A stretch of DNA of 64,000 nt from Myxococcota bacterium (GTDB lineage: Bacteria > Myxococcota_A > SURF-8 > G963663525): assembly GCA_963676915.2 (NCBI GenBank), contig CAXXVK010000024.1, positions 32,001-96,000 on the forward strand, read 5' to 3'. Positions 1 to 64,000 of this stretch are shown in pieces. Below the pieces are notes generated by a model, which did no database searches, was not told the DNA's origin, and was given only the letters and a program-made list of their open reading frames with translations. Each line of letters opens with the position of its first letter. Within the stretch, counting starts at the first letter, position 1. A program made the position numbers and the translations under genes.

Positions 1-1036
1 CACGTCCATTCTTGACGTTTTGGCTATCTCTGAAGCGATCCACCCAGGTCTGCATATTCGCGAAGAGGTAGAACGCCCCTTCCGGCAAACGGCAGGTAAC
101 GCCGTCGAGGGCATCGAGCCTGGCGTGCATCCGATCCCGACGCTGGGTATATTGCTGCAACCAGTCGTCGAAGAAGTCCTGCGGACCTTCCAACGCGGCC
201 AAGGTCGCGTGCTGGGCGATGCTCGTGGGATTGGACAACATCTGCCCTTGCAACTTGGCCATCGCCTTGATCCAGTCCTGCGGACCCAAGCCCCAACCGA
301 TACGCCAACCCGTCATGGCATAGGATTTCGACACCCCGTTGACCACCATGCAGCGTTCGAGGAGATCGGGCGCAACATCCACCGGCGAGGGACATTCCCG
401 CCCGTCATACACGAGACGGTCGTAAATTTCGTCACTGATTACATGGACTTGCGGATGTTTCCGCAACACGTCCATCAGTGCGGCCAACTCGTCCCGGTTC
501 ATCACTTTACCGGAAGGATTCGAGGGGCTGTTGAGGATCAGCAGCTTGGTTTTTTCGGTGATCCGTTCTTCCAACGCTTTCGGGTCGATGCCAAAATCTT
601 CGTTGCAAGGCACAAACACCGGCACGGCGCGATTCAAGCGCACCTGCTCGGGATAACTCACCCAGTACGGAAGCGGAATCAACACCTCGTCGCCGGGGTC
701 CAGAAGCGCTTGCATGGCAAGGAACAGCACCATCTTGGCTCCACCCGAAACCAACACCTGCCCCGGTTCGTACGACCATCCACGACGGCGCTTGGCTTCC
801 TGAACGATAGCCTCGCGCAAGTCAGGAATACCCACCGTCGCCGTGTACTTGGAATGTCCGGCCGCAAAAGCTTCGAACGCAGCTTTCCCGATAAATTCCG
901 GGGGGTTGAAGTCCGGCTCTCCGGCTGCGAAGGCATAGACTTTTTTCCCGGCGGCACGAAGAGAACGGGCTTTGTCGGTCACGGCGAGCGTCACCGAGGG
1001 CTGGATCTCATTCAACAACAGGCTGGTTTGAGTCAT
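1..1036 (-). CDS. PLP-dependent class I/II aminotransferase (aspartate aminotransferase-like), 3' end runs off window
   Basis: Not in ORF track. Manual translation from ATG at 1036: MTQTSLLLNEIQPSVTLAVTDKARSLRAAGKKVYAFAAGEPDFNPP...KYTATVGIPDLREAI, later DEIY and GVSKSYAMTGWRIG (PLP lysine motif). Confidence 0.93.
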   Translation of the reverse strand, partial: MTQTSLLLNEIQPSVTLAVTDKARSLRAAGKKVYAFAAGEPDFNPPEFIGKAAFEAFAAGHSKYTATVGIPDLREAIVQEAKRRRGWSYEPGQVLVSGGAKMVLFLAMQALLDPGDEVLIPLPYWVSYPEQVRLNRAVPVFVPCNEDFGIDPKALEERITEKTKLLILNSPSNPSGKVMNRDELAALMDVLRKHPQVHVISDEIYDRLVYDGRECPSPVDVAPDLLERCMVVNGVSKSYAMTGWRIGWGLGPQDWIKAMAKLQGQMLSNPTSIAQHATLAALEGPQDFFDDWLQQYTQRRDRMHARLDALDGVTCRLPEGAFYLFANMQTWVDRFRDSQNVKNGR

Positions 1037-1151
1037 GATATTCCTCGAATGGATATCGGGGCGGACGTGCTCGACGAATCACACCCCTACGGAAAACATG
1101 CTTTGATATGAAAAATTCGCGTTCATGGAAAAACGCGCAACCCATAGCAAT

Positions 1152-1655
1152 CTAAGGATTTTTTCGCCCGAACTTCCGGCGCAGTTCGCGTTTGACATTC
1201 TTCGGCACCAGCCCATCGACACAGCCGCCCAGAGAAGCCACTTCCTTGACCGTTTGCGAGCTGATGTAAAACTGCCCTTCCGCCGTCATCATGAACATCG
1301 TCTCGACTTTGGGGCTGAGCTTGCGGTTCATGCTGGCCATCTGGAATTCGTACTCGAAATCACTTACGGCGCGAAGTCCGCGAACAAGAGCGTCAGCCTG
1401 ACACTTCATCGCGTAATCAACGATAAGTCCGCTGAAATATTCGACTTTGATTCGCTCGCTTCCATCGATTTCCTGCTCGATGGCTTCGCGAATCATCGAG
1501 ACACGCTCTTCGGGACTGAACAGCGCTTGCTTTTTGGCGTTGATGGCCACCGCGATGTAGAGCGAATCGAAAATCTTCAAACTGCGTTCGATGATGTTCA
1601 GGTGGCCATTGGTGATCGGATCGAAACTTCCAGGATAAATCGCCAGTTTTGCCAT
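1152..1655 (-). CDS. coaD: Pantetheine-phosphate adenylyltransferase
   Basis: MAKLAIYPGSFDPITNGH, RGLRAVSDFEYE, ISSQTVKE; directly downstream of rsmD, the usual pairing. Confidence 0.97.
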   Translation of the reverse strand: MAKLAIYPGSFDPITNGHLNIIERSLKIFDSLYIAVAINAKKQALFSPEERVSMIREAIEQEIDGSERIKVEYFSGLIVDYAMKCQADALVRGLRAVSDFEYEFQMASMNRKLSPKVETMFMMTAEGQFYISSQTVKEVASLGGCVDGLVPKNVKRELRRKFGRKNP

Positions 1656-1672
1656 GGTCCTTTTGTTTCCGT

Positions 1673-2224
1673 TCAGCAACCGCGAGAAAGAATGCGAATG
1701 CTTGTGGTTCCGTACCTTCGTTCGGTGATGATTTCCCACGCCTCGGGAACTTTTAGTTTGGCTACGGACGATGACTCGGCCACCACCCGTCCCCGTGGTG
1801 CGAGTACGTCGGAGAGCAAACCAGGTTCCAACACCTCTGCAAGATAATTGGTTTTGTAAGGAGGATCAAGAAAAACCAAATCAAATCGAACCGATTCCTT
1901 TTTCAATCGGTTCAAAGCCCGAAGCGCAGGCATATTCGTTAGAGTCCAACCGTTTTCGATAGATAAGGTTTCAAGATTACTCCGCAATATTCGAGAGGTC
2001 GCCGAAGAGGATTCGACGAAATGCACGTTCGACGCTCCACGACTCAAGGCTTCGATCCCCAACCCGCCGGACCCGGCGAACAAGTCGAGCACCGACAGGT
2101 CGTCCAACGGTCCCAAAATGTTGAAAACCGCCTCTTTCACCCGGTCCGTCGTCGGGCGCACGCTCTCCCCGTTCGGCACCTGAAGCCTGCGTCCCCTGTA
2201 CTGTCCGGCAATAACCCGAGTCAT
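1673..2224 (-). CDS. rsmD: 16S rRNA m2G966 methyltransferase
   Basis: RVIAGQYRGRRL, RPTTDRVKEAVFN, LDLFAGSGGLGIEALSRGA, FLDPPY. Confidence 0.96.
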   Translation of the reverse strand: MTRVIAGQYRGRRLQVPNGESVRPTTDRVKEAVFNILGPLDDLSVLDLFAGSGGLGIEALSRGASNVHFVESSSATSRILRSNLETLSIENGWTLTNMPALRALNRLKKESVRFDLVFLDPPYKTNYLAEVLEPGLLSDVLAPRGRVVAESSSVAKLKVPEAWEIITERRYGTTSIRILSRGC

Positions 2225-2344
2225 GAGAAATCCTTAACAAAAACAGCCTGATTCGACCTATCACGTCCCACGGAAAGGGTCAAGAAGTACAGGGAAATCC
2301 TTTGGAAAATTCACGGAATGCCGAGCTTCACAGGTCGGATGTAC

Positions 2345-2379
2345 ACCGTAGGTTGGATAAAAATCATCGAACCTACGGT
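2345..2379. repeat. REP-like intergenic palindrome with GTAG motif
   Basis: accgtaggtt-ggataaaaatcatcg-aacctacggt, 10-bp perfect inverted repeat. Confidence 0.55.
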
Positions 2380-2652
2380 TTCTATTACGAATTCCCTACC
2401 GTTAAGGTTTTGTTAAATTTGATGGAGCAACCTGACCTCCAATAGAAAATAGTTGCACCATGATTGCCAAATGATGTAAAAATAAATGTAGACACATCCG
2501 GGGGTGAAAATTCGTTTTTCGCACCATCAAATTGTTCCTCGTTTTAGCAGAATCGTTGTTCTTATCCGCAAAGGGTAACGTCTCGGTGAGTGCGAACGGG
2601 CCGACAGGTTCCGAGCAAGCCGTATCCCTTCGCTTGAATCCCAAAAACCTGT

Positions 2653-4650
2653 ATGCCCACTTTTCACGTTTCGATCCGTAGCTTTCGAGGTAGTACCGTG
2701 AAAAAAAGGAAGCCGTCCCCATCGAACCACCATCGTCGTGCGCAAACTTCAAGCGCACACGGTTCGTCTTCCAGCGAAAAAAAACAGCAGGAGAAACACC
2801 TCACAACGTTCTTCAATACAATGAAATATTTCCTGATTTTTTTATCCACTCTTTCGATTGGCTTTTATTTTTACAAAAGAAACACCGCAGAGGTGGAACT
2901 GGCACCAACGAACCAACCTCCTCAAGTCCTGATGGAAACCAAGCTGCCGAAAATTCCACCAACCAATCAGCCGAAACCCCAAAAAAACATCTCGACAGCC
3001 TCGGTCCAACAACCTCCCCGGAACGGAGTTCCCGTTTCCACGTCCTCGGAGACAACATTACCACTGGTGGATAAAGTATCCCCACCGACCGTATCACCTA
3101 CGAACCAAGCGCCCGCTCCGAAACAGGTTTTCGATGTCGTAGCCAAACGTATAGACCGTCCAGGACATAACTCGTCCAGTTTCTTCAGCAACAAACAATC
3201 GCGAGTACGACCTGTCGCGCAGGCCTCTCCCTCAAGAACCAACGCTCAAAGGCGGACGATGCTCAGCGATCAGGAAATCCGCCGTCTTCCGGAAGAACAT
3301 GGTTCTCCACCAAAGCCCAACTTGAAAGAAAAAGCCATTTCCTACGATCTTTCACTGCCTGCGGCATCCTATGAATGGCCGTGCATCCATTCGGAAAACT
3401 GTCCGGGAACCGCACTTTGCGACTTCGCAACCGGCAACTGTGAACCGAGGATCTGGCAGAAAAGACCTGAAATTAACGATGACGCTCCCGAAAAACCGCA
3501 AATCAGCCTGGTAAAACCTCTGAGAGTGTCTCCCGGAGACTTTTTGCTAGTCGATGGCAACTCGGTCTACAAAAATGCACTCGATAAACAGTTGGTCTGG
3601 AAACGGGGAAAATGGGTTGTCCTCGACCAAATGATCATTCTTTCTCGCATTTTCATCGGCGATACGCCGATTCCCGAAGAAAACATCATCAATGCCGACG
3701 AAAACCGGCTCGCCATTAAAGTCGGTCCCGGAATGTCAGGTACGGTAAAAATCGTGGATGACGAACTCAACCTGACTGCGGAATATCCACATCCGGTCGA
3801 GCTTGTGTCCCGAAAACGTGTCGTTCAAAAATGCGCAGCGGATAACCCACCAGCCAGAGGAATCCCCGGAGCATCTCCCGACCTGCCCGGTCCTTTTGCG
3901 GCAGGATTCGTGGACGTTCACTCTCCCGATCCCTACACCCGCGTCTATTATCCGGCATCATGCGGCGGTATGCGCACCCCTCCCGTTTCGGGAGCATTTC
4001 CCGTGGTTTTCTTCCTCCACGGGAACGGGGCCAATCACATCAATTATGAATACCTGGCACACTTCCTGGCCAGTTGGGGTTTTCTTTGCGTCGTTCCGCA
4101 GGAAATCGATCCGGGAATTTTGCATCAGGTGCTAATGACCGCACTACGTGCTCCACAGAATTTCTGGTCTCCATTGCGAGGACATTCAGCGGGTGGCAAG
4201 GCTTTTGTCATTGCGCATTCGCGAGGCGGCGAACGCATGGAAAATCTGATTGTCGGCCCTTCCGCTTCCCGCTTCCTCGCCATCGTTAACCTGGCTCCGT
4301 ACCGTCCACTTAAAGTCTTGTCGATACCCAGTATGTATTTTGCCTCCAGCGGAGACCGGCAAGCGTTTTCGGATAGTCTCTACATCCAGTGGTCCAAACA
4401 GCCTTCTCCCACGTATTTTCTCTTTCTCCACGGCGGAAATCACAGTCAGTTCACCGATACACGACATTGGGAAAAATACGAAGACCAGGACGCGATCCCC
4501 TTCATGCCAAGAAAGCGCCAACATAGCCTCGTACAAGCCTATACCCTTGCCTTTTTCAACAGCCTCTTACCCGAGCCGGGTTCGCGCCCCTACGTTGAGC
4601 TTCTCGATGGAATGAACATGCCCAACGACATCATTCTGGAAAGTCGATAA
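2653..4650 (+). CDS. Membrane-anchored protein with Pro-rich stalk, small Cys module, Ig/IPT-like segment and C-terminal alpha/beta hydrolase (chlorophyllase/cutinase-like)
   Basis: TM YFLIFLSTLSIGFYF; FPVVFFLHGNG, YEYLAHFLASWGF, AHSRGG nucleophile elbow, GGNHSQF; start codon uncertain. Confidence 0.75.
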   Translation: MPTFHVSIRSFRGSTVKKRKPSPSNHHRRAQTSSAHGSSSSEKKQQEKHLTTFFNTMKYFLIFLSTLSIGFYFYKRNTAEVELAPTNQPPQVLMETKLPKIPPTNQPKPQKNISTASVQQPPRNGVPVSTSSETTLPLVDKVSPPTVSPTNQAPAPKQVFDVVAKRIDRPGHNSSSFFSNKQSRVRPVAQASPSRTNAQRRTMLSDQEIRRLPEEHGSPPKPNLKEKAISYDLSLPAASYEWPCIHSENCPGTALCDFATGNCEPRIWQKRPEINDDAPEKPQISLVKPLRVSPGDFLLVDGNSVYKNALDKQLVWKRGKWVVLDQMIILSRIFIGDTPIPEENIINADENRLAIKVGPGMSGTVKIVDDELNLTAEYPHPVELVSRKRVVQKCAADNPPARGIPGASPDLPGPFAAGFVDVHSPDPYTRVYYPASCGGMRTPPVSGAFPVVFFLHGNGANHINYEYLAHFLASWGFLCVVPQEIDPGILHQVLMTALRAPQNFWSPLRGHSAGGKAFVIAHSRGGERMENLIVGPSASRFLAIVNLAPYRPLKVLSIPSMYFASSGDRQAFSDSLYIQWSKQPSPTYFLFLHGGNHSQFTDTRHWEKYEDQDAIPFMPRKRQHSLVQAYTLAFFNSLLPEPGSRPYVELLDGMNMPNDIILESR

Positions 4651-4659
4651 CACTCCGAA

Positions 4660-4696
4660 AACACAAAAAGCCGTGAAATTCACGGCTTTTTGTGTT
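4660..4696. terminator. Bidirectional intrinsic terminator
   Basis: aacacaaaaagccgtgaa-a-ttcacggctttttgtgtt between convergent genes. Confidence 0.85.
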
Positions 4697-4714
4697 GTTT
4701 TCTATTGGGTCGGA

Positions 4715-6160
4715 TCAGTCGAGATCCAAAGACACTTCATCGTGGAAGCGTCCGAGATGTTCGCCCAATTTCTGGCTGAGGAAGGACAGCACGTTCAGTT
4801 CTTCCTGCGCCCAGTAATTGTTGCCTTTTTTGTTGATCAGTTCCAACGCGCCGAGGGTCCGTTCACCATACGTGAGTGGGATACAGAGCAATGAACGAGT
4901 CTGGAAGCCCGTTTTCTCGTCGGCGGTCCGGTAGAAGTTGGAATTGCTCGCTACGTCGGAAACGGCAACCGGCACGCCCAACTGCACGCTCATGCCAACG
5001 ATACCTTTTCCACGCGGAATACGAATCTGCTTGATTTCTTCAGAAACCGGACCATTGGCGGCGGCAAAGTAGAGGTCGGCCAGCGCGCTGTTGACATCCG
5101 ACAGGATCACTGAAGCGGCTTCGGCTTCCACAACTTTTCCCGCCAGTTTCAAAATGAAGTGAACGGCTTCGTCTTCGTCCATGTCGTAGATGTCCATCGT
5201 TTCCATGAACATGTCCGACAGCATGGAATCGACGCTCCAGGTCACCGAGGCATGAGGTTCTTCCTCTTCCTCGATCGGAACTTCATCCGTGTACATCACT
5301 TCGAGTTCTTCGGCGACGCCCTCAGCGTTTTCTTCGGCCTGGGTACGCAACTGTTTTTCACGCCGTTGTTTTTCGGCAAGTTCCTTTTCGGCCTTGGCAC
5401 GCTCCATCGCGGCCTGAGCGGCTTTTTGCCGGGCGGCGATTTCTTCTTTCGTGGCCTTTGGCGTGGGAGCCTTGGCTTCCGGTTCGGGAGCAGGAGCTTT
5501 GGCCACAGGTTTGACGGCAGCCGGTTTTTCCAGAACGGCACTTTCACGCACGGCCTGGGACATCACCTCCTCGGCGGCTCTGGCAGCGGCGAGTTTGGCG
5601 GCCTGCATGATCTGTTCCTGATTGAGACCACGCTTCTTGGCGATGACGGCGGCATGCTTGGCAGCTTCCTGAGCGGCGTTGTTGGCTTTCTGCTGCAAAT
5701 CGCCCGTGGCTTGTTCCGCCACTTGCTGCGTGGCCGGATCGACGGCCTTGAAGGTCGTCCCGCTCTGACGGCGAACCGCTTCTTCAGCGGCCTGCTGCTC
5801 GGCGATACGAGCGTTCAGTTCTTTTTGTGCTTGTTGACGCTGCTTGGCGGCAAGTTCGGCTTGGGCGCGGATTTCTTCCTGCTGGCGCGCCATTTCCTCT
5901 TGTTTTTTGGGATCGACGGCCTGAGCTTCACCCTCGATTTCACGAATCCGGAACATCCGACGAGCGGTGGGATCTTTGACCAGCACGGTGCCATCCGGAC
6001 GGTTTTCACACAAAACCTGGTTGAAGTTGTCACCCTGTTCCCCTGCCTGACGCAGGCCGGTGCGCAGTGCGAGCAACCAACTGGAGGCATTGACCTTGAC
6101 CAGCTTGGCTTTATTGTCGGTTCCCGGTTTTCCAGGAATGAAAACTTCGAACAAAGGCAT
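4715..6160 (-). CDS. GAF-domain protein with N-terminal globular domain and Ala/Gln/Glu coiled-coil linker
   Basis: C-terminal GAF: LYFAAANG...GKGIVG...DVASNSNFYRTADEKTGFQTRSLLCIPL...GALELINK; AGGAGG RBS. Confidence 0.85.
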   Translation of the reverse strand: MPLFEVFIPGKPGTDNKAKLVKVNASSWLLALRTGLRQAGEQGDNFNQVLCENRPDGTVLVKDPTARRMFRIREIEGEAQAVDPKKQEEMARQQEEIRAQAELAAKQRQQAQKELNARIAEQQAAEEAVRRQSGTTFKAVDPATQQVAEQATGDLQQKANNAAQEAAKHAAVIAKKRGLNQEQIMQAAKLAAARAAEEVMSQAVRESAVLEKPAAVKPVAKAPAPEPEAKAPTPKATKEEIAARQKAAQAAMERAKAEKELAEKQRREKQLRTQAEENAEGVAEELEVMYTDEVPIEEEEEPHASVTWSVDSMLSDMFMETMDIYDMDEDEAVHFILKLAGKVVEAEAASVILSDVNSALADLYFAAANGPVSEEIKQIRIPRGKGIVGMSVQLGVPVAVSDVASNSNFYRTADEKTGFQTRSLLCIPLTYGERTLGALELINKKGNNYWAQEELNVLSFLSQKLGEHLGRFHDEVSLDLD

Positions 6161-6322
6161 GGTTTCCTCCTAAACAAGGATAGGCATCGGAAATGAAACA
6201 TGTTTCTTGAAGTTGTATCAAAAAGGGGCTAGTGAAGTCAACACAATGGCGATTTGTCTATCAAATCCATGTATGAAACCAAGTGGGATGAATCGTTTTC
6301 TTTCAGACCTGAAAACGGAGTT

Positions 6323-7588
6323 TTAAAAATAAACTCTCGTGAGAAACGAGACACTCGCCGGATAGCTGCCGTATTCGGAACCCAGTTCGGGAAGGCTTTG
6401 CTGTCCCAGAATGGGGTACCCGAGGTACATTTTTTTCATTTCGGCGCGTCGTCCCAAGGGTATGGCTCCTGTGACGATGACATCCACCTCATCGGCGGCA
6501 TTGTAGGTCAACGCCGGGGATACGTAGGCGCTCGGGTCGGTCAGGTTGGCTAGAATCGCGGCTTGCAGCGTCAGAACGGGCAGAGCTTCTCCGCTCAGTA
6601 AAATCCCCAGATAATGTTGCCCAAGGTAAGGATCGCTGGAGGCGTCCATGGTCTGGATGACCTGTAAGTAACGGGAATTATTGGTTTCTCCGTTGCCGTG
6701 GTAATAGTATTCCACCATCAGGTGCAAGGTGTTTTCCCACCGATGATCGAAGCCCCCGGCTACCTGTACATAGATGTCTTCATCCGTTTCGGGAAACGAA
6801 ACGTTGCCCTCCATTCTAAGGCCAAGTTTCCACAATTCGCCCGAGATCGCCGCTCCGGCAAGGTATCGTTTTTGACACTTGCCGCCCAGCAGTGACCAGT
6901 CGAACTCCTGCCAGTTGGTGCTTGCCCGTGCAAGCGCCGCGCTTTCCTTCCAATCGGGTCGGTTATCCGAGTCGTAGCCCATTGCGGAAAGAACAGTGAT
7001 TTTAGAGAGTTGTCCGATGCGTCCATCCAGGCGGACGGCATCCACACCGGGTCGAAAGGCCGTATCCATCTCACCGGCAGAGAAGGGGTGAAAGACATCG
7101 TTGGGTGTGAAAATGAAGTTGGTTCCCAAGCCGATCGGCTGGCGACCAAGGGTCAGATCCACCGGCCCTATGTACGCCATCATCGAGAGGCGATCCACCG
7201 CTAACGGAGCCGACACGTCGCGACTGCCCCAGTTGTAGTCTATATAAGTAGTTCGATAATCTCTCGGCGTGCTGCTGGAAAACATCGCCGAACGAGAGCT
7301 TTGCGTGCGAAAGTTCTGGTAAACGTTGAGATCGAAGCGCAGGTGCTCTCCTGCCATAGCTTCGGCCAGCCATCGCAACGACGTTCCACCCTGTCCGTGG
7401 GTTTTGTCGGGAAACAGAAGGTCCGGTCCCTGATAGCGCGAGTACATGCCCGACAGATCCACCGCACCTCGCATGACGAGGTATCCGTTGTCTCCTTCGA
7501 TTTCGGAAAAAGACCACAGTGAAGCGACGGGCCAAAGCCACATCACGAACAGAAACCCGAGGACTTGAGACCGGACGGAACATTGCAT
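6323..7588 (-). CDS. Putative outer-membrane beta-barrel protein
   Basis: Signal peptide, LTLGRQPIGLG and PGVDAVRL motifs, C-terminal TRVYF aromatic; last gene of the ABC/LolA-like operon. Confidence 0.7.
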   Translation of the reverse strand: MQCSVRSQVLGFLFVMWLWPVASLWSFSEIEGDNGYLVMRGAVDLSGMYSRYQGPDLLFPDKTHGQGGTSLRWLAEAMAGEHLRFDLNVYQNFRTQSSRSAMFSSSTPRDYRTTYIDYNWGSRDVSAPLAVDRLSMMAYIGPVDLTLGRQPIGLGTNFIFTPNDVFHPFSAGEMDTAFRPGVDAVRLDGRIGQLSKITVLSAMGYDSDNRPDWKESAALARASTNWQEFDWSLLGGKCQKRYLAGAAISGELWKLGLRMEGNVSFPETDEDIYVQVAGGFDHRWENTLHLMVEYYYHGNGETNNSRYLQVIQTMDASSDPYLGQHYLGILLSGEALPVLTLQAAILANLTDPSAYVSPALTYNAADEVDVIVTGAIPLGRRAEMKKMYLGYPILGQQSLPELGSEYGSYPASVSFLTRVYF

Positions 7589-7590
7589 GA

Positions 7591-8289
7591 TCAGACCTCG
7601 CTTTTGACTTCGTCCTCTACCACAACGCCGTCTCTTAAGGTAATTACCCGCTTGGCGCGTTCCATCACGCGGGGGTCGTGTGTGGAAAACAGGAAGGTGA
7701 CGCCGCGTTCCTCGTTGAGACGCTGCATGAGCGTCAACAGCGCATCGGCGGTTTTCGAATCGACGTTCGCCGTCGGTTCGTCCGCGAGGATCAGCGCCGG
7801 TTCCGAAACGACGGCCCGCGCAATGGCGACGCGCTGCTGCTGTCCGCCGGAAAGCTGGTTGGGGCGACGGTCGAGCTTGTCTCCGATGCCGACTTCTTCG
7901 AGAATCGCCTCTACCTTGCGGCGGCGTTCCTCTGGCGGAACGCCCTGAAGCATCAACACGAACTCGGCGTTCTCGTAAGCGGTCAGAACCGGAATCAGGT
8001 TGTACGCCTGGAAAATGAAACCGATATGTTCCAGACGAATGCGACTTTGCTCGGTTTTGCTCAACTCCGCCAGATTTTGGCCATTGACTTTGACGCTCCC
8101 TTCGGAGGGAACGTCCAGTGCGCCGATCATGTTGAGCGCTGTGGTTTTTCCTGAGCCGGACGGTCCGCTGATGGCGGTGAATTCACCTTTGCCGATCGTC
8201 AAATTCAAGCCTCTGAGAGCGTGAACGTCGATTCCGCCCTGGGGATAGATTTTCTCGACATTTTCCATTTCTACGATGGGGTGGTCCAT
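7591..8289 (-). CDS. ABC transporter ATP-binding protein (LolD/MacB family)
   Basis: GPSGSGKT, LSGGQQQRVAIARA, ILADEPT, STHD. Confidence 0.95.
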   Translation of the reverse strand: MDHPIVEMENVEKIYPQGGIDVHALRGLNLTIGKGEFTAISGPSGSGKTTALNMIGALDVPSEGSVKVNGQNLAELSKTEQSRIRLEHIGFIFQAYNLIPVLTAYENAEFVLMLQGVPPEERRRKVEAILEEVGIGDKLDRRPNQLSGGQQQRVAIARAVVSEPALILADEPTANVDSKTADALLTLMQRLNEERGVTFLFSTHDPRVMERAKRVITLRDGVVVEDEVKSEV

Positions 8290-8317
8290 GTCTTCCTCCT
8301 GATTTCCTTATGTTTTC

Positions 8318-9550
8318 CTATATCGTTTGAATCGCTTTGAGGGCACGGGTCTTCGTGGCGATGTACGCCGGGTATAGTCCCGCCAGCATGATCAGCACGA
8401 ACACGCCGCCTAGAATGATGATCAGGTGTTCCGGGTACATCATGGCTCGAATCACGGGATCCCAGACGATGTTACCCATGGTGAAATCTTCTTTCATGTA
8501 GGCGGTCAGGTCGAACCCTGTGGTGTGCAGGTAGCCGTACACGGGCATTGAAACGGCCAGTCCGAGAATCAGCCCCAGAATCGCAAGCATCAGTGTTTCC
8601 GCCATGACCAGCAAGCCCAGTCTTCGAGGACTGATGCCGATGGCCAGCATGATGCCGAACTCCCGAAAACGCTCCAGAACGCTCATTAAAACGGTGTTGA
8701 GAATTCCCGCACCGATCAAAATGAAAATAATGATCTGCATGACATAGTTGGAACTTCGGTCCATGGCGATCGAACCCGCAAGATCGGGCATGGTCTGGTA
8801 CCATGCAGAAGCGGTGCCCTTCTGATATTTCGCTTTTTCGGAGAAAAATGCCGCCAGGTCGGTAGAGTTCCGTTGATCGTCGATTTGTACGGCTACCTGT
8901 GTGGCTTCCCGTTCTTCGTATCCGAGAAGTTTACGTACCCAATCGATGGGGACGACGACCATGGAGCGGTCCACGATGGGAACCGAGGTTTTGAAAATTC
9001 CGCGAACCCTCAGCAGACCGGAAACCACTTCGCCGTTTTTGTCCGTGGCGGTGAACACGATTTTCGACTTGAGGCGCACATCGAGTTGATCGGCCATTTT
9101 GCGTCCGATCAGCACGCCTTTTTCCGTCGTGTTTTCAAGCGGTTTTCCTTCAACGAGATGATCGAGCAAAAACAGGTCGCCGGTTTCGTTCGCCGGATCG
9201 ATACCGAAAAACGACGCACCCACGGTTTCGCTGGCGGTTGCCGCCATCGCTTGCCCGACAACGCGGATTTTCACCTTTTTGACGCCTTCGGTTTTCGTTG
9301 CAAGATCGGCGAGGGTTTGGGCGTCGGGCAGGGTCTTTTTTAGAGACGGAGCATCCCGGTAGCCTTCGGGTTCGATGGTTACGTGGCCGCCGTTCATTTT
9401 CGCAGCGGTATTGATGCCGCCCACGTAGCTGCCTTCGGCAAAGGTCGTGAAAGTAATGGAGAGCAGCAGACCGAAAGCAATGGAGATCAGCGTAATGATC
9501 GACCGCCTGCGGTTGCGCCAGAGGTTGCGCCAGGCCATTTTCCAGATCAT
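8318..9550 (-). CDS. ABC permease, FtsX/LolC/E family
   Basis: AWRNLWRNRRRS, ILNTVLMSVLERFREFGIMLAIG, GLYPA. Confidence 0.93.
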   Translation of the reverse strand: MIWKMAWRNLWRNRRRSIITLISIAFGLLLSITFTTFAEGSYVGGINTAAKMNGGHVTIEPEGYRDAPSLKKTLPDAQTLADLATKTEGVKKVKIRVVGQAMAATASETVGASFFGIDPANETGDLFLLDHLVEGKPLENTTEKGVLIGRKMADQLDVRLKSKIVFTATDKNGEVVSGLLRVRGIFKTSVPIVDRSMVVVPIDWVRKLLGYEEREATQVAVQIDDQRNSTDLAAFFSEKAKYQKGTASAWYQTMPDLAGSIAMDRSSNYVMQIIIFILIGAGILNTVLMSVLERFREFGIMLAIGISPRRLGLLVMAETLMLAILGLILGLAVSMPVYGYLHTTGFDLTAYMKEDFTMGNIVWDPVIRAMMYPEHLIIILGGVFVLIMLAGLYPAYIATKTRALKAIQTI

Positions 9551-9566
9551 GAGACGTTCTCCTTGG

Positions 9567-10784
9567 TTATTGGTGATGAATGGCTTCGATGGGGTTGAGC
9601 ATCGACGCTTTCAGAGCCGGGTAAATCGTGGCGATCAGCGAGAGCACGAACAGCGACGCCACAGGCATATAAATGGAACGAGCCGTCAGCAGAGACCGCC
9701 AGATGGTTTCCATCGCCACGCCGGACATGGATGCGCTGTCGGCATAGGAGGACAGGTCGATTCCATGGGTTTGCAGAATCCAGGCGAATGGAATGCCGAA
9801 AAGCAATCCGAAAACGCAAGCATACAGGCTCATAACCAGAGTTTCGGCCAGGACCAGACGGAAAAGCTGGAAGGGTGTGACACCGATGGCTTTCATGACG
9901 CCGTATTCTTTGATTCGCTCGAAAACGGCCATCAGCATGGCGTTGAGAATCACAATTCCTATGGCCATGTAAACCAGCACGATCATCGGTAGCAGGAAGG
10001 CGTCGGACAACTCGACCATTTCCGCCATCGAGGGATTCAACTGTTTCCAGGTTTTTACTTCCAGTTTCGGGAAGGTTTCACTAAGGCTTTTACCTGCCTC
10101 TTCTAAAATCATTTCGTCACCCATGGCCAGCGTAATTTCATGTGCGCCTTGGGGAATCTCCATGAATTTCCTGAAGGTTTTCAGTGGCAGGAAAAGTCCT
10201 GCGGCATTGATTTCATCCCCAATGGCTTTTAGGACGCCACGCACGGTAAAGCGGTCGTTGGCCATCGATCCGTCCGCCGCCTGGGTGACGATCACCACCT
10301 CGTCTCCCGGTCCGGCTTCGAGGGTTCGGGCCAGGACTTTTCCCAAGACGATACCGTTGGGGTCAGAGTTTTCGAGCCATGTGCCTTTCTGCAAATGTTC
10401 CGTCATTTTGACGGTTTGTCGCTCTCCCTCCGGATCGACGCCCCACAGGCGTACTCCGGCGGAGGCGTTGTCGGACGCCGCCAGTCCACCGGCAAACAGG
10501 CGAGGCGTAGCCTTGTAACCGAGGTTGTGCAGTTTATCCAAAATGGCGGTTTCATTGCCGATTCGTTCGTAAATGGAAGGTTTGTCCAGATAGCCTTCGG
10601 GGTGTATCTGCAAATGCCCCATGGTCATCAGCGAGGCATTGCGTCGCAGATCGAAGAGCAGGCCGTCGTACAAGGCACTGAAAACGATCATGATTCCCAG
10701 GGCGAAAGCCATTGCTCCGACCGTCACGAGGCTGCGGCGGCGCGCTCGGAGAATGTTTCGTCCGGCCAATCGCATGGTGTTCAT
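9567..10784 (-). CDS. ABC permease, FtsX/LolC/E family
   Basis: AGRNILRARRRS, ILNAMLMAVFERIKEYGVMKAIG, YPALKASMLNPIEAI. Confidence 0.93.
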   Translation of the reverse strand: MNTMRLAGRNILRARRRSLVTVGAMAFALGIMIVFSALYDGLLFDLRRNASLMTMGHLQIHPEGYLDKPSIYERIGNETAILDKLHNLGYKATPRLFAGGLAASDNASAGVRLWGVDPEGERQTVKMTEHLQKGTWLENSDPNGIVLGKVLARTLEAGPGDEVVIVTQAADGSMANDRFTVRGVLKAIGDEINAAGLFLPLKTFRKFMEIPQGAHEITLAMGDEMILEEAGKSLSETFPKLEVKTWKQLNPSMAEMVELSDAFLLPMIVLVYMAIGIVILNAMLMAVFERIKEYGVMKAIGVTPFQLFRLVLAETLVMSLYACVFGLLFGIPFAWILQTHGIDLSSYADSASMSGVAMETIWRSLLTARSIYMPVASLFVLSLIATIYPALKASMLNPIEAIHHQ

Positions 10785-10799
10785 AGTGGTTCCTCCTTG

Positions 10800-11588
10800 T
10801 CAGCGGCGAAGCTGATTGAGGGAAAAGAAGCTTTCTTTGAGTTTCACGTTGAAATTGATTTCTTTGTAAACAAACTCTGTGAATTCATTGGGTTTGTCCG
10901 CCGGAACCATGCGCATCACGCTAGGTAGCAGGCGACCGGACATCATTTTGTGTCCTTCGAGCGTCATCGTTCGCGCCACTTCACCGTCTTCGTCGTAGTA
11001 CACGACTTTCAGCGGTTGCCAGTCCTCAAGACGGGCTTCCATCGTCACTTTGCCCCAAACGACTGCCGCATCCGGTTTCGGAATGGAGGTCAGCTCGATG
11101 ATCTCTATCCCGTTTCGTTTACCTGTAAACGTAAGTGTCGTGTCGTAGTCGTCGGCCATGCGGCTTTCTTTGACGAGATCGTCGTTGGTGAAGTGACTAC
11201 CCATCCAGGAGCCAAGCATCATGGCAGAGGTGAGTTTGATCGTTTTGTCGGTTTTCGGCAGGTAATTATAGATTTCGTTACCGACTTTCAGCGTCGCCGT
11301 GTTGCGCTCTTTGAGAGGTTTGAGCACTTTGACCAGCGAGCGGTCTTTGCCCAACGACCATGTTTTCATGGTCAACGACCGTTCCCAGTGCTTCGTTTTG
11401 ATATTCATCGTAATCAAAGCGTCGGAGGAGTCGCCGCGCCAGAGGTCGTCGAACTTGTCGAGAACGTCTTTAACGTTGATATCTTTGACTTTATCCCCTG
11501 CGGGTTGGGCAGGCGTTTCGGCCCAGGCCGCCAAAGAAAACAATAGAGTCAAACTTGCCGCTACCCATTTCATCCAATGAAAATGCAT
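10800..11588 (-). CDS. Outer-membrane lipoprotein-sorting (LolA-like) periplasmic protein
   Basis: Signal peptide, SWMGSHFTNDDL, FFSLNQLRR terminus typical of this family. Confidence 0.85.
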   Translation of the reverse strand: MHFHWMKWVAASLTLLFSLAAWAETPAQPAGDKVKDINVKDVLDKFDDLWRGDSSDALITMNIKTKHWERSLTMKTWSLGKDRSLVKVLKPLKERNTATLKVGNEIYNYLPKTDKTIKLTSAMMLGSWMGSHFTNDDLVKESRMADDYDTTLTFTGKRNGIEIIELTSIPKPDAAVVWGKVTMEARLEDWQPLKVVYYDEDGEVARTMTLEGHKMMSGRLLPSVMRMVPADKPNEFTEFVYKEINFNVKLKESFFSLNQLRR

Positions 11589-11604
11589 GATCTTTCTCCT
11601 GCCG

Positions 11605-12252
11605 TCAGTGACTCGACGCTTCGTTGGTCGTCGAGGAAAGAAGGGAGTGAAAAAAACTGTCCATAAACTGCTCGACCTGCTCGCGGAGGTCGAAGTACTC
11701 GGGATCGAGGAATTTGTGCAGCATCAAGCCGTCTTCGAAGGCTACGATGTTTACGGCGATGACTTCGGCCTGATCCTTGACTTCTTCACGGAAGATACCC
11801 TTTTCGACACCTTCAAGCACGGTCGCCACGATGAATTCCCGAATCGGTGCAAACATGCGTTGGACCAACTTGAGATGATTGAAGCTTTTGGGCTGTTCCA
11901 CGATCAACTGGAACATGATGACCGCCATTTGCATGCTTTCCGTGCTGTTGAGGTACATCTCCAAAACGGCAATGGAAAACGCCTTCAGTCGTTCCAACGG
12001 GTTTTCGATGGCCATGATAGGAGCGAAGGCTTCGTTGTCCGCGTGGCTGGCTTCCATGGCGACCTCGAAAGCGGCCACGATCAGGTCGTCTTTGGAATCG
12101 AAATATTCATAGAGGGTGCCTTTACCGATGCCGATGTGTTTCGCTACCTGATTCATGGACGTTTTCGAGAACCCCAGTTTCAAAAACGCTTCGAGTGCTC
12201 CGGCGGCGATGTCGTGTTTCTTTTTCGCTTTATCCACCAAGATGGGAGTCAT
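11605..12252 (-). CDS. TetR/AcrR family regulator
   Basis: HTH TSMNQVAKHIGIGKGTLYEYFDSKDDL; start MTPILVD after GGAGG RBS. Confidence 0.93.
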   Translation of the reverse strand: MTPILVDKAKKKHDIAAGALEAFLKLGFSKTSMNQVAKHIGIGKGTLYEYFDSKDDLIVAAFEVAMEASHADNEAFAPIMAIENPLERLKAFSIAVLEMYLNSTESMQMAVIMFQLIVEQPKSFNHLKLVQRMFAPIREFIVATVLEGVEKGIFREEVKDQAEVIAVNIVAFEDGLMLHKFLDPEYFDLREQVEQFMDSFFHSLLSSTTNEASSH

Positions 12253-12287
12253 CTCTTCACCTCCTCGCGATCGGTCGCTTTTTAAAA

Positions 12288-12305
12288 TGACCAACCGGTC
12301 GGTCA
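12288..12305. promoter_or_regulatory. Putative TetR operator within sigma70-like promoter
   Basis: Near-perfect palindrome TGACCaaCCGGtcGGTCA adjacent to TTGACT (-35, minus strand) upstream of tetR. Confidence 0.75.
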
Positions 12306-12400
12306 AAGTCAAGATGTTTTTTTATCTTTTTTCGAATATTTCAAATTTGGAATAGGAATCCTACCCCAACAAAAGGTAAAATTCTAGTGATAACAGTACG

Positions 12401-14032
12401 TTACTTTCCTGTGTTTTGCGGGAGGTGGTCCAAACGTCGGTTGGCATAGATCGACGAGTTCGCGTCGCTGTACACTTTTCGCCAGCCGGTGAGTTCGCCG
12501 GGAGGATAGCGGGTCCATTTGCGGTCGAGGTAGGTGTAAAGGATATAATCGATGCGGTGTTCGTTGAGCACTCTGCTACGTTTTTGGATCGAAGGTTCGT
12601 TTCCGTATTGCTGATAAAGCCTCAAACCTTCCCGGTAGTTGGGCATGATGTCCTTATGCCCTAGAAACGAACGATGCCGGGTGAAAATCGGTACTTTTTG
12701 TCCCAACGATCCATGAGTGAACACCAACCCCGGGGCCAGTTGATCGAGCGCTTCGAAAGCCTCGAACAAATGCGATTGCATGAACAGATATTTGTTTCGT
12801 TCGACGGCCAGGCGGTTCAGGTCGGAACTTAAGTGAAGGTTGGTTGGAATCATGGCCGGAATGGCCAGCCCCACAAGTGCGATTTTCCACCGACCGGGAG
12901 AGGTCAGCCACCCGCTGGTAGCCAGCAGAAGCAGGGGAGAAATCGCCATGCCGGCGACTCTCCACGACCAAGGCACGACAGGAACCAGCAACAGAATCCA
13001 GGCTACGAGCATCCAAGCCGAAACGATGGCGTTGGTTCCCTGCCATGGACGCTTTTTGCGAAAAGCGAAAAACAACCCCAACGGAGCGAAAATCCACAAT
13101 AAACCAAGGGATATGGCGAAAGAGCCGGGAGCGGGAAAGGGGTAAACGTTTCCCTCGGACCACGACGAAAATCCCGTGCTGTATTGCGTGAGCCAGAACG
13201 TGTAACCCAGGGCTGGAACAGGTATCAGCCAGGATAAAAACGACGGTTTCGAAAAGCTTGGTGCGCTTTGGGAGGAATCGGAAGGTTTTTTCCCGAAATA
13301 GCGCGTGAGGGTGGTTATTGTCCAGACGAGAATCAGTGCCAGCCAGCCGACCAGTGCGTCGTAAGGGCGGATGGTGAACAATAGCGCTAACAGGCCGCCA
13401 GCGAGCAGATTTCGCTTGTGCTTTCCATGGGTTGTCGATGTAGCAAATAGTAGAGCGGTCATCAGCATGGCATGACTGAGCGCCGCATGTGGAACGAAGG
13501 CCGCTTGGACGAAAGGATACATCTCGGTGTGGGTATCGGGGGGCACGGCGTGAAGCAATAACCATCCGAGTTGAAAAAGCCACCCCCCCCCCGAGGCGGT
13601 CAAAAACAGGGTCAGTCCTAACAAATGCGCCAAAGGGGAAGATTTTGGCGAAAGGCGTTTGAGCCATGCAAAAGCCGCGCAGGCAAGCCAAAGGCAGGCG
13701 ATCAACCGAAGAAACTGGAAACCAACCGGATAGGTAAGACCCGTCACCTGCTGAAATTTTCCCATCGCCAACCACAAAGGATTGAAATACACCGCCGGGT
13801 TGTCGTCTTTACGATAGGGATTGGCAAACAGCCACTCTCCGCGTTCGGACTGTGCGCAAAATGCGGCGTAGGCGTCGTGGTCGTCGGGGAACATCAGCCC
13901 CCCGAGGAAATACCGATCGTCATTCTGGGCTTGGAATGCGTGAAGGTAGGGGATCGACGTCAAGACAAACAGGCACAAGGCCAGGACCAACGGTACCCGA
14001 TACGGAGAAATTGTGTGGAAAAATTTCGTCAT
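12401..14032 (-). CDS. Polytopic membrane protein, GT-C-fold glycosyltransferase-like
   Basis: Many TM segments, acidic DDHD motif in first loop, IRPYD, soluble C-terminal IDYI...VYSD tail. Confidence 0.55.
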   Translation of the reverse strand: MTKFFHTISPYRVPLVLALCLFVLTSIPYLHAFQAQNDDRYFLGGLMFPDDHDAYAAFCAQSERGEWLFANPYRKDDNPAVYFNPLWLAMGKFQQVTGLTYPVGFQFLRLIACLWLACAAFAWLKRLSPKSSPLAHLLGLTLFLTASGGGWLFQLGWLLLHAVPPDTHTEMYPFVQAAFVPHAALSHAMLMTALLFATSTTHGKHKRNLLAGGLLALLFTIRPYDALVGWLALILVWTITTLTRYFGKKPSDSSQSAPSFSKPSFLSWLIPVPALGYTFWLTQYSTGFSSWSEGNVYPFPAPGSFAISLGLLWIFAPLGLFFAFRKKRPWQGTNAIVSAWMLVAWILLLVPVVPWSWRVAGMAISPLLLLATSGWLTSPGRWKIALVGLAIPAMIPTNLHLSSDLNRLAVERNKYLFMQSHLFEAFEALDQLAPGLVFTHGSLGQKVPIFTRHRSFLGHKDIMPNYREGLRLYQQYGNEPSIQKRSRVLNEHRIDYILYTYLDRKWTRYPPGELTGWRKVYSDANSSIYANRRLDHLPQNTGK

Positions 14033-14346
14033 GGAACTTTTTGTATCAATTCATTCCTTTTTATCCTACTCACTCCATAAAGATTTGTGCAAGAAGCTTT
14101 GAAAACGATTTTCTTGACGAGTTTTTTCTGGACGGTCCTTCGATTTTTCGTCATCTTTTGTTTCGTGCTGGGAAGCTTTGTAAAACTCTCTCTCGACGGT
14201 CTTTTTACGTCCTTGATATCCAAAGAAGAATCCCGTCTAAAATCCCTTGCCCCGACGGATGGATTTAGGTATGGTACGAAACAATTTCGAGGACTTTTAT
14301 AGAAAAATTCCAAGTGAATCGTAATTGCATAAGGATGAGGTGGATC

Positions 14347-16098
14347 ATGAAAAACGCCATGGGGCTTTTTTTATTGGTGGTTTTCCTGCTGCCGTTGGCT
14401 TGCAGCATGGAAAAAACGGAAGAAGATTGGGCCTGGGATCTTTACGATAAACGGCATCGCGACCGAGCTATGTTGTACATCCAGGAACATGCCGACAATC
14501 CCAAGCTCGTCAAAGAAGCTCTTCCCGTGCTCGAATATCTCGTCACGAAACGGTACGGGACGCTAAAAGCGGTTTTCACCATGGGCGTTCTCAAGGATCC
14601 CGTGGCCGTTCCGTTTTTGCTGAAACAACTCAAGGACGTGTCCACCAAGGACTCCGAAGAGCACGACCGTCTGACCGAGCAGATTTGTATGTCGTTGGGT
14701 ATGATCGGCGACAAAACCGCCGTCGGCGAATTGATCGAAGTGGTCAAATCCGATGTGACCGGTGAAATGGGTAAAGCGGGCGGAATCCAGGCTCTTGGGG
14801 CCATCGGCGACCGCCAGGCCATCGCGCCGCTGCGGGCTATTCTCAAGGATAAAGACCAGAAGATCCAGCTTCGCCACTACGCGACGATTTCTTTGGGAAA
14901 ACTGAACGCTTCCGAAGCGGCTGACGATCTTGCCTATGCGCTGTTCGTCGATGACGGAACGGGCCTGAACCTCTTCCGCGACGGTCAGACCGCCCTGCTG
15001 CGTATCGGTGGCAAGGAAATGCGTGATGCGCTGATCAAACTCTACAATTTCCAAAACAAAGACATCTACGCCATTGTCGATAAAGAAGGCGAAGAAAACG
15101 TCAAGGAAATCATTGGTTTGGCCAAGGAAATCGGCATGAAGCCCGGTTGGGTCAAAATCAAGGCCGTCGAAGTCATGGGACAGAGCCGCGATCCCGAGTT
15201 GGTCCCGTTCCTGCTCGAGCAGTTCAAACTCGGCGCCGACCCCAAAGCCGATTTCGATTTCGAAGTGTTCGCGAAAGTGGCGCAGTCCTTGGGACGCCTT
15301 GCTTCCCCCGCCGCCATGGAAGAAATGTACAAACTGTTCATCGTCAAGCCGCCGAAGACCGAATTCCTGAACGAAAAGGAATTCATCGCTCAGGCGCTGA
15401 TGCAGATCGGCCTCCCCCAAGACAAGCTTGAAACGCTGATGGAAATCGTCGAGGGTGGCGAACAAACGTTGATTTCTCCCGTGGATGGCAAACCGACGCT
15501 GTTCCCGCAATGGCCGATGGCCGCTGCCAACCTGCTTTCCATGTTGGATATCGAAGGACAGTTCGAAGAGCGCTTCGCCAAAGTCGTGGAAGAGAAGAAA
15601 ATCAATTCCACCGTGTTCGGCTTGGCGATTTCCACTCCCGAGCTGATGGAAGCGTTCCACCTTCGCCTGAAAATGGCCAAGGAATGCAAAAAGAACGCCC
15701 AGTGCTACTATAACAAACTCAAAGCGCTGCATACCCACGTCAATGCCGCCAACGAGAGCAAAGAACAGAAGGCCAAATACGGAAAATACGACTGGGCCAT
15801 TGCCGAACGCGCTCTGTATTCTCTGGCGCATCTCAATGCTAAAAACCTCAATGATGCTCTTGAAATCGGTATGAAGTACATCGGAGCCAAAACCTTCGAA
15901 ACCGACCGTGTGCGTGACGCTGTGGTGTTCGCCGCCAACAAACTGGCGACCAAGGAAATCGTTCCGAAGCTGGCCGAGTTGCAGCAGAAAACCAAACTGG
16001 ATCGCATCGCCCAGAAAGCCTCCGAAAACCTGGGGTACGTGCTGATTCTCAAGCGTCGGGAATTCAACATCAAATCCGATGCCATTTTCGAGGAATAA
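14347..16098 (+). CDS. HEAT-repeat lipoprotein
   Basis: Lipobox PLAC; repeats SLGMIGDKTAVGELI, ALGAIGDRQAIAPL, SLGKLNASEA. Confidence 0.85.
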   Translation: MKNAMGLFLLVVFLLPLACSMEKTEEDWAWDLYDKRHRDRAMLYIQEHADNPKLVKEALPVLEYLVTKRYGTLKAVFTMGVLKDPVAVPFLLKQLKDVSTKDSEEHDRLTEQICMSLGMIGDKTAVGELIEVVKSDVTGEMGKAGGIQALGAIGDRQAIAPLRAILKDKDQKIQLRHYATISLGKLNASEAADDLAYALFVDDGTGLNLFRDGQTALLRIGGKEMRDALIKLYNFQNKDIYAIVDKEGEENVKEIIGLAKEIGMKPGWVKIKAVEVMGQSRDPELVPFLLEQFKLGADPKADFDFEVFAKVAQSLGRLASPAAMEEMYKLFIVKPPKTEFLNEKEFIAQALMQIGLPQDKLETLMEIVEGGEQTLISPVDGKPTLFPQWPMAAANLLSMLDIEGQFEERFAKVVEEKKINSTVFGLAISTPELMEAFHLRLKMAKECKKNAQCYYNKLKALHTHVNAANESKEQKAKYGKYDWAIAERALYSLAHLNAKNLNDALEIGMKYIGAKTFETDRVRDAVVFAANKLATKEIVPKLAELQQKTKLDRIAQKASENLGYVLILKRREFNIKSDAIFEE

Positions 16099-16122
16099 GC
16101 GTTTCAACGAATGCAACATTCC

Positions 16123-16152
16123 GCCCCGCTCGAAATTCGAGCGGGGCTTTTT
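16123..16152 (+). terminator. Intrinsic terminator
   Basis: gccccgctcga-aat-tcgagcggggc followed by T-tract. Confidence 0.85.
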
Positions 16153-16323
16153 CGTGGAAGATAGAAAACTCTTTGATAAAAATGTGCTCTTGGGTGGCGT
16201 TTGGAGCGGAAATGGGGTAAATTTTGGGGTGTTCCGAGAAAATGATCCGCGCCCGGACAATCAGGGGACTTTCGGCGACGATTTCAAAAACTTGACTTCG
16301 AACAAGGCTGGGACGAAACGGTC

Positions 16324-17643
16324 ATGGTCAATAACAGGCAAGACGACAGATACCGCGTTCAACTTCAGATCGATTCCAAAGGAAAAGAGGGAGTCGAAAC
16401 CTACACCACCGACGATGTATGCATCAACGGCGCGTTTTTGTTGACAAAACGCCCCAAACCGTTACGGCAGTTGATCCAGGTCGTCATTCATCTTCCCGAA
16501 GATAAAACCATCAAAACCTTTGCACAGGTGGTTTCCAGGCGAGGCGGACGGAATCTTCCCGGTCCTCGTGGGATGGGCGTCCAATTCTTCAGTATGAACG
16601 AAGACGATCGCGGACTCTGGGAAGGTTTTATCGGCAAGTTGGCGGAAGGCGAAGTAGAGGAAGAAGAAATCGTCTCCGATGTCGCTGAGACTGAAGAGGA
16701 AGACTGGTTCGAGATCGAGTTGGACGAGGAAGAGGAAATCATTGAAATCGATGATTTCGAGGAAGAGGACGACGAGGACTCTGAAGCGGATGCTCAAGCC
16801 GAGGAGAAAAAGCCGGTCGAAACTTCGGCAAACGATACTTCCCACGACCTAAGCGATGCCTTCGATGCGTACGGGGAAGAAACGGATCTCGATGACCTTG
16901 CCGCCGAAGCCGATAAAGAACTTGAAAATGTGAAAAAAGCGTCGGAAACCGACGAGGACGATGAAGAATTTGAAGTCGTGATCGACGACGAATTTATCAT
17001 CGAAGAAGAAGACGAGGACGACGACGGCATTTTATTTGATGATCCGGAATTCGAAGACGAAACGAACCAAAGCGGTTCGGTAATTACCATCGTTGAAGAA
17101 GAAAAACAGCACGTCAACCTGGATGACGGGAATTTCAGCGCCAACTTTATCGTTGCCCCGATCGATCGCAAGGAGCTACGGCAGATTTTCAAGCGGGAAA
17201 TCAGCCAGGGGACGCTTTCGGTACCAACCGAAGAGGACATCAACAAAGGCGACGAAATCCGCGTGGTTCTGGTGCATCCCTGGACGGGTGCCGAGTATTC
17301 CGTACTTGGAAAGATCAAGGATGTAAATCATAAGGATAACAATGTCGTAGGGGCCGAAATCGACTTCGACGAAATGAATCTCGTTCCGTTGGCGGCCTAC
17401 ATTCGGTCGGGACTGCTGATCGAAGGAGAAAACGAGGAAGACATCAAGGCCAACACGAGAAAGCGGCTCAATGGCGTCGTGGATTGGCTGATGGATCATT
17501 TTCAGGATGCGGAAAACCATTTCCTGTTGGGACTACTGCATTTAAGTCTTGGAGAAGGTCCGGAAGCCCGCAAAGAACTGGCCCGTGCCCTGCTGATGGA
17601 CCACAAGGTGCCGGGAGAAGCCATTGACGCCACGTTTCGATAG
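16324..17643 (+). CDS. PilZ-domain protein with long acidic linker and second degenerate PilZ-like domain
   Basis: RQDDR (RxxxR), DVCINGAFL (DxSxxG-like), GMGVQF; Asp/Glu-rich middle; ISQGTLSVPT...VVLVHP second module. Confidence 0.8.
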   Translation: MVNNRQDDRYRVQLQIDSKGKEGVETYTTDDVCINGAFLLTKRPKPLRQLIQVVIHLPEDKTIKTFAQVVSRRGGRNLPGPRGMGVQFFSMNEDDRGLWEGFIGKLAEGEVEEEEIVSDVAETEEEDWFEIELDEEEEIIEIDDFEEEDDEDSEADAQAEEKKPVETSANDTSHDLSDAFDAYGEETDLDDLAAEADKELENVKKASETDEDDEEFEVVIDDEFIIEEEDEDDDGILFDDPEFEDETNQSGSVITIVEEEKQHVNLDDGNFSANFIVAPIDRKELRQIFKREISQGTLSVPTEEDINKGDEIRVVLVHPWTGAEYSVLGKIKDVNHKDNNVVGAEIDFDEMNLVPLAAYIRSGLLIEGENEEDIKANTRKRLNGVVDWLMDHFQDAENHFLLGLLHLSLGEGPEARKELARALLMDHKVPGEAIDATFR

Positions 17644-17674
17644 TCGGTGTAAAGTCTAAACGCCACCTTGTCAC

Positions 17675-17702
17675 GTCGGACAAGAAATTTGTCCGACCAC
17701 GA
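17675..17702. repeat. REP-like palindrome, family A copy 1
   Basis: gtcggacaa-gaaat-ttgtccgac; reverse complement matches 37405-37432. Confidence 0.7.
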
Positions 17703-17708
17703 TTGACT

Positions 17709-19082
17709 TTACACACCTTCCGCTTGGATCTGCTTCAATTCCTTGCGAGTGTTTTCAAGTTCTTCATAAAACTGCTTTTCCAATGCGGGTGGGAGGCGTC
17801 GAGCCAAGATTTCGGCGTCCTTGAGGCGTTTGGAGCATCCCATCTCTACGAGAAGATCGTACAGCTCCACTTTTTCCTTGGATTCCTGCAACGGGAAAAG
17901 GTAGCCGTTGAGTTCTTCCGGTGGTTTGCCGTTGAGTACCGAGCGCAGGCGGTCGAATTCCTTTGAGGTCGGTACCGGATTGATCGGGAAGAAAATCGGC
18001 TGTGAACCCAGCAGCGCCATGAAAAGATAGGTTCGAAACAGGTGGCGCGTGGATTCGTCATCGTAACCCACAATACAGGTGGTGTGGAACTTGCCGATGT
18101 CGAACCCGATGTCTTTAAGCATCAGCAGGGTACGTATCGCCGTTTTGTGACCGTACGGTTTTTGAAAACGCTGAAGCATCGACGGATCGGTGGATTCTAC
18201 GGGAATGGTCATCTCCACCACACCCGCTTTTTGCATTTTCAACGCCAGTTCCCTCGTGATTTTGTTGGGTTGCAGACCCATGTTGAAACTGAAGGTCAAT
18301 CCGGCGTTCGTTTTGGCAACGGTATCGAATAGTTCTCCCATGGCTTCGGGAAACAACGTGACGTTCGGATCCCAGTTGCTGAAATGGGAAATTCCGAATC
18401 GTTTTTTAACGCTGAGGAAATAGTACAAAAGCTGTTTCGAGCTGAATCGTAGTTGAGGCGGATGGCGATGGTTGACGCAAAACGTGCAACGGTTCGAACA
18501 TCCCGTGGCAAGATTGAACAAGCCCAGTTCAGGCATGGTTTCGAACAGCGAGATGTCGGCGAATTCCCGTTCGGCTTCTTCGACGATACCCGAGACAATC
18601 TCGTCGGCGAGGCTTTTGTTCGCCCATTCGGGTTCGAGCGTCGGATAATTTCCCCCGAGTTTGATTTGCGTTTCGGGCCAGATTTCTTTGCAGACCTGGA
18701 TCGCTTCGTGGGTCGTCTCCCAGTTGTAGGTCAGGCAACTGCTGACCCATATTTCGTCTGGCCGTTCGGATTCCTGCAACCGGCTGCGTAGCCAGTCCAT
18801 ACTTTTTCCAAGTAAATACGAAGGTTTGATGGAATCTTTGACGCGGTTGTTTCCTGCGTGTTTCATGGAGTGCAGGGTGCAGTTGGATGGCCAGTCGCGA
18901 ACGAACGAGCCTTCCAGGTGGCCGTACTCCATCATGTCGATAAGGCGCACGCCATGACCTGCACGTTTCAGTAAGGTTCCCAACTTGAGCAGGCCGTAAG
19001 GGTAAGGCTCTGCATAATTATAGAGTTGTGGCAAGCTGACAGCTTGAACGGGAGGATGGAGAAGAAGAATCGAGCGGGCCAC
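17709..19082 (-). CDS. Cobalamin-dependent (B12-binding) radical SAM protein
   Basis: PYGLLKLGTLLKRAGHGVRLID, IWVSSCLTYNW...IKLGGNYPTL (B12 domain), GCSNRCTFC (CxxxCxxC); GTG start with AAGGA RBS. Confidence 0.92.
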   Translation of the reverse strand: MARSILLLHPPVQAVSLPQLYNYAEPYPYGLLKLGTLLKRAGHGVRLIDMMEYGHLEGSFVRDWPSNCTLHSMKHAGNNRVKDSIKPSYLLGKSMDWLRSRLQESERPDEIWVSSCLTYNWETTHEAIQVCKEIWPETQIKLGGNYPTLEPEWANKSLADEIVSGIVEEAEREFADISLFETMPELGLFNLATGCSNRCTFCVNHRHPPQLRFSSKQLLYYFLSVKKRFGISHFSNWDPNVTLFPEAMGELFDTVAKTNAGLTFSFNMGLQPNKITRELALKMQKAGVVEMTIPVESTDPSMLQRFQKPYGHKTAIRTLLMLKDIGFDIGKFHTTCIVGYDDESTRHLFRTYLFMALLGSQPIFFPINPVPTSKEFDRLRSVLNGKPPEELNGYLFPLQESKEKVELYDLLVEMGCSKRLKDAEILARRLPPALEKQFYEELENTRKELKQIQAEGV

Positions 19083-19092
19083 GATGTTTCCT

Positions 19093-20133
19093 TTAGGCTG
19101 GAGGATCGAGCAAGTAATAGTAAAGATTGAGCTTCTCAAGCCCATCCACGGGAACCGACAAACGGTTGACGACGACATGGCGACCATCGAATATTCGCAG
19201 GTTTTCGTCAAGTTTTCGGGCGGCATCTGTCGGTAGATCCCGTTGGAGATTTTCGACGGTCAGGCCGTTTTTCCACAGACTGAAATCCACTTCCGAGCAT
19301 TTGTGGATGTCGGAAGAGTCGGGGTGATCGATCCGCTGGATATAGATGAAATCGTGCAGTCCCTTGTTGCGGGGGCCGTCGAGCCATTTCCCGATCAACG
19401 GGTGCTCGGCGAATTCGGTGCGTAGCGTTGGGGCATCGAGAAAATCGTAAAGATAATACAGTTTGATCCCACGAATTCCTGTTCCTGAAAAATCCAGGCC
19501 GAGCAGATGCAAACGCTTTAGGGAGGTCTGCGGCGACAAAGGGAGACGGTTCGGGAAAAAGTGCTTTAGAAACAAAGACTTCAACTCTTGCAAGCCTTGC
19601 GGAAACTGAAAATACAGTTTGAGTCGCCACCGTTGCGGGTCGGCATCGATTCCCCACAAAAGCTGTTCGACAAGGGGAGGGCGAGCCGGTTTTAAAAGTT
19701 GGGGTGAAAACGTTTTCGTATTTGGATCGAGAGCATCGAGACAAGCGGACAGCTTTTCGAGGACACCCGGTTGTGTGCTGGTGGTAAGTTGCGGATAACT
19801 GTAGGAAAAACGATACAAAGATGCGTTGTTGTCGTACAGCGACATCGAAAATTCCAACAGGTTCGAATACTGTTGCATGGCGTCGTCGAATTGCTCCAGC
19901 AGAATCGTTTCCATGTCCCGATAGGGAGAATCGTGCAGGCCGGAGTGTTTGCGCAGTCGTTCGAAATGTTCGTGACAAGCGGCGAGATCGACGCGGCGAC
20001 AGTCTTTGAAGCAGCCCCGGATTTCGGCTTTTTCTCCCTGTCGTCGCGGGAAGCAATCGAACCACTCCCGACACAGTCGGCAACGTGCCGTAGGTAGCTC
20101 GTGAGGGCCGGGATTGTCGTAAACGGAACTCAT
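19093..20133 (-). CDS. Hypothetical protein resembling LynF/TruF/PatF (ABBA-fold) prenyltransferases, with N-terminal Cys cluster
   Basis: LEFSMSL...YRFSY, QLLWGIDADPQRWRLKLYF, LLGLDFSGTGIRGIKLYY; CRLCREWFDC...CFKDC at N-terminus. Confidence 0.5.
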   Translation of the reverse strand: MSSVYDNPGPHELPTARCRLCREWFDCFPRRQGEKAEIRGCFKDCRRVDLAACHEHFERLRKHSGLHDSPYRDMETILLEQFDDAMQQYSNLLEFSMSLYDNNASLYRFSYSYPQLTTSTQPGVLEKLSACLDALDPNTKTFSPQLLKPARPPLVEQLLWGIDADPQRWRLKLYFQFPQGLQELKSLFLKHFFPNRLPLSPQTSLKRLHLLGLDFSGTGIRGIKLYYLYDFLDAPTLRTEFAEHPLIGKWLDGPRNKGLHDFIYIQRIDHPDSSDIHKCSEVDFSLWKNGLTVENLQRDLPTDAARKLDENLRIFDGRHVVVNRLSVPVDGLEKLNLYYYLLDPPA

Positions 20134-20340
20134 GCGCGGTCTTTCATTCGTGACGATTCCGCAATTGTACCGTTGGAAGCTCGTGTCGGTCAACCGGGTG
20201 GGACCATGCAACGATGATTTTGTATCGAAGAAGTGAGAAAAACCAACGAATCCGGAATTCTTCAAGATTTGTTGGGATGTGGGGGTAACGTTTACGTGGG
20301 TTGGACGAAGAATCTCCATGCCTACTACAAAGACAAAACG

Positions 20341-20369
20341 TGCGGACGGGGATACAATCCCCGTCCGTA
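20341..20369. repeat. REP-like palindrome, family B copy 1
   Basis: cggacggggat-aca-atccccgtccg; same stem at 37500-37524. Confidence 0.7.
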
Positions 20370-20441
20370 TGTTGAGTTTTATTGTTGCGTTGATAATCCG
20401 ACGTAAAGTGAAGAATTCAGGTTGAGAGGCATCAATCAATG

Positions 20442-20539
20442 GATGGGTGCCACGGTCTTCGATTCGAAGAATCGATGGCCGTGCAACCTATTGGAATCTC
20501 ACGGCCATTGCCCTCCGGGCAAAGACCGTGCCACCCGTC
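20442..20539. repeat. REP doublet (REPIN/MITE-like) inverted structure
   Basis: Two inverted units GGGTGSCACGGTCTT-[hairpin]-ATGGCCGTG separated by 16 nt. Confidence 0.75.
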
Positions 20540-20571
20540 AATGTTGTTCCATAGTATCCCGAGCAATTTTC

Positions 20572-23196
20572 TTACGGACTATCCGAGAGCCAAAGCTCCA
20601 ATTCGTATTCGTTGCCGACCTCTTGATTGGCTCCAACCACCTGCAAATAATAGTAGGCGAAAGCTTCGACATCGTAGATGATGTGTTCGTTGTTCGATCG
20701 GCTGGTGCTGGATAGGATCACGTTGTCGTAGCCATCGTACAGGTAGATGTCCAGGTCGCCCATTGCGTGAATAAACGTCACGTAAATGGTCAGTCGTGGC
20801 AACTGGCCACCCCAGTCGCTGGAACTGACGGGAATGGCGAACCAGTCCTCATCCTCGGGACAAATATAAAGGTTGGAGGTTACACCCATCGGTGCGATGG
20901 TTGGCCGGGACGAGCTGTCGTTGTCTTCGTAAATATCTTCACGACAACGCTTGATTTCCACGCTGTAAGCCACTTCGCGCGGGGTGATCGGCGGTGGGGC
21001 GAATTTCAGATAATGACGGCCACCGGGATTGACCACCTTGTCGAAGTACACGCCTCCATCCATCGAAATCGGATTTTGCACCGAAAACAGGCTGGTATTC
21101 AGGAAATGTGTGATCATCGGTTCGTCACCGACATCGTATCGGATGTACGCCTCGACGTGCTCGTTGTCGGCGAGATCCAGCGCCAGCCAGTCTTCGTCGT
21201 CCGGGCAGATCGTCATCTCGATGGTGCCTTGCTCCATTACGATCGCCTGTACCGTGCTGTCGTTGTCCTCGTAACCGTCCTCCGCACAGATGGCATCGAA
21301 CCCCTTTGCTACATACAATGTTCCCGACGTGGCGTAGTTGGAGAGGATATAGGCATACAGCAGGTAATCTCCTGCGGTTTCAGCCGTATAGACGAGCACT
21401 TCGTTGTCCGATGTCGAATCGCTACGTTTGACTTCTTCGCCGTTGGCGTTCACCAAGCGAAGGTCGATGTTGCCGTCTTCCTGCTGGAAGGTCAGGTCCG
21501 CTCGAATGGTTTCTCCTTGATCGAGATGGTAGGAGAAGATGTCGGCGTCCCAGGGACAGAATTGAAGCGAAATGGCGGTATCGACAAGTCCCGTGGTGGC
21601 ATCTTCGGGAAGGTTGTTGGGTTCGTACTCGTCGTTGGTGCATCCGCCATAAGGCGTTACGTGAACGTTGATGCTATAGGGAGAGCGCCAGCCGGTCCAA
21701 AGGGACCGATGCGTCACATAAATAATGTGTTGGCCCCCTTCATTCAGGGGAACCGTATAGGACACCGAACCTTCGAAGGTATCTTGGTTGAAACAGCGCA
21801 TTTGCACCGGGTTGACGGGAATCAGGCAGATTCGGATGTGTCCGTACATCTCAGAGGTAAAACTGACCTCCACTTCATCCCGATCATCCAGCACGATGGA
21901 ATAGTAATCGCTGTCGTCTTCACACAAAATAAGATCCTGGAACAATCCGGCGTGCAATTCGGCGGGGTCTTCCAAAGAAGACGGTTCGTAAGGATCGTCC
22001 AGACAGGCCGGGACATATTCCTCTTCTTCCACGTCCGCAAGCTCGATTTCCGATTCTTCCTCCTCCTCGTCTTCCCAGGTTTCTTCCTCGAACTCCTCTT
22101 CGTCCGGTTGCTGTGGATCTTCGATGGTCACATACAAGCTGTAAAGATTACGCACACCGCTTCCCTGTCCGCGCACCATGACGTACGCGGTGGAGGCCCA
22201 AGTGGTTTCGTAGCTGATTTCCTCGAAATTCTCGGTCGTGTTGCTGGCCAGCAGAATGCTGTTGCTGTCATCGCGCACGGCCAGGGAGAGATCGCCGAAG
22301 GAATAGGTATAGGTGATTTTTACCGTGACGACTTTGTCCGCTCCTACTTCGAAGGAGAACCAGTCGATATCCGAAAGACAGATCGACAGGTCTTCGTACT
22401 CACCGGGATCGATCCAGCTTGCCTGACTTTGGTACTGATTGTTGGCTTCCGCATCGAAGACATCGATAGGACAAACCCAGGTGGTTTCGTCGGCGTCTCG
22501 CTCGATTTCCTCTTCCACCTCTATTTCTTCCGCTTCCGGTTCGGTTTCTTCTTCGCCCTCCCCTTCGCTTTCTATCTCTTCCGCTTCAATTTCGATTTCC
22601 TCTTCGTCGAAATCTTCGAATTCTTCCTCTTCGAAATCGTTTTCTACTTCCTCATCGGGTACTTCTTCGCAGTATGCGCCACCCGCGCCGGGGTCGATGC
22701 AGTCGCCGGGGCAGACTTCGGTCCCCGCCAGGACGCATTTCGGAATGCAATCCGGCGCGGCGGTGAACGTGTGTTCGTAACGAACCCGCTGGCTTCCGAC
22801 ACAGAGATATCCGGATTCTCCCGGAGTTCCGTTGGGGGGGAAGCAATTTCGAGGCTGCACGCCGTCACAGGTCAATTCGATTTCTTCCTCTTCTTCGGCG
22901 TCGTTTTCTTCGGTATCCGTTGCGTCCGTATCGACACCTTCTTCGGTGTCATCCAAGCTGTCGTCTTCCGTTTCGGCGGTGTTGTCGTCTTCATCCGCCG
23001 GAGTTACGGCTTCGTCCTCGTCTTCCTGTTCTTCTTCAATGTATGGATCTTCCGTGCTCTCGTCGGAAAGTTCATTTTCTTCGGAAGAATCGCCCGGAAT
23101 GATGGGGTTGGATTTCACACCATCCGTACACGCGAATGTTCCACCCAGGAAAAGCAGAAAAATAATAACGGGTAACCAGTTGATTTTACGGGTCAT
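20572..23196 (-). CDS. Large acidic lipoprotein with tandem PPC (pre-peptidase C-terminal)-like domains
   Basis: Lipobox TFAC; Glu/Asp-rich tethers; repeated C..D.YE.N / ICxxDxDW / GDLDIYLYD...S.SRSNNEHI units. Confidence 0.8.
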   Translation of the reverse strand: MTRKINWLPVIIFLLFLGGTFACTDGVKSNPIIPGDSSEENELSDESTEDPYIEEEQEDEDEAVTPADEDDNTAETEDDSLDDTEEGVDTDATDTEENDAEEEEEIELTCDGVQPRNCFPPNGTPGESGYLCVGSQRVRYEHTFTAAPDCIPKCVLAGTEVCPGDCIDPGAGGAYCEEVPDEEVENDFEEEEFEDFDEEEIEIEAEEIESEGEGEEETEPEAEEIEVEEEIERDADETTWVCPIDVFDAEANNQYQSQASWIDPGEYEDLSICLSDIDWFSFEVGADKVVTVKITYTYSFGDLSLAVRDDSNSILLASNTTENFEEISYETTWASTAYVMVRGQGSGVRNLYSLYVTIEDPQQPDEEEFEEETWEDEEEEESEIELADVEEEEYVPACLDDPYEPSSLEDPAELHAGLFQDLILCEDDSDYYSIVLDDRDEVEVSFTSEMYGHIRICLIPVNPVQMRCFNQDTFEGSVSYTVPLNEGGQHIIYVTHRSLWTGWRSPYSINVHVTPYGGCTNDEYEPNNLPEDATTGLVDTAISLQFCPWDADIFSYHLDQGETIRADLTFQQEDGNIDLRLVNANGEEVKRSDSTSDNEVLVYTAETAGDYLLYAYILSNYATSGTLYVAKGFDAICAEDGYEDNDSTVQAIVMEQGTIEMTICPDDEDWLALDLADNEHVEAYIRYDVGDEPMITHFLNTSLFSVQNPISMDGGVYFDKVVNPGGRHYLKFAPPPITPREVAYSVEIKRCREDIYEDNDSSSRPTIAPMGVTSNLYICPEDEDWFAIPVSSSDWGGQLPRLTIYVTFIHAMGDLDIYLYDGYDNVILSSTSRSNNEHIIYDVEAFAYYYLQVVGANQEVGNEYELELWLSDSP

Positions 23197-23359
23197 TGGA
23201 AGAATCCTTCTCGTTCGTTTCCACGTCGAACCGTTGTGAATCGTCGATCCGTGCCGTTAGACGTCTCCAACTTCAATAAATTCAAGGTAATTATACCGTA
23301 TCGACGCTCGGATGCATTGCCCTTTTCGAATCGTTTTGCAAAAATTGTTACCAAAACGC

Positions 23360-23388
23360 AAAAAAGCCCGCCGGTAACCCGGCAGGCG
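23360..23388 (-). terminator. Probable intrinsic terminator of rpsT
   Basis: Minus strand gcctgccggg-tta-ccggcgggc-tttttt. Confidence 0.65.
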
Positions 23389-23425
23389 TAATGATAGCGC
23401 TAGAAGCAATCGTCGGAAACGAAAA

Positions 23426-23707
23426 TTACTCGGCAGCGATTTCCGCGAGAATCTTGTTGACGGTCTTCGCCAAGCGACTGATATGACGCGAAGCGTTTTT
23501 CTTGTGGAGGATTCCCTTCGACGCCGCTTTATCGTACAGCTTGCTGATTTTCGGGAAAGCCGTCTGAATCTCTTCCGCCGTTCCCGTGTCGAGCAGAGCG
23601 AAGAACTTTTTCAATTCCGTACGCAAGGTGCTTATTTTGTGGCGATTGCGTAAACGGGCTTTTTCATTGGTCTTAATGCGTTTGATTGCCGACTTGTGGT
23701 GTGCCAC
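23426..23707 (-). CDS. rpsT: 30S ribosomal protein S20
   Basis: AHHKSAIKRIKTNEKARLRN, DKAASKGILHKKNASRHISRL. Confidence 0.97.
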   Translation of the reverse strand: MAHHKSAIKRIKTNEKARLRNRHKISTLRTELKKFFALLDTGTAEEIQTAFPKISKLYDKAASKGILHKKNASRHISRLAKTVNKILAEIAAE

Positions 23708-23766
23708 AACGTCCTCCTTTGAATCGTATCATTTCAGCCATTCACGTTCAGGTGAATGGACTCATC

Positions 23767-23795
23767 TTTTTAAAGACCGTAACGAGGATTGTCAA
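23767..23795 (-). promoter_or_regulatory. Sigma70-like promoter of rpsT
   Basis: TTGACA-17 nt-TAAAAA on minus strand. Confidence 0.55.
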
Positions 23796-24333
23796 GCAAA
23801 TTCCCTTCTTTTTTGCCTGTCGTGTCAAAACGTTCGCCTTCTTGACACATCTTCGCCAACGCTGCATTCCACGAGTCGGAGTCGGCGATCAGGCAAGACC
23901 ATCCTGAGCTTCCGCATTCATAACGCCAGAACTCAAGCACGAGGCCAACCACCTGCGATGAAAGCGGCTCTCCATACTGCCGGATTCGGAACAGCCCCAA
24001 GGCTTTTTCTTTTGCAGCGTTTCGGTAGATGTCCTCCACGGCCAGCGCAGCCACTGCAAGGGTGAAATCATCTGAATTTTCGGTGAGATAGCCAATCAAT
24101 GCGTTTCGGTTGTCGTGCTTGACGAGTTGCAGGCTGGCATCGGCTACAAGTCTCAACTGCCCTATAAAACACGCTTTTTCAAATCCTGTCATCCTCAATC
24201 GTCGGAGAAATTCTTCGTCGGAGAACCCCGGAACCTTCGCTTGAAAGGTTTCCATGAATCGAGTCAGGCATGGGCTTTCCAACGTAATGGGGGAAAAGCG
24301 CCGGTTGAGTTTTTCGAGGGTCGTCCACGGCAT
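23770..24333 (-). CDS. Hypothetical protein
   Basis: 187-aa ORF starting 2 nt after the MMPL stop codon; no recognised motif. Confidence 0.55.
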   Translation of the reverse strand: MPWTTLEKLNRRFSPITLESPCLTRFMETFQAKVPGFSDEEFLRRLRMTGFEKACFIGQLRLVADASLQLVKHDNRNALIGYLTENSDDFTLAVAALAVEDIYRNAAKEKALGLFRIRQYGEPLSSQVVGLVLEFWRYECGSSGWSCLIADSDSWNAALAKMCQEGERFDTTGKKEGNLLDNPRYGL

Positions 24334-24335
24334 GT

Positions 24336-26672
24336 TCAGCCCTCCACGGTCTGGGGATGAGTCGGCAGGACGGGTACTTCGTAGCTGGAAGGCTCTTGGC
24401 TCGGCTCCAGGAATCGAGGACGTAGCCAGAGAACGAGCGAAGGCAGCAGCGCCATAGCTCCGGCCAGACAGGCTCCGATGCTTACGAAGACCAGGAACCC
24501 GAAGAACTGAACCGGGAGGAACGAGGAAATCATCAGCACGGCGAATCCGACGATCACCGACAGGGCGTTGAACACGATGCCACGTCCGGTGGTGGTCAGG
24601 GTTTCTACGACGGCTTTGCGGGCTTCCAGTCCACGTTCTCGTTCTTCTTTGTATCTCCAGAGGAAATGAATGGTGTAATCGACGCCGACGCCGATCATGA
24701 TGCTGCTGAGCATGGCGGTGGTGACGTTAAGCTCGATATTCATCAACCCCATCAGTCCAAACAGCACCATCATGGCGAGAACCAAGGGAACGCAGGCCAT
24801 CAGTCCGGCGGTGACGGAGCGGAACAGCAGCCCCACGAGAAGGAAAATGGCCAGCAGCGACAAAGACAGGCTGACGAGTTGCCCGCGAACCACTTCCTCG
24901 GCCATGTCGGAAAATACGTTGGCCATGCCGCCTACCACGGTGAACGGCGCGTCCGGGTGATTGTCTACATAGGTTTTGGCGTGATCGACGACCGAGCTGA
25001 TCGCTTTTGTCGTGTGGTTGTTGACCCGAGCCGTGATGTTCGCATGTTTGTAAGGAAAATCAATGAGTTTGTCGAAGTCGTCCGGTTCGCCACTCATGGA
25101 ATACAGTAGAAAGTATTGGGCGATGGCGTCACGGGAATCGGGAACCGTATTGTAGGCCGGGTCGTCGTCGTGCATGACTTCGTTCATGTCCCGCACGATT
25201 TCCGAAATCGAGGTGACGACATCCACGTCGGGGTGTTTTTCCATGTGTCGGTGCAAGTCGTCGATGGCGTTCATGACCTTCGGGGATTTGATGTCCCCGT
25301 CGGCAACGATCGACACCGCGAAATTTCCGCCGAAGTGGTCGTTGATCAGGTTGGCGCCTTCACGGACCGGTGCGCCTTCCGGGTAGTAGTTGACCGAATT
25401 CGTATCCACGGAAATCAGGAAGATTCCGCCGGAAATCCCCAGAGCTACCACCACGAACAGGGCGACAATCGTTTTTGGGAAACGAACGATGCCATTCGCC
25501 AGCCGATGCAGCAGGCGTTCGAGCATTCGGGGCTGGTCGCTTGAATCACCGGACTGGAGTTGCACCGGTTTGGCGCGAGGGAGGACGGTTTGCACGGCAG
25601 GGAGGAAAAACAGGCTGGCCAGCAGGGCAAAAGCCACACCCGCCGAAGCCAGGTACCCCATTTGTTCGGCAGGGATCAGGATATGGCTGCTCAAACACAG
25701 CAGCCCGGCAATGGTGGTCACGCCGGTCACGAGCACCGGTTTGGCCATGGCCAATACACCTTTTTTCGCCAGATCTCGGCGGCTTTCACGATTGCCGGGC
25801 AGATTGTCTTCCTGGTAACGGGCCACCATGTGAATGCCGTAATCGTTGGCCACGGCGATCAGCATGACGGGGAGGATCACCGTCACGACCATGATTTTCC
25901 AACCCAACAGCGGTATCAATCCCATGGAAACGACCACGGCCATGATCGTGATGAGAAACGGCAGCAACACGCCCCGAAGTTGTCGGAAACACAGGTAAAA
26001 GAAGATCAACATGACTAGCAGGCCGATCGGCATAAACGTCCGCATGTCGCGACCGATATCTTTCCCTATATTGGACCGAATGTACGGCGCACCACCAACA
26101 TGAACGGCTTCGGGGCCGGGAAATTCTTCGAGCAAAGCATCCAGTTTGCTCAGGACTTCGCCGTCGGTGGCGTCGGCATTCAGAAAACCTACGATGGAGG
26201 CGTGCTTGAAATCTTTCGAAATGACGCGACCATACACTTGATCGTTGTCCATCAGGGTGCGTCGAAGGGCTTCGCGGTCGGCTTTCGTTTTCGGGAGGGT
26301 CTCGATCGCCGGGTTGACGATCATCTCTCCGTCTCGACCATGGATATCTTTCAATGCGAACGGACTGAACACTTTGTCCAATTCCATCATACGTTCGAAG
26401 CGGTCGGAAAGTTTTTCGATACGTGCCAGCGTATCCGCATTGAGTACATCATCCGTCGAGAACGTCACGATCAGCATGTCGGTGCCGCCGAACAGTTCCT
26501 CGATGCGATCCAACGATTTGCGGGCGGGCATATCGTCGGGCATCTGGTTGGTCATTTCCGGGTCTACTTCCATTTTCGGCAGTTGAGCTGCAAAAAAGGC
26601 CGTGATTCCCAGAAATACGAAAATTGTGACCCAGGGATGTCGGACGACGGCGTTTGCGAGTTTCTCTAGCAT
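24336..26672 (-). CDS. MMPL/RND-superfamily transporter
   Basis: Two membrane repeats with ANDYGIH and GVGVDYTIH motifs, TTIAG, large periplasmic loops. Confidence 0.93.
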   Translation of the reverse strand: MLEKLANAVVRHPWVTIFVFLGITAFFAAQLPKMEVDPEMTNQMPDDMPARKSLDRIEELFGGTDMLIVTFSTDDVLNADTLARIEKLSDRFERMMELDKVFSPFALKDIHGRDGEMIVNPAIETLPKTKADREALRRTLMDNDQVYGRVISKDFKHASIVGFLNADATDGEVLSKLDALLEEFPGPEAVHVGGAPYIRSNIGKDIGRDMRTFMPIGLLVMLIFFYLCFRQLRGVLLPFLITIMAVVVSMGLIPLLGWKIMVVTVILPVMLIAVANDYGIHMVARYQEDNLPGNRESRRDLAKKGVLAMAKPVLVTGVTTIAGLLCLSSHILIPAEQMGYLASAGVAFALLASLFFLPAVQTVLPRAKPVQLQSGDSSDQPRMLERLLHRLANGIVRFPKTIVALFVVVALGISGGIFLISVDTNSVNYYPEGAPVREGANLINDHFGGNFAVSIVADGDIKSPKVMNAIDDLHRHMEKHPDVDVVTSISEIVRDMNEVMHDDDPAYNTVPDSRDAIAQYFLLYSMSGEPDDFDKLIDFPYKHANITARVNNHTTKAISSVVDHAKTYVDNHPDAPFTVVGGMANVFSDMAEEVVRGQLVSLSLSLLAIFLLVGLLFRSVTAGLMACVPLVLAMMVLFGLMGLMNIELNVTTAMLSSIMIGVGVDYTIHFLWRYKEERERGLEARKAVVETLTTTGRGIVFNALSVIVGFAVLMISSFLPVQFFGFLVFVSIGACLAGAMALLPSLVLWLRPRFLEPSQEPSSYEVPVLPTHPQTVEG

Positions 26673-26687
26673 GTCTTTCTCCTTAAA

Positions 26688-26768
26688 ATGAACCTGAACT
26701 CAACTTCATATTTGTGACGGTACCGTGATGTGCGAGGTTTGTCAAGATGAATTTGAGTTCAGATTCAC
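26688..26768. promoter_or_regulatory. Two inverted copies of a putative TetR operator in divergent promoter region
   Basis: atgaacctgaactcaacttcat (26688-26709) and atgaatttgagttcagattcac (26747-26768, reverse complement gtgaatctgaactcaaattcat). Confidence 0.75.
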
Positions 26769-26826
26769 TTTTTCCGTTGATTTTTTTCTCTCGGGTTGTT
26801 ATTTATGGAATAAGAGGAGGCAAGAC

Positions 26827-27447
26827 ATGACACCGAAGACTGTCAGCAAACCGAAACAAGCCCGTTCGATTCGTACGAAAGAGAAGATCATCGAAGCCGG
26901 AACGAAGCTGTTTTCCGAGATCGGTTACCGGAAAACCGATTCCAAGAAAATCGCCGAAACCGCCGGGGTGGCGATCGGTAGTTTTTACAATTACTTTCCC
27001 GATAAAAAGCAGTTGCTGCTAGAAATCTTCCGTCGCCATCTGGAAGATGCCCATAACGCAACCATGGGATTGAAAACCTTCGACGCCACCAAGCAAGACC
27101 CCAAGGCGTTTTTAGCCGGAATGTTGCGACATATTCTGAAACAGCACAAAGAAGGACCGGCTTTTCACCTGGAAATGGATCTGATGAAAAGCAGCGACGA
27201 GGATTTTTTCCAGCTTCATTTGGAAGAACAAACCAAGATCTTAGGGGCGGTGCAAGCCATGCTCGACAACAACCGCTCGGTTTTTCGTATCAAAGATACG
27301 GAGGCGGCGGCTTATGTCCTCGTTACATCCATCGAGGCCGTATTTCACTCCATGCTGCTTTTCGAGCCGCCTGTTTCTCAGGAACGGGTTCTGGCCGAGT
27401 TGACGGACAGTTTTATTCGTTACCTTCACCCTGATGATGGAGTATAA
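26827..27447 (+). CDS. TetR/AcrR family regulator
   Basis: PKQARSIRTKEKII...IAETAGVAIGSFYNYFPDKKQLL; GAGGAGG RBS. Confidence 0.94.
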   Translation: MTPKTVSKPKQARSIRTKEKIIEAGTKLFSEIGYRKTDSKKIAETAGVAIGSFYNYFPDKKQLLLEIFRRHLEDAHNATMGLKTFDATKQDPKAFLAGMLRHILKQHKEGPAFHLEMDLMKSSDEDFFQLHLEEQTKILGAVQAMLDNNRSVFRIKDTEAAAYVLVTSIEAVFHSMLLFEPPVSQERVLAELTDSFIRYLHPDDGV

Positions 27448-27456
27448 GACAGGGGG

Positions 27457-28566
27457 TTAGTGATCCATACAACATCGAAACCCAATAAATTCCCATGATG
27501 TATAGGATTTTCTGTTTTGCGTCGGATCATCTGGATTACATTTTAAATGATCTGAGTAAGTACAAACCCAGTAACATCCAAGATAGTTATAATTAGAACT
27601 TCCCTGAATAAAGGTAGTAGCTGACCATTCAGCAAGATTCCCAATCTGGTCGTACACCCCATCTTGGCTAATACATTGATTGTATTGACCTGTTTCAATC
27701 GGATCATTCATGCCAGTATGGCATGCATCCTCAATAAAAACATTTCCGTAGGGAAACAGATAATGTTGCGAACCTTCACAGGCTCGAATCCACTCATCCA
27801 TGCTGCAAAGGCGCTTGTTGCTATTCAAGCAAGCCTTCCTGGCCTGAAGCCAGGTAATATACCTTGACGGTAGCACGTTTTCGAGACTACAGGCATAAAC
27901 GGGTGTTGTTTGATCTCCTAACTCGTCTTCCCTTGGGCAATTACCACCCTCGATGCACTCACCGTTTTCATCGCAATCCACACACTTTGGAAATCCATCG
28001 GGATAGTCGTCTTCATACTGCCCGTAAGCTGTGCCGCTGCAATCCTCGTATTCCATCGCTACGGCTTCCCAACGATCAACGCAATAGTCATCCACCAATA
28101 CCATTTCCGGGTGCCCCGGACACTCTACGATCGTGCTTCCTTCCTCTCGTTCTTCATCGGTGTCGTTTTCTATAGGATCGTTGTCCTGAATATCCGTATC
28201 CTCATCAGGTTCGATTTCTTCTTCGTCAATATCCCCCGGAGTGGCGCAATCGCCATCCAGACAAATTCTACCGAGATCCGCGCAATCCCGATAGAACCGC
28301 CACTCATTTTCAGTGCATCTGTTAACAATGCTATTGCTTCCCGGTTGGCAACGGAAGGCGTCCGGTTCGCAGAGAAGGGAAGGTTCTTCCTCGTCTAAAG
28401 GGTCTGAATCGGTTGAGGCGTCGTTTTCCACCTCGGTAATGTCCGAATCGCTTTCGAGGGGAGGTTGTGACGAATCACTGCAACTTGCCAAAACAAACAC
28501 CAAAAGGAGAAAAATCCCCAACAGACCAAACGAAGAATCAGATTTCAATCGGAAAAACAACACCAT
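27457..28566 (-). CDS. Lipoprotein with acidic/Cys tether and C-terminal FGE-sulfatase (SUMF1, C-type lectin fold) domain
   Basis: Lipobox LASC; YCVDRWE, KRLCSMDEWIRAC, FPYG, GVYDQIGNLAEW, IGFRCC. Confidence 0.88.
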   Translation of the reverse strand: MVLFFRLKSDSSFGLLGIFLLLVFVLASCSDSSQPPLESDSDITEVENDASTDSDPLDEEEPSLLCEPDAFRCQPGSNSIVNRCTENEWRFYRDCADLGRICLDGDCATPGDIDEEEIEPDEDTDIQDNDPIENDTDEEREEGSTIVECPGHPEMVLVDDYCVDRWEAVAMEYEDCSGTAYGQYEDDYPDGFPKCVDCDENGECIEGGNCPREDELGDQTTPVYACSLENVLPSRYITWLQARKACLNSNKRLCSMDEWIRACEGSQHYLFPYGNVFIEDACHTGMNDPIETGQYNQCISQDGVYDQIGNLAEWSATTFIQGSSNYNYLGCYWVCTYSDHLKCNPDDPTQNRKSYTSWEFIGFRCCMDH

Positions 28567-29213
28567 GGAATGCTCCGAAATTCGAAAAACGGTAAAACAG
28601 TTCGGAATTATATCGTGGGGAACAAGCAAAGATGTGAATAGATTCGAAACTACTCTGAAATTCCGAATCGTGCAACTTCATCGGAAATTCGGGACTTCTC
28701 CCATTTTTCCCATGTATGAATGGGAATACCTTAATTTGGAAGGACGAACGACGTCGGGAAATTCCTCGAACTGTGTCGATGGACATTTTCGAAAATTGTC
28801 GGGTGAAAATCCGTCAAACCTGATGGATTTTTCCAAAACTCCCTTTCAAGGGAACAATACCCCGAACGACATTGAAAAAGAGGTCGAAATCAAAGCGGTC
28901 CGTGCCACCTCTCGGCGCTTGAATTTCTCTTAAAAAAGCTCTAACTCCATGGTATCAGTGGAGTTACTCAAGCCTTTGGAAAAAGGGTGGACATTTTCCT
29001 ACGATGCGTTTAAATAAGCGCTGAATTCATTGACTGTTTTTCCAAGGATGGACTTCACTTCATGCTTTGGAACGGGAAGCCCATTCCAAGTGACTGGTGC
29101 ATCCGGCAGATATCTTTCGAAGGCTGCATTCGTTAGAAAAATCACCGGATCTTGCCGTAACCCGTCGGTTCGCCGACCCTCCAGAAGCGAAAAAAAATCG
29201 CGGGGAGAAAATC

Positions 29214-30214
29214 ATGGATCGAGACAGCTGCTTCGCCGCCGAAATCAGTGCCCCAGATATCAACAAAATGGTTCTGATGACGGGACGTTCCTACCCGGAA
29301 TATGCGGAAAAAGTGGCCAGGCATCTTGGTGTAAAACTTCAGATCGCCAAAACCAAGGAATTCAGCAACGACAACACCTTCGTCAAGCTCCCTTGCAACG
29401 TCCGAGGGCGGGATGTCTACATTATTCAGACCTCTTCCGCACCCGTGAACACCCATTTCATGGAACTCTGCATGATGGTCCGGGCCTGTGTCACTTCGTC
29501 GGCCAAGTCCGTGAACGTCATCACGCCGTATGCGTTTTACCTCCCGTAGCGAGAAAAAAGACCAGCCCCGCATCTGCATCACGGGCCGTCTTTGCGCGGA
29601 TTTCCTCGAATCCGCCGGAGTTACCCGCGTGATTACGCTCAACCTCCATGCGCAAGCCTTCGGAGCGTTTTTCAGCGTGCCGTTCGATCAGCTCTTCGCC
29701 GATGACGTGCTGTGCGACGCCCTGCACGAACACATGCCGATCGACAACTCGGTTATCGTCACACCCGATGTGGGTGGCGCGAAACTGGCGGAACGCTTTT
29801 CGAAATTCCTCGACCTTCCGCTGGCCTTTCTTTACAAAAAACGCACCGACAACAAGGAAAATCCGGTCATCACCGCCTGTGCGGGCGATGTCGCCGGGAA
29901 AAAACGCCATTATCGTGGACGACGAAATCAACACGGGCGGCAGCTTCATTTCCGCCATCGAATACCTGAACAACCTGGGGGCCAAGAGCATTTACGGCTG
30001 TGTCATCCATCCGGCCTTCGCACCGGGCGCCCTCAAGCGCATCTGTGATACGGATATCGCCAAATTGCTGGTGGCGGACTCTTTCCCGATCACCGAACAA
30101 TGCCCGGAGAAACTCGTGGTCGTCAGCACGAGCGAACTGGTAGCCAAAGCCATCAAGCAGATTTTCAACAAAAAATCGATCACCGGACTGTTCCCCCACC
30201 ACGACCGCTTCTGA
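29214..30214 (+). CDS. prs: Ribose-phosphate pyrophosphokinase, two apparent frameshifts (~29540, ~29900)
   Basis: FSNDNTFVKL..NVRGRDVYIIQ, LHAQA.GAFF, VTPDVGG, IIVDDEINTGGS spread over three frames. Confidence 0.92.
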
Positions 30215-30236
30215 TCCAAGCGCATTTAAAATCTAC

Positions 30237-30270
30237 ACGTCCCGAATCGTCAACGATTTCGGGACGTTTT
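30237..30270 (+). terminator. Intrinsic terminator
   Basis: acgtcccgaa...ttcgggacgt followed by T-tract after prs. Confidence 0.65.
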
Positions 30271-30568
30271 CATTTGAAGAGATATTGAGTTTTTTCCAGG
30301 CTCTTTCCCTTTTCCTATGCCCCTATGTCATCGTGTCGAAAACTATTTTTCCTGAGCTTTCAGGTTTGAACTCATCCGTTTTCGTAGTACACTGGGCTTG
30401 CATTTTCGGCACCCATTTCTTTGCAACAGGAACCGCTTATTGAAAATCGTTTTTCTTCAAAACGTTCCATTCGCCGAAACTGCAAACCTTTATTCGTGTT
30501 CGTCTTTTTTTTAATTGTGACCTTGTGGGAAGTCTTGCACGAAGACCACCCGCAAGCAGGAGGGAAAA

Positions 30569-32201
30569 ATGAGTAACGCTTTGTTTCACGTCCCTGTCCC
30601 GACCAATGAGCCGATTCTGAACTACGCTCCGAACAGCCCCGAAAAACTGGAACTCAAACGCAAACTGGAGGAATTGTCCGGTAAAACGGTGGACATTCCC
30701 CTGATCATCGGGGGCGAGGAAATCCGTACAGGAAACACCGACACCTGCATTATGCCTCATAAGCACGGTCATGTGCTGGCTACATATCACCAGGCAGGCG
30801 AAAAAGAAATCGATCTGGCCGTAGAAGCCTCACGAGAAGCCTGGAAACAATGGTCGAAACTGGACTACGCCGAGCGGCTGTCCATTTTCCTTAAAATGGC
30901 CGAATTACTGCAAGGACCGTGGCGGGCGACCCTTAACGCCGCCACCATGCTGGCTCAGTCCAAAACAGCGTTTCAGGCGGAAATCGATTCGGCCTGCGAA
31001 TTGATCGACTTCTGGCGTTTCAACGCCCACTACGCCCAACAGATTTTCTCGGATCAACCCGGCAACGCACCCGGAATCTGGGACCGCAGCGAGTGGCGAC
31101 CGTTGGAAGGCTTCGTACTGGCCGTCACGCCGTTCAACTTTACCTCCATCGCCGGAAACCTGCCGACCGCCCCAGCCATGCTGGGCAACGTAGCGATATG
31201 GAAACCGGCTTCCACTGCCGTGTATTCGGGCTATTACCTGATGAAGCTGTTCGAAGCCGCCGGATTGCCCAAGGGCGTCATCAACTTCCTACCGGGACCG
31301 GGCAAGCTGATCGGACCGAAACTTCTGAAACATCCGGAACTTGCAGGCGTCCATTTCACCGGCTCGACCGCCACGTTCCAGTCCATGTGGAAAACCGTGG
31401 GAGAGAACATCACCGGCTATCGCTCCTATCCTCGCATCGTCGGTGAAACCGGCGGCAAGGATTTCATCATCGCCCATCCATCGGCAGATATCGACGAATT
31501 GGCCATCGCCATCGTGCGGGGCGCTTTCGAATTCCAGGGGCAGAAATGCTCCGCAGCCAGTCGCGCTTACATCCCCGAATCCTTGTGGGGAGAACTAAAA
31601 ACCAAGCTCGTCGCCCACTGCGCGGAAATCAAGATGGGAAATCCCAGCGATTTCCGCAACTTCATGGCGGCAGTCATCGACCGGGCCAGCTTCGACAAAA
31701 TCAAGGGCTACATCGATTTCGCCAACGAATCCCCGGACTACGAACGCCTCCTTGGTGGAACCTGCGACGATTCCGAGGGATATTTCATCGAGCCGACGAT
31801 CTTCGTTACCACCGATCCCAAAGCCCGACTGATGGAAGAAGAGATTTTCGGCCCGGTAATGACGCTGTACGTCTACCCCGACGAACAATACGAAGAGACG
31901 CTTGTGTTGCTTGACGGCACCTCTCCCTATGCTCTGACCGGCGCGGTGTTCTCGAAAGATCGCTATGCCGTGCAAAAAGCCCATGAAATCCTTCGCTATT
32001 CGGCAGGGAATTTCTACGTGAACGACAAACCTACCGGTGCGGTGGTAGGCCAACAACCATTCGGCGGCAGTCGCGCCAGCGGAACCAACGACAAAGCCGG
32101 TTCCATGATCAACCTGCTGCGTTGGCTCAGTCCGCGAACCATCAAGGAAACCTTCGTTCCTCCGAAAGATTTCCGTTATCCCCCATATGGACGAAGAATG
32201 A
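30569..32201 (+). CDS. pruA: L-glutamate gamma-semialdehyde (P5C) dehydrogenase; extra C near 32180 hides true end RYPHMDEE*
   Basis: TPFNFTSIAGNL, HFTGST, VGETGGKDF, FEFQGQKCSAASR, EEIFGP, QQPFGGSRASGTNDKAGS. Confidence 0.95.
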
Positions 32202-32255
32202 TCACCTTTTCGACTTCCAAAACGATCTCTCTCCTGCACAAATCTGTGGGAGGGA

Positions 32256-33181
32256 GTGCGTTTTTTGATCTTTCTGTGCCTGTTTTTTGCGATTTGTTTC
32301 GCCCCTGCCGACTCTTTTGCGGCATCGAAAGACAAAGCGCAGGAATCTTCGACAACGTTTTCGCTTCCTTCTTTGGAACGAAGCGAACGTTCCGCGTCAC
32401 CGTGGATTCGCACCCCTCACGGCAAAGGGGCTGGTAGTATCAGCTACCATCCGGGCCGCTTGAAAGATCCGGGCGGAGGGCCGAAATCTTTCGATGTGGA
32501 TGACAAAGGACGACTCTACATTCTGGATTCCTCTCAGAATCGTCTGGTTATCGTAGAGAAAAACGGTTCGATCCGACCTTTGGTTTCCATGCCGAAGGAT
32601 GGAATCGATACCGTTTCCACTCCCAACGGGTTGTACGTCCTGCACGCCCAGCCTTCCATCGTGACATGTTTGAAAGAAAAGGGACAACCGGTCGTCTACA
32701 AACTTTCCAAAAGCTGTACGGGACTAAAACGAACGAACCAAGGAATAGTGGCCACGCACCGACGCGGCGGTTTTCTATTGAACGACGACGGCACCGTAAC
32801 CGAGACACAACAACCCGCTTTTTCCGTACGAATGGCCAAAGATCGAATTCTTCTACAACCGTCAGACACGCCCGGCAAACCGGTATTCGTCCTCGATTTT
32901 CCCAAGGATGAAATTCCAGGCTCCGTCCGTCTGTTACATGCGGATAAAGAGAAAAAACGTATTTTGGTTGAAACTGGCGACCACGCCCGAGCGCGGTTCG
33001 GTGCTTCCCATCTCCAGTTTGATCAGAATCGATGCAAAAACGGTCCGAAATCCGCCGTTTCCTTCTTCCTCCCTCCGGGGAGGGAAGCCCGTCGTACAAG
33101 ATCAAAGTTGCGCCAAACGATGCATTGTACGTCATGAACGTCAACGATTCGGCCACATCGGTCTACCGGTTTCCGCTGTAA
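32256..33181 (+). CDS. Secreted hypothetical protein (NHL/beta-propeller-like), frameshifted near C-terminus
   Basis: Signal peptide; GPKSFDVDDKGRLYILDSSQNRL; continuation in another frame ending ...ALYVMNVNDSATSVYRFPL*. Confidence 0.6.
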
Positions 33182-33226
33182 ACAAAAAAAAACGTTTTCC
33201 ACACTGCCGGAAGCGCTTAAGCTTCC

Positions 33227-33255
33227 TTGACTCCCCTCTTATAGTTGGCTAGGCT
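33227..33255 (+). promoter_or_regulatory. Sigma70-like promoter
   Basis: TTGACT-17 nt-TAGGCT upstream of the GH4 gene RBS GGAGGAG. Confidence 0.55.
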
Positions 33256-33289
33256 GTGCGCGTTTGTTGCTAGTCTTTATGGAGGAGTC

Positions 33290-34558
33290 ATGAAAGTAAC
33301 GGTAATCGGCGGAGGCTCGACCTATACTCCGGAACTGATCGATGGTTTTATTCGTAGTGCGCAGAAGCTGGACCTGACCGAAGTCGTCTTGTTGGACAAT
33401 GACCCCGAACGGTTGAAAGTCGTTGGAGAATTTTCTCAACGCATGGTGGGACACGCCAAAGCTCCTTTCACCGTTGCGCTGACCGACGATCGTGCTTCGG
33501 CCCTCAAAGGTGCGGATTTCGTGCTGACCCAGATCCGCGTCGGTGGACAAAAAAGGCCGCCACAAGGATATCAAAACTCGGTCACGCTCACGGCCTGATC
33601 GGCCAGGAAACCACCGGTGTCGGCGGGTTCGCCAAAGCCTTGCGCACCATTCCGGTGATGCAGGAAATCGCAAGAGATATCAAGGACTACTGCCCCGATG
33701 CCTGGGTTGTAAACTTCACCAATCCTTCCGGACTGATTACGGAATCCCTGCATTGGATGGGTCTGTCGCGTGTCGTCGGACTGTGCAACATTCCGATCGG
33801 TGCGGTGATGGATCTCGCACTGTACCTCCAATGCGACCCGGACCGGATCACCATCGATTACGTCGGTCTCAACCACCTGTCCCTGGATTCGAAAAAGTCT
33901 TCCTGGACGGCGAAGACGTCACCGAGCGCATCGTCAACGATCTGGCCGAGCAAAAAGGTCCGGCGAACATTCCCGAGTTGGAATACGATCCCGCTTTCGT
34001 ACGAGCGCTGGGCTTCATTCCCTCACCCTACCTGCGCTATTTCTACGCCACGAGCGATATGCTCGGAAAACAGTGGGCCAAGCCGAAATCTCGCGCTCAG
34101 GAAGTGATGGAGATCGAAGATGAACTGCTGAAAAATGTACAAGGACGAATCGGTCGTCACGAAACCGGAAGCGCTTTCCAAGCGCGGCGGAGCGTTTTAT
34201 TCGAAAATCGCCATCGATCTGGTAACGTCGCTGATGGGTCTCAACGATCAGACCCACATCGTCAACGTGTTGGCAGGCGATTGTGTCGATGGTATCGGTG
34301 CGGGGCAAGTCGTTGAAATCTCCGCTCAAATCACGAAAGATAAAATCGTACCATTGAAAGTGGACCCGCCCGAGCCGAAAATCCTCGGACTGATGCAATC
34401 CGTCAAAGCCTACGAAAACACTAGCAGTCGAAGCGGGTATTTTACGCAGCTACGATGCCGCCCTGATGGCGCTGGCGACACATCCGTTGTGCGGTCCCGA
34501 AAAGGCCAAACTCGTCCTGGACGATCTTGTGAAAATCAACAAACTGGAACTTAGATAA
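33290..34558 (+). CDS. Glycoside hydrolase family 4 (6-phospho-beta-glucosidase-like), multiple frameshifts
   Basis: MKVTVIGGGSTYTPEL, QIRVGG, GQETTGVGGFAKALRTIP, NFTNPSG, GLCN, GLNH, PSPYLRY, KRGGAFYS. Confidence 0.92.
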
Positions 34559-34584
34559 CCAGAAGAATCTACAGGAGATTCTCC

Positions 34585-37312
<2,728 letters not shown>

Positions 37313-37335
37313 TAAGTCGCCGTAACCAGAGACCC

Positions 37336-37372
37336 AAACGTCCTAGAAGCCAATGCTTCTAGGACGTTTTTT
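37336..37372 (+). terminator. Intrinsic terminator
   Basis: aaacgtcctagaagc-caat-gcttctaggacgttt followed by T-tract. Confidence 0.85.
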
Positions 37373-37404
37373 ATGGAATAAGAAATTCTCTTTGGAAATT
37401 TTTT

Positions 37405-37432
37405 CGTAGGTCGGACAAATTTCTTGCCCAAC
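37405..37432. repeat. REP-like palindrome, family A copy 2 (degenerate)
   Basis: cgtaggtcggacaaatttcttgcccaac, versus reverse complement of 17675-17702 cgtggtcggacaaatttcttgtccgac. Confidence 0.65.
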
Positions 37433-37499
37433 ACAGCTTGCTGACAACGTGGTTTGTTTTTGAGCTTCAATAATTTCAAGAAGTTACAGACCTGTACGA

Positions 37500-37524
37500 T
37501 GGACGGGGATTGCATCCCCGTCCA
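37500..37524. repeat. REP-like palindrome, family B copy 2
   Basis: tggacggggat-tgc-atccccgtcca. Confidence 0.7.
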
Positions 37525-37640
37525 CATAGTTTTCCTCAAAACCTCAAAACAAAACGTGAAGAGCAGGATACAATCCTGCTCCATCTGTGAGTCGAGCAAA
37601 AAAAAAGCCCTATTTACGAAAGCTTATAGGATAAAAGTTT

Positions 37641-39165
37641 TCAGTCCGCCACCAGCAACAAGTTCTTGAAAAGCGAGATGAGAAACGGGCTTCCCGCTAT
37701 CGAGCCTAGCGTAGCCACACCAACGCCAAGCACCAATGCGACAAGCGCCGCCGCCTTGCCTACATCCTGCCCTTTAAGCGATCCCAGCAATTTCGGCTCT
37801 TTCGAAAGATAGGCCGAGGCCGCATAAAGTTCCTCACCGATGAGGGTGTAATCGCAGGCGGTGATGAAAAACGGAAGCTGCGTGACCTGTGCAGTTCCGG
37901 CGATCTGCACCGCTCCGACCGAATGCCCGGTTTCGGCAAGAATCAACGATTCGGCGAAAAACGAGCCTTGGAAAAAAATCGTCGCCGGGCGTTCCCGCAT
38001 GATGATGCCGTCCACACCCGCCGCAAAGCCAAACTGGTCGTCCGTCAGGTAATGGATGTCATCCTCGCGAAATTCTTCGGGACTTCCCGCCTTGAGATAG
38101 GCTTCTTTGACCACTTCCCGCCCGGTGACCATCACCATCGAACGCGACACCGGCACCTCAAGCTCGGTATGGTAATCCGCCGAGTAGCGGGCAACGTGAC
38201 CCAAGATCGTCAGTCCCGCGATAGTCTGCGGGTCATCTACATCCATGATGCCGGGAACGAAAAGAATTTTGCGGCCCATTTCCGTCGCCCGACCGATGGC
38301 ATCGTCAATCGCCTCCAGTCCGTTGATCCGACGAATGGCGATGTCCCCTCCCATACGCGCTTTGCGAATGTAATATAAAATGGCCAACGTGATGAAAAGT
38401 CCCGCAAAAAAGAGATTGATCCGACCGAAATGGAACCAGTTCGCTTGAGCTTGAACGGGACCGATGACCTCGCCGCTGTGATAAAAGCGTCCTTTGACGC
38501 TCATCGCCCGATAATAATATTTGTGCTTGTACGAGGCATCCACCAGCCGATCCGCTCCGTAACGGGACAATTCCGCCACTTTCGTCCATGGCCCTTCGGG
38601 ATCGGACGCCCGAAGCAGTTCGACAACCTCGACCTTCTGCCGCATGGTGACGTAATCGTCTCTGGTAAATGCACTGCCGTCGGACATGAACCAGTCGGCC
38701 AGGATTTCCACGTAATCTCCCGAATCGTCGGGACGATCCAGCACGTCGATTTTTGGAACGGGCATGGTGGCGTCCACTCTCGTTCGCCAGGGAGGAATCT
38801 CGTTTTTTTTCTTCCGGCCATTGGCCACCGTAGGCGCTATCGAACAGCTTGGCCCACAACTCCGGCGGAGTACCTTCGGGGGCGTCTTCGTAAAAACCGT
38901 AAGGAATATTGCGGATTTCCAACAGAAGCTTCGGTTTTTCCACGGGAGGATTAAGTCGTTGCCGTTCCTTTTCGTAATCGGAGGGCAGAATCACCGCCGC
39001 AGGGTCGGCATGGCGGAAATCGTAAAATTCTTCCGCCCGGAGGGTGCCCGTACAAAGCCCCACGATCAGTACGATAAATCCGACTTGAACGCCTCGCCGT
39101 TTCACCCTTTGCCGCCTCACTTTCCTATGTATCGGTAGCCAATAGTTTACGATAGCGTCACTCAT
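37641..39165 (-). CDS. Membrane protein with FN3-like extracytoplasmic part and DUF6754-like C-terminal domain; one frameshift at T8 run 38803-38810
   Basis: IRRINGLEAIDDAIGRATEMGR, AESLILAETG, TQLPFFITACDYTLIGEELYAASAYLS; removing one A joins ORFs 38305..39165 and 37641..38828. Confidence 0.7.
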
Positions 39166-39184
39166 GCCTTTTCGTCAAGCCATG

Positions 39185-39982
39185 TCAGGGAGTTACCCAC
39201 GGTTCGGGGGAAAACGAGATCATCACGTTCTTGGTCCGAGGCTTGAAAACACCTTCGTCCCGACCGTCGAAGCGTAGAAAAACGTGCGGAGCCTTGCGGC
39301 TGTACCACAGGTTCATCGTAGGAGCGAATACACCTGTAAGTCCGGAAGGTTTGAGTTCCAGTTTGTAGGCATCCAGCACACCGAACGCCGTTTTCAGCTT
39401 TTCTTCGCCTCGGTGAATAATCGCCCCGGAAATCGTCGAACCGTCCGTCAACAAAAACTCGCCTTCGATTTTGTATCCTTCCCCTTGATCGAAAGGAAAA
39501 CCGCGAAGCAGCACGAACATGGAGTCACTGGGGAAGGTATTGGCAGAAAATTCCAGGCTTTTGCTCTCTTTTTTGCCATTCAGGTGGTTTTGGTAGCTGT
39601 ATTCCGCTTTATGCGTTTTCCAATCGTAGGTAATTTTCCAGCTTTCTTTTTCGGCTCCCGAACTGTCTTTTTTCCAATACAGCGTTCGGAGTCCTTTGGG
39701 GGTCAGTTCCGCCAACGATTCCTCGGTCCACTCCACACGCTCTTTTCCGCTGAGCATGTTGTTGCCGCGACTGTTGTACTTGACGAGCGTTCGGTTATTC
39801 TCGATGGTTTTGGTCTGGGTCCAGCGCAGGTCGTACAAATGCTTGCCGGATTCCGAGTACATCACCTTCTGATGCCCCTTCTCGACATCGGCGACGATCG
39901 GTGGTTTCAACTGCGCCCAGGTGACGCCTCCGGCCACGAAAAGCAAAAGGAAAATGGTAAAAACGAGCACTCTTCGCTTCAT
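39185..39982 (-). CDS. Secreted hypothetical protein (DUF3108-like)
   Basis: Signal peptide; GEEKLKTAFGVLDAYKLEL...NLWYS pattern. Confidence 0.6.
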   Translation of the reverse strand: MKRRVLVFTIFLLLFVAGGVTWAQLKPPIVADVEKGHQKVMYSESGKHLYDLRWTQTKTIENNRTLVKYNSRGNNMLSGKERVEWTEESLAELTPKGLRTLYWKKDSSGAEKESWKITYDWKTHKAEYSYQNHLNGKKESKSLEFSANTFPSDSMFVLLRGFPFDQGEGYKIEGEFLLTDGSTISGAIIHRGEEKLKTAFGVLDAYKLELKPSGLTGVFAPTMNLWYSRKAPHVFLRFDGRDEGVFKPRTKNVMISFSPEPWVTP

Positions 39983-40272
39983 GCGTTCCACTCCACAAAA
40001 AAATGGGCGCAAAATGCGCCCATTCTGAAGAAAGATGGGAAAGGCAAAGAAAAGGCACCCAAATTTCAGCGCTCACTCGGACACCAGTTCAACCCATCAA
40101 TTTCGGCGTATTTTACAATTTTATCGGTCCTATGTCAAATTGCACGAGAGGCCCGAAGCGTCAAGGCGCGAGACAATCATACAACATAACCTACTGTTAT
40201 CACTCAACTATTTTTTAGCTACAAAAAGTCCCTTCCAGACATGGAATCCCATCCGAAGCCCGAAAACAGCTG

Positions 40273-42126
40273 CTATTTGCGCCGCCCTTTTCTACGAGTA
40301 TTTCGCGGCTTTCGAACCACTTTTCGTGTGCGTTGATAGTTCGGTTTCGAGCGCTTCACCTGCCGATGCTCCGGCGACTTTTCGTCACGAGCCAAGCCGA
40401 ATTCCAGCTTGCCGTCCTCCACTTCGGAACGCACCAGTTGCACCCGAAGTTTCTGCCCCAGACGAAAGCGCCAACCCGTGCGGCGACCGATCAGCATATG
40501 GCGCGGCTCGTCGAAATCGAAATAATCCATCGACATCGTACGTACGGGAACCAGCCCCTCGCACATCGGCTCGTCCACAGTGACGAACAGTCCGAAAGCC
40601 TGAACGCCGCTCACGCGCCCTTCGAACTCTTCCCCGATGAAAACGGCTCATGTATTCGGCCTGGAAAACATCCACGATCGAACGCTCGGCCTGAAGAGCA
40701 CGCCCGCTCTGTCATGCTGGTCAGCGTCGCAAGATCCGGCAGATGTTCGGCACGAAGGGTCGCTTGTTTTTTTTCGAGCCGCCTTGCTGCGCATGCTCAG
40801 GCTTTCCTTGAGCAATCGATGCACGATCACGTCGGGATAACGCCGGATAGGGACTTGTGAAATGGGCATAATGATCCAAGCCAAGCCCGTAATGACCAAG
40901 ATTTTCCTCGCTGTACCGTGCCTGCGCCATGCAACGCAGCAACAAACCATGCAAGATTCTCGCATCTTCACGCGACTTGATGGTTTCGGCCACTTTGGGC
41001 AGCAGGGTTTCCGGGCTGCCTTTGCGTGGAACCGCTACGCCCAGCAACTTCATGGTTTCAAGAAAATTCGCCGATTTCTCGGGGTCGGGAGATTCGTGAA
41101 TGCGGTACAGGCAGGGAAAAATCCAAGTCGTCCAGTTGCTTTGCAGCAGCTTCGTTGGCCGCCAACATGCATTCTTCCACCAACCGGTGAGCATCGTTCC
41201 GCGCCGCAGGATGAATCCCCGTGACGTTGTCCTCCTCATCCAATTTGATCTTGGCTTCCGGCAAATCGAGATCGATTCCTCCGCGACTGAGCCGCCGCGC
41301 AAGACGAATTTTGAAAAACGAGTAACACGTTTGAAGGGATAGAAAAGTTTCCGGCGCGAAATCTTCCGGTTTTTCCTGAGTTTTAAGGATCTCGTAGGCT
41401 TGTTCGTAGGTCAATCGCTTGCGACTGCGAATGACGGCTGGCGCGAACCGATAGGCACGCATCACGCCGGAAGGTTCGAAATCCATCCGCGCCACCATGG
41501 CATAGCGATCCTGGTCAGGCTGCAACGAGCAGGCGTTTTCCGTCAAAATGCGCGGAAGCATCGGGACGGACGCGCCTGGATAATAGACACTCGTTCCTCG
41601 CAAGCGCGCTTCGCGGTCGCAAGGACCGTTTTCTTCGAGATACTGCGTAACATCGGCGATAGCCACGTACAACCGTATCCCACCGTCGTCGAGCATCTCC
41701 GCCGCAATGGCGTCGTCGAAATCCTTGGCAGTGTCGGGATCGATGGTCACGAAGGGAACCTCTCTCAAATCCGCACGATCCTGAGTCGGTTCCACGGGTT
41801 GATGCCCTACCCTTTCGGCCTCCTTTTCCGCTTTTGCGGGAAATTTTACGGGAATATCCAGCTCGCTGAAAATCTCCTGAATACGTGCCTTTCGCAAGCG
41901 CGACCATTCGCCTTGCTCCGTCACACCATCCGGTTTGCGTCCCACGAGCCTGAAACGACTTCCTTTTTTCTCGCTCCAACACTCCCTGGCGCACGAGGTC
42001 ATCCAGAATCGGCTTGAGCGACCGCTTCGCCGATGCGCTTCCCGCAACACGACGAGCCAGCTCTTTCAATGAATGTACGTCGTCTCCCGGAACGAACTGT
42101 TCCAGCAAACGTTCTTTTTTCGACAT
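40273..42126 (-). CDS. rnr: Ribonuclease R (RNB + S1 domains), multiple frameshifts
   Basis: [59 protein letters not shown], C-terminal S1 plus basic tail. Confidence 0.92.
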
Positions 42127-42235
42127 AAATTCTCCTAATCTTTGCCGAATCTCTCATCGGCAAGAAATACTATTCCCCCCCACAACGCCCGATACGTCAC
42201 CGGGCAAAGCTGTAAATACTGAAAACAGAAATAGG

Positions 42236-42892
42236 TTATAACCCCATTCGTTCTTTGAAGGTTTCGAAGCCCATTTTATCGATCCACTTACCCATCCGGG
42301 TTTTCGGGGCGTCCTCCACGAACAGGTCCACGACCTTCAACGCCAATGCTTCGGCTTCGTCGTCGGACAAGTTGATGGCCAGTTTTTGCGACAGTCGCGG
42401 AGTAGGTCCGCCGTTGCCGCCGACAACCATTTTCCATCCTTTTTTCGCACCGATGAATCCGATATCTTTGATGCAGGTTTCGGCGCAATCCAAGGTACAG
42501 CCTGTCACACCCAATTTGGCTTTCATGGGCAATTGTTTGGCATAAAACAGTTTATCCAGGCGCAAACCGAACCCGATTGCATCCTGCTGACCGAAAGGAC
42601 AATATTGGTTGCCGGGACAGAATTTGACGCTCCGCACGCACATGCCGATCGCCATGCCCTGCGGTTCACCGACAGCCGCCCACGCTTCGTCGATTTTATC
42701 TTCGTCAACACCGATCAATGCAATGCGCTGGGAAGACGTCAGCTTGATGGCATCCGCATTGAATTGCTCGGCGACATCGGCGACTTTGCGCAACTGCTCG
42801 GGGGTGATCAATCCACCCGGCAGATGAGGTGCGATAGCGTATCGACCGTTATTTTGTTTAATGGCGGATTTTTCTTCGATATTTTTGGCCAT
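42236..42892 (-). CDS. Small nitrite/sulfite reductase-like protein (NIR_SIR ferredoxin + 4Fe-4S/siroheme domain)
   Basis: PGGLITPEQLRKVADVA, KLTSSQRI, VRSVKFCPGNQYC, KLGVTGCTLDCAE. Confidence 0.88.
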   Translation of the reverse strand: MAKNIEEKSAIKQNNGRYAIAPHLPGGLITPEQLRKVADVAEQFNADAIKLTSSQRIALIGVDEDKIDEAWAAVGEPQGMAIGMCVRSVKFCPGNQYCPFGQQDAIGFGLRLDKLFYAKQLPMKAKLGVTGCTLDCAETCIKDIGFIGAKKGWKMVVGGNGGPTPRLSQKLAINLSDDEAEALALKVVDLFVEDAPKTRMGKWIDKMGFETFKERMGL

Positions 42893-43100
42893 GATTTGAA
42901 AACCTTGTTCTACGGTTGAAAGAAATGGAAGTATTGTACCATCGATTGCTTTTGAATCAAGTTCACGAAACCCTTTCTCCTTTTCCTTGCTTGCAAAATC
43001 TACTTTCCAGCAAAATGAAACCCGATCAGCACGAAAGAAATTGGTTGCTATGGTACGCAGCGATGATTACACTTCCATCCGAATAAGGAATGCGGAGGCG

Positions 43101-43979
43101 ATGATGCGTATGAAACGAACTCTGAAAGTCTGTAAAAAAACGCTCAAAAGATGGCAGCACTTCCCCTGGAACGACCTCGCATCCTTGGGTAAAGAAATCG
43201 CCGTCACCCTTTTCGCCAAGGGATTTTCCGAATCTTCCAATGACCGGGAACACAACAAGAAAATTCAACGACTGGGAGAAAAGACCTACCAGTTCTACCT
43301 GGACAATCGCGACCGCTTTCCCTATCGGGTTCGAACGTTTTTCAAGTTTTTTCAAGACCTGCAACATCGCGACCTACCTGAATTCAAAGAGGAAGCTTTC
43401 AAAGAACCGCCTGCCCTTCCCCATTTTGAGGATAGCGAGTTCCGAACCTTCGAGATCAAAAAGCCACTCGCGGCTCACACTGAGAAGCGCTTGATCGAAA
43501 CACCATCCTCCTATTCAGATGCAACCGAAACCGACGATGAAAAAGACCAGACATCGACAACCGCCCGTCTGGAAATCGAACTGAGCATCACCGGCGTAAC
43601 TCCTGAAATTGCCGTAGAAAAAGCGGAAATAGCCGAAGCCGTCGAAGAAAAACCGTCACAGAAAAAAACGGAGACGAAAAAGAAACCGACGACCGGGAAA
43701 AAGTCGGCAAAGACATCCAAAGACACAACAAAAAAGAAAAAAACAAGCGCGAAAAAAGCTACGACGCCCCAAAAGAAAACCACCAAGGCGAAATCATCCA
43801 AAACCAAGGACGCCAAGAAGGCAAAAACCGCAACGAAATCCACAAAAAAGAAAACCTCTACCAAGAAAACCACGGCGAAAAGCACCAAGAAGACAAGCCC
43901 ATCAAAAAACAAAGCCGCTTCGAAGTCTACCCGCAAAAAAAGCGCTGCCAAGAAAGCCACAACGGACAAAGCCAAGTAA
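43101..43979 (+). CDS. Hypothetical protein with Lys/Thr/Ala-rich histone-H1-like C-terminal tail
   Basis: GGAGG RBS; last ~105 aa are KKT/KKA repeats. Confidence 0.75.
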   Translation: MMRMKRTLKVCKKTLKRWQHFPWNDLASLGKEIAVTLFAKGFSESSNDREHNKKIQRLGEKTYQFYLDNRDRFPYRVRTFFKFFQDLQHRDLPEFKEEAFKEPPALPHFEDSEFRTFEIKKPLAAHTEKRLIETPSSYSDATETDDEKDQTSTTARLEIELSITGVTPEIAVEKAEIAEAVEEKPSQKKTETKKKPTTGKKSAKTSKDTTKKKKTSAKKATTPQKKTTKAKSSKTKDAKKAKTATKSTKKKTSTKKTTAKSTKKTSPSKNKAASKSTRKKSAAKKATTDKAK

Positions 43980-44269
43980 CTTCACAGCCTTTTTCGATGT
44001 GATAGGTTTTGAATGAAGAAGAACTTGCATAAATCCTGAAGATAAATCTTCGGGGTGCCATCGCCTCACGGCCCGGAAGGTCCGGGAGACTATGCAAACC
44101 CTTGAAAACACAGCCTTCCACGCTTCGCGCGTAAGACTATGGCACACATGGGTTTTATTAAAACCATCAAAATCCTGATTTATGCAAAAGCCACTGAAGA
44201 CAAGCTTCGGATAAGGAAAAACGCCTGCCCGCCTGTGTTGTGTCCAAGCGGGCAAGCGTTGAATCATTC

Positions 44270-45289
44270 TCAGTGATCACCGTAGTTCAGCGTATCGTCA
44301 CCGGCAAACGTCCGATACACCCACACGGTGTAAACGAGCACCAGGGGAAGGCCGATCAACGTGATGATCAGCATAGCCCCAAGCGTGTATTCACTGCTCG
44401 ACGAATTGGCCGCTGTCAGGCTGAGTGCCGGATCGTTCAGCGCCGGAACGAATTTCGGGAAAATGGCCGAAGCCACGATGACGAACTGCATGGCGATTCC
44501 CACGGCAGAGGTCAAAAACGCTTTGAGAGCCGCACCTTTCTGCATGAATACGCGCATCAGCACGAGTACGGCCAGCGCCAGAACCGGGATCACCCACAAT
44601 ACCGGCAACGCCTTGTAGTTTTCGAGAAGCTGACCTTGCGCGGCAAACGTGAAAACTCCGCTTACGACAAACAGCACAAGGTAAGCAATCCAACTTGTTT
44701 TGGCCCACGAAAGAGCCTTATCCCCTGTTTCGTCTTTGATACGCACGGCAAGCCACAACGCGCCATGGGTGATCAACATGGCGAAACCGGTCAGACCGAT
44801 CACGAGCGCAAACGGATTGAGCAGGCCGAAAAACGTTCCCGTGTAATCGCCGTTTTCATTTAACGGAATGCCACGCATGATGTTGCCCAATGCCACTCCG
44901 AAAAGCAGGGCCGGAAGGCTGCTGCCAACCGCAAACGCCACGTCCCAGGTTTTGCGCCAACGAGGGGATTCGAGTTGATTGCGGAATTCCAAGCTGACCG
45001 CACGGAAAATCAACGCAAACAACAACAGCATCAGAGCCAGGTAAAATCCGCTGAATACCGAAGCATAGACGGGAGGAAACGCCGCAAACAGCGCACCGCC
45101 ACCGGTCAACAACCAGACTTCGTTGCCATCCCAGAACGGACCGATACTGGCCATGAAACGTTGGCGATCTTCTTCTTTTTTCGTGAAAAGCTGCCAGAAA
45201 CCGACGCCAAGGTCGAAACCGTCGAGAATCGAATAGCCGATGAGCAACACTGCCACGAGAACGTACCAAATGATTTGTAACGTTGTCAT
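44270..45289 (-). CDS. cydB: Cytochrome bd oxidase subunit II
   Basis: LDGFDLGVG, IGPFWDGNEVWL, RAVSLEFR. Confidence 0.97.
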   Translation of the reverse strand: MTTLQIIWYVLVAVLLIGYSILDGFDLGVGFWQLFTKKEEDRQRFMASIGPFWDGNEVWLLTGGGALFAAFPPVYASVFSGFYLALMLLLFALIFRAVSLEFRNQLESPRWRKTWDVAFAVGSSLPALLFGVALGNIMRGIPLNENGDYTGTFFGLLNPFALVIGLTGFAMLITHGALWLAVRIKDETGDKALSWAKTSWIAYLVLFVVSGVFTFAAQGQLLENYKALPVLWVIPVLALAVLVLMRVFMQKGAALKAFLTSAVGIAMQFVIVASAIFPKFVPALNDPALSLTAANSSSSEYTLGAMLIITLIGLPLVLVYTVWVYRTFAGDDTLNYGDH

Positions 45290-46623
45290 TGCACCACCGC
45301 CTTTCCGCTTTCTTCGTCAATTTTCGGACCTTTCACGATTTCCTTTCGCAACAAGAACATCCAAAGAGCAAACAACAGCGCATAAATCAATCCGAACAGG
45401 ATGATGGAAAACAGGATTTCACCCGCAGAAACGGTCAGCGATATCGCATCCCGCGTTTTGAGCATTTTGTAGACGATCCAGGGTTGCCTCCCGATTTCCG
45501 CGACCATCCAACCGAACTCGTTGGCAAGAAATGGCAAAGGAATCATTACAATGGCGGCTTTCAGGTACAACGCGTTGTCGTACACCGTCTTTCTCCGATA
45601 GAGAATGACACCGACAAGCACGAAAGCGAAGAAGATCCCCCATAATCCCACCATGGTGTGGAACGAAGCGAAAGTTGCCAGCACAGGCGGCCACTCTTCC
45701 TTCGGAAAGTCTTTCAACCCTTTGTATTCACTCGTAGTATCTCCATTGGTCAGCAAAGACAAAGCATAAGGAACTTCCATTCGCAAATGCGTCTTTTCGG
45801 CTTCCTGATCCGGCCAGCCGAACACCAGCAAGCCTGCACCTTTCTGGGTTTCGAACATGCCTTCCATCGCCGCGAGCTTCTCCGGCTGGGTATGCACGAC
45901 CTGCACCGCCGAGGCGTGACCATCGAGCGCTTGACCGCAAACCGCCACCGTCCCGATGATCAATCCCATACGGAAAGACTGCTTCGCAAACTCGACCTGC
46001 TTTTTCTTCAAAAGGAACCACGCACTGATCCCGAGCACGAAAAAGGCACCGGTCGTCAATGCCGCATTGATGGTGTGAATGTAGCGCGGAAGCGTCGAAG
46101 GATTGAACAGCGCCGCCCAGAAATCGACCAGCACGGCCCGCCCTTCCATAATTTCATATCCGGCGGGCGTCTGCATCCAGGAGTTGGCCACGATGATCCA
46201 AAACGCGGAAAGCGATGAACCGATCGCAACCATCAACGTGGAAAACCAGATCGTTTTCGGTTTCACCCGGTTCCAACCGAAAATCAATACTCCCAGGAAT
46301 GTGGATTCGAGGAAGAACGACAACAGTCCCTCGGCTGCCAGCGGTGCTCCGAAGATGTCGCCGACGTAACGCGAATAGTCTGCCCAGTTCGTGCCGAACT
46401 GAAACTCCATCGTGATCCCCGTCGCCACGCCGATTGCGAAACTCAACGTGAACAATCGCACCCAGAAACGCAGGGTTTCACGCCAGAATTCAGACTCGGT
46501 GTTTTTGTACTTTGCGGCCATCCAGACCAGAATCCAACTCATTCCAATCGTTAACGGAGGAAACAGAAAATGAAATCCCACAGTCATTGCAAATTGAATT
46601 CGGGCAAGCAGTACGGCATCCAT
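45286..46623 (-). CDS. cydA: Cytochrome bd oxidase subunit I (short Q-loop)
   Basis: LARIQFAMTVGFHFLFPP, MEFQFGTNW, ANSWMQTP, QPEKLAAMEG, EIGRQPW. Confidence 0.97.
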   Translation of the reverse strand: MDAVLLARIQFAMTVGFHFLFPPLTIGMSWILVWMAAKYKNTESEFWRETLRFWVRLFTLSFAIGVATGITMEFQFGTNWADYSRYVGDIFGAPLAAEGLLSFFLESTFLGVLIFGWNRVKPKTIWFSTLMVAIGSSLSAFWIIVANSWMQTPAGYEIMEGRAVLVDFWAALFNPSTLPRYIHTINAALTTGAFFVLGISAWFLLKKKQVEFAKQSFRMGLIIGTVAVCGQALDGHASAVQVVHTQPEKLAAMEGMFETQKGAGLLVFGWPDQEAEKTHLRMEVPYALSLLTNGDTTSEYKGLKDFPKEEWPPVLATFASFHTMVGLWGIFFAFVLVGVILYRRKTVYDNALYLKAAIVMIPLPFLANEFGWMVAEIGRQPWIVYKMLKTRDAISLTVSAGEILFSIILFGLIYALLFALWMFLLRKEIVKGPKIDEESGKAVVQ

Positions 46624-46806
46624 AGGCAGGCTCCTTCAACGTGATAATTGGAATTCAAACTTTTTGTGTCGTTTGCAAATAACCTGAAACTCGTAGCAAA
46701 GCGGTCCGAAAAAACCGGATGATCCCTATCATAAAAACCAACAGGCAAATGTCAATTAAAATTATTTCCTATTAGTAACTATTTTTATTTAATTTGAATT
46801 TACGAA

Positions 46807-47715
46807 TTAACGTTTCCCTATCATTTGCAAACGAACATTGAGCAGATTTAATGCAATTACAATAGCATCCGGTGGAAGATGCTTGACACTTGAACGATCC
46901 AGCAGAATCGTCAGCCGAGCGGGAAATTCCTCGTCGGCCTGCCAAAACAGATAATCCACCGGAAATTTCGGAAAAATATAAAAACGAACAGCAACATCGG
47001 CCTGAGCAATCGGGCTTCCTCCCAATTGTTTTGCAGTCGCTAAAAAATGTTCCCCATCACGGCCAAAGTGATCCTCCAACGGTTTGGTATGAATCTGGTA
47101 TTGCCCCTGAAAAAAATCCCTGGCGCCTTCAATTTCCCGTAAAGAAACCATTTTCCCCGAAACAGGCGTCAACCTGGCCAGCGCGAGATAAACAAGCATC
47201 AAATAGGGAATTTGTCGGTCCCATTCTCCACCGAAACTCCCCTGCGTCTTCTGAACGGTTTCGTTTCGCGGATCGATTTCCCAACTTTCGTTTAAACATT
47301 GCAACTGATAGCGGTTTCGGTCCAGCAACATCGCCCCGCTTTGCAATACGACATCGTTTCGGTGTTTGTCCCTCAACTGTTTCCAGTAAAAACGGGTGGG
47401 TTCGGGCCAAGCCTGGGAAATTCCCTGGCTTGCTTCCTTGCGACGCCGTGCTTGCATGGCGAGATATTTGGGTCCGTATGGATAGTTCGAATCGGTGAAC
47501 GTTTCACAGGGATAGGCGTCGCAATCTCTCGTACAGTACGCAATCCCGCGTTCAATCGCGCATTCAAGGATCTGGCATCCCAGTCCCATCAAGCGCTGCT
47601 GGGCGGCGAGTTTTTCCCGCCCTTCCGGACTTAGTCCCGAACCGCAGGTGCTGCACACGCCATTGATGTGAAGCCGACATACGTTGCAGTCGATTCCACA
47701 AGCCCCCGTGGACAT
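46807..47715 (-). CDS. Cys-rich DUF3795-like + DUF3786-like protein
   Basis: GACGIDCNVC...CSTC...CQILECA...YCTRDCDAYPC; C-terminal FPKFPV...WQADEEFPARLTILLD. Confidence 0.75.
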   Translation of the reverse strand: MSTGACGIDCNVCRLHINGVCSTCGSGLSPEGREKLAAQQRLMGLGCQILECAIERGIAYCTRDCDAYPCETFTDSNYPYGPKYLAMQARRRKEASQGISQAWPEPTRFYWKQLRDKHRNDVVLQSGAMLLDRNRYQLQCLNESWEIDPRNETVQKTQGSFGGEWDRQIPYLMLVYLALARLTPVSGKMVSLREIEGARDFFQGQYQIHTKPLEDHFGRDGEHFLATAKQLGGSPIAQADVAVRFYIFPKFPVDYLFWQADEEFPARLTILLDRSSVKHLPPDAIVIALNLLNVRLQMIGKR

Positions 47716-47954
47716 GATTTCCGCCTTTCTTCTCTCCGACTACTCCAGAACTCTTCATTAAGTGTACGTCCGAAAATCGAAGAAAACAACCGATACCGGT
47801 CACAAAGAAGCGAATTCCGACAGAACTTCGATCAAAAGAACTTCAAATGCCAGCTTTGCACCGTCAAACCTTTGGAAATTCCCGAGTTTTTCCTTGCGAT
47901 TTACCCTTCGGCATGGTAAGCGCAACATCCGCGTAAAAATACGCGGTTTTATTT

Positions 47955-48030
47955 CACACGTCTCGGGATCGGGATTCCAGTGTGCGGCGCAAGCCGGGGA
48001 ATACCGAGATGAACGAGACGGAGGCTCAAC
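47955..48030 (+). promoter_or_regulatory. rpsB (S2) leader, putative autoregulatory RNA structure
   Basis: cacacgtctcg...cgagacggaggc pairing arms enclosing nested hairpins directly upstream of rpsB. Confidence 0.65.
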
Positions 48031-48044
48031 ACTGGAGGATAGCC

Positions 48045-48887
48045 ATGACCAGCCCGATTTCCATGAAAGAAATGCTCGACGCCGGGGTTCACTTCGGTCA
48101 CCAGACCCAGCGCTGGAACCCCAAAATGAAGCCCTACATCTTCGGTTCCCGCAACAAAGTCCATATTGTTGACTTGCAACAGACCGTCCGCCTGTTCCGC
48201 CGCGCCTACGAATTCGTAGTCAACACCGTGGCCGAAGGCGGCAGCGTAATGTTCGTCGGCACCAAGCGACAAGCCCGCGAAATCATTATGGAAGAAGGCG
48301 AACGCTCCGAGCAGTATTACATGACGCACCGTTGGCTCGGCGGAACGTTGACCAACTTCCGTACGATCAAGCAGTCGGTCGAAGTTTACAACGAACTCGT
48401 TAAAATGGCTGAAGACGACAATTATCGCGTCAAAACCAAAAAAGAAGCGCTGAAAAAAGAAAAACTGAAAGACAAGCTCGGTCGCAACCTGATCGGCATC
48501 AGCAAAATGTCCAAGCTTCCCACGGCCATGTTCATCATCGATCCCCACAAGGAAAAAATCGCTCTTCACGAAGCGAACGTCCTGGGAATTCCGGTCATCG
48601 CCCTTTGCGACACCAACTGCGATCCGGACGGCATCGATTTCATCATCCCCGGAAACGACGACGCCATCCGCTCGATCAAGCTGTTTTCCTCGAAAATCGC
48701 CGATGCCTGCCTGGAAGGCAAAGCGCTCTATCGTGAAAACAAGCGTAGCAGCGCTGGCACGAAAAAGGAAATCGGCGATTCCGTGACCGTCGCAGGCAAA
48801 AAAGTGGCCGTCAAAAAAATGCAGAAGAACGAGGAAGCCTACTCTTCCGACGATGCAGACGCCAAACCCCAAGAAGAAAAGAAATAA
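48045..48887 (+). CDS. rpsB: 30S ribosomal protein S2
   Basis: MLDAGVHFGHQTQRWNPKM, RWLGGTLTNF, DTNCDPD, PGNDDAIRS. Confidence 0.98.
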   Translation: MTSPISMKEMLDAGVHFGHQTQRWNPKMKPYIFGSRNKVHIVDLQQTVRLFRRAYEFVVNTVAEGGSVMFVGTKRQAREIIMEEGERSEQYYMTHRWLGGTLTNFRTIKQSVEVYNELVKMAEDDNYRVKTKKEALKKEKLKDKLGRNLIGISKMSKLPTAMFIIDPHKEKIALHEANVLGIPVIALCDTNCDPDGIDFIIPGNDDAIRSIKLFSSKIADACLEGKALYRENKRSSAGTKKEIGDSVTVAGKKVAVKKMQKNEEAYSSDDADAKPQEEKK

Positions 48888-48966
48888 TACCGGCTTTCAG
48901 CCGAATCGAAATCGATCGACAATATAAGTTTTCCCGCTCTGCGGGTAGGATCTGGAGGAATTCGCA

Positions 48967-49914
48967 ATGAAAATCACGGCACAGATGGTCAAGGAACTGC
49001 GCGACAAAACCGGCGCAGGAATGATGGACTGCAAAAAAGCTCTGACCGAAACCGAAGGCGACATGGAAGCCGCTCTCGACGCGCTGCGGAAAAAAGGACT
49101 CGCCGCCGCGAAGAAGAAAGCCGGACGCATCACCTCGGAAGGCAAAGTCGCCGGATGGATTACCGATGACGGCAAAAACGCCGGTCTCGTCGAAGTCAAC
49201 TGCGAAACCGATTTCGTGGCCCGTGGCGACGAATTCACCGGTTTCGTCAACACTCTGTGCAATCACATTCAAGCCAACGATCCCGCCGACATCGCTGCTC
49301 TGAACGAGCAAAAATGGGTCGAAGACGCCAACCTCAGCGTGGCGGATCTGCTGACGGAAAAAATCTCGAAGATCGGCGAAAACATTTCGGTTCGCCAGTT
49401 CGCCAAATGGGAACTCCAGGATAAAGGTATGTTCTACCTTTACATTCATGGTGAAGGAACCATGGGCGTGCTCGTCGAGGTAGGCTGCGGTAAAGACGAA
49501 ACCGTAGGCAACGAAAAGTTCCAAACTTTTGCCAAGCAAGTCGCCATGCAAATCGGCGCGTTGGCTCCTCTTTCGGTGTCCTCGGACGAAATCTCCGATG
49601 AGATCATCGAGCGCGAAAAAGCCATCTACATCGATCAGGTCAAAGAAGAAGGCAAGCCCGAGAAAATCTGGGACAAAATCGTCGAAGGAAAGCTGCAAAA
49701 GTTCTTCCAGGACATGGTTTTGTTGAACCAGGAATGGGTCCACGAAATGGAAAAGAAGAAACCGCGTGTCAACAAGGTTCTCGAAGGACTCGCCAAGGAA
49801 CTGGGCGACGAGATCACCGTCCGTCGTTTCATCCGCTGGCGTCTCGGCGAAGGACTGGAGAAACGCAGCAACGACTTGGCGGCTGAAGTCGCCGAGCAGC
49901 TCGAAGGGAAATAA
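48967..49914 (+). CDS. tsf: Elongation factor Ts
   Basis: ITAQMVKELRDKTGAGMMDCKKAL, EVNCETDFVA, KIGENI. Confidence 0.98.
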   Translation: MKITAQMVKELRDKTGAGMMDCKKALTETEGDMEAALDALRKKGLAAAKKKAGRITSEGKVAGWITDDGKNAGLVEVNCETDFVARGDEFTGFVNTLCNHIQANDPADIAALNEQKWVEDANLSVADLLTEKISKIGENISVRQFAKWELQDKGMFYLYIHGEGTMGVLVEVGCGKDETVGNEKFQTFAKQVAMQIGALAPLSVSSDEISDEIIEREKAIYIDQVKEEGKPEKIWDKIVEGKLQKFFQDMVLLNQEWVHEMEKKKPRVNKVLEGLAKELGDEITVRRFIRWRLGEGLEKRSNDLAAEVAEQLEGK

Positions 49915-49929
49915 TCCTGACGATCTTTC

Positions 49930-49956
49930 AGCCCCGCCCCCAAGGCGGGGCTTTTT
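49930..49956 (+). terminator. Intrinsic terminator between tsf and pyrH
   Basis: agccccgcc-cccaa-ggcggggct followed by T-tract. Confidence 0.8.
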
Positions 49957-49969
49957 CATGGAGAAGGAC

Positions 49970-50692
49970 ATGTCTGCATACAAACGAATTTTATTGAAAG
50001 TCTCCGGTGAAGCTTTGAGCGATCCGACGGATGAATCCCATGCGATTTTATCCAAAACCATCTGCCAGAACCTTGTCAAAGAAATCAAGGCCGTTCACGA
50101 TCTTGGCGTGGAAATCGGCATCGTGGTTGGCGGTGGGAACATTTTCCGGGGAAAACTGGCGGCGGACCTCGGAGTGGAGCGCATCAAAGGCGACCAGATG
50201 GGAATGCTTGCCACCGTAATCAACGCCATCGGACTGGAAGGCGTCCTGCGCTCGGCGGGTGTCCCGGCCTGTGTCCACTCGGCGATTCCGGCCTGCCAGG
50301 CGGTGGAAGAATTCAATGCCGAACGCGCAAAAAAACAAATCGCGGAAAAAACCGTGGTGATTTTCGCGGCGGGAACGGGCAACCCGTTTTTCACCACCGA
50401 TACCGGCGCGGCGTTGCGTGCCGTTCAGACCGGTTGCGACGTTTTCTTCAAATCCACGAAAGTTCCGGGCGTTTTCGACAAAGACCCGATAAAACACTCC
50501 GATGCCGTAAAATACGACCGTCTGACCTTCGGAGAAGCCTTGGAAAAGAACCTCCAGGTTCTCGACCAGACCGCTTTTGCGCTCTGCCGCGAAAATAAAC
50601 TACCGATTCTGGTGTTCAAGCTCGGCGAAGAAGGCAACCTGATGCGTGCCGTTCAGGGTGAATCGGTCGGAACTCTCGTGACGGACAACTAG
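49970..50692 (+). CDS. pyrH: UMP kinase
   Basis: YKRILLKVSGEAL, VVGGGNIFRG, GMLATVINA, GTGNPFFTTD. Confidence 0.97.
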   Translation: MSAYKRILLKVSGEALSDPTDESHAILSKTICQNLVKEIKAVHDLGVEIGIVVGGGNIFRGKLAADLGVERIKGDQMGMLATVINAIGLEGVLRSAGVPACVHSAIPACQAVEEFNAERAKKQIAEKTVVIFAAGTGNPFFTTDTGAALRAVQTGCDVFFKSTKVPGVFDKDPIKHSDAVKYDRLTFGEALEKNLQVLDQTAFALCRENKLPILVFKLGEEGNLMRAVQGESVGTLVTDN

Positions 50693-50788
50693 CCTCCAAG
50701 ACAATACTTTGCTTGCAAACGAAAAAACGTTATAAGCAAGGTATTGTCTTTCCATCATTTTCGGCATCGCCGCCGGTAAGGATACGGT

Positions 50789-51592
50789 ATGCAACGACTT
50801 AGCCGACTTCTTCCGCTGTTGTTTGCGTTTGGCCTGTTTGTTTCCCTGCAAGCCTGCGGGGGATCGGATAGTGAAACCACTCCCGCCGATATGGATGACG
50901 AACGGATGGAACCTGAAGAAGAGGAACAGGAAGCGGAATTCGAGGAAGAAGAAGCCGTGCGTACCGAAACGTTGCTTCGTTTTCCACTGGCCGACGAAGA
51001 AGGGCATTATTCGCTGGAATTCATTTTCGGCGTGGATCACGATCCGGAAGTCTACGACGGCATCGGCGAAGGCATCTGCACGAATTATCGCGGGGACCAC
51101 TTCCCCCACTGCTACGACGAACACAGCGGTTCGGATTACATTCTCAACGGCGGTTTCGAAACGATGGATCTCGGCGTGGCATTCGTCTACGCCGCCGCCG
51201 ATGGAATCGTTACCGACATCGAGGATGGCCATTACGACCGCTGCCACATCGACACCGAAAACCTCGGAGCCGGAAACATTTCCTGCGATGGCCACGAAAT
51301 TCGCGCCAACAAGATCATCATCGAGCACGAATTCGGGCTTGTTACGAAGTATTATCACCTCGTCAACGGTTCGTTGCTGGTCGATATCGGCGACACGGTA
51401 ACCTGTGGACAGAAAATTGCTCAGGTAGGAAGCTCGGGAATCTCCTCGGCCCCCCACTTGCATTTCCAGGTAGAAGACCTGGAAGGAACGGTCATCGATC
51501 CTTACTCGGGGGAATTCAGTCAGGAAAAAAGCTACTGGGTCGAACAAGACTCCGGAAACGGATTGCCCGGAGAAACCTGCGCCTTCCCTTGA
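50789..51592 (+). CDS. M23 family metallopeptidase lipoprotein
   Basis: Lipobox LQAC; acidic tether; YDEHSGSD (HxxxD), VYAAADG, GSSGISSAPHLHF (HxH). Confidence 0.9.
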   Translation: MQRLSRLLPLLFAFGLFVSLQACGGSDSETTPADMDDERMEPEEEEQEAEFEEEEAVRTETLLRFPLADEEGHYSLEFIFGVDHDPEVYDGIGEGICTNYRGDHFPHCYDEHSGSDYILNGGFETMDLGVAFVYAAADGIVTDIEDGHYDRCHIDTENLGAGNISCDGHEIRANKIIIEHEFGLVTKYYHLVNGSLLVDIGDTVTCGQKIAQVGSSGISSAPHLHFQVEDLEGTVIDPYSGEFSQEKSYWVEQDSGNGLPGETCAFP

Positions 51593-51955
51593 AAGTCCAA
51601 CGATTTTCAACACCTGCTTCGTTCGAACCTCGACAAACGTTAAACATTCAAAAGCTACCATCTCCCCTGACATCTATCATCCGTTAAAACCAACCAAGTA
51701 CATCCTTTTCCAAATAGCGTTAAAACAGAGAAAACCGAGTGAAAACCAGAAGGTTCCCGCGTCGGAAAACCTTGACATCCTAGACACCCCATGAAAAAAT
51801 AACCGCCGCTTTGGCAATTTTTTTTACTTCGAACTCGACTCTTTGCCGAATCGAACGTCTTATTAGTTACTTTAATTATGTGATAAAAGCACTGATGAGT
51901 CGAAAATCAAACGCCTGAGATGGTTTCAGGGATACTTCAAGAACGGAGCAAGCGG

Positions 51956-54900
51956 ATGAATCGGAGATTTTCTTCAACGGCTAGTTTGTATTTTGCCGTC
52001 GCGTTTCTTCTTTTGGGACTCTTTTCCTGGGGATGTGATGATTCCTCCGGTGGAGACCCCACGGGAGGAGACAACCCCAACACTGGGACTCAGTGTACTC
52101 CTCCAAACCACGATGAATGCGAGCAAGCCGGCGGAAACTGGGTTTGCACCAGCGAAGGTCGTTGCGTCGATCGCGGCCCCTGCACCAGTGACGCCGAATG
52201 CCAGTCCTGGCGCACCGGCTACAATGACGCTACTTGCAACAGCGGACTGTGCACCTGGGGCGGAGAAGACGGCGACGATGACAGCGAAGTGGATCAATCC
52301 ACCTCCGATGGCTGCAAACGGCTGGATTATGCGTTCAGCGGAACGTACTGCGGCGAAACCGCCACGATCTACGTCACGACCACAAGCGAAGGGGTCGGCG
52401 AAGTCTACTGGCTCGAAGAAGACCTGCAAGGTGTCGTTTCCGAAGGCTGTGTCGTCAGTTTCGAAGGCTCCGAATGTACGGGTAGCATCCTGGATGGCTC
52501 CTTGACCCTTACCTGTCCTTCCTGTGACAACGGAAGCATCGATATCGTAGCAGGTGACGGCGGTTACCTGACCATCGATCCCACCGCCCAGGATTATGGC
52601 AACGTCGAGAGAAACGCTACGAAAAACAATGACTTCCAGCTCTCGGCTTCGGAAGCGGACATCACGATTGCCAAAATCGTTTTCAGCAGCGATTCCAGCC
52701 CGAATTTCACGATTTCCAATATCGATGCCTGGACCGGTACAACCATTTCAGCCGGATCCTACCAGAACCTGACCATTAGCTATACCGCCAACTTCCCCGA
52801 AAGTATGTCGCGAGAGGCGGAAGAAGCCACAGTCTACATTTATTCGAACGACAAAATCCAGCAGGTCTACGCCATCAGCGTTTGGACAACCCCCAAAGTC
52901 GATGTCAACGTGGTTGTCGAGCCCGTTGCGATCAACTTCGGTTCCTCGGCCGTCGAATACGACAACGAGCGAATGTTCCAAATCAAAAATATCGCCGGTG
53001 CTCCCGGACAGGTCACCGGCATCGCCATCGGTGAAGACGCTCAGGGTAACCCCTGGGACGGTGAAGGAGCCTTCACCCTGATGCCGTTCACCCCTGAAAA
53101 CGAGCCTCCGTTCGTCGTTGAAGCCGGTGATGTCGTTAGTGTGTACGTCAACTTCCACCCGATCCAGGGCGTTCACCGTTCGGGCGTCACCTACGACGGA
53201 CAGATTCTCGTCACCTATCTGGACTCGGAAGACAACACCAAAGAAAAATACGTCTCGCTGATCGGTCGTGTCGAAGAAGTCCGGCCAGCCTGCTTGGACA
53301 TTCAACCCCTCGAAGGTTCCGCCGGTATCTGGGGTATGGGTGAATATCCCGGTCCTGGCATCAACTTCGGCATGTCCCAAATCGGTGTGGTCAGTACCCG
53401 TATTCTTTCCATCAGCAACTGCGGCGACCTGCCGTTGACCATCAACAACATTGCCTGGAACGAATTCGGTTGGGGACCGCCTTTCACCGCTCCTGCGTTC
53501 TTCGAGGACATGGGTACGTTCCATTCCTACACTTTGCAGCGCCAGGATACGATTTTCCTCAACATCAACTTCCTGCCGGTTTCCGAGTCGGGTACGGACC
53601 CGTTGATGGCCGCTTATTCCGGGCAAATCTTCGTCACTTCCGATGCGGAAACGGGTAACAATATCCCGGCGGGCATCCCTGAAGGAGCTTGCGATCCCAG
53701 CAACGGAAACGCAGATTGCGCTGGTTTGGTTGGTGACTGCATGTGTGTAAACTGGGGTGGTGAGAACCTCTGCCAGTGCCAGAATCCTCAGAACGTCACG
53801 GTGGGCGTCCGAGGTTCCGGTGCACGCCGCGACATCGAAGTTCTTCCTTCGAAAGTCGAATTCGGCCTGATTACCTTGGGTTGCAAAAGCCGCCCGGAAA
53901 TCATCACCATTTACAACCTCGGAGACCTTCCGCTGGATATCGAAGACATCCGAATCGGTAATGGCTCCGACGATAAATTCATCCTCAAGAATCTGCCGAC
54001 CCTGCCCATGCAACTCGGTGGATCGGGGAACATGCAGAGCGTTTCGTTCATGGCACAGTTCGAACCGACCTTCGAAGGCGAACATACAGGCCGTGTAGAG
54101 ATCGTTTCCGACGACCAGGACGAGCAGATGTACGTCGTTCCGTTGCTCGGTGAAGGCACGACCATCGCCCACCAGACCGATGAATTCGTGCAGATCGATC
54201 ACCCCATGGTGGACTTGCTTTGGGTCGTGGACCACTCCGGTTCGATGAGTGACGAGCAGGAACTGCTTCGTGACAACTTCGATGCCTTCATCCATGAAGC
54301 CGTAACCTGGGATGCCGACATGAACGTCGCGATGACCACGGTTGATATGGAAGAAGCCGAAGGTGGCGACATGGGCGAGTTCCAGGGTTCTCCGAAAATC
54401 ATCAACTTCGGTGCTCCGGACGGTTCCGGAATGAGCGCCAATGCTGCAATTGAAGCCTTCAAAGACAACTCGACAGAAGGTTCGGGAGGCGGTACCGAAA
54501 AAGGGTTGGCCGCCGGACACGCTGCCCTGTCTCCCCCCATGTTGACGGAAACCGAGCAGAATCCCGGTCCCAATGACATTTTCATCCGGGACGATGCCAA
54601 ACTTTCGATCATCTTCGTTTCCGACGAAGAAGACCAGTCGATCCCCGATACCGACTTCTACGTGGACTTCTTCAAGTCGAAAAAAGGCTATCGCAACGTG
54701 AACCTGCTCGAAGTGTACGCCATCGTTGGCGATCCCGATCCCAACGGTGGTTGTGGTGATGCCAATTCCTCGACGGGAGCTTCGGCTACAGCCGGTAACC
54801 GCTACGTTGAAGTAGCCGACCGCTGCAATCCGCACTCGGGAGAGCACTTCATTTCCGTCTGTGACCGTGACTGGGGTCCGGTGTTCAGCACAATTGCGGA

Positions 54901-55120
54901 AAACATCTTCGAGTTGCGCTATCAGTTCCCGCTCAGTCGGTGGGCCGAACCGGATTCGATCCGTGTAAAAGTCGGTCATCCGCCCAGCATTCCGATGGGA
55001 CCGCTTGAAGAAGGATGGGAATACGACGACCTCGACAACTCGATCATTTTCGATGCGGACAACGTCCCGCAACCGGGCGACACGATCATCGTGGATTACG
55101 AAGCGGAGTGTTACCAGTAA
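51956..55120 (+). CDS. Large Cys-rich lipoprotein with repeated Ig-like (choice-of-anchor D/ASH-type) domains and C-terminal vWA domain
   Basis: Lipobox SWGC; INFG...ISNCGDLPLTI repeats; VDLLWVVDHSGSM MIDAS; GTEKGL; IIFVSDEEDQS. Confidence 0.85.
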   Translation: MNRRFSSTASLYFAVAFLLLGLFSWGCDDSSGGDPTGGDNPNTGTQCTPPNHDECEQAGGNWVCTSEGRCVDRGPCTSDAECQSWRTGYNDATCNSGLCTWGGEDGDDDSEVDQSTSDGCKRLDYAFSGTYCGETATIYVTTTSEGVGEVYWLEEDLQGVVSEGCVVSFEGSECTGSILDGSLTLTCPSCDNGSIDIVAGDGGYLTIDPTAQDYGNVERNATKNNDFQLSASEADITIAKIVFSSDSSPNFTISNIDAWTGTTISAGSYQNLTISYTANFPESMSREAEEATVYIYSNDKIQQVYAISVWTTPKVDVNVVVEPVAINFGSSAVEYDNERMFQIKNIAGAPGQVTGIAIGEDAQGNPWDGEGAFTLMPFTPENEPPFVVEAGDVVSVYVNFHPIQGVHRSGVTYDGQILVTYLDSEDNTKEKYVSLIGRVEEVRPACLDIQPLEGSAGIWGMGEYPGPGINFGMSQIGVVSTRILSISNCGDLPLTINNIAWNEFGWGPPFTAPAFFEDMGTFHSYTLQRQDTIFLNINFLPVSESGTDPLMAAYSGQIFVTSDAETGNNIPAGIPEGACDPSNGNADCAGLVGDCMCVNWGGENLCQCQNPQNVTVGVRGSGARRDIEVLPSKVEFGLITLGCKSRPEIITIYNLGDLPLDIEDIRIGNGSDDKFILKNLPTLPMQLGGSGNMQSVSFMAQFEPTFEGEHTGRVEIVSDDQDEQMYVVPLLGEGTTIAHQTDEFVQIDHPMVDLLWVVDHSGSMSDEQELLRDNFDAFIHEAVTWDADMNVAMTTVDMEEAEGGDMGEFQGSPKIINFGAPDGSGMSANAAIEAFKDNSTEGSGGGTEKGLAAGHAALSPPMLTETEQNPGPNDIFIRDDAKLSIIFVSDEEDQSIPDTDFYVDFFKSKKGYRNVNLLEVYAIVGDPDPNGGCGDANSSTGASATAGNRYVEVADRCNPHSGEHFISVCDRDWGPVFSTIAENIFELRYQFPLSRWAEPDSIRVKVGHPPSIPMGPLEEGWEYDDLDNSIIFDADNVPQPGDTIIVDYEAECYQ

Positions 55121-55145
55121 AACGCTTCGGATCTTGAGTCAAATC

Positions 55146-55187
55146 AACCCCTTGCGAAAATTTCGCAAGGGGTTTTTTATTTTTTTC
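55146..55187. terminator. Intrinsic terminator
   Basis: aaccccttgcgaaa-a-tttcgcaaggggtt plus T-tract. Confidence 0.88.
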
Positions 55188-55270
55188 AGGGGGAATACGG
55201 TCTCTGTAAAAGAAACAAGGCTGAGCTGGGTAACAGATCTACAACACCAGTGCTTTGGTACCCAATAAAA

Positions 55271-56503
55271 CTATCCGAAATGATAGCCTTTGGGAATCAC
55301 GACGACACCACCTTCGCTGATGATGAAACGCTTGATATCCTCATCACGATTGTAGCCAATCACCGTACCTTCGGGAACAACAACGCTTTTATCGATAATT
55401 ACTTTACGCAGCTTGGAATGTCTTCCGACAAATACTCCCGCGAAAAGAATGGAATCCTCCACGGTCGAAAAACTGTTCACTTTCACTCCAGGACCGATGA
55501 TTGACCGGGTAACCCTGCCTCCCGAAACGATGGCTCCGTTACTCATCAACGATTCAAGCACCTGCCCTCGCCGTTCTTCCTGCGTCCAGACCGTTTTCGC
55601 CGGTGGTTTTTGGGGAAGATTGGTTCGTACCGTCCAATCGTCATCATACAAATCGAAACTGGGATTGACGTTAACAAGATCCATCGAAGCGGCGTAATAG
55701 CTATCGAGGGTTCCAATATCCTGCCAATAGGAACGATCCTTGTGATTTTCATCTTCGAAAGGATAGGCATGAACACGGTATAAGTCGAGCATTCCCGGAA
55801 TGATGTTTTTACCGAAATCGTGCTCGGTGTCCTTCTTGGCGTCCATGGAAACTTCACGAACCAATGGAGGCGTCGTAAAGATGTAAATCCCCATGGAGGC
55901 CAGGCAATAACCCGGTTTTCCCGGAATTTCCGGAGGATCGTCCGACTTTTCGTGGAACGCCTTGACCTTCCAGTTTTCGTCGATTTCGCAAACTCCCAAC
56001 CGCTTGGCTTCTTCTTTCGTGACTTCCATCGTGGAAATCGTCAGATCGGATTTTTTCTCCAAGTGATAGTTCAACATCTTGGAATAATCCATCTTGTAGA
56101 TATGGTCGCCGGATAGAATCAACACGAAGTCGGTCGGATGATTGCCCAGTAAATTGACGTTCTGGAAGATCGCGTCGGCGGTTCCTTCATACCAACGGTC
56201 ACGGGCGCGACGCTGGGGAGGTACACTGTAAAGGAATTCCCCCAGTTCGGAGGAGAAAATGTTCCATCCCTGATGCAAGTGTTCGTCCAGAGACTGGCTT
56301 TTGTATTGTGTCAGCATGTAAATGCGCCGAAAACCCGAATTTACACAATTGGAAAGTGTAAAGTCGATAATCCGATAATTTCCACCGAACGGTACCGAAG
56401 GTTTGGATCGAACCGTCGTAAGGGGATACAGACGACTCCCCTCCCCTCCCGCGAGGATCATCGTAACCGTTTTCCGCATGATGCTCGACCAGTATTGCCG
56501 CAT
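55271..56503 (-). CDS. glgC: Glucose-1-phosphate adenylyltransferase
   Basis: ILAGGEGSRLYPLT, KPSVPFGGNYRIIDF, WYEGTADA, SGDHIYKMDY, ASMGIYIF, DFGKNIIP. Confidence 0.97.
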   Translation of the reverse strand: MRQYWSSIMRKTVTMILAGGEGSRLYPLTTVRSKPSVPFGGNYRIIDFTLSNCVNSGFRRIYMLTQYKSQSLDEHLHQGWNIFSSELGEFLYSVPPQRRARDRWYEGTADAIFQNVNLLGNHPTDFVLILSGDHIYKMDYSKMLNYHLEKKSDLTISTMEVTKEEAKRLGVCEIDENWKVKAFHEKSDDPPEIPGKPGYCLASMGIYIFTTPPLVREVSMDAKKDTEHDFGKNIIPGMLDLYRVHAYPFEDENHKDRSYWQDIGTLDSYYAASMDLVNVNPSFDLYDDDWTVRTNLPQKPPAKTVWTQEERRGQVLESLMSNGAIVSGGRVTRSIIGPGVKVNSFSTVEDSILFAGVFVGRHSKLRKVIIDKSVVVPEGTVIGYNRDEDIKRFIISEGGVVVIPKGYHFG

Positions 56504-56680
56504 TCCATCCTCCGATTGAATTGACTACCCGCGGGTCAAGCGGGTTGTTTCTTCACAATGAGTTCAACTTTACGGGGATCAAGGAGAAAAAGAAATGAGA
56601 ATTTCGCGAAAAATGGCGATCGAAACGAAAAATGCCCCTTCTTTCGCTGTCTTTTCCAAGTCTTTTCCGACTCATTACAA

Positions 56681-57940
56681 TTATTTTCCGGCTACGGCTT
56701 TGGTAACTCCGATTCTGTCCCACCAGACAGAAAAACGAAAGGCATACCCTGCAAACACCAACCCTAGTGAAATTGAGAAAATGGCTGCTATACCGAACAA
56801 TCCCGTCCACCCGAGATAACCTTGGGACGACACAAGAGGCATTGTCATAAGCGGGTTGAGAAACTGGCCAAGAAAAACGGCGGTAGTCAGCCCACCGATC
56901 AGGCGTCCTCGCGACCCGACAGGAGCATGTTCGGTCAACCATACGTTGACATTCGGCATGTTGAGACCGAAACCAAAACCTCCGAAAAGCATGATCGGCA
57001 AAATCATCACATAAGAGGGAGAGAAAGCCAATCCAAACAAAGCAATCCCCACAACAAGGTACATCAAAGCGACAATTCCCTGGAAACTCAGGTGGTTACG
57101 AAACCTTCGATAATGATAAGAAGATATCGAAGCCGTTAACGTCGCACAGGCGATGGCAACCCCCGTATGGATCGCAGACAAGCCTTCGAAAGATTTCAGG
57201 AAAAACGGCAGGTGAACCGGAATCGTAAAAAAGACGGTCATTCCGAAGAATCCCATCAGATAAATCAGCACTACGATTCCCCATCCGCTTTTGGGTCGTT
57301 CTGCTCCGATTTCCAGACTATTCTTTTTCGGTTGTGTCCGTGATTCGCGAATGGAGAACCAAGCCGGATACACCAACAACAAAGACACGAGGTAAATCAG
57401 AAACGGATATCGCCACGAATGATCCGCCAGCCAACCGCCTCCGGTAAGAAAAACCACACCTCCCAAAGCCATGAAAGACGCCTGCAATCCCATAAAGGAA
57501 GCCCGTTGATCTCCGGCGAAATAATCGGCGATCAGAGTAGTTACAACCGTCATGATGCCCGCAACACCAAAGCCCAAAAGTCCCCGTGAAACCAGCAACA
57601 TCGGCAGAGTGTCCAGGTATACACCCGCACTTCCCGCCAGAGCGAAAACCACAAGAGACACCATCAGCACCGGTTTGCGCCCCACGTTGTCGATGAACCA
57701 GCCGGATATCGGTGCAATGAGGGCAATGGACAAAGCAGGAGCGGTCAAAATGAAGGGAACCAATATATCGACATTGGTCGCCTCGCGGAAAAACTCCCGA
57801 ATACCCGGAAGTGAAGGCGTGATGATCGCTCCGGCCATCACGGTGAGCGTCGAAATCAACAAAAGCAGCAGTTTTTTCGAAAACGATATTTCCATACTTC
57901 TAAGAATCTTTCGAGAAGTAAACAAATTTAATGTCTTCAC
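56681..57940 (-). CDS. MFS transporter
   Basis: About 12 TMs; motif A GWFIDNVGRK; SRGLLGFG. Confidence 0.92.
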   Translation of the reverse strand: MKTLNLFTSRKILRSMEISFSKKLLLLLISTLTVMAGAIITPSLPGIREFFREATNVDILVPFILTAPALSIALIAPISGWFIDNVGRKPVLMVSLVVFALAGSAGVYLDTLPMLLVSRGLLGFGVAGIMTVVTTLIADYFAGDQRASFMGLQASFMALGGVVFLTGGGWLADHSWRYPFLIYLVSLLLVYPAWFSIRESRTQPKKNSLEIGAERPKSGWGIVVLIYLMGFFGMTVFFTIPVHLPFFLKSFEGLSAIHTGVAIACATLTASISSYHYRRFRNHLSFQGIVALMYLVVGIALFGLAFSPSYVMILPIMLFGGFGFGLNMPNVNVWLTEHAPVGSRGRLIGGLTTAVFLGQFLNPLMTMPLVSSQGYLGWTGLFGIAAIFSISLGLVFAGYAFRFSVWWDRIGVTKAVAGK

Positions 57941-58242
57941 TATGGAGTCAAATCCTCACAAAACAAGGCGAGGTCATCATCTTAATTTCAATTCAACAAT
58001 TTCTCTTCGACCACCCTATTTTCAACCCATCAATCTCCTTAAGCAAATATGAAGCTACGCACTGCGTCAAAAAAAATAAATAATTCCTATACAAAAAAGC
58101 AATTCTCATGTCTAATAAATAGAGAGTATGACGTTGACCGGGAAAAAGTTCGTGCTTCTTTCATTGGTTTTTGGTAGATTTTTATTAAAATAAAATATGT
58201 GGGGGGAATCATAACTTTAAGGATGAACAACTATTCCTTTGC

Positions 58243-58270
58243 TTGACAGAACGATTTCATCGTTTATCAT
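58243..58270 (+). promoter_or_regulatory. Sigma70-like promoter
   Basis: TTGACA-16 nt-TATCAT after AT-rich upstream region; AGGAGG RBS before 58340. Confidence 0.6.
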
Positions 58271-58339
58271 GAGTAATTCGCTTCTATCGTTTGGTATGCG
58301 AAGAAGACGTGTCTCTTTCCGGTTCCTTAGGAGGTCGAA

Positions 58340-60640
58340 ATGCCCCGGCACAATGTGATGGCAGTATTGTTGGCTGGACTTTTAAGTGTTTTCTTATACG
58401 CCTGCGGCAGTACGGACGTCGACGGAAACGAAGACGACAACTGCGGTTGCCCCGAAAACACGACTTGTTTCAACGGACGTTGCGTTGCCAACGTTCTTCC
58501 CGGTGACAACGATGACACCACAGAAGCCGACGAACCGGAAGAATGTCTGACCGGCGGCAGTTGCAAATCCTGCCCCAGCGGTCGCCACGGCGAATGCCCC
58601 GTCAACGAATTCTGCGATCCATTGAACCTCACCTGTACACCTGGAGCAGACTGCTCTGGAGGTCTGGGAGAATGCTCTTCGAACTACGACTGTGAAACGG
58701 ACGAGTTCTGCTGCGGTGGCGAATGCGTGGAAGTCGAAGGCAGCGACCCCCAAACCGGTTGCACCGATAATAAAGACTGCAACCCGAACGAATGGTGCTC
58801 CGATGGCGGGATCTGCAAAGACGGCGGCACCCAGGAAGGCGATGGTGACGAATGCACCACCAACGAAGACTGCCCGGAAGGAGAATTCTGCGCCTCCAAT
58901 AACAAATGTGCTGAACCGGACCAAACAAATCTCGGCGACGATGACACGGATTCCAACACTGGTGGCGACGATGACAGCACGGACCTTGTCGATGACGATT
59001 CCTGGGTTACTCCCGATGAATTCGAGCGTGGACAGTGTGAATACGACGACTATCTCGGAGCCGCACAGATCAGCTTGATGAATTCCGCCAAACAGTCGAT
59101 TTCCGAAGTCAATTTCGGTGCCGTTCCCATTTTGAATCCCAAAGAAGAATACGTTTTGATTTGCAACAGCGGAAGCAAACCTCTCAACGTAACGTCCTTG
59201 CAGTTCTCGCTTGCAACCTCTCTCGAATTCCAAAAGGCCCATGAAGAGTTACCTATCACGTTGGAGCCGGGTGTTTATACCACCATCCATCTGCGTTATC
59301 GCCCCCAGGATAGCTCCGACGATACTGGCCTGATGGCTTTCCTCAGCGACGACCCCAACAACCAGCGCATGGAATTGGATCTGCGCGGAAGCGTCAAAGC
59401 CCAGGGCTTGATCGTTTCTCAACCTCGCGTTCTGCAATTCGCCGGAGCGCAACCGGGACAACAGATCCGCAAAATCGTCGCCGCCAAGAACATCGGAACA
59501 GCGGAAACCAGCATTTTCGCAACATTGCTCAATGCCAACACCAATATCATCGGTGAAGGCAAAGAACATTATGAAGCCGTCGAAGTGACCTGGCCCGACG
59601 GATCGACCACGAACGGTCCATGGACGATTCAGCCGGGAGGATATATCAACATTGCGGTCGTGATGTCCATGCCGACCGAAGGTGGTGCCCCCGATGCGGA
59701 GCTGGTCCTCGACTGGTCTACCGATACCGGTCGCGAACAAACCACCGTCACTTTGACTACCGGTGACAATGCACTGTGCGCCACCCCCAATGCTGGCGTA
59801 GACCAAACGGTCCGACCGTTGGATACGGTCCAGCTCGACGGTTCGGAATCCTACGACGACAACGGCATCGTTACCGAATATTTCTGGCAGTTCATTGAAT
59901 CGCCTGAAAACGCCACTCGTGCTATTCTCACCGACCCTGATACGGGAAATAGCATCGAAGGGAGTTGGACTACGGTCAGCAAACCACAGTTCTACGCCGA
60001 GTTGGCCGGAACGTATGAAATTATGCTGAACGTCAAAGATTCAGATGGCAGTTGCAACCCCGAGGCCATTTACGATACGGTGGTTGTCATTGCCGTTCCC
60101 GACGAAACCATCCATATTCAGCTCGTTTGGGGACGAAACAGCAACGACCATGACCTTCACTTCGTCAAACCTGGCGGCTTCCACTCCCGAGGACAAAACA
60201 GCAATGTTACGGATTGCCACTGGACCAACTGCAACACGCGACACGGCACCTCGACACCTTGTCCCGCACGCGGTTGTCCCGGCCCGTCCGATGCACCGGA
60301 CTGGGGTGTCATTGGTAGCCGCGACGATGATCCTACGCTTGATATCGACGACATCTCCGGTCCCGGTCCTGAAAATATCAACTACTCCCTTCCCGAGTTA
60401 GGCGATTTCATGGTCAGCGTCGAAAACTACTCCGGTGACCAAAGCAACATGGTAACCGTTCGTATTTGGGTGTTCGGTGTAATGCGCTTGAACGTAAGCT
60501 ACGGCCCCCCCATGCAGACGCAAGGGTTCCGTTCGAACTGCTACTGGAAGGTGGCGTGGGTCAATGTCCATTCGCCAACCGATATCGACGTATCGCCGAT
60601 TAACGATTTCGGAGCTTCCGGGTCCGCATTGTGTCCGTGA
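58340..60640 (+). CDS. Cys-rich lipoprotein with Ig-like, PKD-like and YfaP-like C-terminal domains
   Basis: Lipobox LYAC; tandem CxxxxDCxxxEFC repeats; PNAGVDQTV...LDGSESYD (PKD); LVW...DHDLH...LDIDDISGPGPENI. Confidence 0.82.
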   Translation: MPRHNVMAVLLAGLLSVFLYACGSTDVDGNEDDNCGCPENTTCFNGRCVANVLPGDNDDTTEADEPEECLTGGSCKSCPSGRHGECPVNEFCDPLNLTCTPGADCSGGLGECSSNYDCETDEFCCGGECVEVEGSDPQTGCTDNKDCNPNEWCSDGGICKDGGTQEGDGDECTTNEDCPEGEFCASNNKCAEPDQTNLGDDDTDSNTGGDDDSTDLVDDDSWVTPDEFERGQCEYDDYLGAAQISLMNSAKQSISEVNFGAVPILNPKEEYVLICNSGSKPLNVTSLQFSLATSLEFQKAHEELPITLEPGVYTTIHLRYRPQDSSDDTGLMAFLSDDPNNQRMELDLRGSVKAQGLIVSQPRVLQFAGAQPGQQIRKIVAAKNIGTAETSIFATLLNANTNIIGEGKEHYEAVEVTWPDGSTTNGPWTIQPGGYINIAVVMSMPTEGGAPDAELVLDWSTDTGREQTTVTLTTGDNALCATPNAGVDQTVRPLDTVQLDGSESYDDNGIVTEYFWQFIESPENATRAILTDPDTGNSIEGSWTTVSKPQFYAELAGTYEIMLNVKDSDGSCNPEAIYDTVVVIAVPDETIHIQLVWGRNSNDHDLHFVKPGGFHSRGQNSNVTDCHWTNCNTRHGTSTPCPARGCPGPSDAPDWGVIGSRDDDPTLDIDDISGPGPENINYSLPELGDFMVSVENYSGDQSNMVTVRIWVFGVMRLNVSYGPPMQTQGFRSNCYWKVAWVNVHSPTDIDVSPINDFGASGSALCP

Positions 60641-60662
60641 TGTCCATTCCCTCTGCTCTTTC

Positions 60663-60688
60663 AGCCCGCCTTTTCGGCGGGCTTTTTT
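60663..60688 (+). terminator. Intrinsic terminator
   Basis: agcccgcc-tttc-ggcgggct followed by T-tract. Confidence 0.85.
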
Positions 60689-60781
60689 ATTTTTGCCTCT
60701 TGCCTTTCGGTTCCAAATTGACGACAATTTGCATCCTTTGATATGATTTGTACCCTTTGTTTTCACTTTGGAAGGAATACG

Positions 60782-61858
60782 ATGCCCTCTCGACTTCTCG
60801 ATGTTCATCCCCGTTTTCTCGCCACCATGGTCGGCAGTATGCCTCAAGTCGATGCCGACGAAGCCGTTCACCGCATCGTAGAGGCGGTACCGGAAGCCCC
60901 CGTTTGTCCGCAACTTCCCAACCGGGACTGGTCCGAACATTTTCTGGTACAATACGGTTGGCACTTGCCGTGCACGATTTCGGATCCCGAGAAGAAGAAA
61001 TTTGTCATTACGGGTATCGAAGACTGCGCCGAGGAGTTGGCGTCGTTCTATGAAAAAGCACTCTTGGCCGAAGAAACCGGCGACCTGGACGCTTTCGCCA
61101 TGTCTCCCGATTTCTGCCCCGGATTTTTCTCGCTCGAAAATTATCTAAAACAACGACCTACACCGCCACGATTCGCCAAAGTTCAAGTGATCGGTCCGGT
61201 GTCTTTCGGTCTGGGGCTGAAAGATATTGATGGACGCCTGAGCTTTTTCCGCGACGATTTTCGAGACGTGATCATCCGCGCTATCGCACTCCAAGCACGA
61301 TGGCAGGTCCGCTGCTACACTCCCCTTTGCGAGCGGGTTATCAGTTTCATCGACGAACCTTATCTGCAATCCTTCGGGAGCATGGAATACATCGCGTTGA
61401 GCCGCGAAGACGCCGTAACCGCCGTTAAAGAGGTCTGCGACGCTATCAAAACGGAAGGAGCCATTGCGGGAGTACATGTTTGCGGTAAAACCGACTGGAG
61501 CCTACTCACCGAAGCCGAGGTGGATCTACTCAACTTCGACGCCTACACCCAAGGTGACTCTCTGGCCCTTTACGTCAACGAAATCAACGGTTTCCTCGAA
61601 CGAGGCGGCATCATCGCCTGGGGAATGATTCCCACCGCTCCCGGCGATATCGATAAAGAAACGCCGGATCAACTCGTGCAACGAATGGAGAGTCTGCTCG
61701 ACCGCCTATCCGAAAAGGGTATCGATCGGGAACGAATGATCGATCGTTCGATGATCACCCCGGCCTGCGGTCTGGGAACGTTGTCCATCGAACATGCCGA
61801 CAAAGCGGGAATGCTGTTGCGTGAAACCTCCAAGCGTTTGCAGGAGCGCTACGCCTGA
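60782..61858 (+). CDS. Single-domain (core) MetE-like methionine synthase
   Basis: TMVGSMP, PQLP, KVQVIGPVS, FIDEP, GVHVCG, LNFDAY, AWGMIPT, ITPACGLG; ~358 aa, no N-terminal folate-binding barrel. Confidence 0.8.
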   Translation: MPSRLLDVHPRFLATMVGSMPQVDADEAVHRIVEAVPEAPVCPQLPNRDWSEHFLVQYGWHLPCTISDPEKKKFVITGIEDCAEELASFYEKALLAEETGDLDAFAMSPDFCPGFFSLENYLKQRPTPPRFAKVQVIGPVSFGLGLKDIDGRLSFFRDDFRDVIIRAIALQARWQVRCYTPLCERVISFIDEPYLQSFGSMEYIALSREDAVTAVKEVCDAIKTEGAIAGVHVCGKTDWSLLTEAEVDLLNFDAYTQGDSLALYVNEINGFLERGGIIAWGMIPTAPGDIDKETPDQLVQRMESLLDRLSEKGIDRERMIDRSMITPACGLGTLSIEHADKAGMLLRETSKRLQERYA

Positions 61859-61876
61859 GATAGCTCCAAACAGATA

Positions 61877-61904
61877 AATCCCCTCTCATCAAGAAGAGGG
61901 GATT
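61877..61904. terminator. Hairpin between convergent genes
   Basis: aatcccctct-catcaaga-agaggggatt. Confidence 0.6.
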
Positions 61905-61932
61905 CGTTTATGATATCAAGACAGTAAAGACT

Positions 61933-63123
61933 TTATTCGAAGGCGTACCATAGCCGGTCTTTTTCCCGGCTCTCTACGTTGTAGCCTCCACAAAAGAGAC
62001 AGGCCACTTTGCCGTCTTTGACGGTGACAGGAGATGTCTTGCAAGCGGGAGGCGGACAAAACGTGTAACGGCAACTGGCGATTTCTTTCCTGTCCTCTTC
62101 GCCTAAACTGAGCACCACAAAAGGTTTTTCCCAGTATATTTTGACCGGTACATATTCTTCCAAATCGCCGGGATTGTTGTAATACCGAAACTGACCTAGC
62201 TCCATGTGGCGCTGACCTTCGCTCTGGCATCCATCGCCGCGCAACCATTTGTTTTGCGCCATGACATAACGGTATCCGTTGGCAGGGGCGTTTTTGTCGA
62301 GGAATTCCAGCCATTTCAAACGATTCTGACGTTGTTTTTCCCCTTCTTTCGTTCTTTGGGCCGGTTTGCCATTGATTAAAAACTCCATTTCGGAAACACA
62401 CAGAAACGGAATCCAGCCGGTTTCATAGTATCCCTCGAAATTCAACCGTACCCCTGCAACCGGCACGCCTTTCGGCAATTCCGGCGAAACCAGCACCGGA
62501 TCGGTCTTTTTCGTCATCGGGACTTCCTGCATGCTCACAGCCTGACCGTCTCGCCCAATCCACGTAAGAATGACCTTTTTCGCTCGCGCATACCGTACGA
62601 ACGTGTTCAAAGTTTTCTGCCAGCCTGGCGTGATGCGCAACTGATCGAAATCCCTAGCAAAAACAGCATCTTCCATCGTTACGGTGATATTCTCGAAGTT
62701 TTTCTCCCTTTGGCGCCCTTCACACCAAGCGGTTTGGATATCGCCATCGATCAGGCGTTCCGGGACGTGCAACCCAATGTGGTCGAATTCCTCGTAAACA
62801 CTGGTAGCCATAACATCCAGCGAAAGCGGTTGCGATCCCAGTGCCAATTCCTCTTCAGAAACGGGGGTTTCCATTTTTCCGGGAATCAACTCCTGTTTTT
62901 TGGCTTTTTCGAACTGACGCTCCTGCTGCACCAGGTATGGATACGGTTCTCTGACCTCTTCCTCTTCAGAGCCGGTTTCCTCTACCTGTTTTTCGGCAAT
63001 TGCAGGAACTTTTTCCGCCGCCGGATGCTCGACCTCGTCCGAGCATTTGCAACCGGAACACTGCACGGCCCAGCAAAGCAGCAACGCGAAAACCGGCAAT
63101 CCCATGTTAACGAATCGGGTCAT
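61933..63123 (-). CDS. Exported protein with discoidin/glycan-binding-like domain
   Basis: Signal peptide with Cys cluster; ERLIDGDIQTAWCEG motif; LCVSEMEF. Confidence 0.6.
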   Translation of the reverse strand: MTRFVNMGLPVFALLLCWAVQCSGCKCSDEVEHPAAEKVPAIAEKQVEETGSEEEEVREPYPYLVQQERQFEKAKKQELIPGKMETPVSEEELALGSQPLSLDVMATSVYEEFDHIGLHVPERLIDGDIQTAWCEGRQREKNFENITVTMEDAVFARDFDQLRITPGWQKTLNTFVRYARAKKVILTWIGRDGQAVSMQEVPMTKKTDPVLVSPELPKGVPVAGVRLNFEGYYETGWIPFLCVSEMEFLINGKPAQRTKEGEKQRQNRLKWLEFLDKNAPANGYRYVMAQNKWLRGDGCQSEGQRHMELGQFRYYNNPGDLEEYVPVKIYWEKPFVVLSLGEEDRKEIASCRYTFCPPPACKTSPVTVKDGKVACLFCGGYNVESREKDRLWYAFE

Positions 63124-63943
63124 GATCCTTCTCTTTCGCGAACGGTTCGTTTTGGGTCTTTATACCATACCTACCAGGGATTTGGCCATGGCTTCCCTTT
63201 TCGGTGTGGAGTTTTCGCAATGTCTCATACTTGGTCCATCCTTCAAGCGTTTGGCATGCAGCCCAGCGCCATCCCCACACTCCTTCGAAAAAACCAGCTT
63301 GAAACACATAGCTTTTCACACCACGCCATGCCGGACGAACCCAGCGGCTTCCCAAAGGATAACGGCGTCCGTTCTCGAACATCGCACGAGCGGCTTGAAG
63401 TCCGTAACGCTCTGATTTTTCACGTAAATGCTCCAATCCTCCGGGAGGGTTGTGTTCGATAGGATGAACGAGGGAGCGCCATTTTCCTTGCAACTCCACA
63501 CGGTCGTGGGGTTCAACAGCAGGATTCCAACAGCCTTTTTCCGTACGAAACAGACGTTTTTGCCGATTGGGCCACCACCCACCGTAGCGAATCCAACGGT
63601 CTTCGATTCGAGACCGTACCGGAAATCGAAACCCGTCGTTTCGGGGTTCATCAGCAAGAGTTTGGAGAATTTCCTCGGCCAACAAAGGACTTACGTACTC
63701 GTCCGAGTCAAGATTCAAGATCCATTCTCCCCGAACGAGGCGGCGACCGAATTCTTTCTGATGATTGACACCCTCGAAAGGATGCTCCATCACACGACAC
63801 CCCAGACGAGAGGCAAACTCTCTCGAACCGTCTACGCTCCCTCCATTTATCGCCACGATTTCATCGCAGAAGGCAAGACTCGTCAGGCAGCGTTCGAGCG
63901 TATCTCTATTGTTTTGGAAAATCACCAGCGCGGAAAGCTTCAT
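63107..63943 (-). CDS. Glycosyltransferase family 2 (KdtX/WaaE-like)
   Basis: LSALVIFQN...LERCLTSLAFCDEI, WILNLDSDE, YGGWWP, GFFEGVWG. Confidence 0.9.
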   Translation of the reverse strand: MKLSALVIFQNNRDTLERCLTSLAFCDEIVAINGGSVDGSREFASRLGCRVMEHPFEGVNHQKEFGRRLVRGEWILNLDSDEYVSPLLAEEILQTLADEPRNDGFRFPVRSRIEDRWIRYGGWWPNRQKRLFRTEKGCWNPAVEPHDRVELQGKWRSLVHPIEHNPPGGLEHLREKSERYGLQAARAMFENGRRYPLGSRWVRPAWRGVKSYVFQAGFFEGVWGWRWAACQTLEGWTKYETLRKLHTEKGSHGQIPGRYGIKTQNEPFAKEKDHDPIR

Positions 63944-64000
63944 GAGAACTCCGAAGATTCCATCGCCAGACCGGTCATCGGCACGAAACGAACGGAAAAC
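63940..64000 (-). CDS. pcm: C-terminal end of probable protein-L-isoaspartate O-methyltransferase (partial)
   Basis: Manual translation FSVRFVPMTGLAMESSEFS*, with ATGA overlap into the GT2 start; VRFVPM is the typical Pcm C-terminal motif; only 19 residues visible. Confidence 0.55.
   Translation of the reverse strand, partial: FSVRFVPMTGLAMESSEFS

Follow-up and report, generated by a model that had tools for sequence, protein, structure and literature searches.

In this study, we analysed two adjacent genes on the reverse strand of a 64-kb stretch of DNA (the window). The upstream gene, ORF A, encodes an ABBA/PT-barrel prenyltransferase of an unnamed family, comprising about 110 sequence clusters, that is missed by Pfam and NCBIfam, and the downstream gene, ORF B, encodes a radical SAM (rSAM) enzyme with an N-terminal B12-binding-like Rossmann domain. 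Since relatives of ORF A in other genomes appear to sit in Hxs clusters, the pair is read here as a possible detached tailoring module of type-4 His-Xaa-Ser (HxsA4/HxsC4) peptide maturation, mainly of Myxococcota, with a probability of about 0.45. That the family serves the Hxs pathway is probable. The observation made in a preliminary description of the locus is confirmed and its interpretation is partly supported.

ORF A (19093..20133, reverse strand; 346 aa from an ATG; assigned by profile, fold and conserved residues) precedes ORF B (17709..19082, reverse strand; 457 aa, GTG start). As described earlier, ORF A stops exactly 10 nt before the GTG of ORF B, and the gap (19083..19092, reverse strand) contains an AGGA ribosome-site-like stretch. 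The three motif series quoted earlier for the upstream protein are all present in the 346-aa translation, and CSNRCTFC was found at residues 195-202 of ORF B. Both lengths are matched by independent homologues, P0003 for ORF A (346 aa, 60% identity) and P0005 for ORF B (464 aa, 86% identity). A longer start of ORF A (448 aa; upstream TTG/ATG) was rejected because the added part has a non-coding codon score (-0.19) and homologue lengths disagree, and a longer start of ORF B (505 aa) was rejected on codon score and homologue lengths. Both ORFs are genuine genes, and they appear to form a co-translated tailoring module; in homologous pairs, the two genes share 4 nt at four loci and are separated by 2 nt at one. 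The pair has the GC content of the genome (0.52), and the codon score of ORF A is low (0.016 vs 0.11-0.23 for neighbours). Homology between ORF A and ORF B was considered and rejected (probability 2%). The surroundings in the window are housekeeping and envelope genes, with a PilZ gene convergent with ORF B and a gene for a PPC-repeat protein upstream of ORF A.

REP elements are intergenic, consist of a GTRG tetranucleotide plus a palindrome and occur in several copies. A REP-like hairpin (GTGG plus palindrome) was located between ORF B and the PilZ gene (17675..17700, with the folded hairpin at 17675-17697; region folded 17644-17712, z -3.7), and another of a second type, also scored as terminator-like, upstream of ORF A (20337..20373; z -6.6). 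A third long stem-loop lies between the PPC-repeat protein gene and ORF A (20439..20542; z -6.7), and for each of the three hairpins none of 200 shuffles was as stable. Two REP-like types with two copies each were thus found within the window, the related copy of the left hairpin being at 37407-37433 and the second copy of the right one at 37497-37528, both beside unrelated genes. Hairpins do occur on both sides of the pair, as had been claimed for bracketing palindromes, but since they belong to two different repeat types that each recur beside unrelated genes, they are not specific to the unit and do not define it. For the same reason, the hairpins are not taken as the ends of a composite mobile element, and ORF A had no match in the plasmid and phage collections. 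A sigma-70-like promoter match (10/12; 20164..20193, reverse strand) about 30 nt upstream of the ORF A ATG is weak and not above chance (4 sites in the scan vs 2.1 +/- 1.5 in shuffles).

The AF2 model of ORF A (pLDDT 93.7) contains ten strands in alpha-beta-beta-alpha repeats. Among 48,161 chains, 19 matched it with Z>=8, all of them ABBA prenyltransferases (Z 14.6-19.3), and the next fold followed at Z 7.1. DciF was the best structural match (Z 19.3, rmsd 3.4, 261 aligned), CymD (Z 18.9) was level with PagF, and the Foldseek top match was 5-DMATS (E 1.6e-9). The ABBA/PT-barrel fold proposed earlier is therefore upheld by a ten-stranded barrel with Z of about 19 to DciF, PagF and CymD. The narrower proposal of a LynF/PatF-like enzyme stands as regards sequence kinship with the F family (family profile vs KgpF 8YE0, E 4e-5) but not as regards the curated models, and membership in LynF/PatF itself is not borne out: TIGR04445 and PF19156 did not detect ORF A at E<=1 and gave one weak match among 95 relatives (1/95; E 0.0048/0.015), and structure is tied between the F family and DMATS. 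The DMATS models TIGR03429 and PF11991 also failed to match ORF A and matched 6/95 and 7/95 relatives weakly (best E 5.4e-5 and 0.003). Single-sequence searches of Pfam, NCBIfam and PDB with ORF A gave nothing useful, and its relationships came only from family profile and fold searches. The best solved sequences for the family profile were the peptide prenyltransferases KgpF, 9VTD and LimF, whereas DMATS-type structures reached E 0.1-0.6 against 4e-5 for KgpF. Neighbours in the ESM Atlas carried DUF5838, PTase_Orf2 or Trp_DMAT on 12-41% of members. The family has a mean column identity of 25%, and its members are mostly from Myxococcota. Among the papers that the literature searches listed, none presents the ORF A family or a prenyltransferase in an HXS cluster in its title or the start of its abstract.

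Conservation was scored in alignment A2 of 95 family proteins, with fusions and fragments excluded; the weak phmmer rows P0111, P0124 and P0125 (repeats or fragment) were removed before motif counts. The conserved residues of ORF A are E94, S96, R108, G161, K172, Y174, H209, D214, K224, Y226, R267, D283, R324 and Y338. The most conserved columns are the catalytic Glu and the inward Arg, Lys and Tyr: E94 and R108 each occur in 94/95 relatives, and K172, Y174, Y226 and Y338 each in 95/95. In the HMM alignment to 9VTD and KgpF, which maps residues by sequence profile and not by superposed coordinates, E94, R108, D163 and K172 align with the F-family E, R, D and K. PMC3668578 and PMC11696170 assign acceptor binding to the Glu and diphosphate binding to the Arg/Lys/Tyr residues, PMC3668578 marks inactive PatF by loss of Asp and Lys, and PMC13290415 describes a Mg2+-coordinated diphosphate site in the F family. 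ORF A retains Arg, Asp and Lys (R108, D163, K172), including D163, which is replaced by Ala in 62/95 family members. A Lys (K224 in ORF A; 93/95 relatives) is found where F enzymes carry the Glu of the E-L-Y strand. Judged from the model and these residues, ORF A is probably an active prenyltransferase.

The N-terminus of ORF A carries a four-cysteine module (20011..20082, reverse strand; C18, C21, C27 and C41; Cx2Cx5Cx13C), present with the family pattern Cx2Cx5Cx12-13C in 44/101 scored members and with all four Cys invariant in 11 aligned segments. The module lies outside the range common with solved prenyltransferases (46-346 in most alignments) and gave no significant match in PDB or Pfam (best E 2.1 and 0.07). 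Its sequence suggests that it is probably a metal or Fe-S site, with a Cx2Cx5C spacing that resembles Fe-S motifs. Its use as a marker of pairing with ORF B was rejected, because 5 unpaired loci also carry it.

ORF B belongs to the radical SAM superfamily (PF04055, 54.7 bits vs a cut-off of 29.5), and its CxxxCxxC cluster motif (C195, C199, C202; 18477..18500, reverse strand) is invariant in 16/16 aligned sequences. The subfamily is small and distinct, with an NWDPN motif. In fold searches, residues 1-170 matched corrinoid proteins (Z 10-13), and the whole chain best matched AprD4 (6FD2; Z 24.4, rmsd 3.0, 374 aligned), followed by MgmA (Z 20.9), TsrM (19.2) and OxsB (18.5). AprD4 has a B12-type Rossmann domain yet is reported not to bind cobalamin (PMC12931638, which also lists CloN6). 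No NCBIfam model came near its cut-off for ORF B (best BchE, 34 of 481 bits); the AprD4 family NF033070 was not among the 16 families at E<=1, and the fusion P0068 scored 21 of 500 bits against it. No solved sequence matched the subfamily profile at E<=0.01. The earlier claim of cobalamin-dependent methylation is overstated: the B12-type Rossmann fold is present, but the Pfam B12-binding model PF02310 falls below its cut-off (29.9 vs 32.1) and the best fold match is AprD4. That ORF B uses cobalamin is more likely than not.

Fifteen loci were obtained by pattern match, and after removal of L004, a chance match, 14 with context were retained. An ORF B-type rSAM directly follows the prenyltransferase in five of them (L001, L002, L006, L007 and L012); the L001 pair is cut by the contig end. 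Prenyltransferases are fused to an ORF B-type domain in 2/112 relatives (P0049, E 2e-192, and P0068, E 3e-155, vs the ORF B profile) and to rSAM domains of at least three kinds in 5/112. Pairs occur on both sides of a split with 99% support in a quick tree. The linkage to an rSAM subfamily is conserved, as the gene-neighbourhood check proposed earlier had anticipated, and the two features on which the proposal depended, the PT barrel and this linkage, were thus both found. No ORF B-type partner was seen in the other 9/14 loci within the DNA fetched; L011 (36%), the closest relative with context, is isolated within the 20 kb covered of a whole chromosome. The nearest relatives of ORF A are those of L006/L007 and that of ORF B is P0049, and this disagreement between prenyltransferase and rSAM identities indicates that partners have been exchanged.

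The link to His-Xaa-Ser (HXS) peptides comes from the neighbours. An rSAM with HxsC4 (NF038332) as its best model is present in 9/14 loci, counted with no matched background for rSAM density; these proteins form one blastp cluster, and all score below the curated cut-off (best 403 of 500). HxsC4-like genes adjoin 4/5 of the other pairs; at L012, the pair lies among many rSAM genes, none HxsC4-like. Among the 14 loci, HxsB exceeded its cut-off in L008 only (494.8 vs 370), and HxsD was not detected. Precursors were seen in 2/14 loci only: HxsA4 (NF038313) is above cut-off in L007 (68.7 vs 55), and a second (HxS)5-Trp end, with a truncated repeat, occurs in L001. Of the four prenyltransferases most similar to ORF A among the 14, two come from these loci (34-35%). 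Among 49 HxsA4-like proteins with repeats reaching the C-terminus, the last residue is Trp in 35 and Tyr in 7; since the terminal Trp is conserved in genomes unscreened for the prenyltransferase, it may serve another enzyme. Tat export of HxsA4, suggested by the RR motif of P0127, was dropped (6/71 repeat proteins, overlapping a general leader motif). The 81 neighbours from the 14 loci included one S8 protease (L005) and no match to a cyanobactin model. In the window itself, no HxS tandem repeat, HxsB or HxsC was found, and ORF B is the sole CxxxCxxC ORF. PatA/PatG proteases and a PatE precursor were not found near the pair in the window, in agreement with the earlier remark that no protease or precursor is visible in a non-cyanobactin context. 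The minimal stand-alone pathway suggested at the same time is not borne out, as relatives elsewhere lie in large His-Xaa-Ser clusters with HxsA4-type precursors. PADLOC 2023, which predates the HXS paper, recognised neither ORF A nor ORF B nor the L007 HxsA4. That paper (PMC13128918) never mentions prenyl or cobalamin. Precedents for the residues concerned are geranylation of His by LimF and of Trp by KgpF (PMC11002830) and prenylation of a C-terminal Trp by PalQ (PMC13290415).

In the mechanism we propose, the Arg/Lys/Tyr ring of ORF A, whose fold and residues are observed, would bind and then ionise a prenyl diphosphate, and an aromatic side chain held by E94 would be alkylated. As the neighbourhoods suggest, the acceptor would be an HxsA4-type precursor encoded elsewhere, modified most likely at the conserved C-terminal Trp (Tyr in some) and otherwise at a His of the repeats; the assignment to the terminal Trp/Tyr is tentative. 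In the least certain step, ORF B would generate a 5'-deoxyadenosyl radical and act on the prenylated peptide. This could be a C-methylation of the peptide or its prenyl group that depends on cobalamin, or a radical reaction that, as in AprD4, does without it. The outcome would be a His/Ser-repeat peptide that is lipidated and otherwise heavily modified.

Other readings were weighed against this one. CloQ and bacterial DMATS enzymes prenylate small aromatics or free amino acids, and CloQ shares a cluster with the B12-rSAM CloN6, a precedent for a small-molecule pathway in which ORF A would prenylate a chorismate/prephenate-derived aromatic or free Trp/His, ORF B would methylate or rearrange the small molecule and Hxs genes would merely share rSAM-rich islands. 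This reading is rather unlikely, although in L001 and L007 a DAHP synthase/chorismate mutase is encoded <5 kb from the prenyltransferase, the adjoining genes in L010 and L014 include Rieske and PhyH oxygenases, with PhyH found in L005 as well, 5-DMATS is the top Foldseek match, CymD ties with PagF, and K224, in place of the acidic E-L-Y residue, creates a pair like the K-x-Y strand pattern of DMATS. Against it, the solved sequences closest to the family profile are peptide prenyltransferases and the commonest neighbours are the HxsC4-like enzymes of nine loci, while a role in supplying prephenate to U32-like genes (L006/L007; PMC10990095) accounts equally well for DAHP/chorismate mutase, a U32 gene not being seen in the short L001 contig. 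Alternatively, ORF A could be a non-transferring, PatF-like PT-barrel scaffold that binds peptide or diphosphate and, via its four-Cys metal module, assists radical SAM enzymes as an accessory subunit. The rSAM fusions, the Fe-S-like spacing, the loss of D163 in most of the family and the lack of a prenyl diphosphate synthase among the 81 annotated neighbours would fit such a role, which is unlikely nonetheless, because the catalytic Glu and inward Arg/Lys/Tyr are the most conserved residues, the opposite of PatF, the module is missing from more than half of the family, and prenyl donors are supplied by primary metabolism.

Still less likely is a self-sufficient two-gene prenylation and methylation unit acting, independently of Hxs, on a cellular protein or lipid. 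In the window, the pair does lack companions, has a promoter-like site and lies among housekeeping/envelope genes, the L011 and L015 prenyltransferases have no Hxs neighbours in the DNA fetched, and the rSAM genes around the L012 pair are not HxsC4-like. However, HxsC4-like genes flank most other pairs, and the contigs of P0012 (ORF B type) and L011 are both 5,975,757 nt long; this shared length would fit a pathway dispersed along a single chromosome better than an independent unit. The pair could also be left over from a cluster that has been lost and do nothing in the organism today, which would account for the absence of partner genes from 64 kb, the REP-like repeats on both sides and the low codon score of ORF A; it is very improbable, as neither frame is interrupted or shortened, every conserved residue is present, relatives at 60% and 86% identity match in length, and GC content equals that of the genome.

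Most known ABBA peptide prenyltransferases come from cyanobactin pathways, and such enzymes are in demand as biocatalysts. The new features of the ORF A family are a four-Cys module unseen in solved members and repeated rSAM fusion. If the pair belongs to type-4 HXS maturation, it may add a fatty anchor to histidine-serine repeat peptides. It is conceivable, though doubtful, that a lipid-anchored form of the HXS anti-phage system operates in Myxococcota and relatives; there, ORF A would prenylate the C-terminal Trp of an (HxS)n effector and the AprD4-like enzyme would modify the lipid or adjacent residues. If so, a prenyl group would replace the peptidoglycan-binding anchor of canonical HxsA, peptide prenylation would be joined to phage defence, and a prenyltransferase with its own metal/Fe-S module would be physically tied to radical SAM chemistry. 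HXS was recently shown to block phage DNA entry (PMC13128918), and with a prenylating branch the system would reach into another phylum and rely on another anchoring logic. Because the Hxs neighbourhood points to the HxsA4 repeat peptide with its terminal Trp as a concrete candidate substrate, a synthetic peptide would suffice to test the chemistry, and ORF B offers a clean test of whether AprD4-like proteins annotated as 'B12-binding' use cobalamin.

Among known systems, HXS (HxsABCD) resembles the clusters of ORF A relatives in HxS-repeat precursors, HxsB and HxsC-like rSAMs, and none of its core genes is present in the 64 kb. The tested system is an anti-phage one of four genes, 99.7% in Pseudomonadota, with a peptidoglycan-binding HxsA and no prenyltransferase or B12-type enzyme described (PMC13128918). 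The ORF A-family clusters add the prenyltransferase, B12-type rSAMs, U32-like proteins and oxygenases, and the L007 HxsA4, unlike canonical HxsA, has no peptidoglycan-binding Pfam domain and ends in Trp. ORF B shares the Rossmann domain, rSAM barrel and size of about 450 aa with AprD4 and class I B12-rSAMs (MgmA/QCMT 9CCB, TsrM, OxsB), at an identity of only 14-18%. With DMATS/indole prenyltransferases (CymD, 5-DMATS, 6-DMATS, PriB), ORF A shares the barrel, the conserved Glu and repeated K-x-Y strands, but no model match beyond the weak ones in 6-7/95 relatives, and its gene context is RiPP-like. With the cyanobactin F family (KgpF 8YE0, DciF 9LWV, PagF 5TTY, LimF and PatF), it shares the PT barrel (Z 18.5-19.3), E-x-S-x11-R-F at identical spacing, G-x-D followed by K, H-L-G-x-D, the final N-L-Y-Y strand and a similar compact size, whereas structural identity is only 10-13% and Lys replaces Glu in the E-L-Y strand. 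Unlike the F family, that of ORF A lacks associated cyanobactin genes, carries the extra four-Cys module, is coupled or fused to rSAM enzymes and occurs mostly in Myxococcota.

The two genes lie on the minus strand of the window, the prenyltransferase gene (ORF A, 346 aa) at 19093-20133 and the radical SAM (rSAM) gene (ORF B, 457 aa) at 17709-19082, and the coordinates, the 10-nt gap and the GTG start of ORF B were all as in the preliminary description; an AGGA stretch precedes the GTG. Since both ORFs have homologues of corresponding length, at 60% and 86% identity, both frames are intact. The pair is adjoined by genes for a PilZ-domain protein whose linker is long and acidic (16324-17643; TIGR02266-like, below the cut-off) and for an acidic PPC-repeat protein (20572-23196), and a HEAT-repeat gene is also among its neighbours. 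Taken with the resemblance to locus L011, the two adjoining proteins hint at a Myxococcota-like host. The REP-like palindromes said to bracket the pair are real hairpins (z -3.7 to -6.7), but they belong to two different types, each with a further copy near 37.4-37.5 kb of the window. A nested stem-loop of 104 nt (20439-20542, z -6.7) lies upstream of ORF A, and 16 nt of it are repeated at 63596. At least one gene outside the pair is frame-split: a glycosidase gene (33290-34554) aligns to its intact homologue at locus L011 as three pieces in two frames, and alanyl-tRNA synthetase-like (35125-37312) and PRPP synthetase-like (29030-30214) genes, named from their translations, appear as consecutive ORFs. 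The split genes point to indel errors of assembly, with ORF A and ORF B unaffected.

Searched on its own, ORF A matched neither a Pfam or NCBIfam model nor any relevant sequence in the PDB. A phmmer search against 1.84 billion representatives gave 112 matches at E<=0.001, and a profile of the 95 full-length members matched nine solved sequences at E<=10, eight of them ABBA enzymes (best KgpF, 4e-5). The AlphaFold model (pLDDT 93.7) has ten strands and is closest to DciF (Z 19.3, rmsd 3.4, 261 aligned), with PagF (Z 18.9), CymD (18.9) and PatF (18.5) also matched; all 19 chains with Z>=8 were ABBA enzymes, and the next fold reached Z 7.1. Judged from this predicted model, ORF A is a PT-barrel prenyltransferase by fold, as had been proposed. 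The conserved columns, K172, Y174, Y226 and Y338 (95 of 95 each), E94 and R108 (94), K224 (93) and H209 (88), are of active-site type. The PatF structure revealed a donor-binding Arg, Asp and Lys, and the inactivity of PatF was attributed to loss of the latter two (PMC3668578), whereas ORF A, mapped via the family-profile alignment, keeps all three (R108, D163 and K172); the D163 position is Ala in 62 of the 95 relatives. The Glu equivalent to E94 is catalytic in AuraA (PMC11696170). Because the donor-binding residues and the catalytic Glu are retained, ORF A is predicted to work like an F-family or DMATS enzyme. Membership of either family was ruled out, since TIGR04445 (F family) and TIGR03429 (DMATS) matched only one and six of the 95 relatives, respectively, and weakly; the supposed likeness to LynF/PatF thus holds for fold and donor-site residues and fails for family. 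ORF A also carries an N-terminal Cx2Cx5Cx10-14C module, found in 44 of 101 members scored and matched by nothing in PDB or Pfam; from its Cys spacing it is a putative Zn or Fe-S site.

ORF B passes PF04055 and is, on this domain match, a radical SAM enzyme; its PF02310 score was 29.9 against a cut-off of 32.1, and no NCBIfam model came close to cut-off. Its subfamily is small (12 matches among 8,000 candidates scored), with no solved sequence at E<=0.01. The best structural match of the ORF B model (pLDDT 90) is AprD4 (Z 24.4, rmsd 3.0, 374 aligned), followed by MgmA (Z 20.9), TsrM (19.2) and OxsB (18.5). According to a 2026 review (PMC12931638), the Rossmann-like domain of AprD4 does not bind cobalamin and no clear structural features distinguish methylating from non-methylating members, so methylation by ORF B is no more than the likeliest option.

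Five of the 112 phmmer matches are fusions with rSAM proteins, two with the ORF B subfamily (P0049, E 2e-192; P0068, E 3e-155), two with other B12-type rSAMs (P0056 and P0120) and one with a PA0069-like rSAM (P0096). A degenerate DNA pattern, run once over GTDB genomes, gave 15 loci, 14 of them with true family members; the pattern picks up 53 of the 110 family proteins known, so this sample is partial and pattern-biased. An ORF B-type gene directly follows the prenyltransferase gene in 5/14 loci (4-nt overlap in four, 2-nt gap in one), the rSAM of the L001 pair being truncated by the contig edge; since L006 and L007 are close kin, about four of these pairs are independent. In a quick tree of 49 rows, one split has 99% support, and pairs are found in each of the two groups that it separates. 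The coupling is therefore conserved, and the linkage expected in other genomes was observed. Strict co-evolution is opposed by the differing nearest partners of ORF A and ORF B and by the nine loci without an ORF B-type partner in the DNA fetched, two of which are contigs under 5 kb. The L011 prenyltransferase stands alone within 20 kb; it and the ORF B relative P0012, both on contigs of 5,975,757 nt, would represent a split arrangement on one chromosome. At L012 (1861-18381), one prenyltransferase lies amid no fewer than seven rSAM genes, most of them of B12 type and one a second, remoter ORF B-like paralogue (28% identity), with no HxS precursor in the DNA fetched.

Annotation covered 81 of about 149 predicted genes at the 14 loci. 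At least one rSAM gene occurs in 11 of them, a density set against two controls rather than a matched background, namely the chance match L004 (no CxxxCxxC ORF over 200 aa) and the window (one in 64 kb, with none besides ORF B). In nine loci an rSAM has HxsC4, the type-4 rSAM of the His-Xaa-Ser system (HXS), as its best model, all below the 500-bit cut-off (best 403), and these HxsC4-like proteins form one blastp cluster. HxsB scored above cut-off at L008, as did the precursor HxsA4 at L007, with 13 HxS repeats and a Trp end; L001 ends in a similar Trp tail of five repeats. Both precursor-bearing loci carry the pair, and of the 14 prenyltransferases theirs are two of the four nearest to ORF A. 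The wider context of the family is probably a His-Xaa-Ser type-4 cluster, which speaks against the idea of a minimal stand-alone pathway. The window has no HxS-repeat ORF, in line with the earlier remark that no precursor lies nearby, and the sole matches of a tblastn of all locus ORFs against it (E<=1e-15) were ORF A, ORF B and a single glycosidase, so no further cluster gene is present there.

Also recurring at these loci are U32-like proteins, DAHP synthase/chorismate mutase, and PhyH and Rieske oxygenases. The U32-like proteins (L006:3167-5590 and 6817-8094; L007:1603-2796, 12156-13433 and 14694-17144; weak Pfam matches, E 1e-4 to 3e-4, in two) adjoin DAHP synthase/chorismate mutase and HxsA4, and one is an apparent U32-rSAM fusion. 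In U32 enzymes the oxygen donor is prephenate (PMC10990095), and these genes may form a prephenate-dependent peptide hydroxylation branch. Four of the 14 loci have an unnamed gene encoding about 300 aa, matching no Pfam or NCBIfam model, next to an HxsC4-like rSAM (L005:12391-13272, L008:7351-8301, L010:11312-12235 and L014:14058-14972), and NifH and NifE/D-type nitrogenase-like reductase genes lie inside two prenyltransferase clusters (L002:1-3281 and L008:10775-12916).

The HxsA4-type precursor is the candidate substrate. A search with the L007 precursor returned 77 proteins, with Omnitrophota among the named matches, and 71 of the 78 sequences (query included) have at least three tandem HxS repeats. 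The repeats extend to the C-terminus in 49, ending in Trp in 35 and Tyr in 7, counted regardless of prenyltransferase presence. These precursors (L007:1068-1502; relatives P0128-P0204) share a leader motif, F-L-x-x-E-E-G-K-I, which we take to resemble Flp-type prepilin leaders. Acceptors of F-family enzymes include Trp, Tyr and His (PMC11002830, PMC7253389, PMC12371840), and PalQ, an unrelated enzyme, prenylates a C-terminal Trp (PMC13290415).

Our tentative reading, to which we give a probability of about 0.45, is that the substrate of ORF A would be an HxsA4-type precursor with its gene elsewhere, and that once ORF A has prenylated it, ORF B would radical-modify the same product. It builds on the folds, residues, coupling and neighbourhood as observed; activity, substrate, cofactor and order of steps are what we infer. 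Prenylation of a small molecule is unlikely, and a non-catalytic scaffold, to be weighed with Ala at the D163 position of many relatives and with the conserved Glu, Arg, Lys and Tyr columns of the family, is rather improbable. We also doubt a two-gene unit independent of Hxs, which would suit the surroundings of the pair in the window and fit poorly with the type-4 context elsewhere; a remnant, with both frames of the pair intact, is very improbable.

Every component resembles something known, and the names HxsA4 and HxsC4 already exist in NCBIfam; a search of open-licence literature (titles and abstract openings) found no account of this prenyltransferase family and no prenyltransferase reported in HXS clusters. 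The HXS system that has been tested consists of four genes and acts against phages, with 99.7% of its occurrences in Pseudomonadota (PMC13128918), and a term search of the main text of that paper found no prenyl, cobalamin, B12, HxsC4 or Myxococc-. As described there, a peptidoglycan-binding domain serves as the anchor of its HxsA, which undergoes a mass gain of +8 Da, whereas the L007 HxsA4 has no such domain in Pfam, which suggests a possible lipid anchor in its place.
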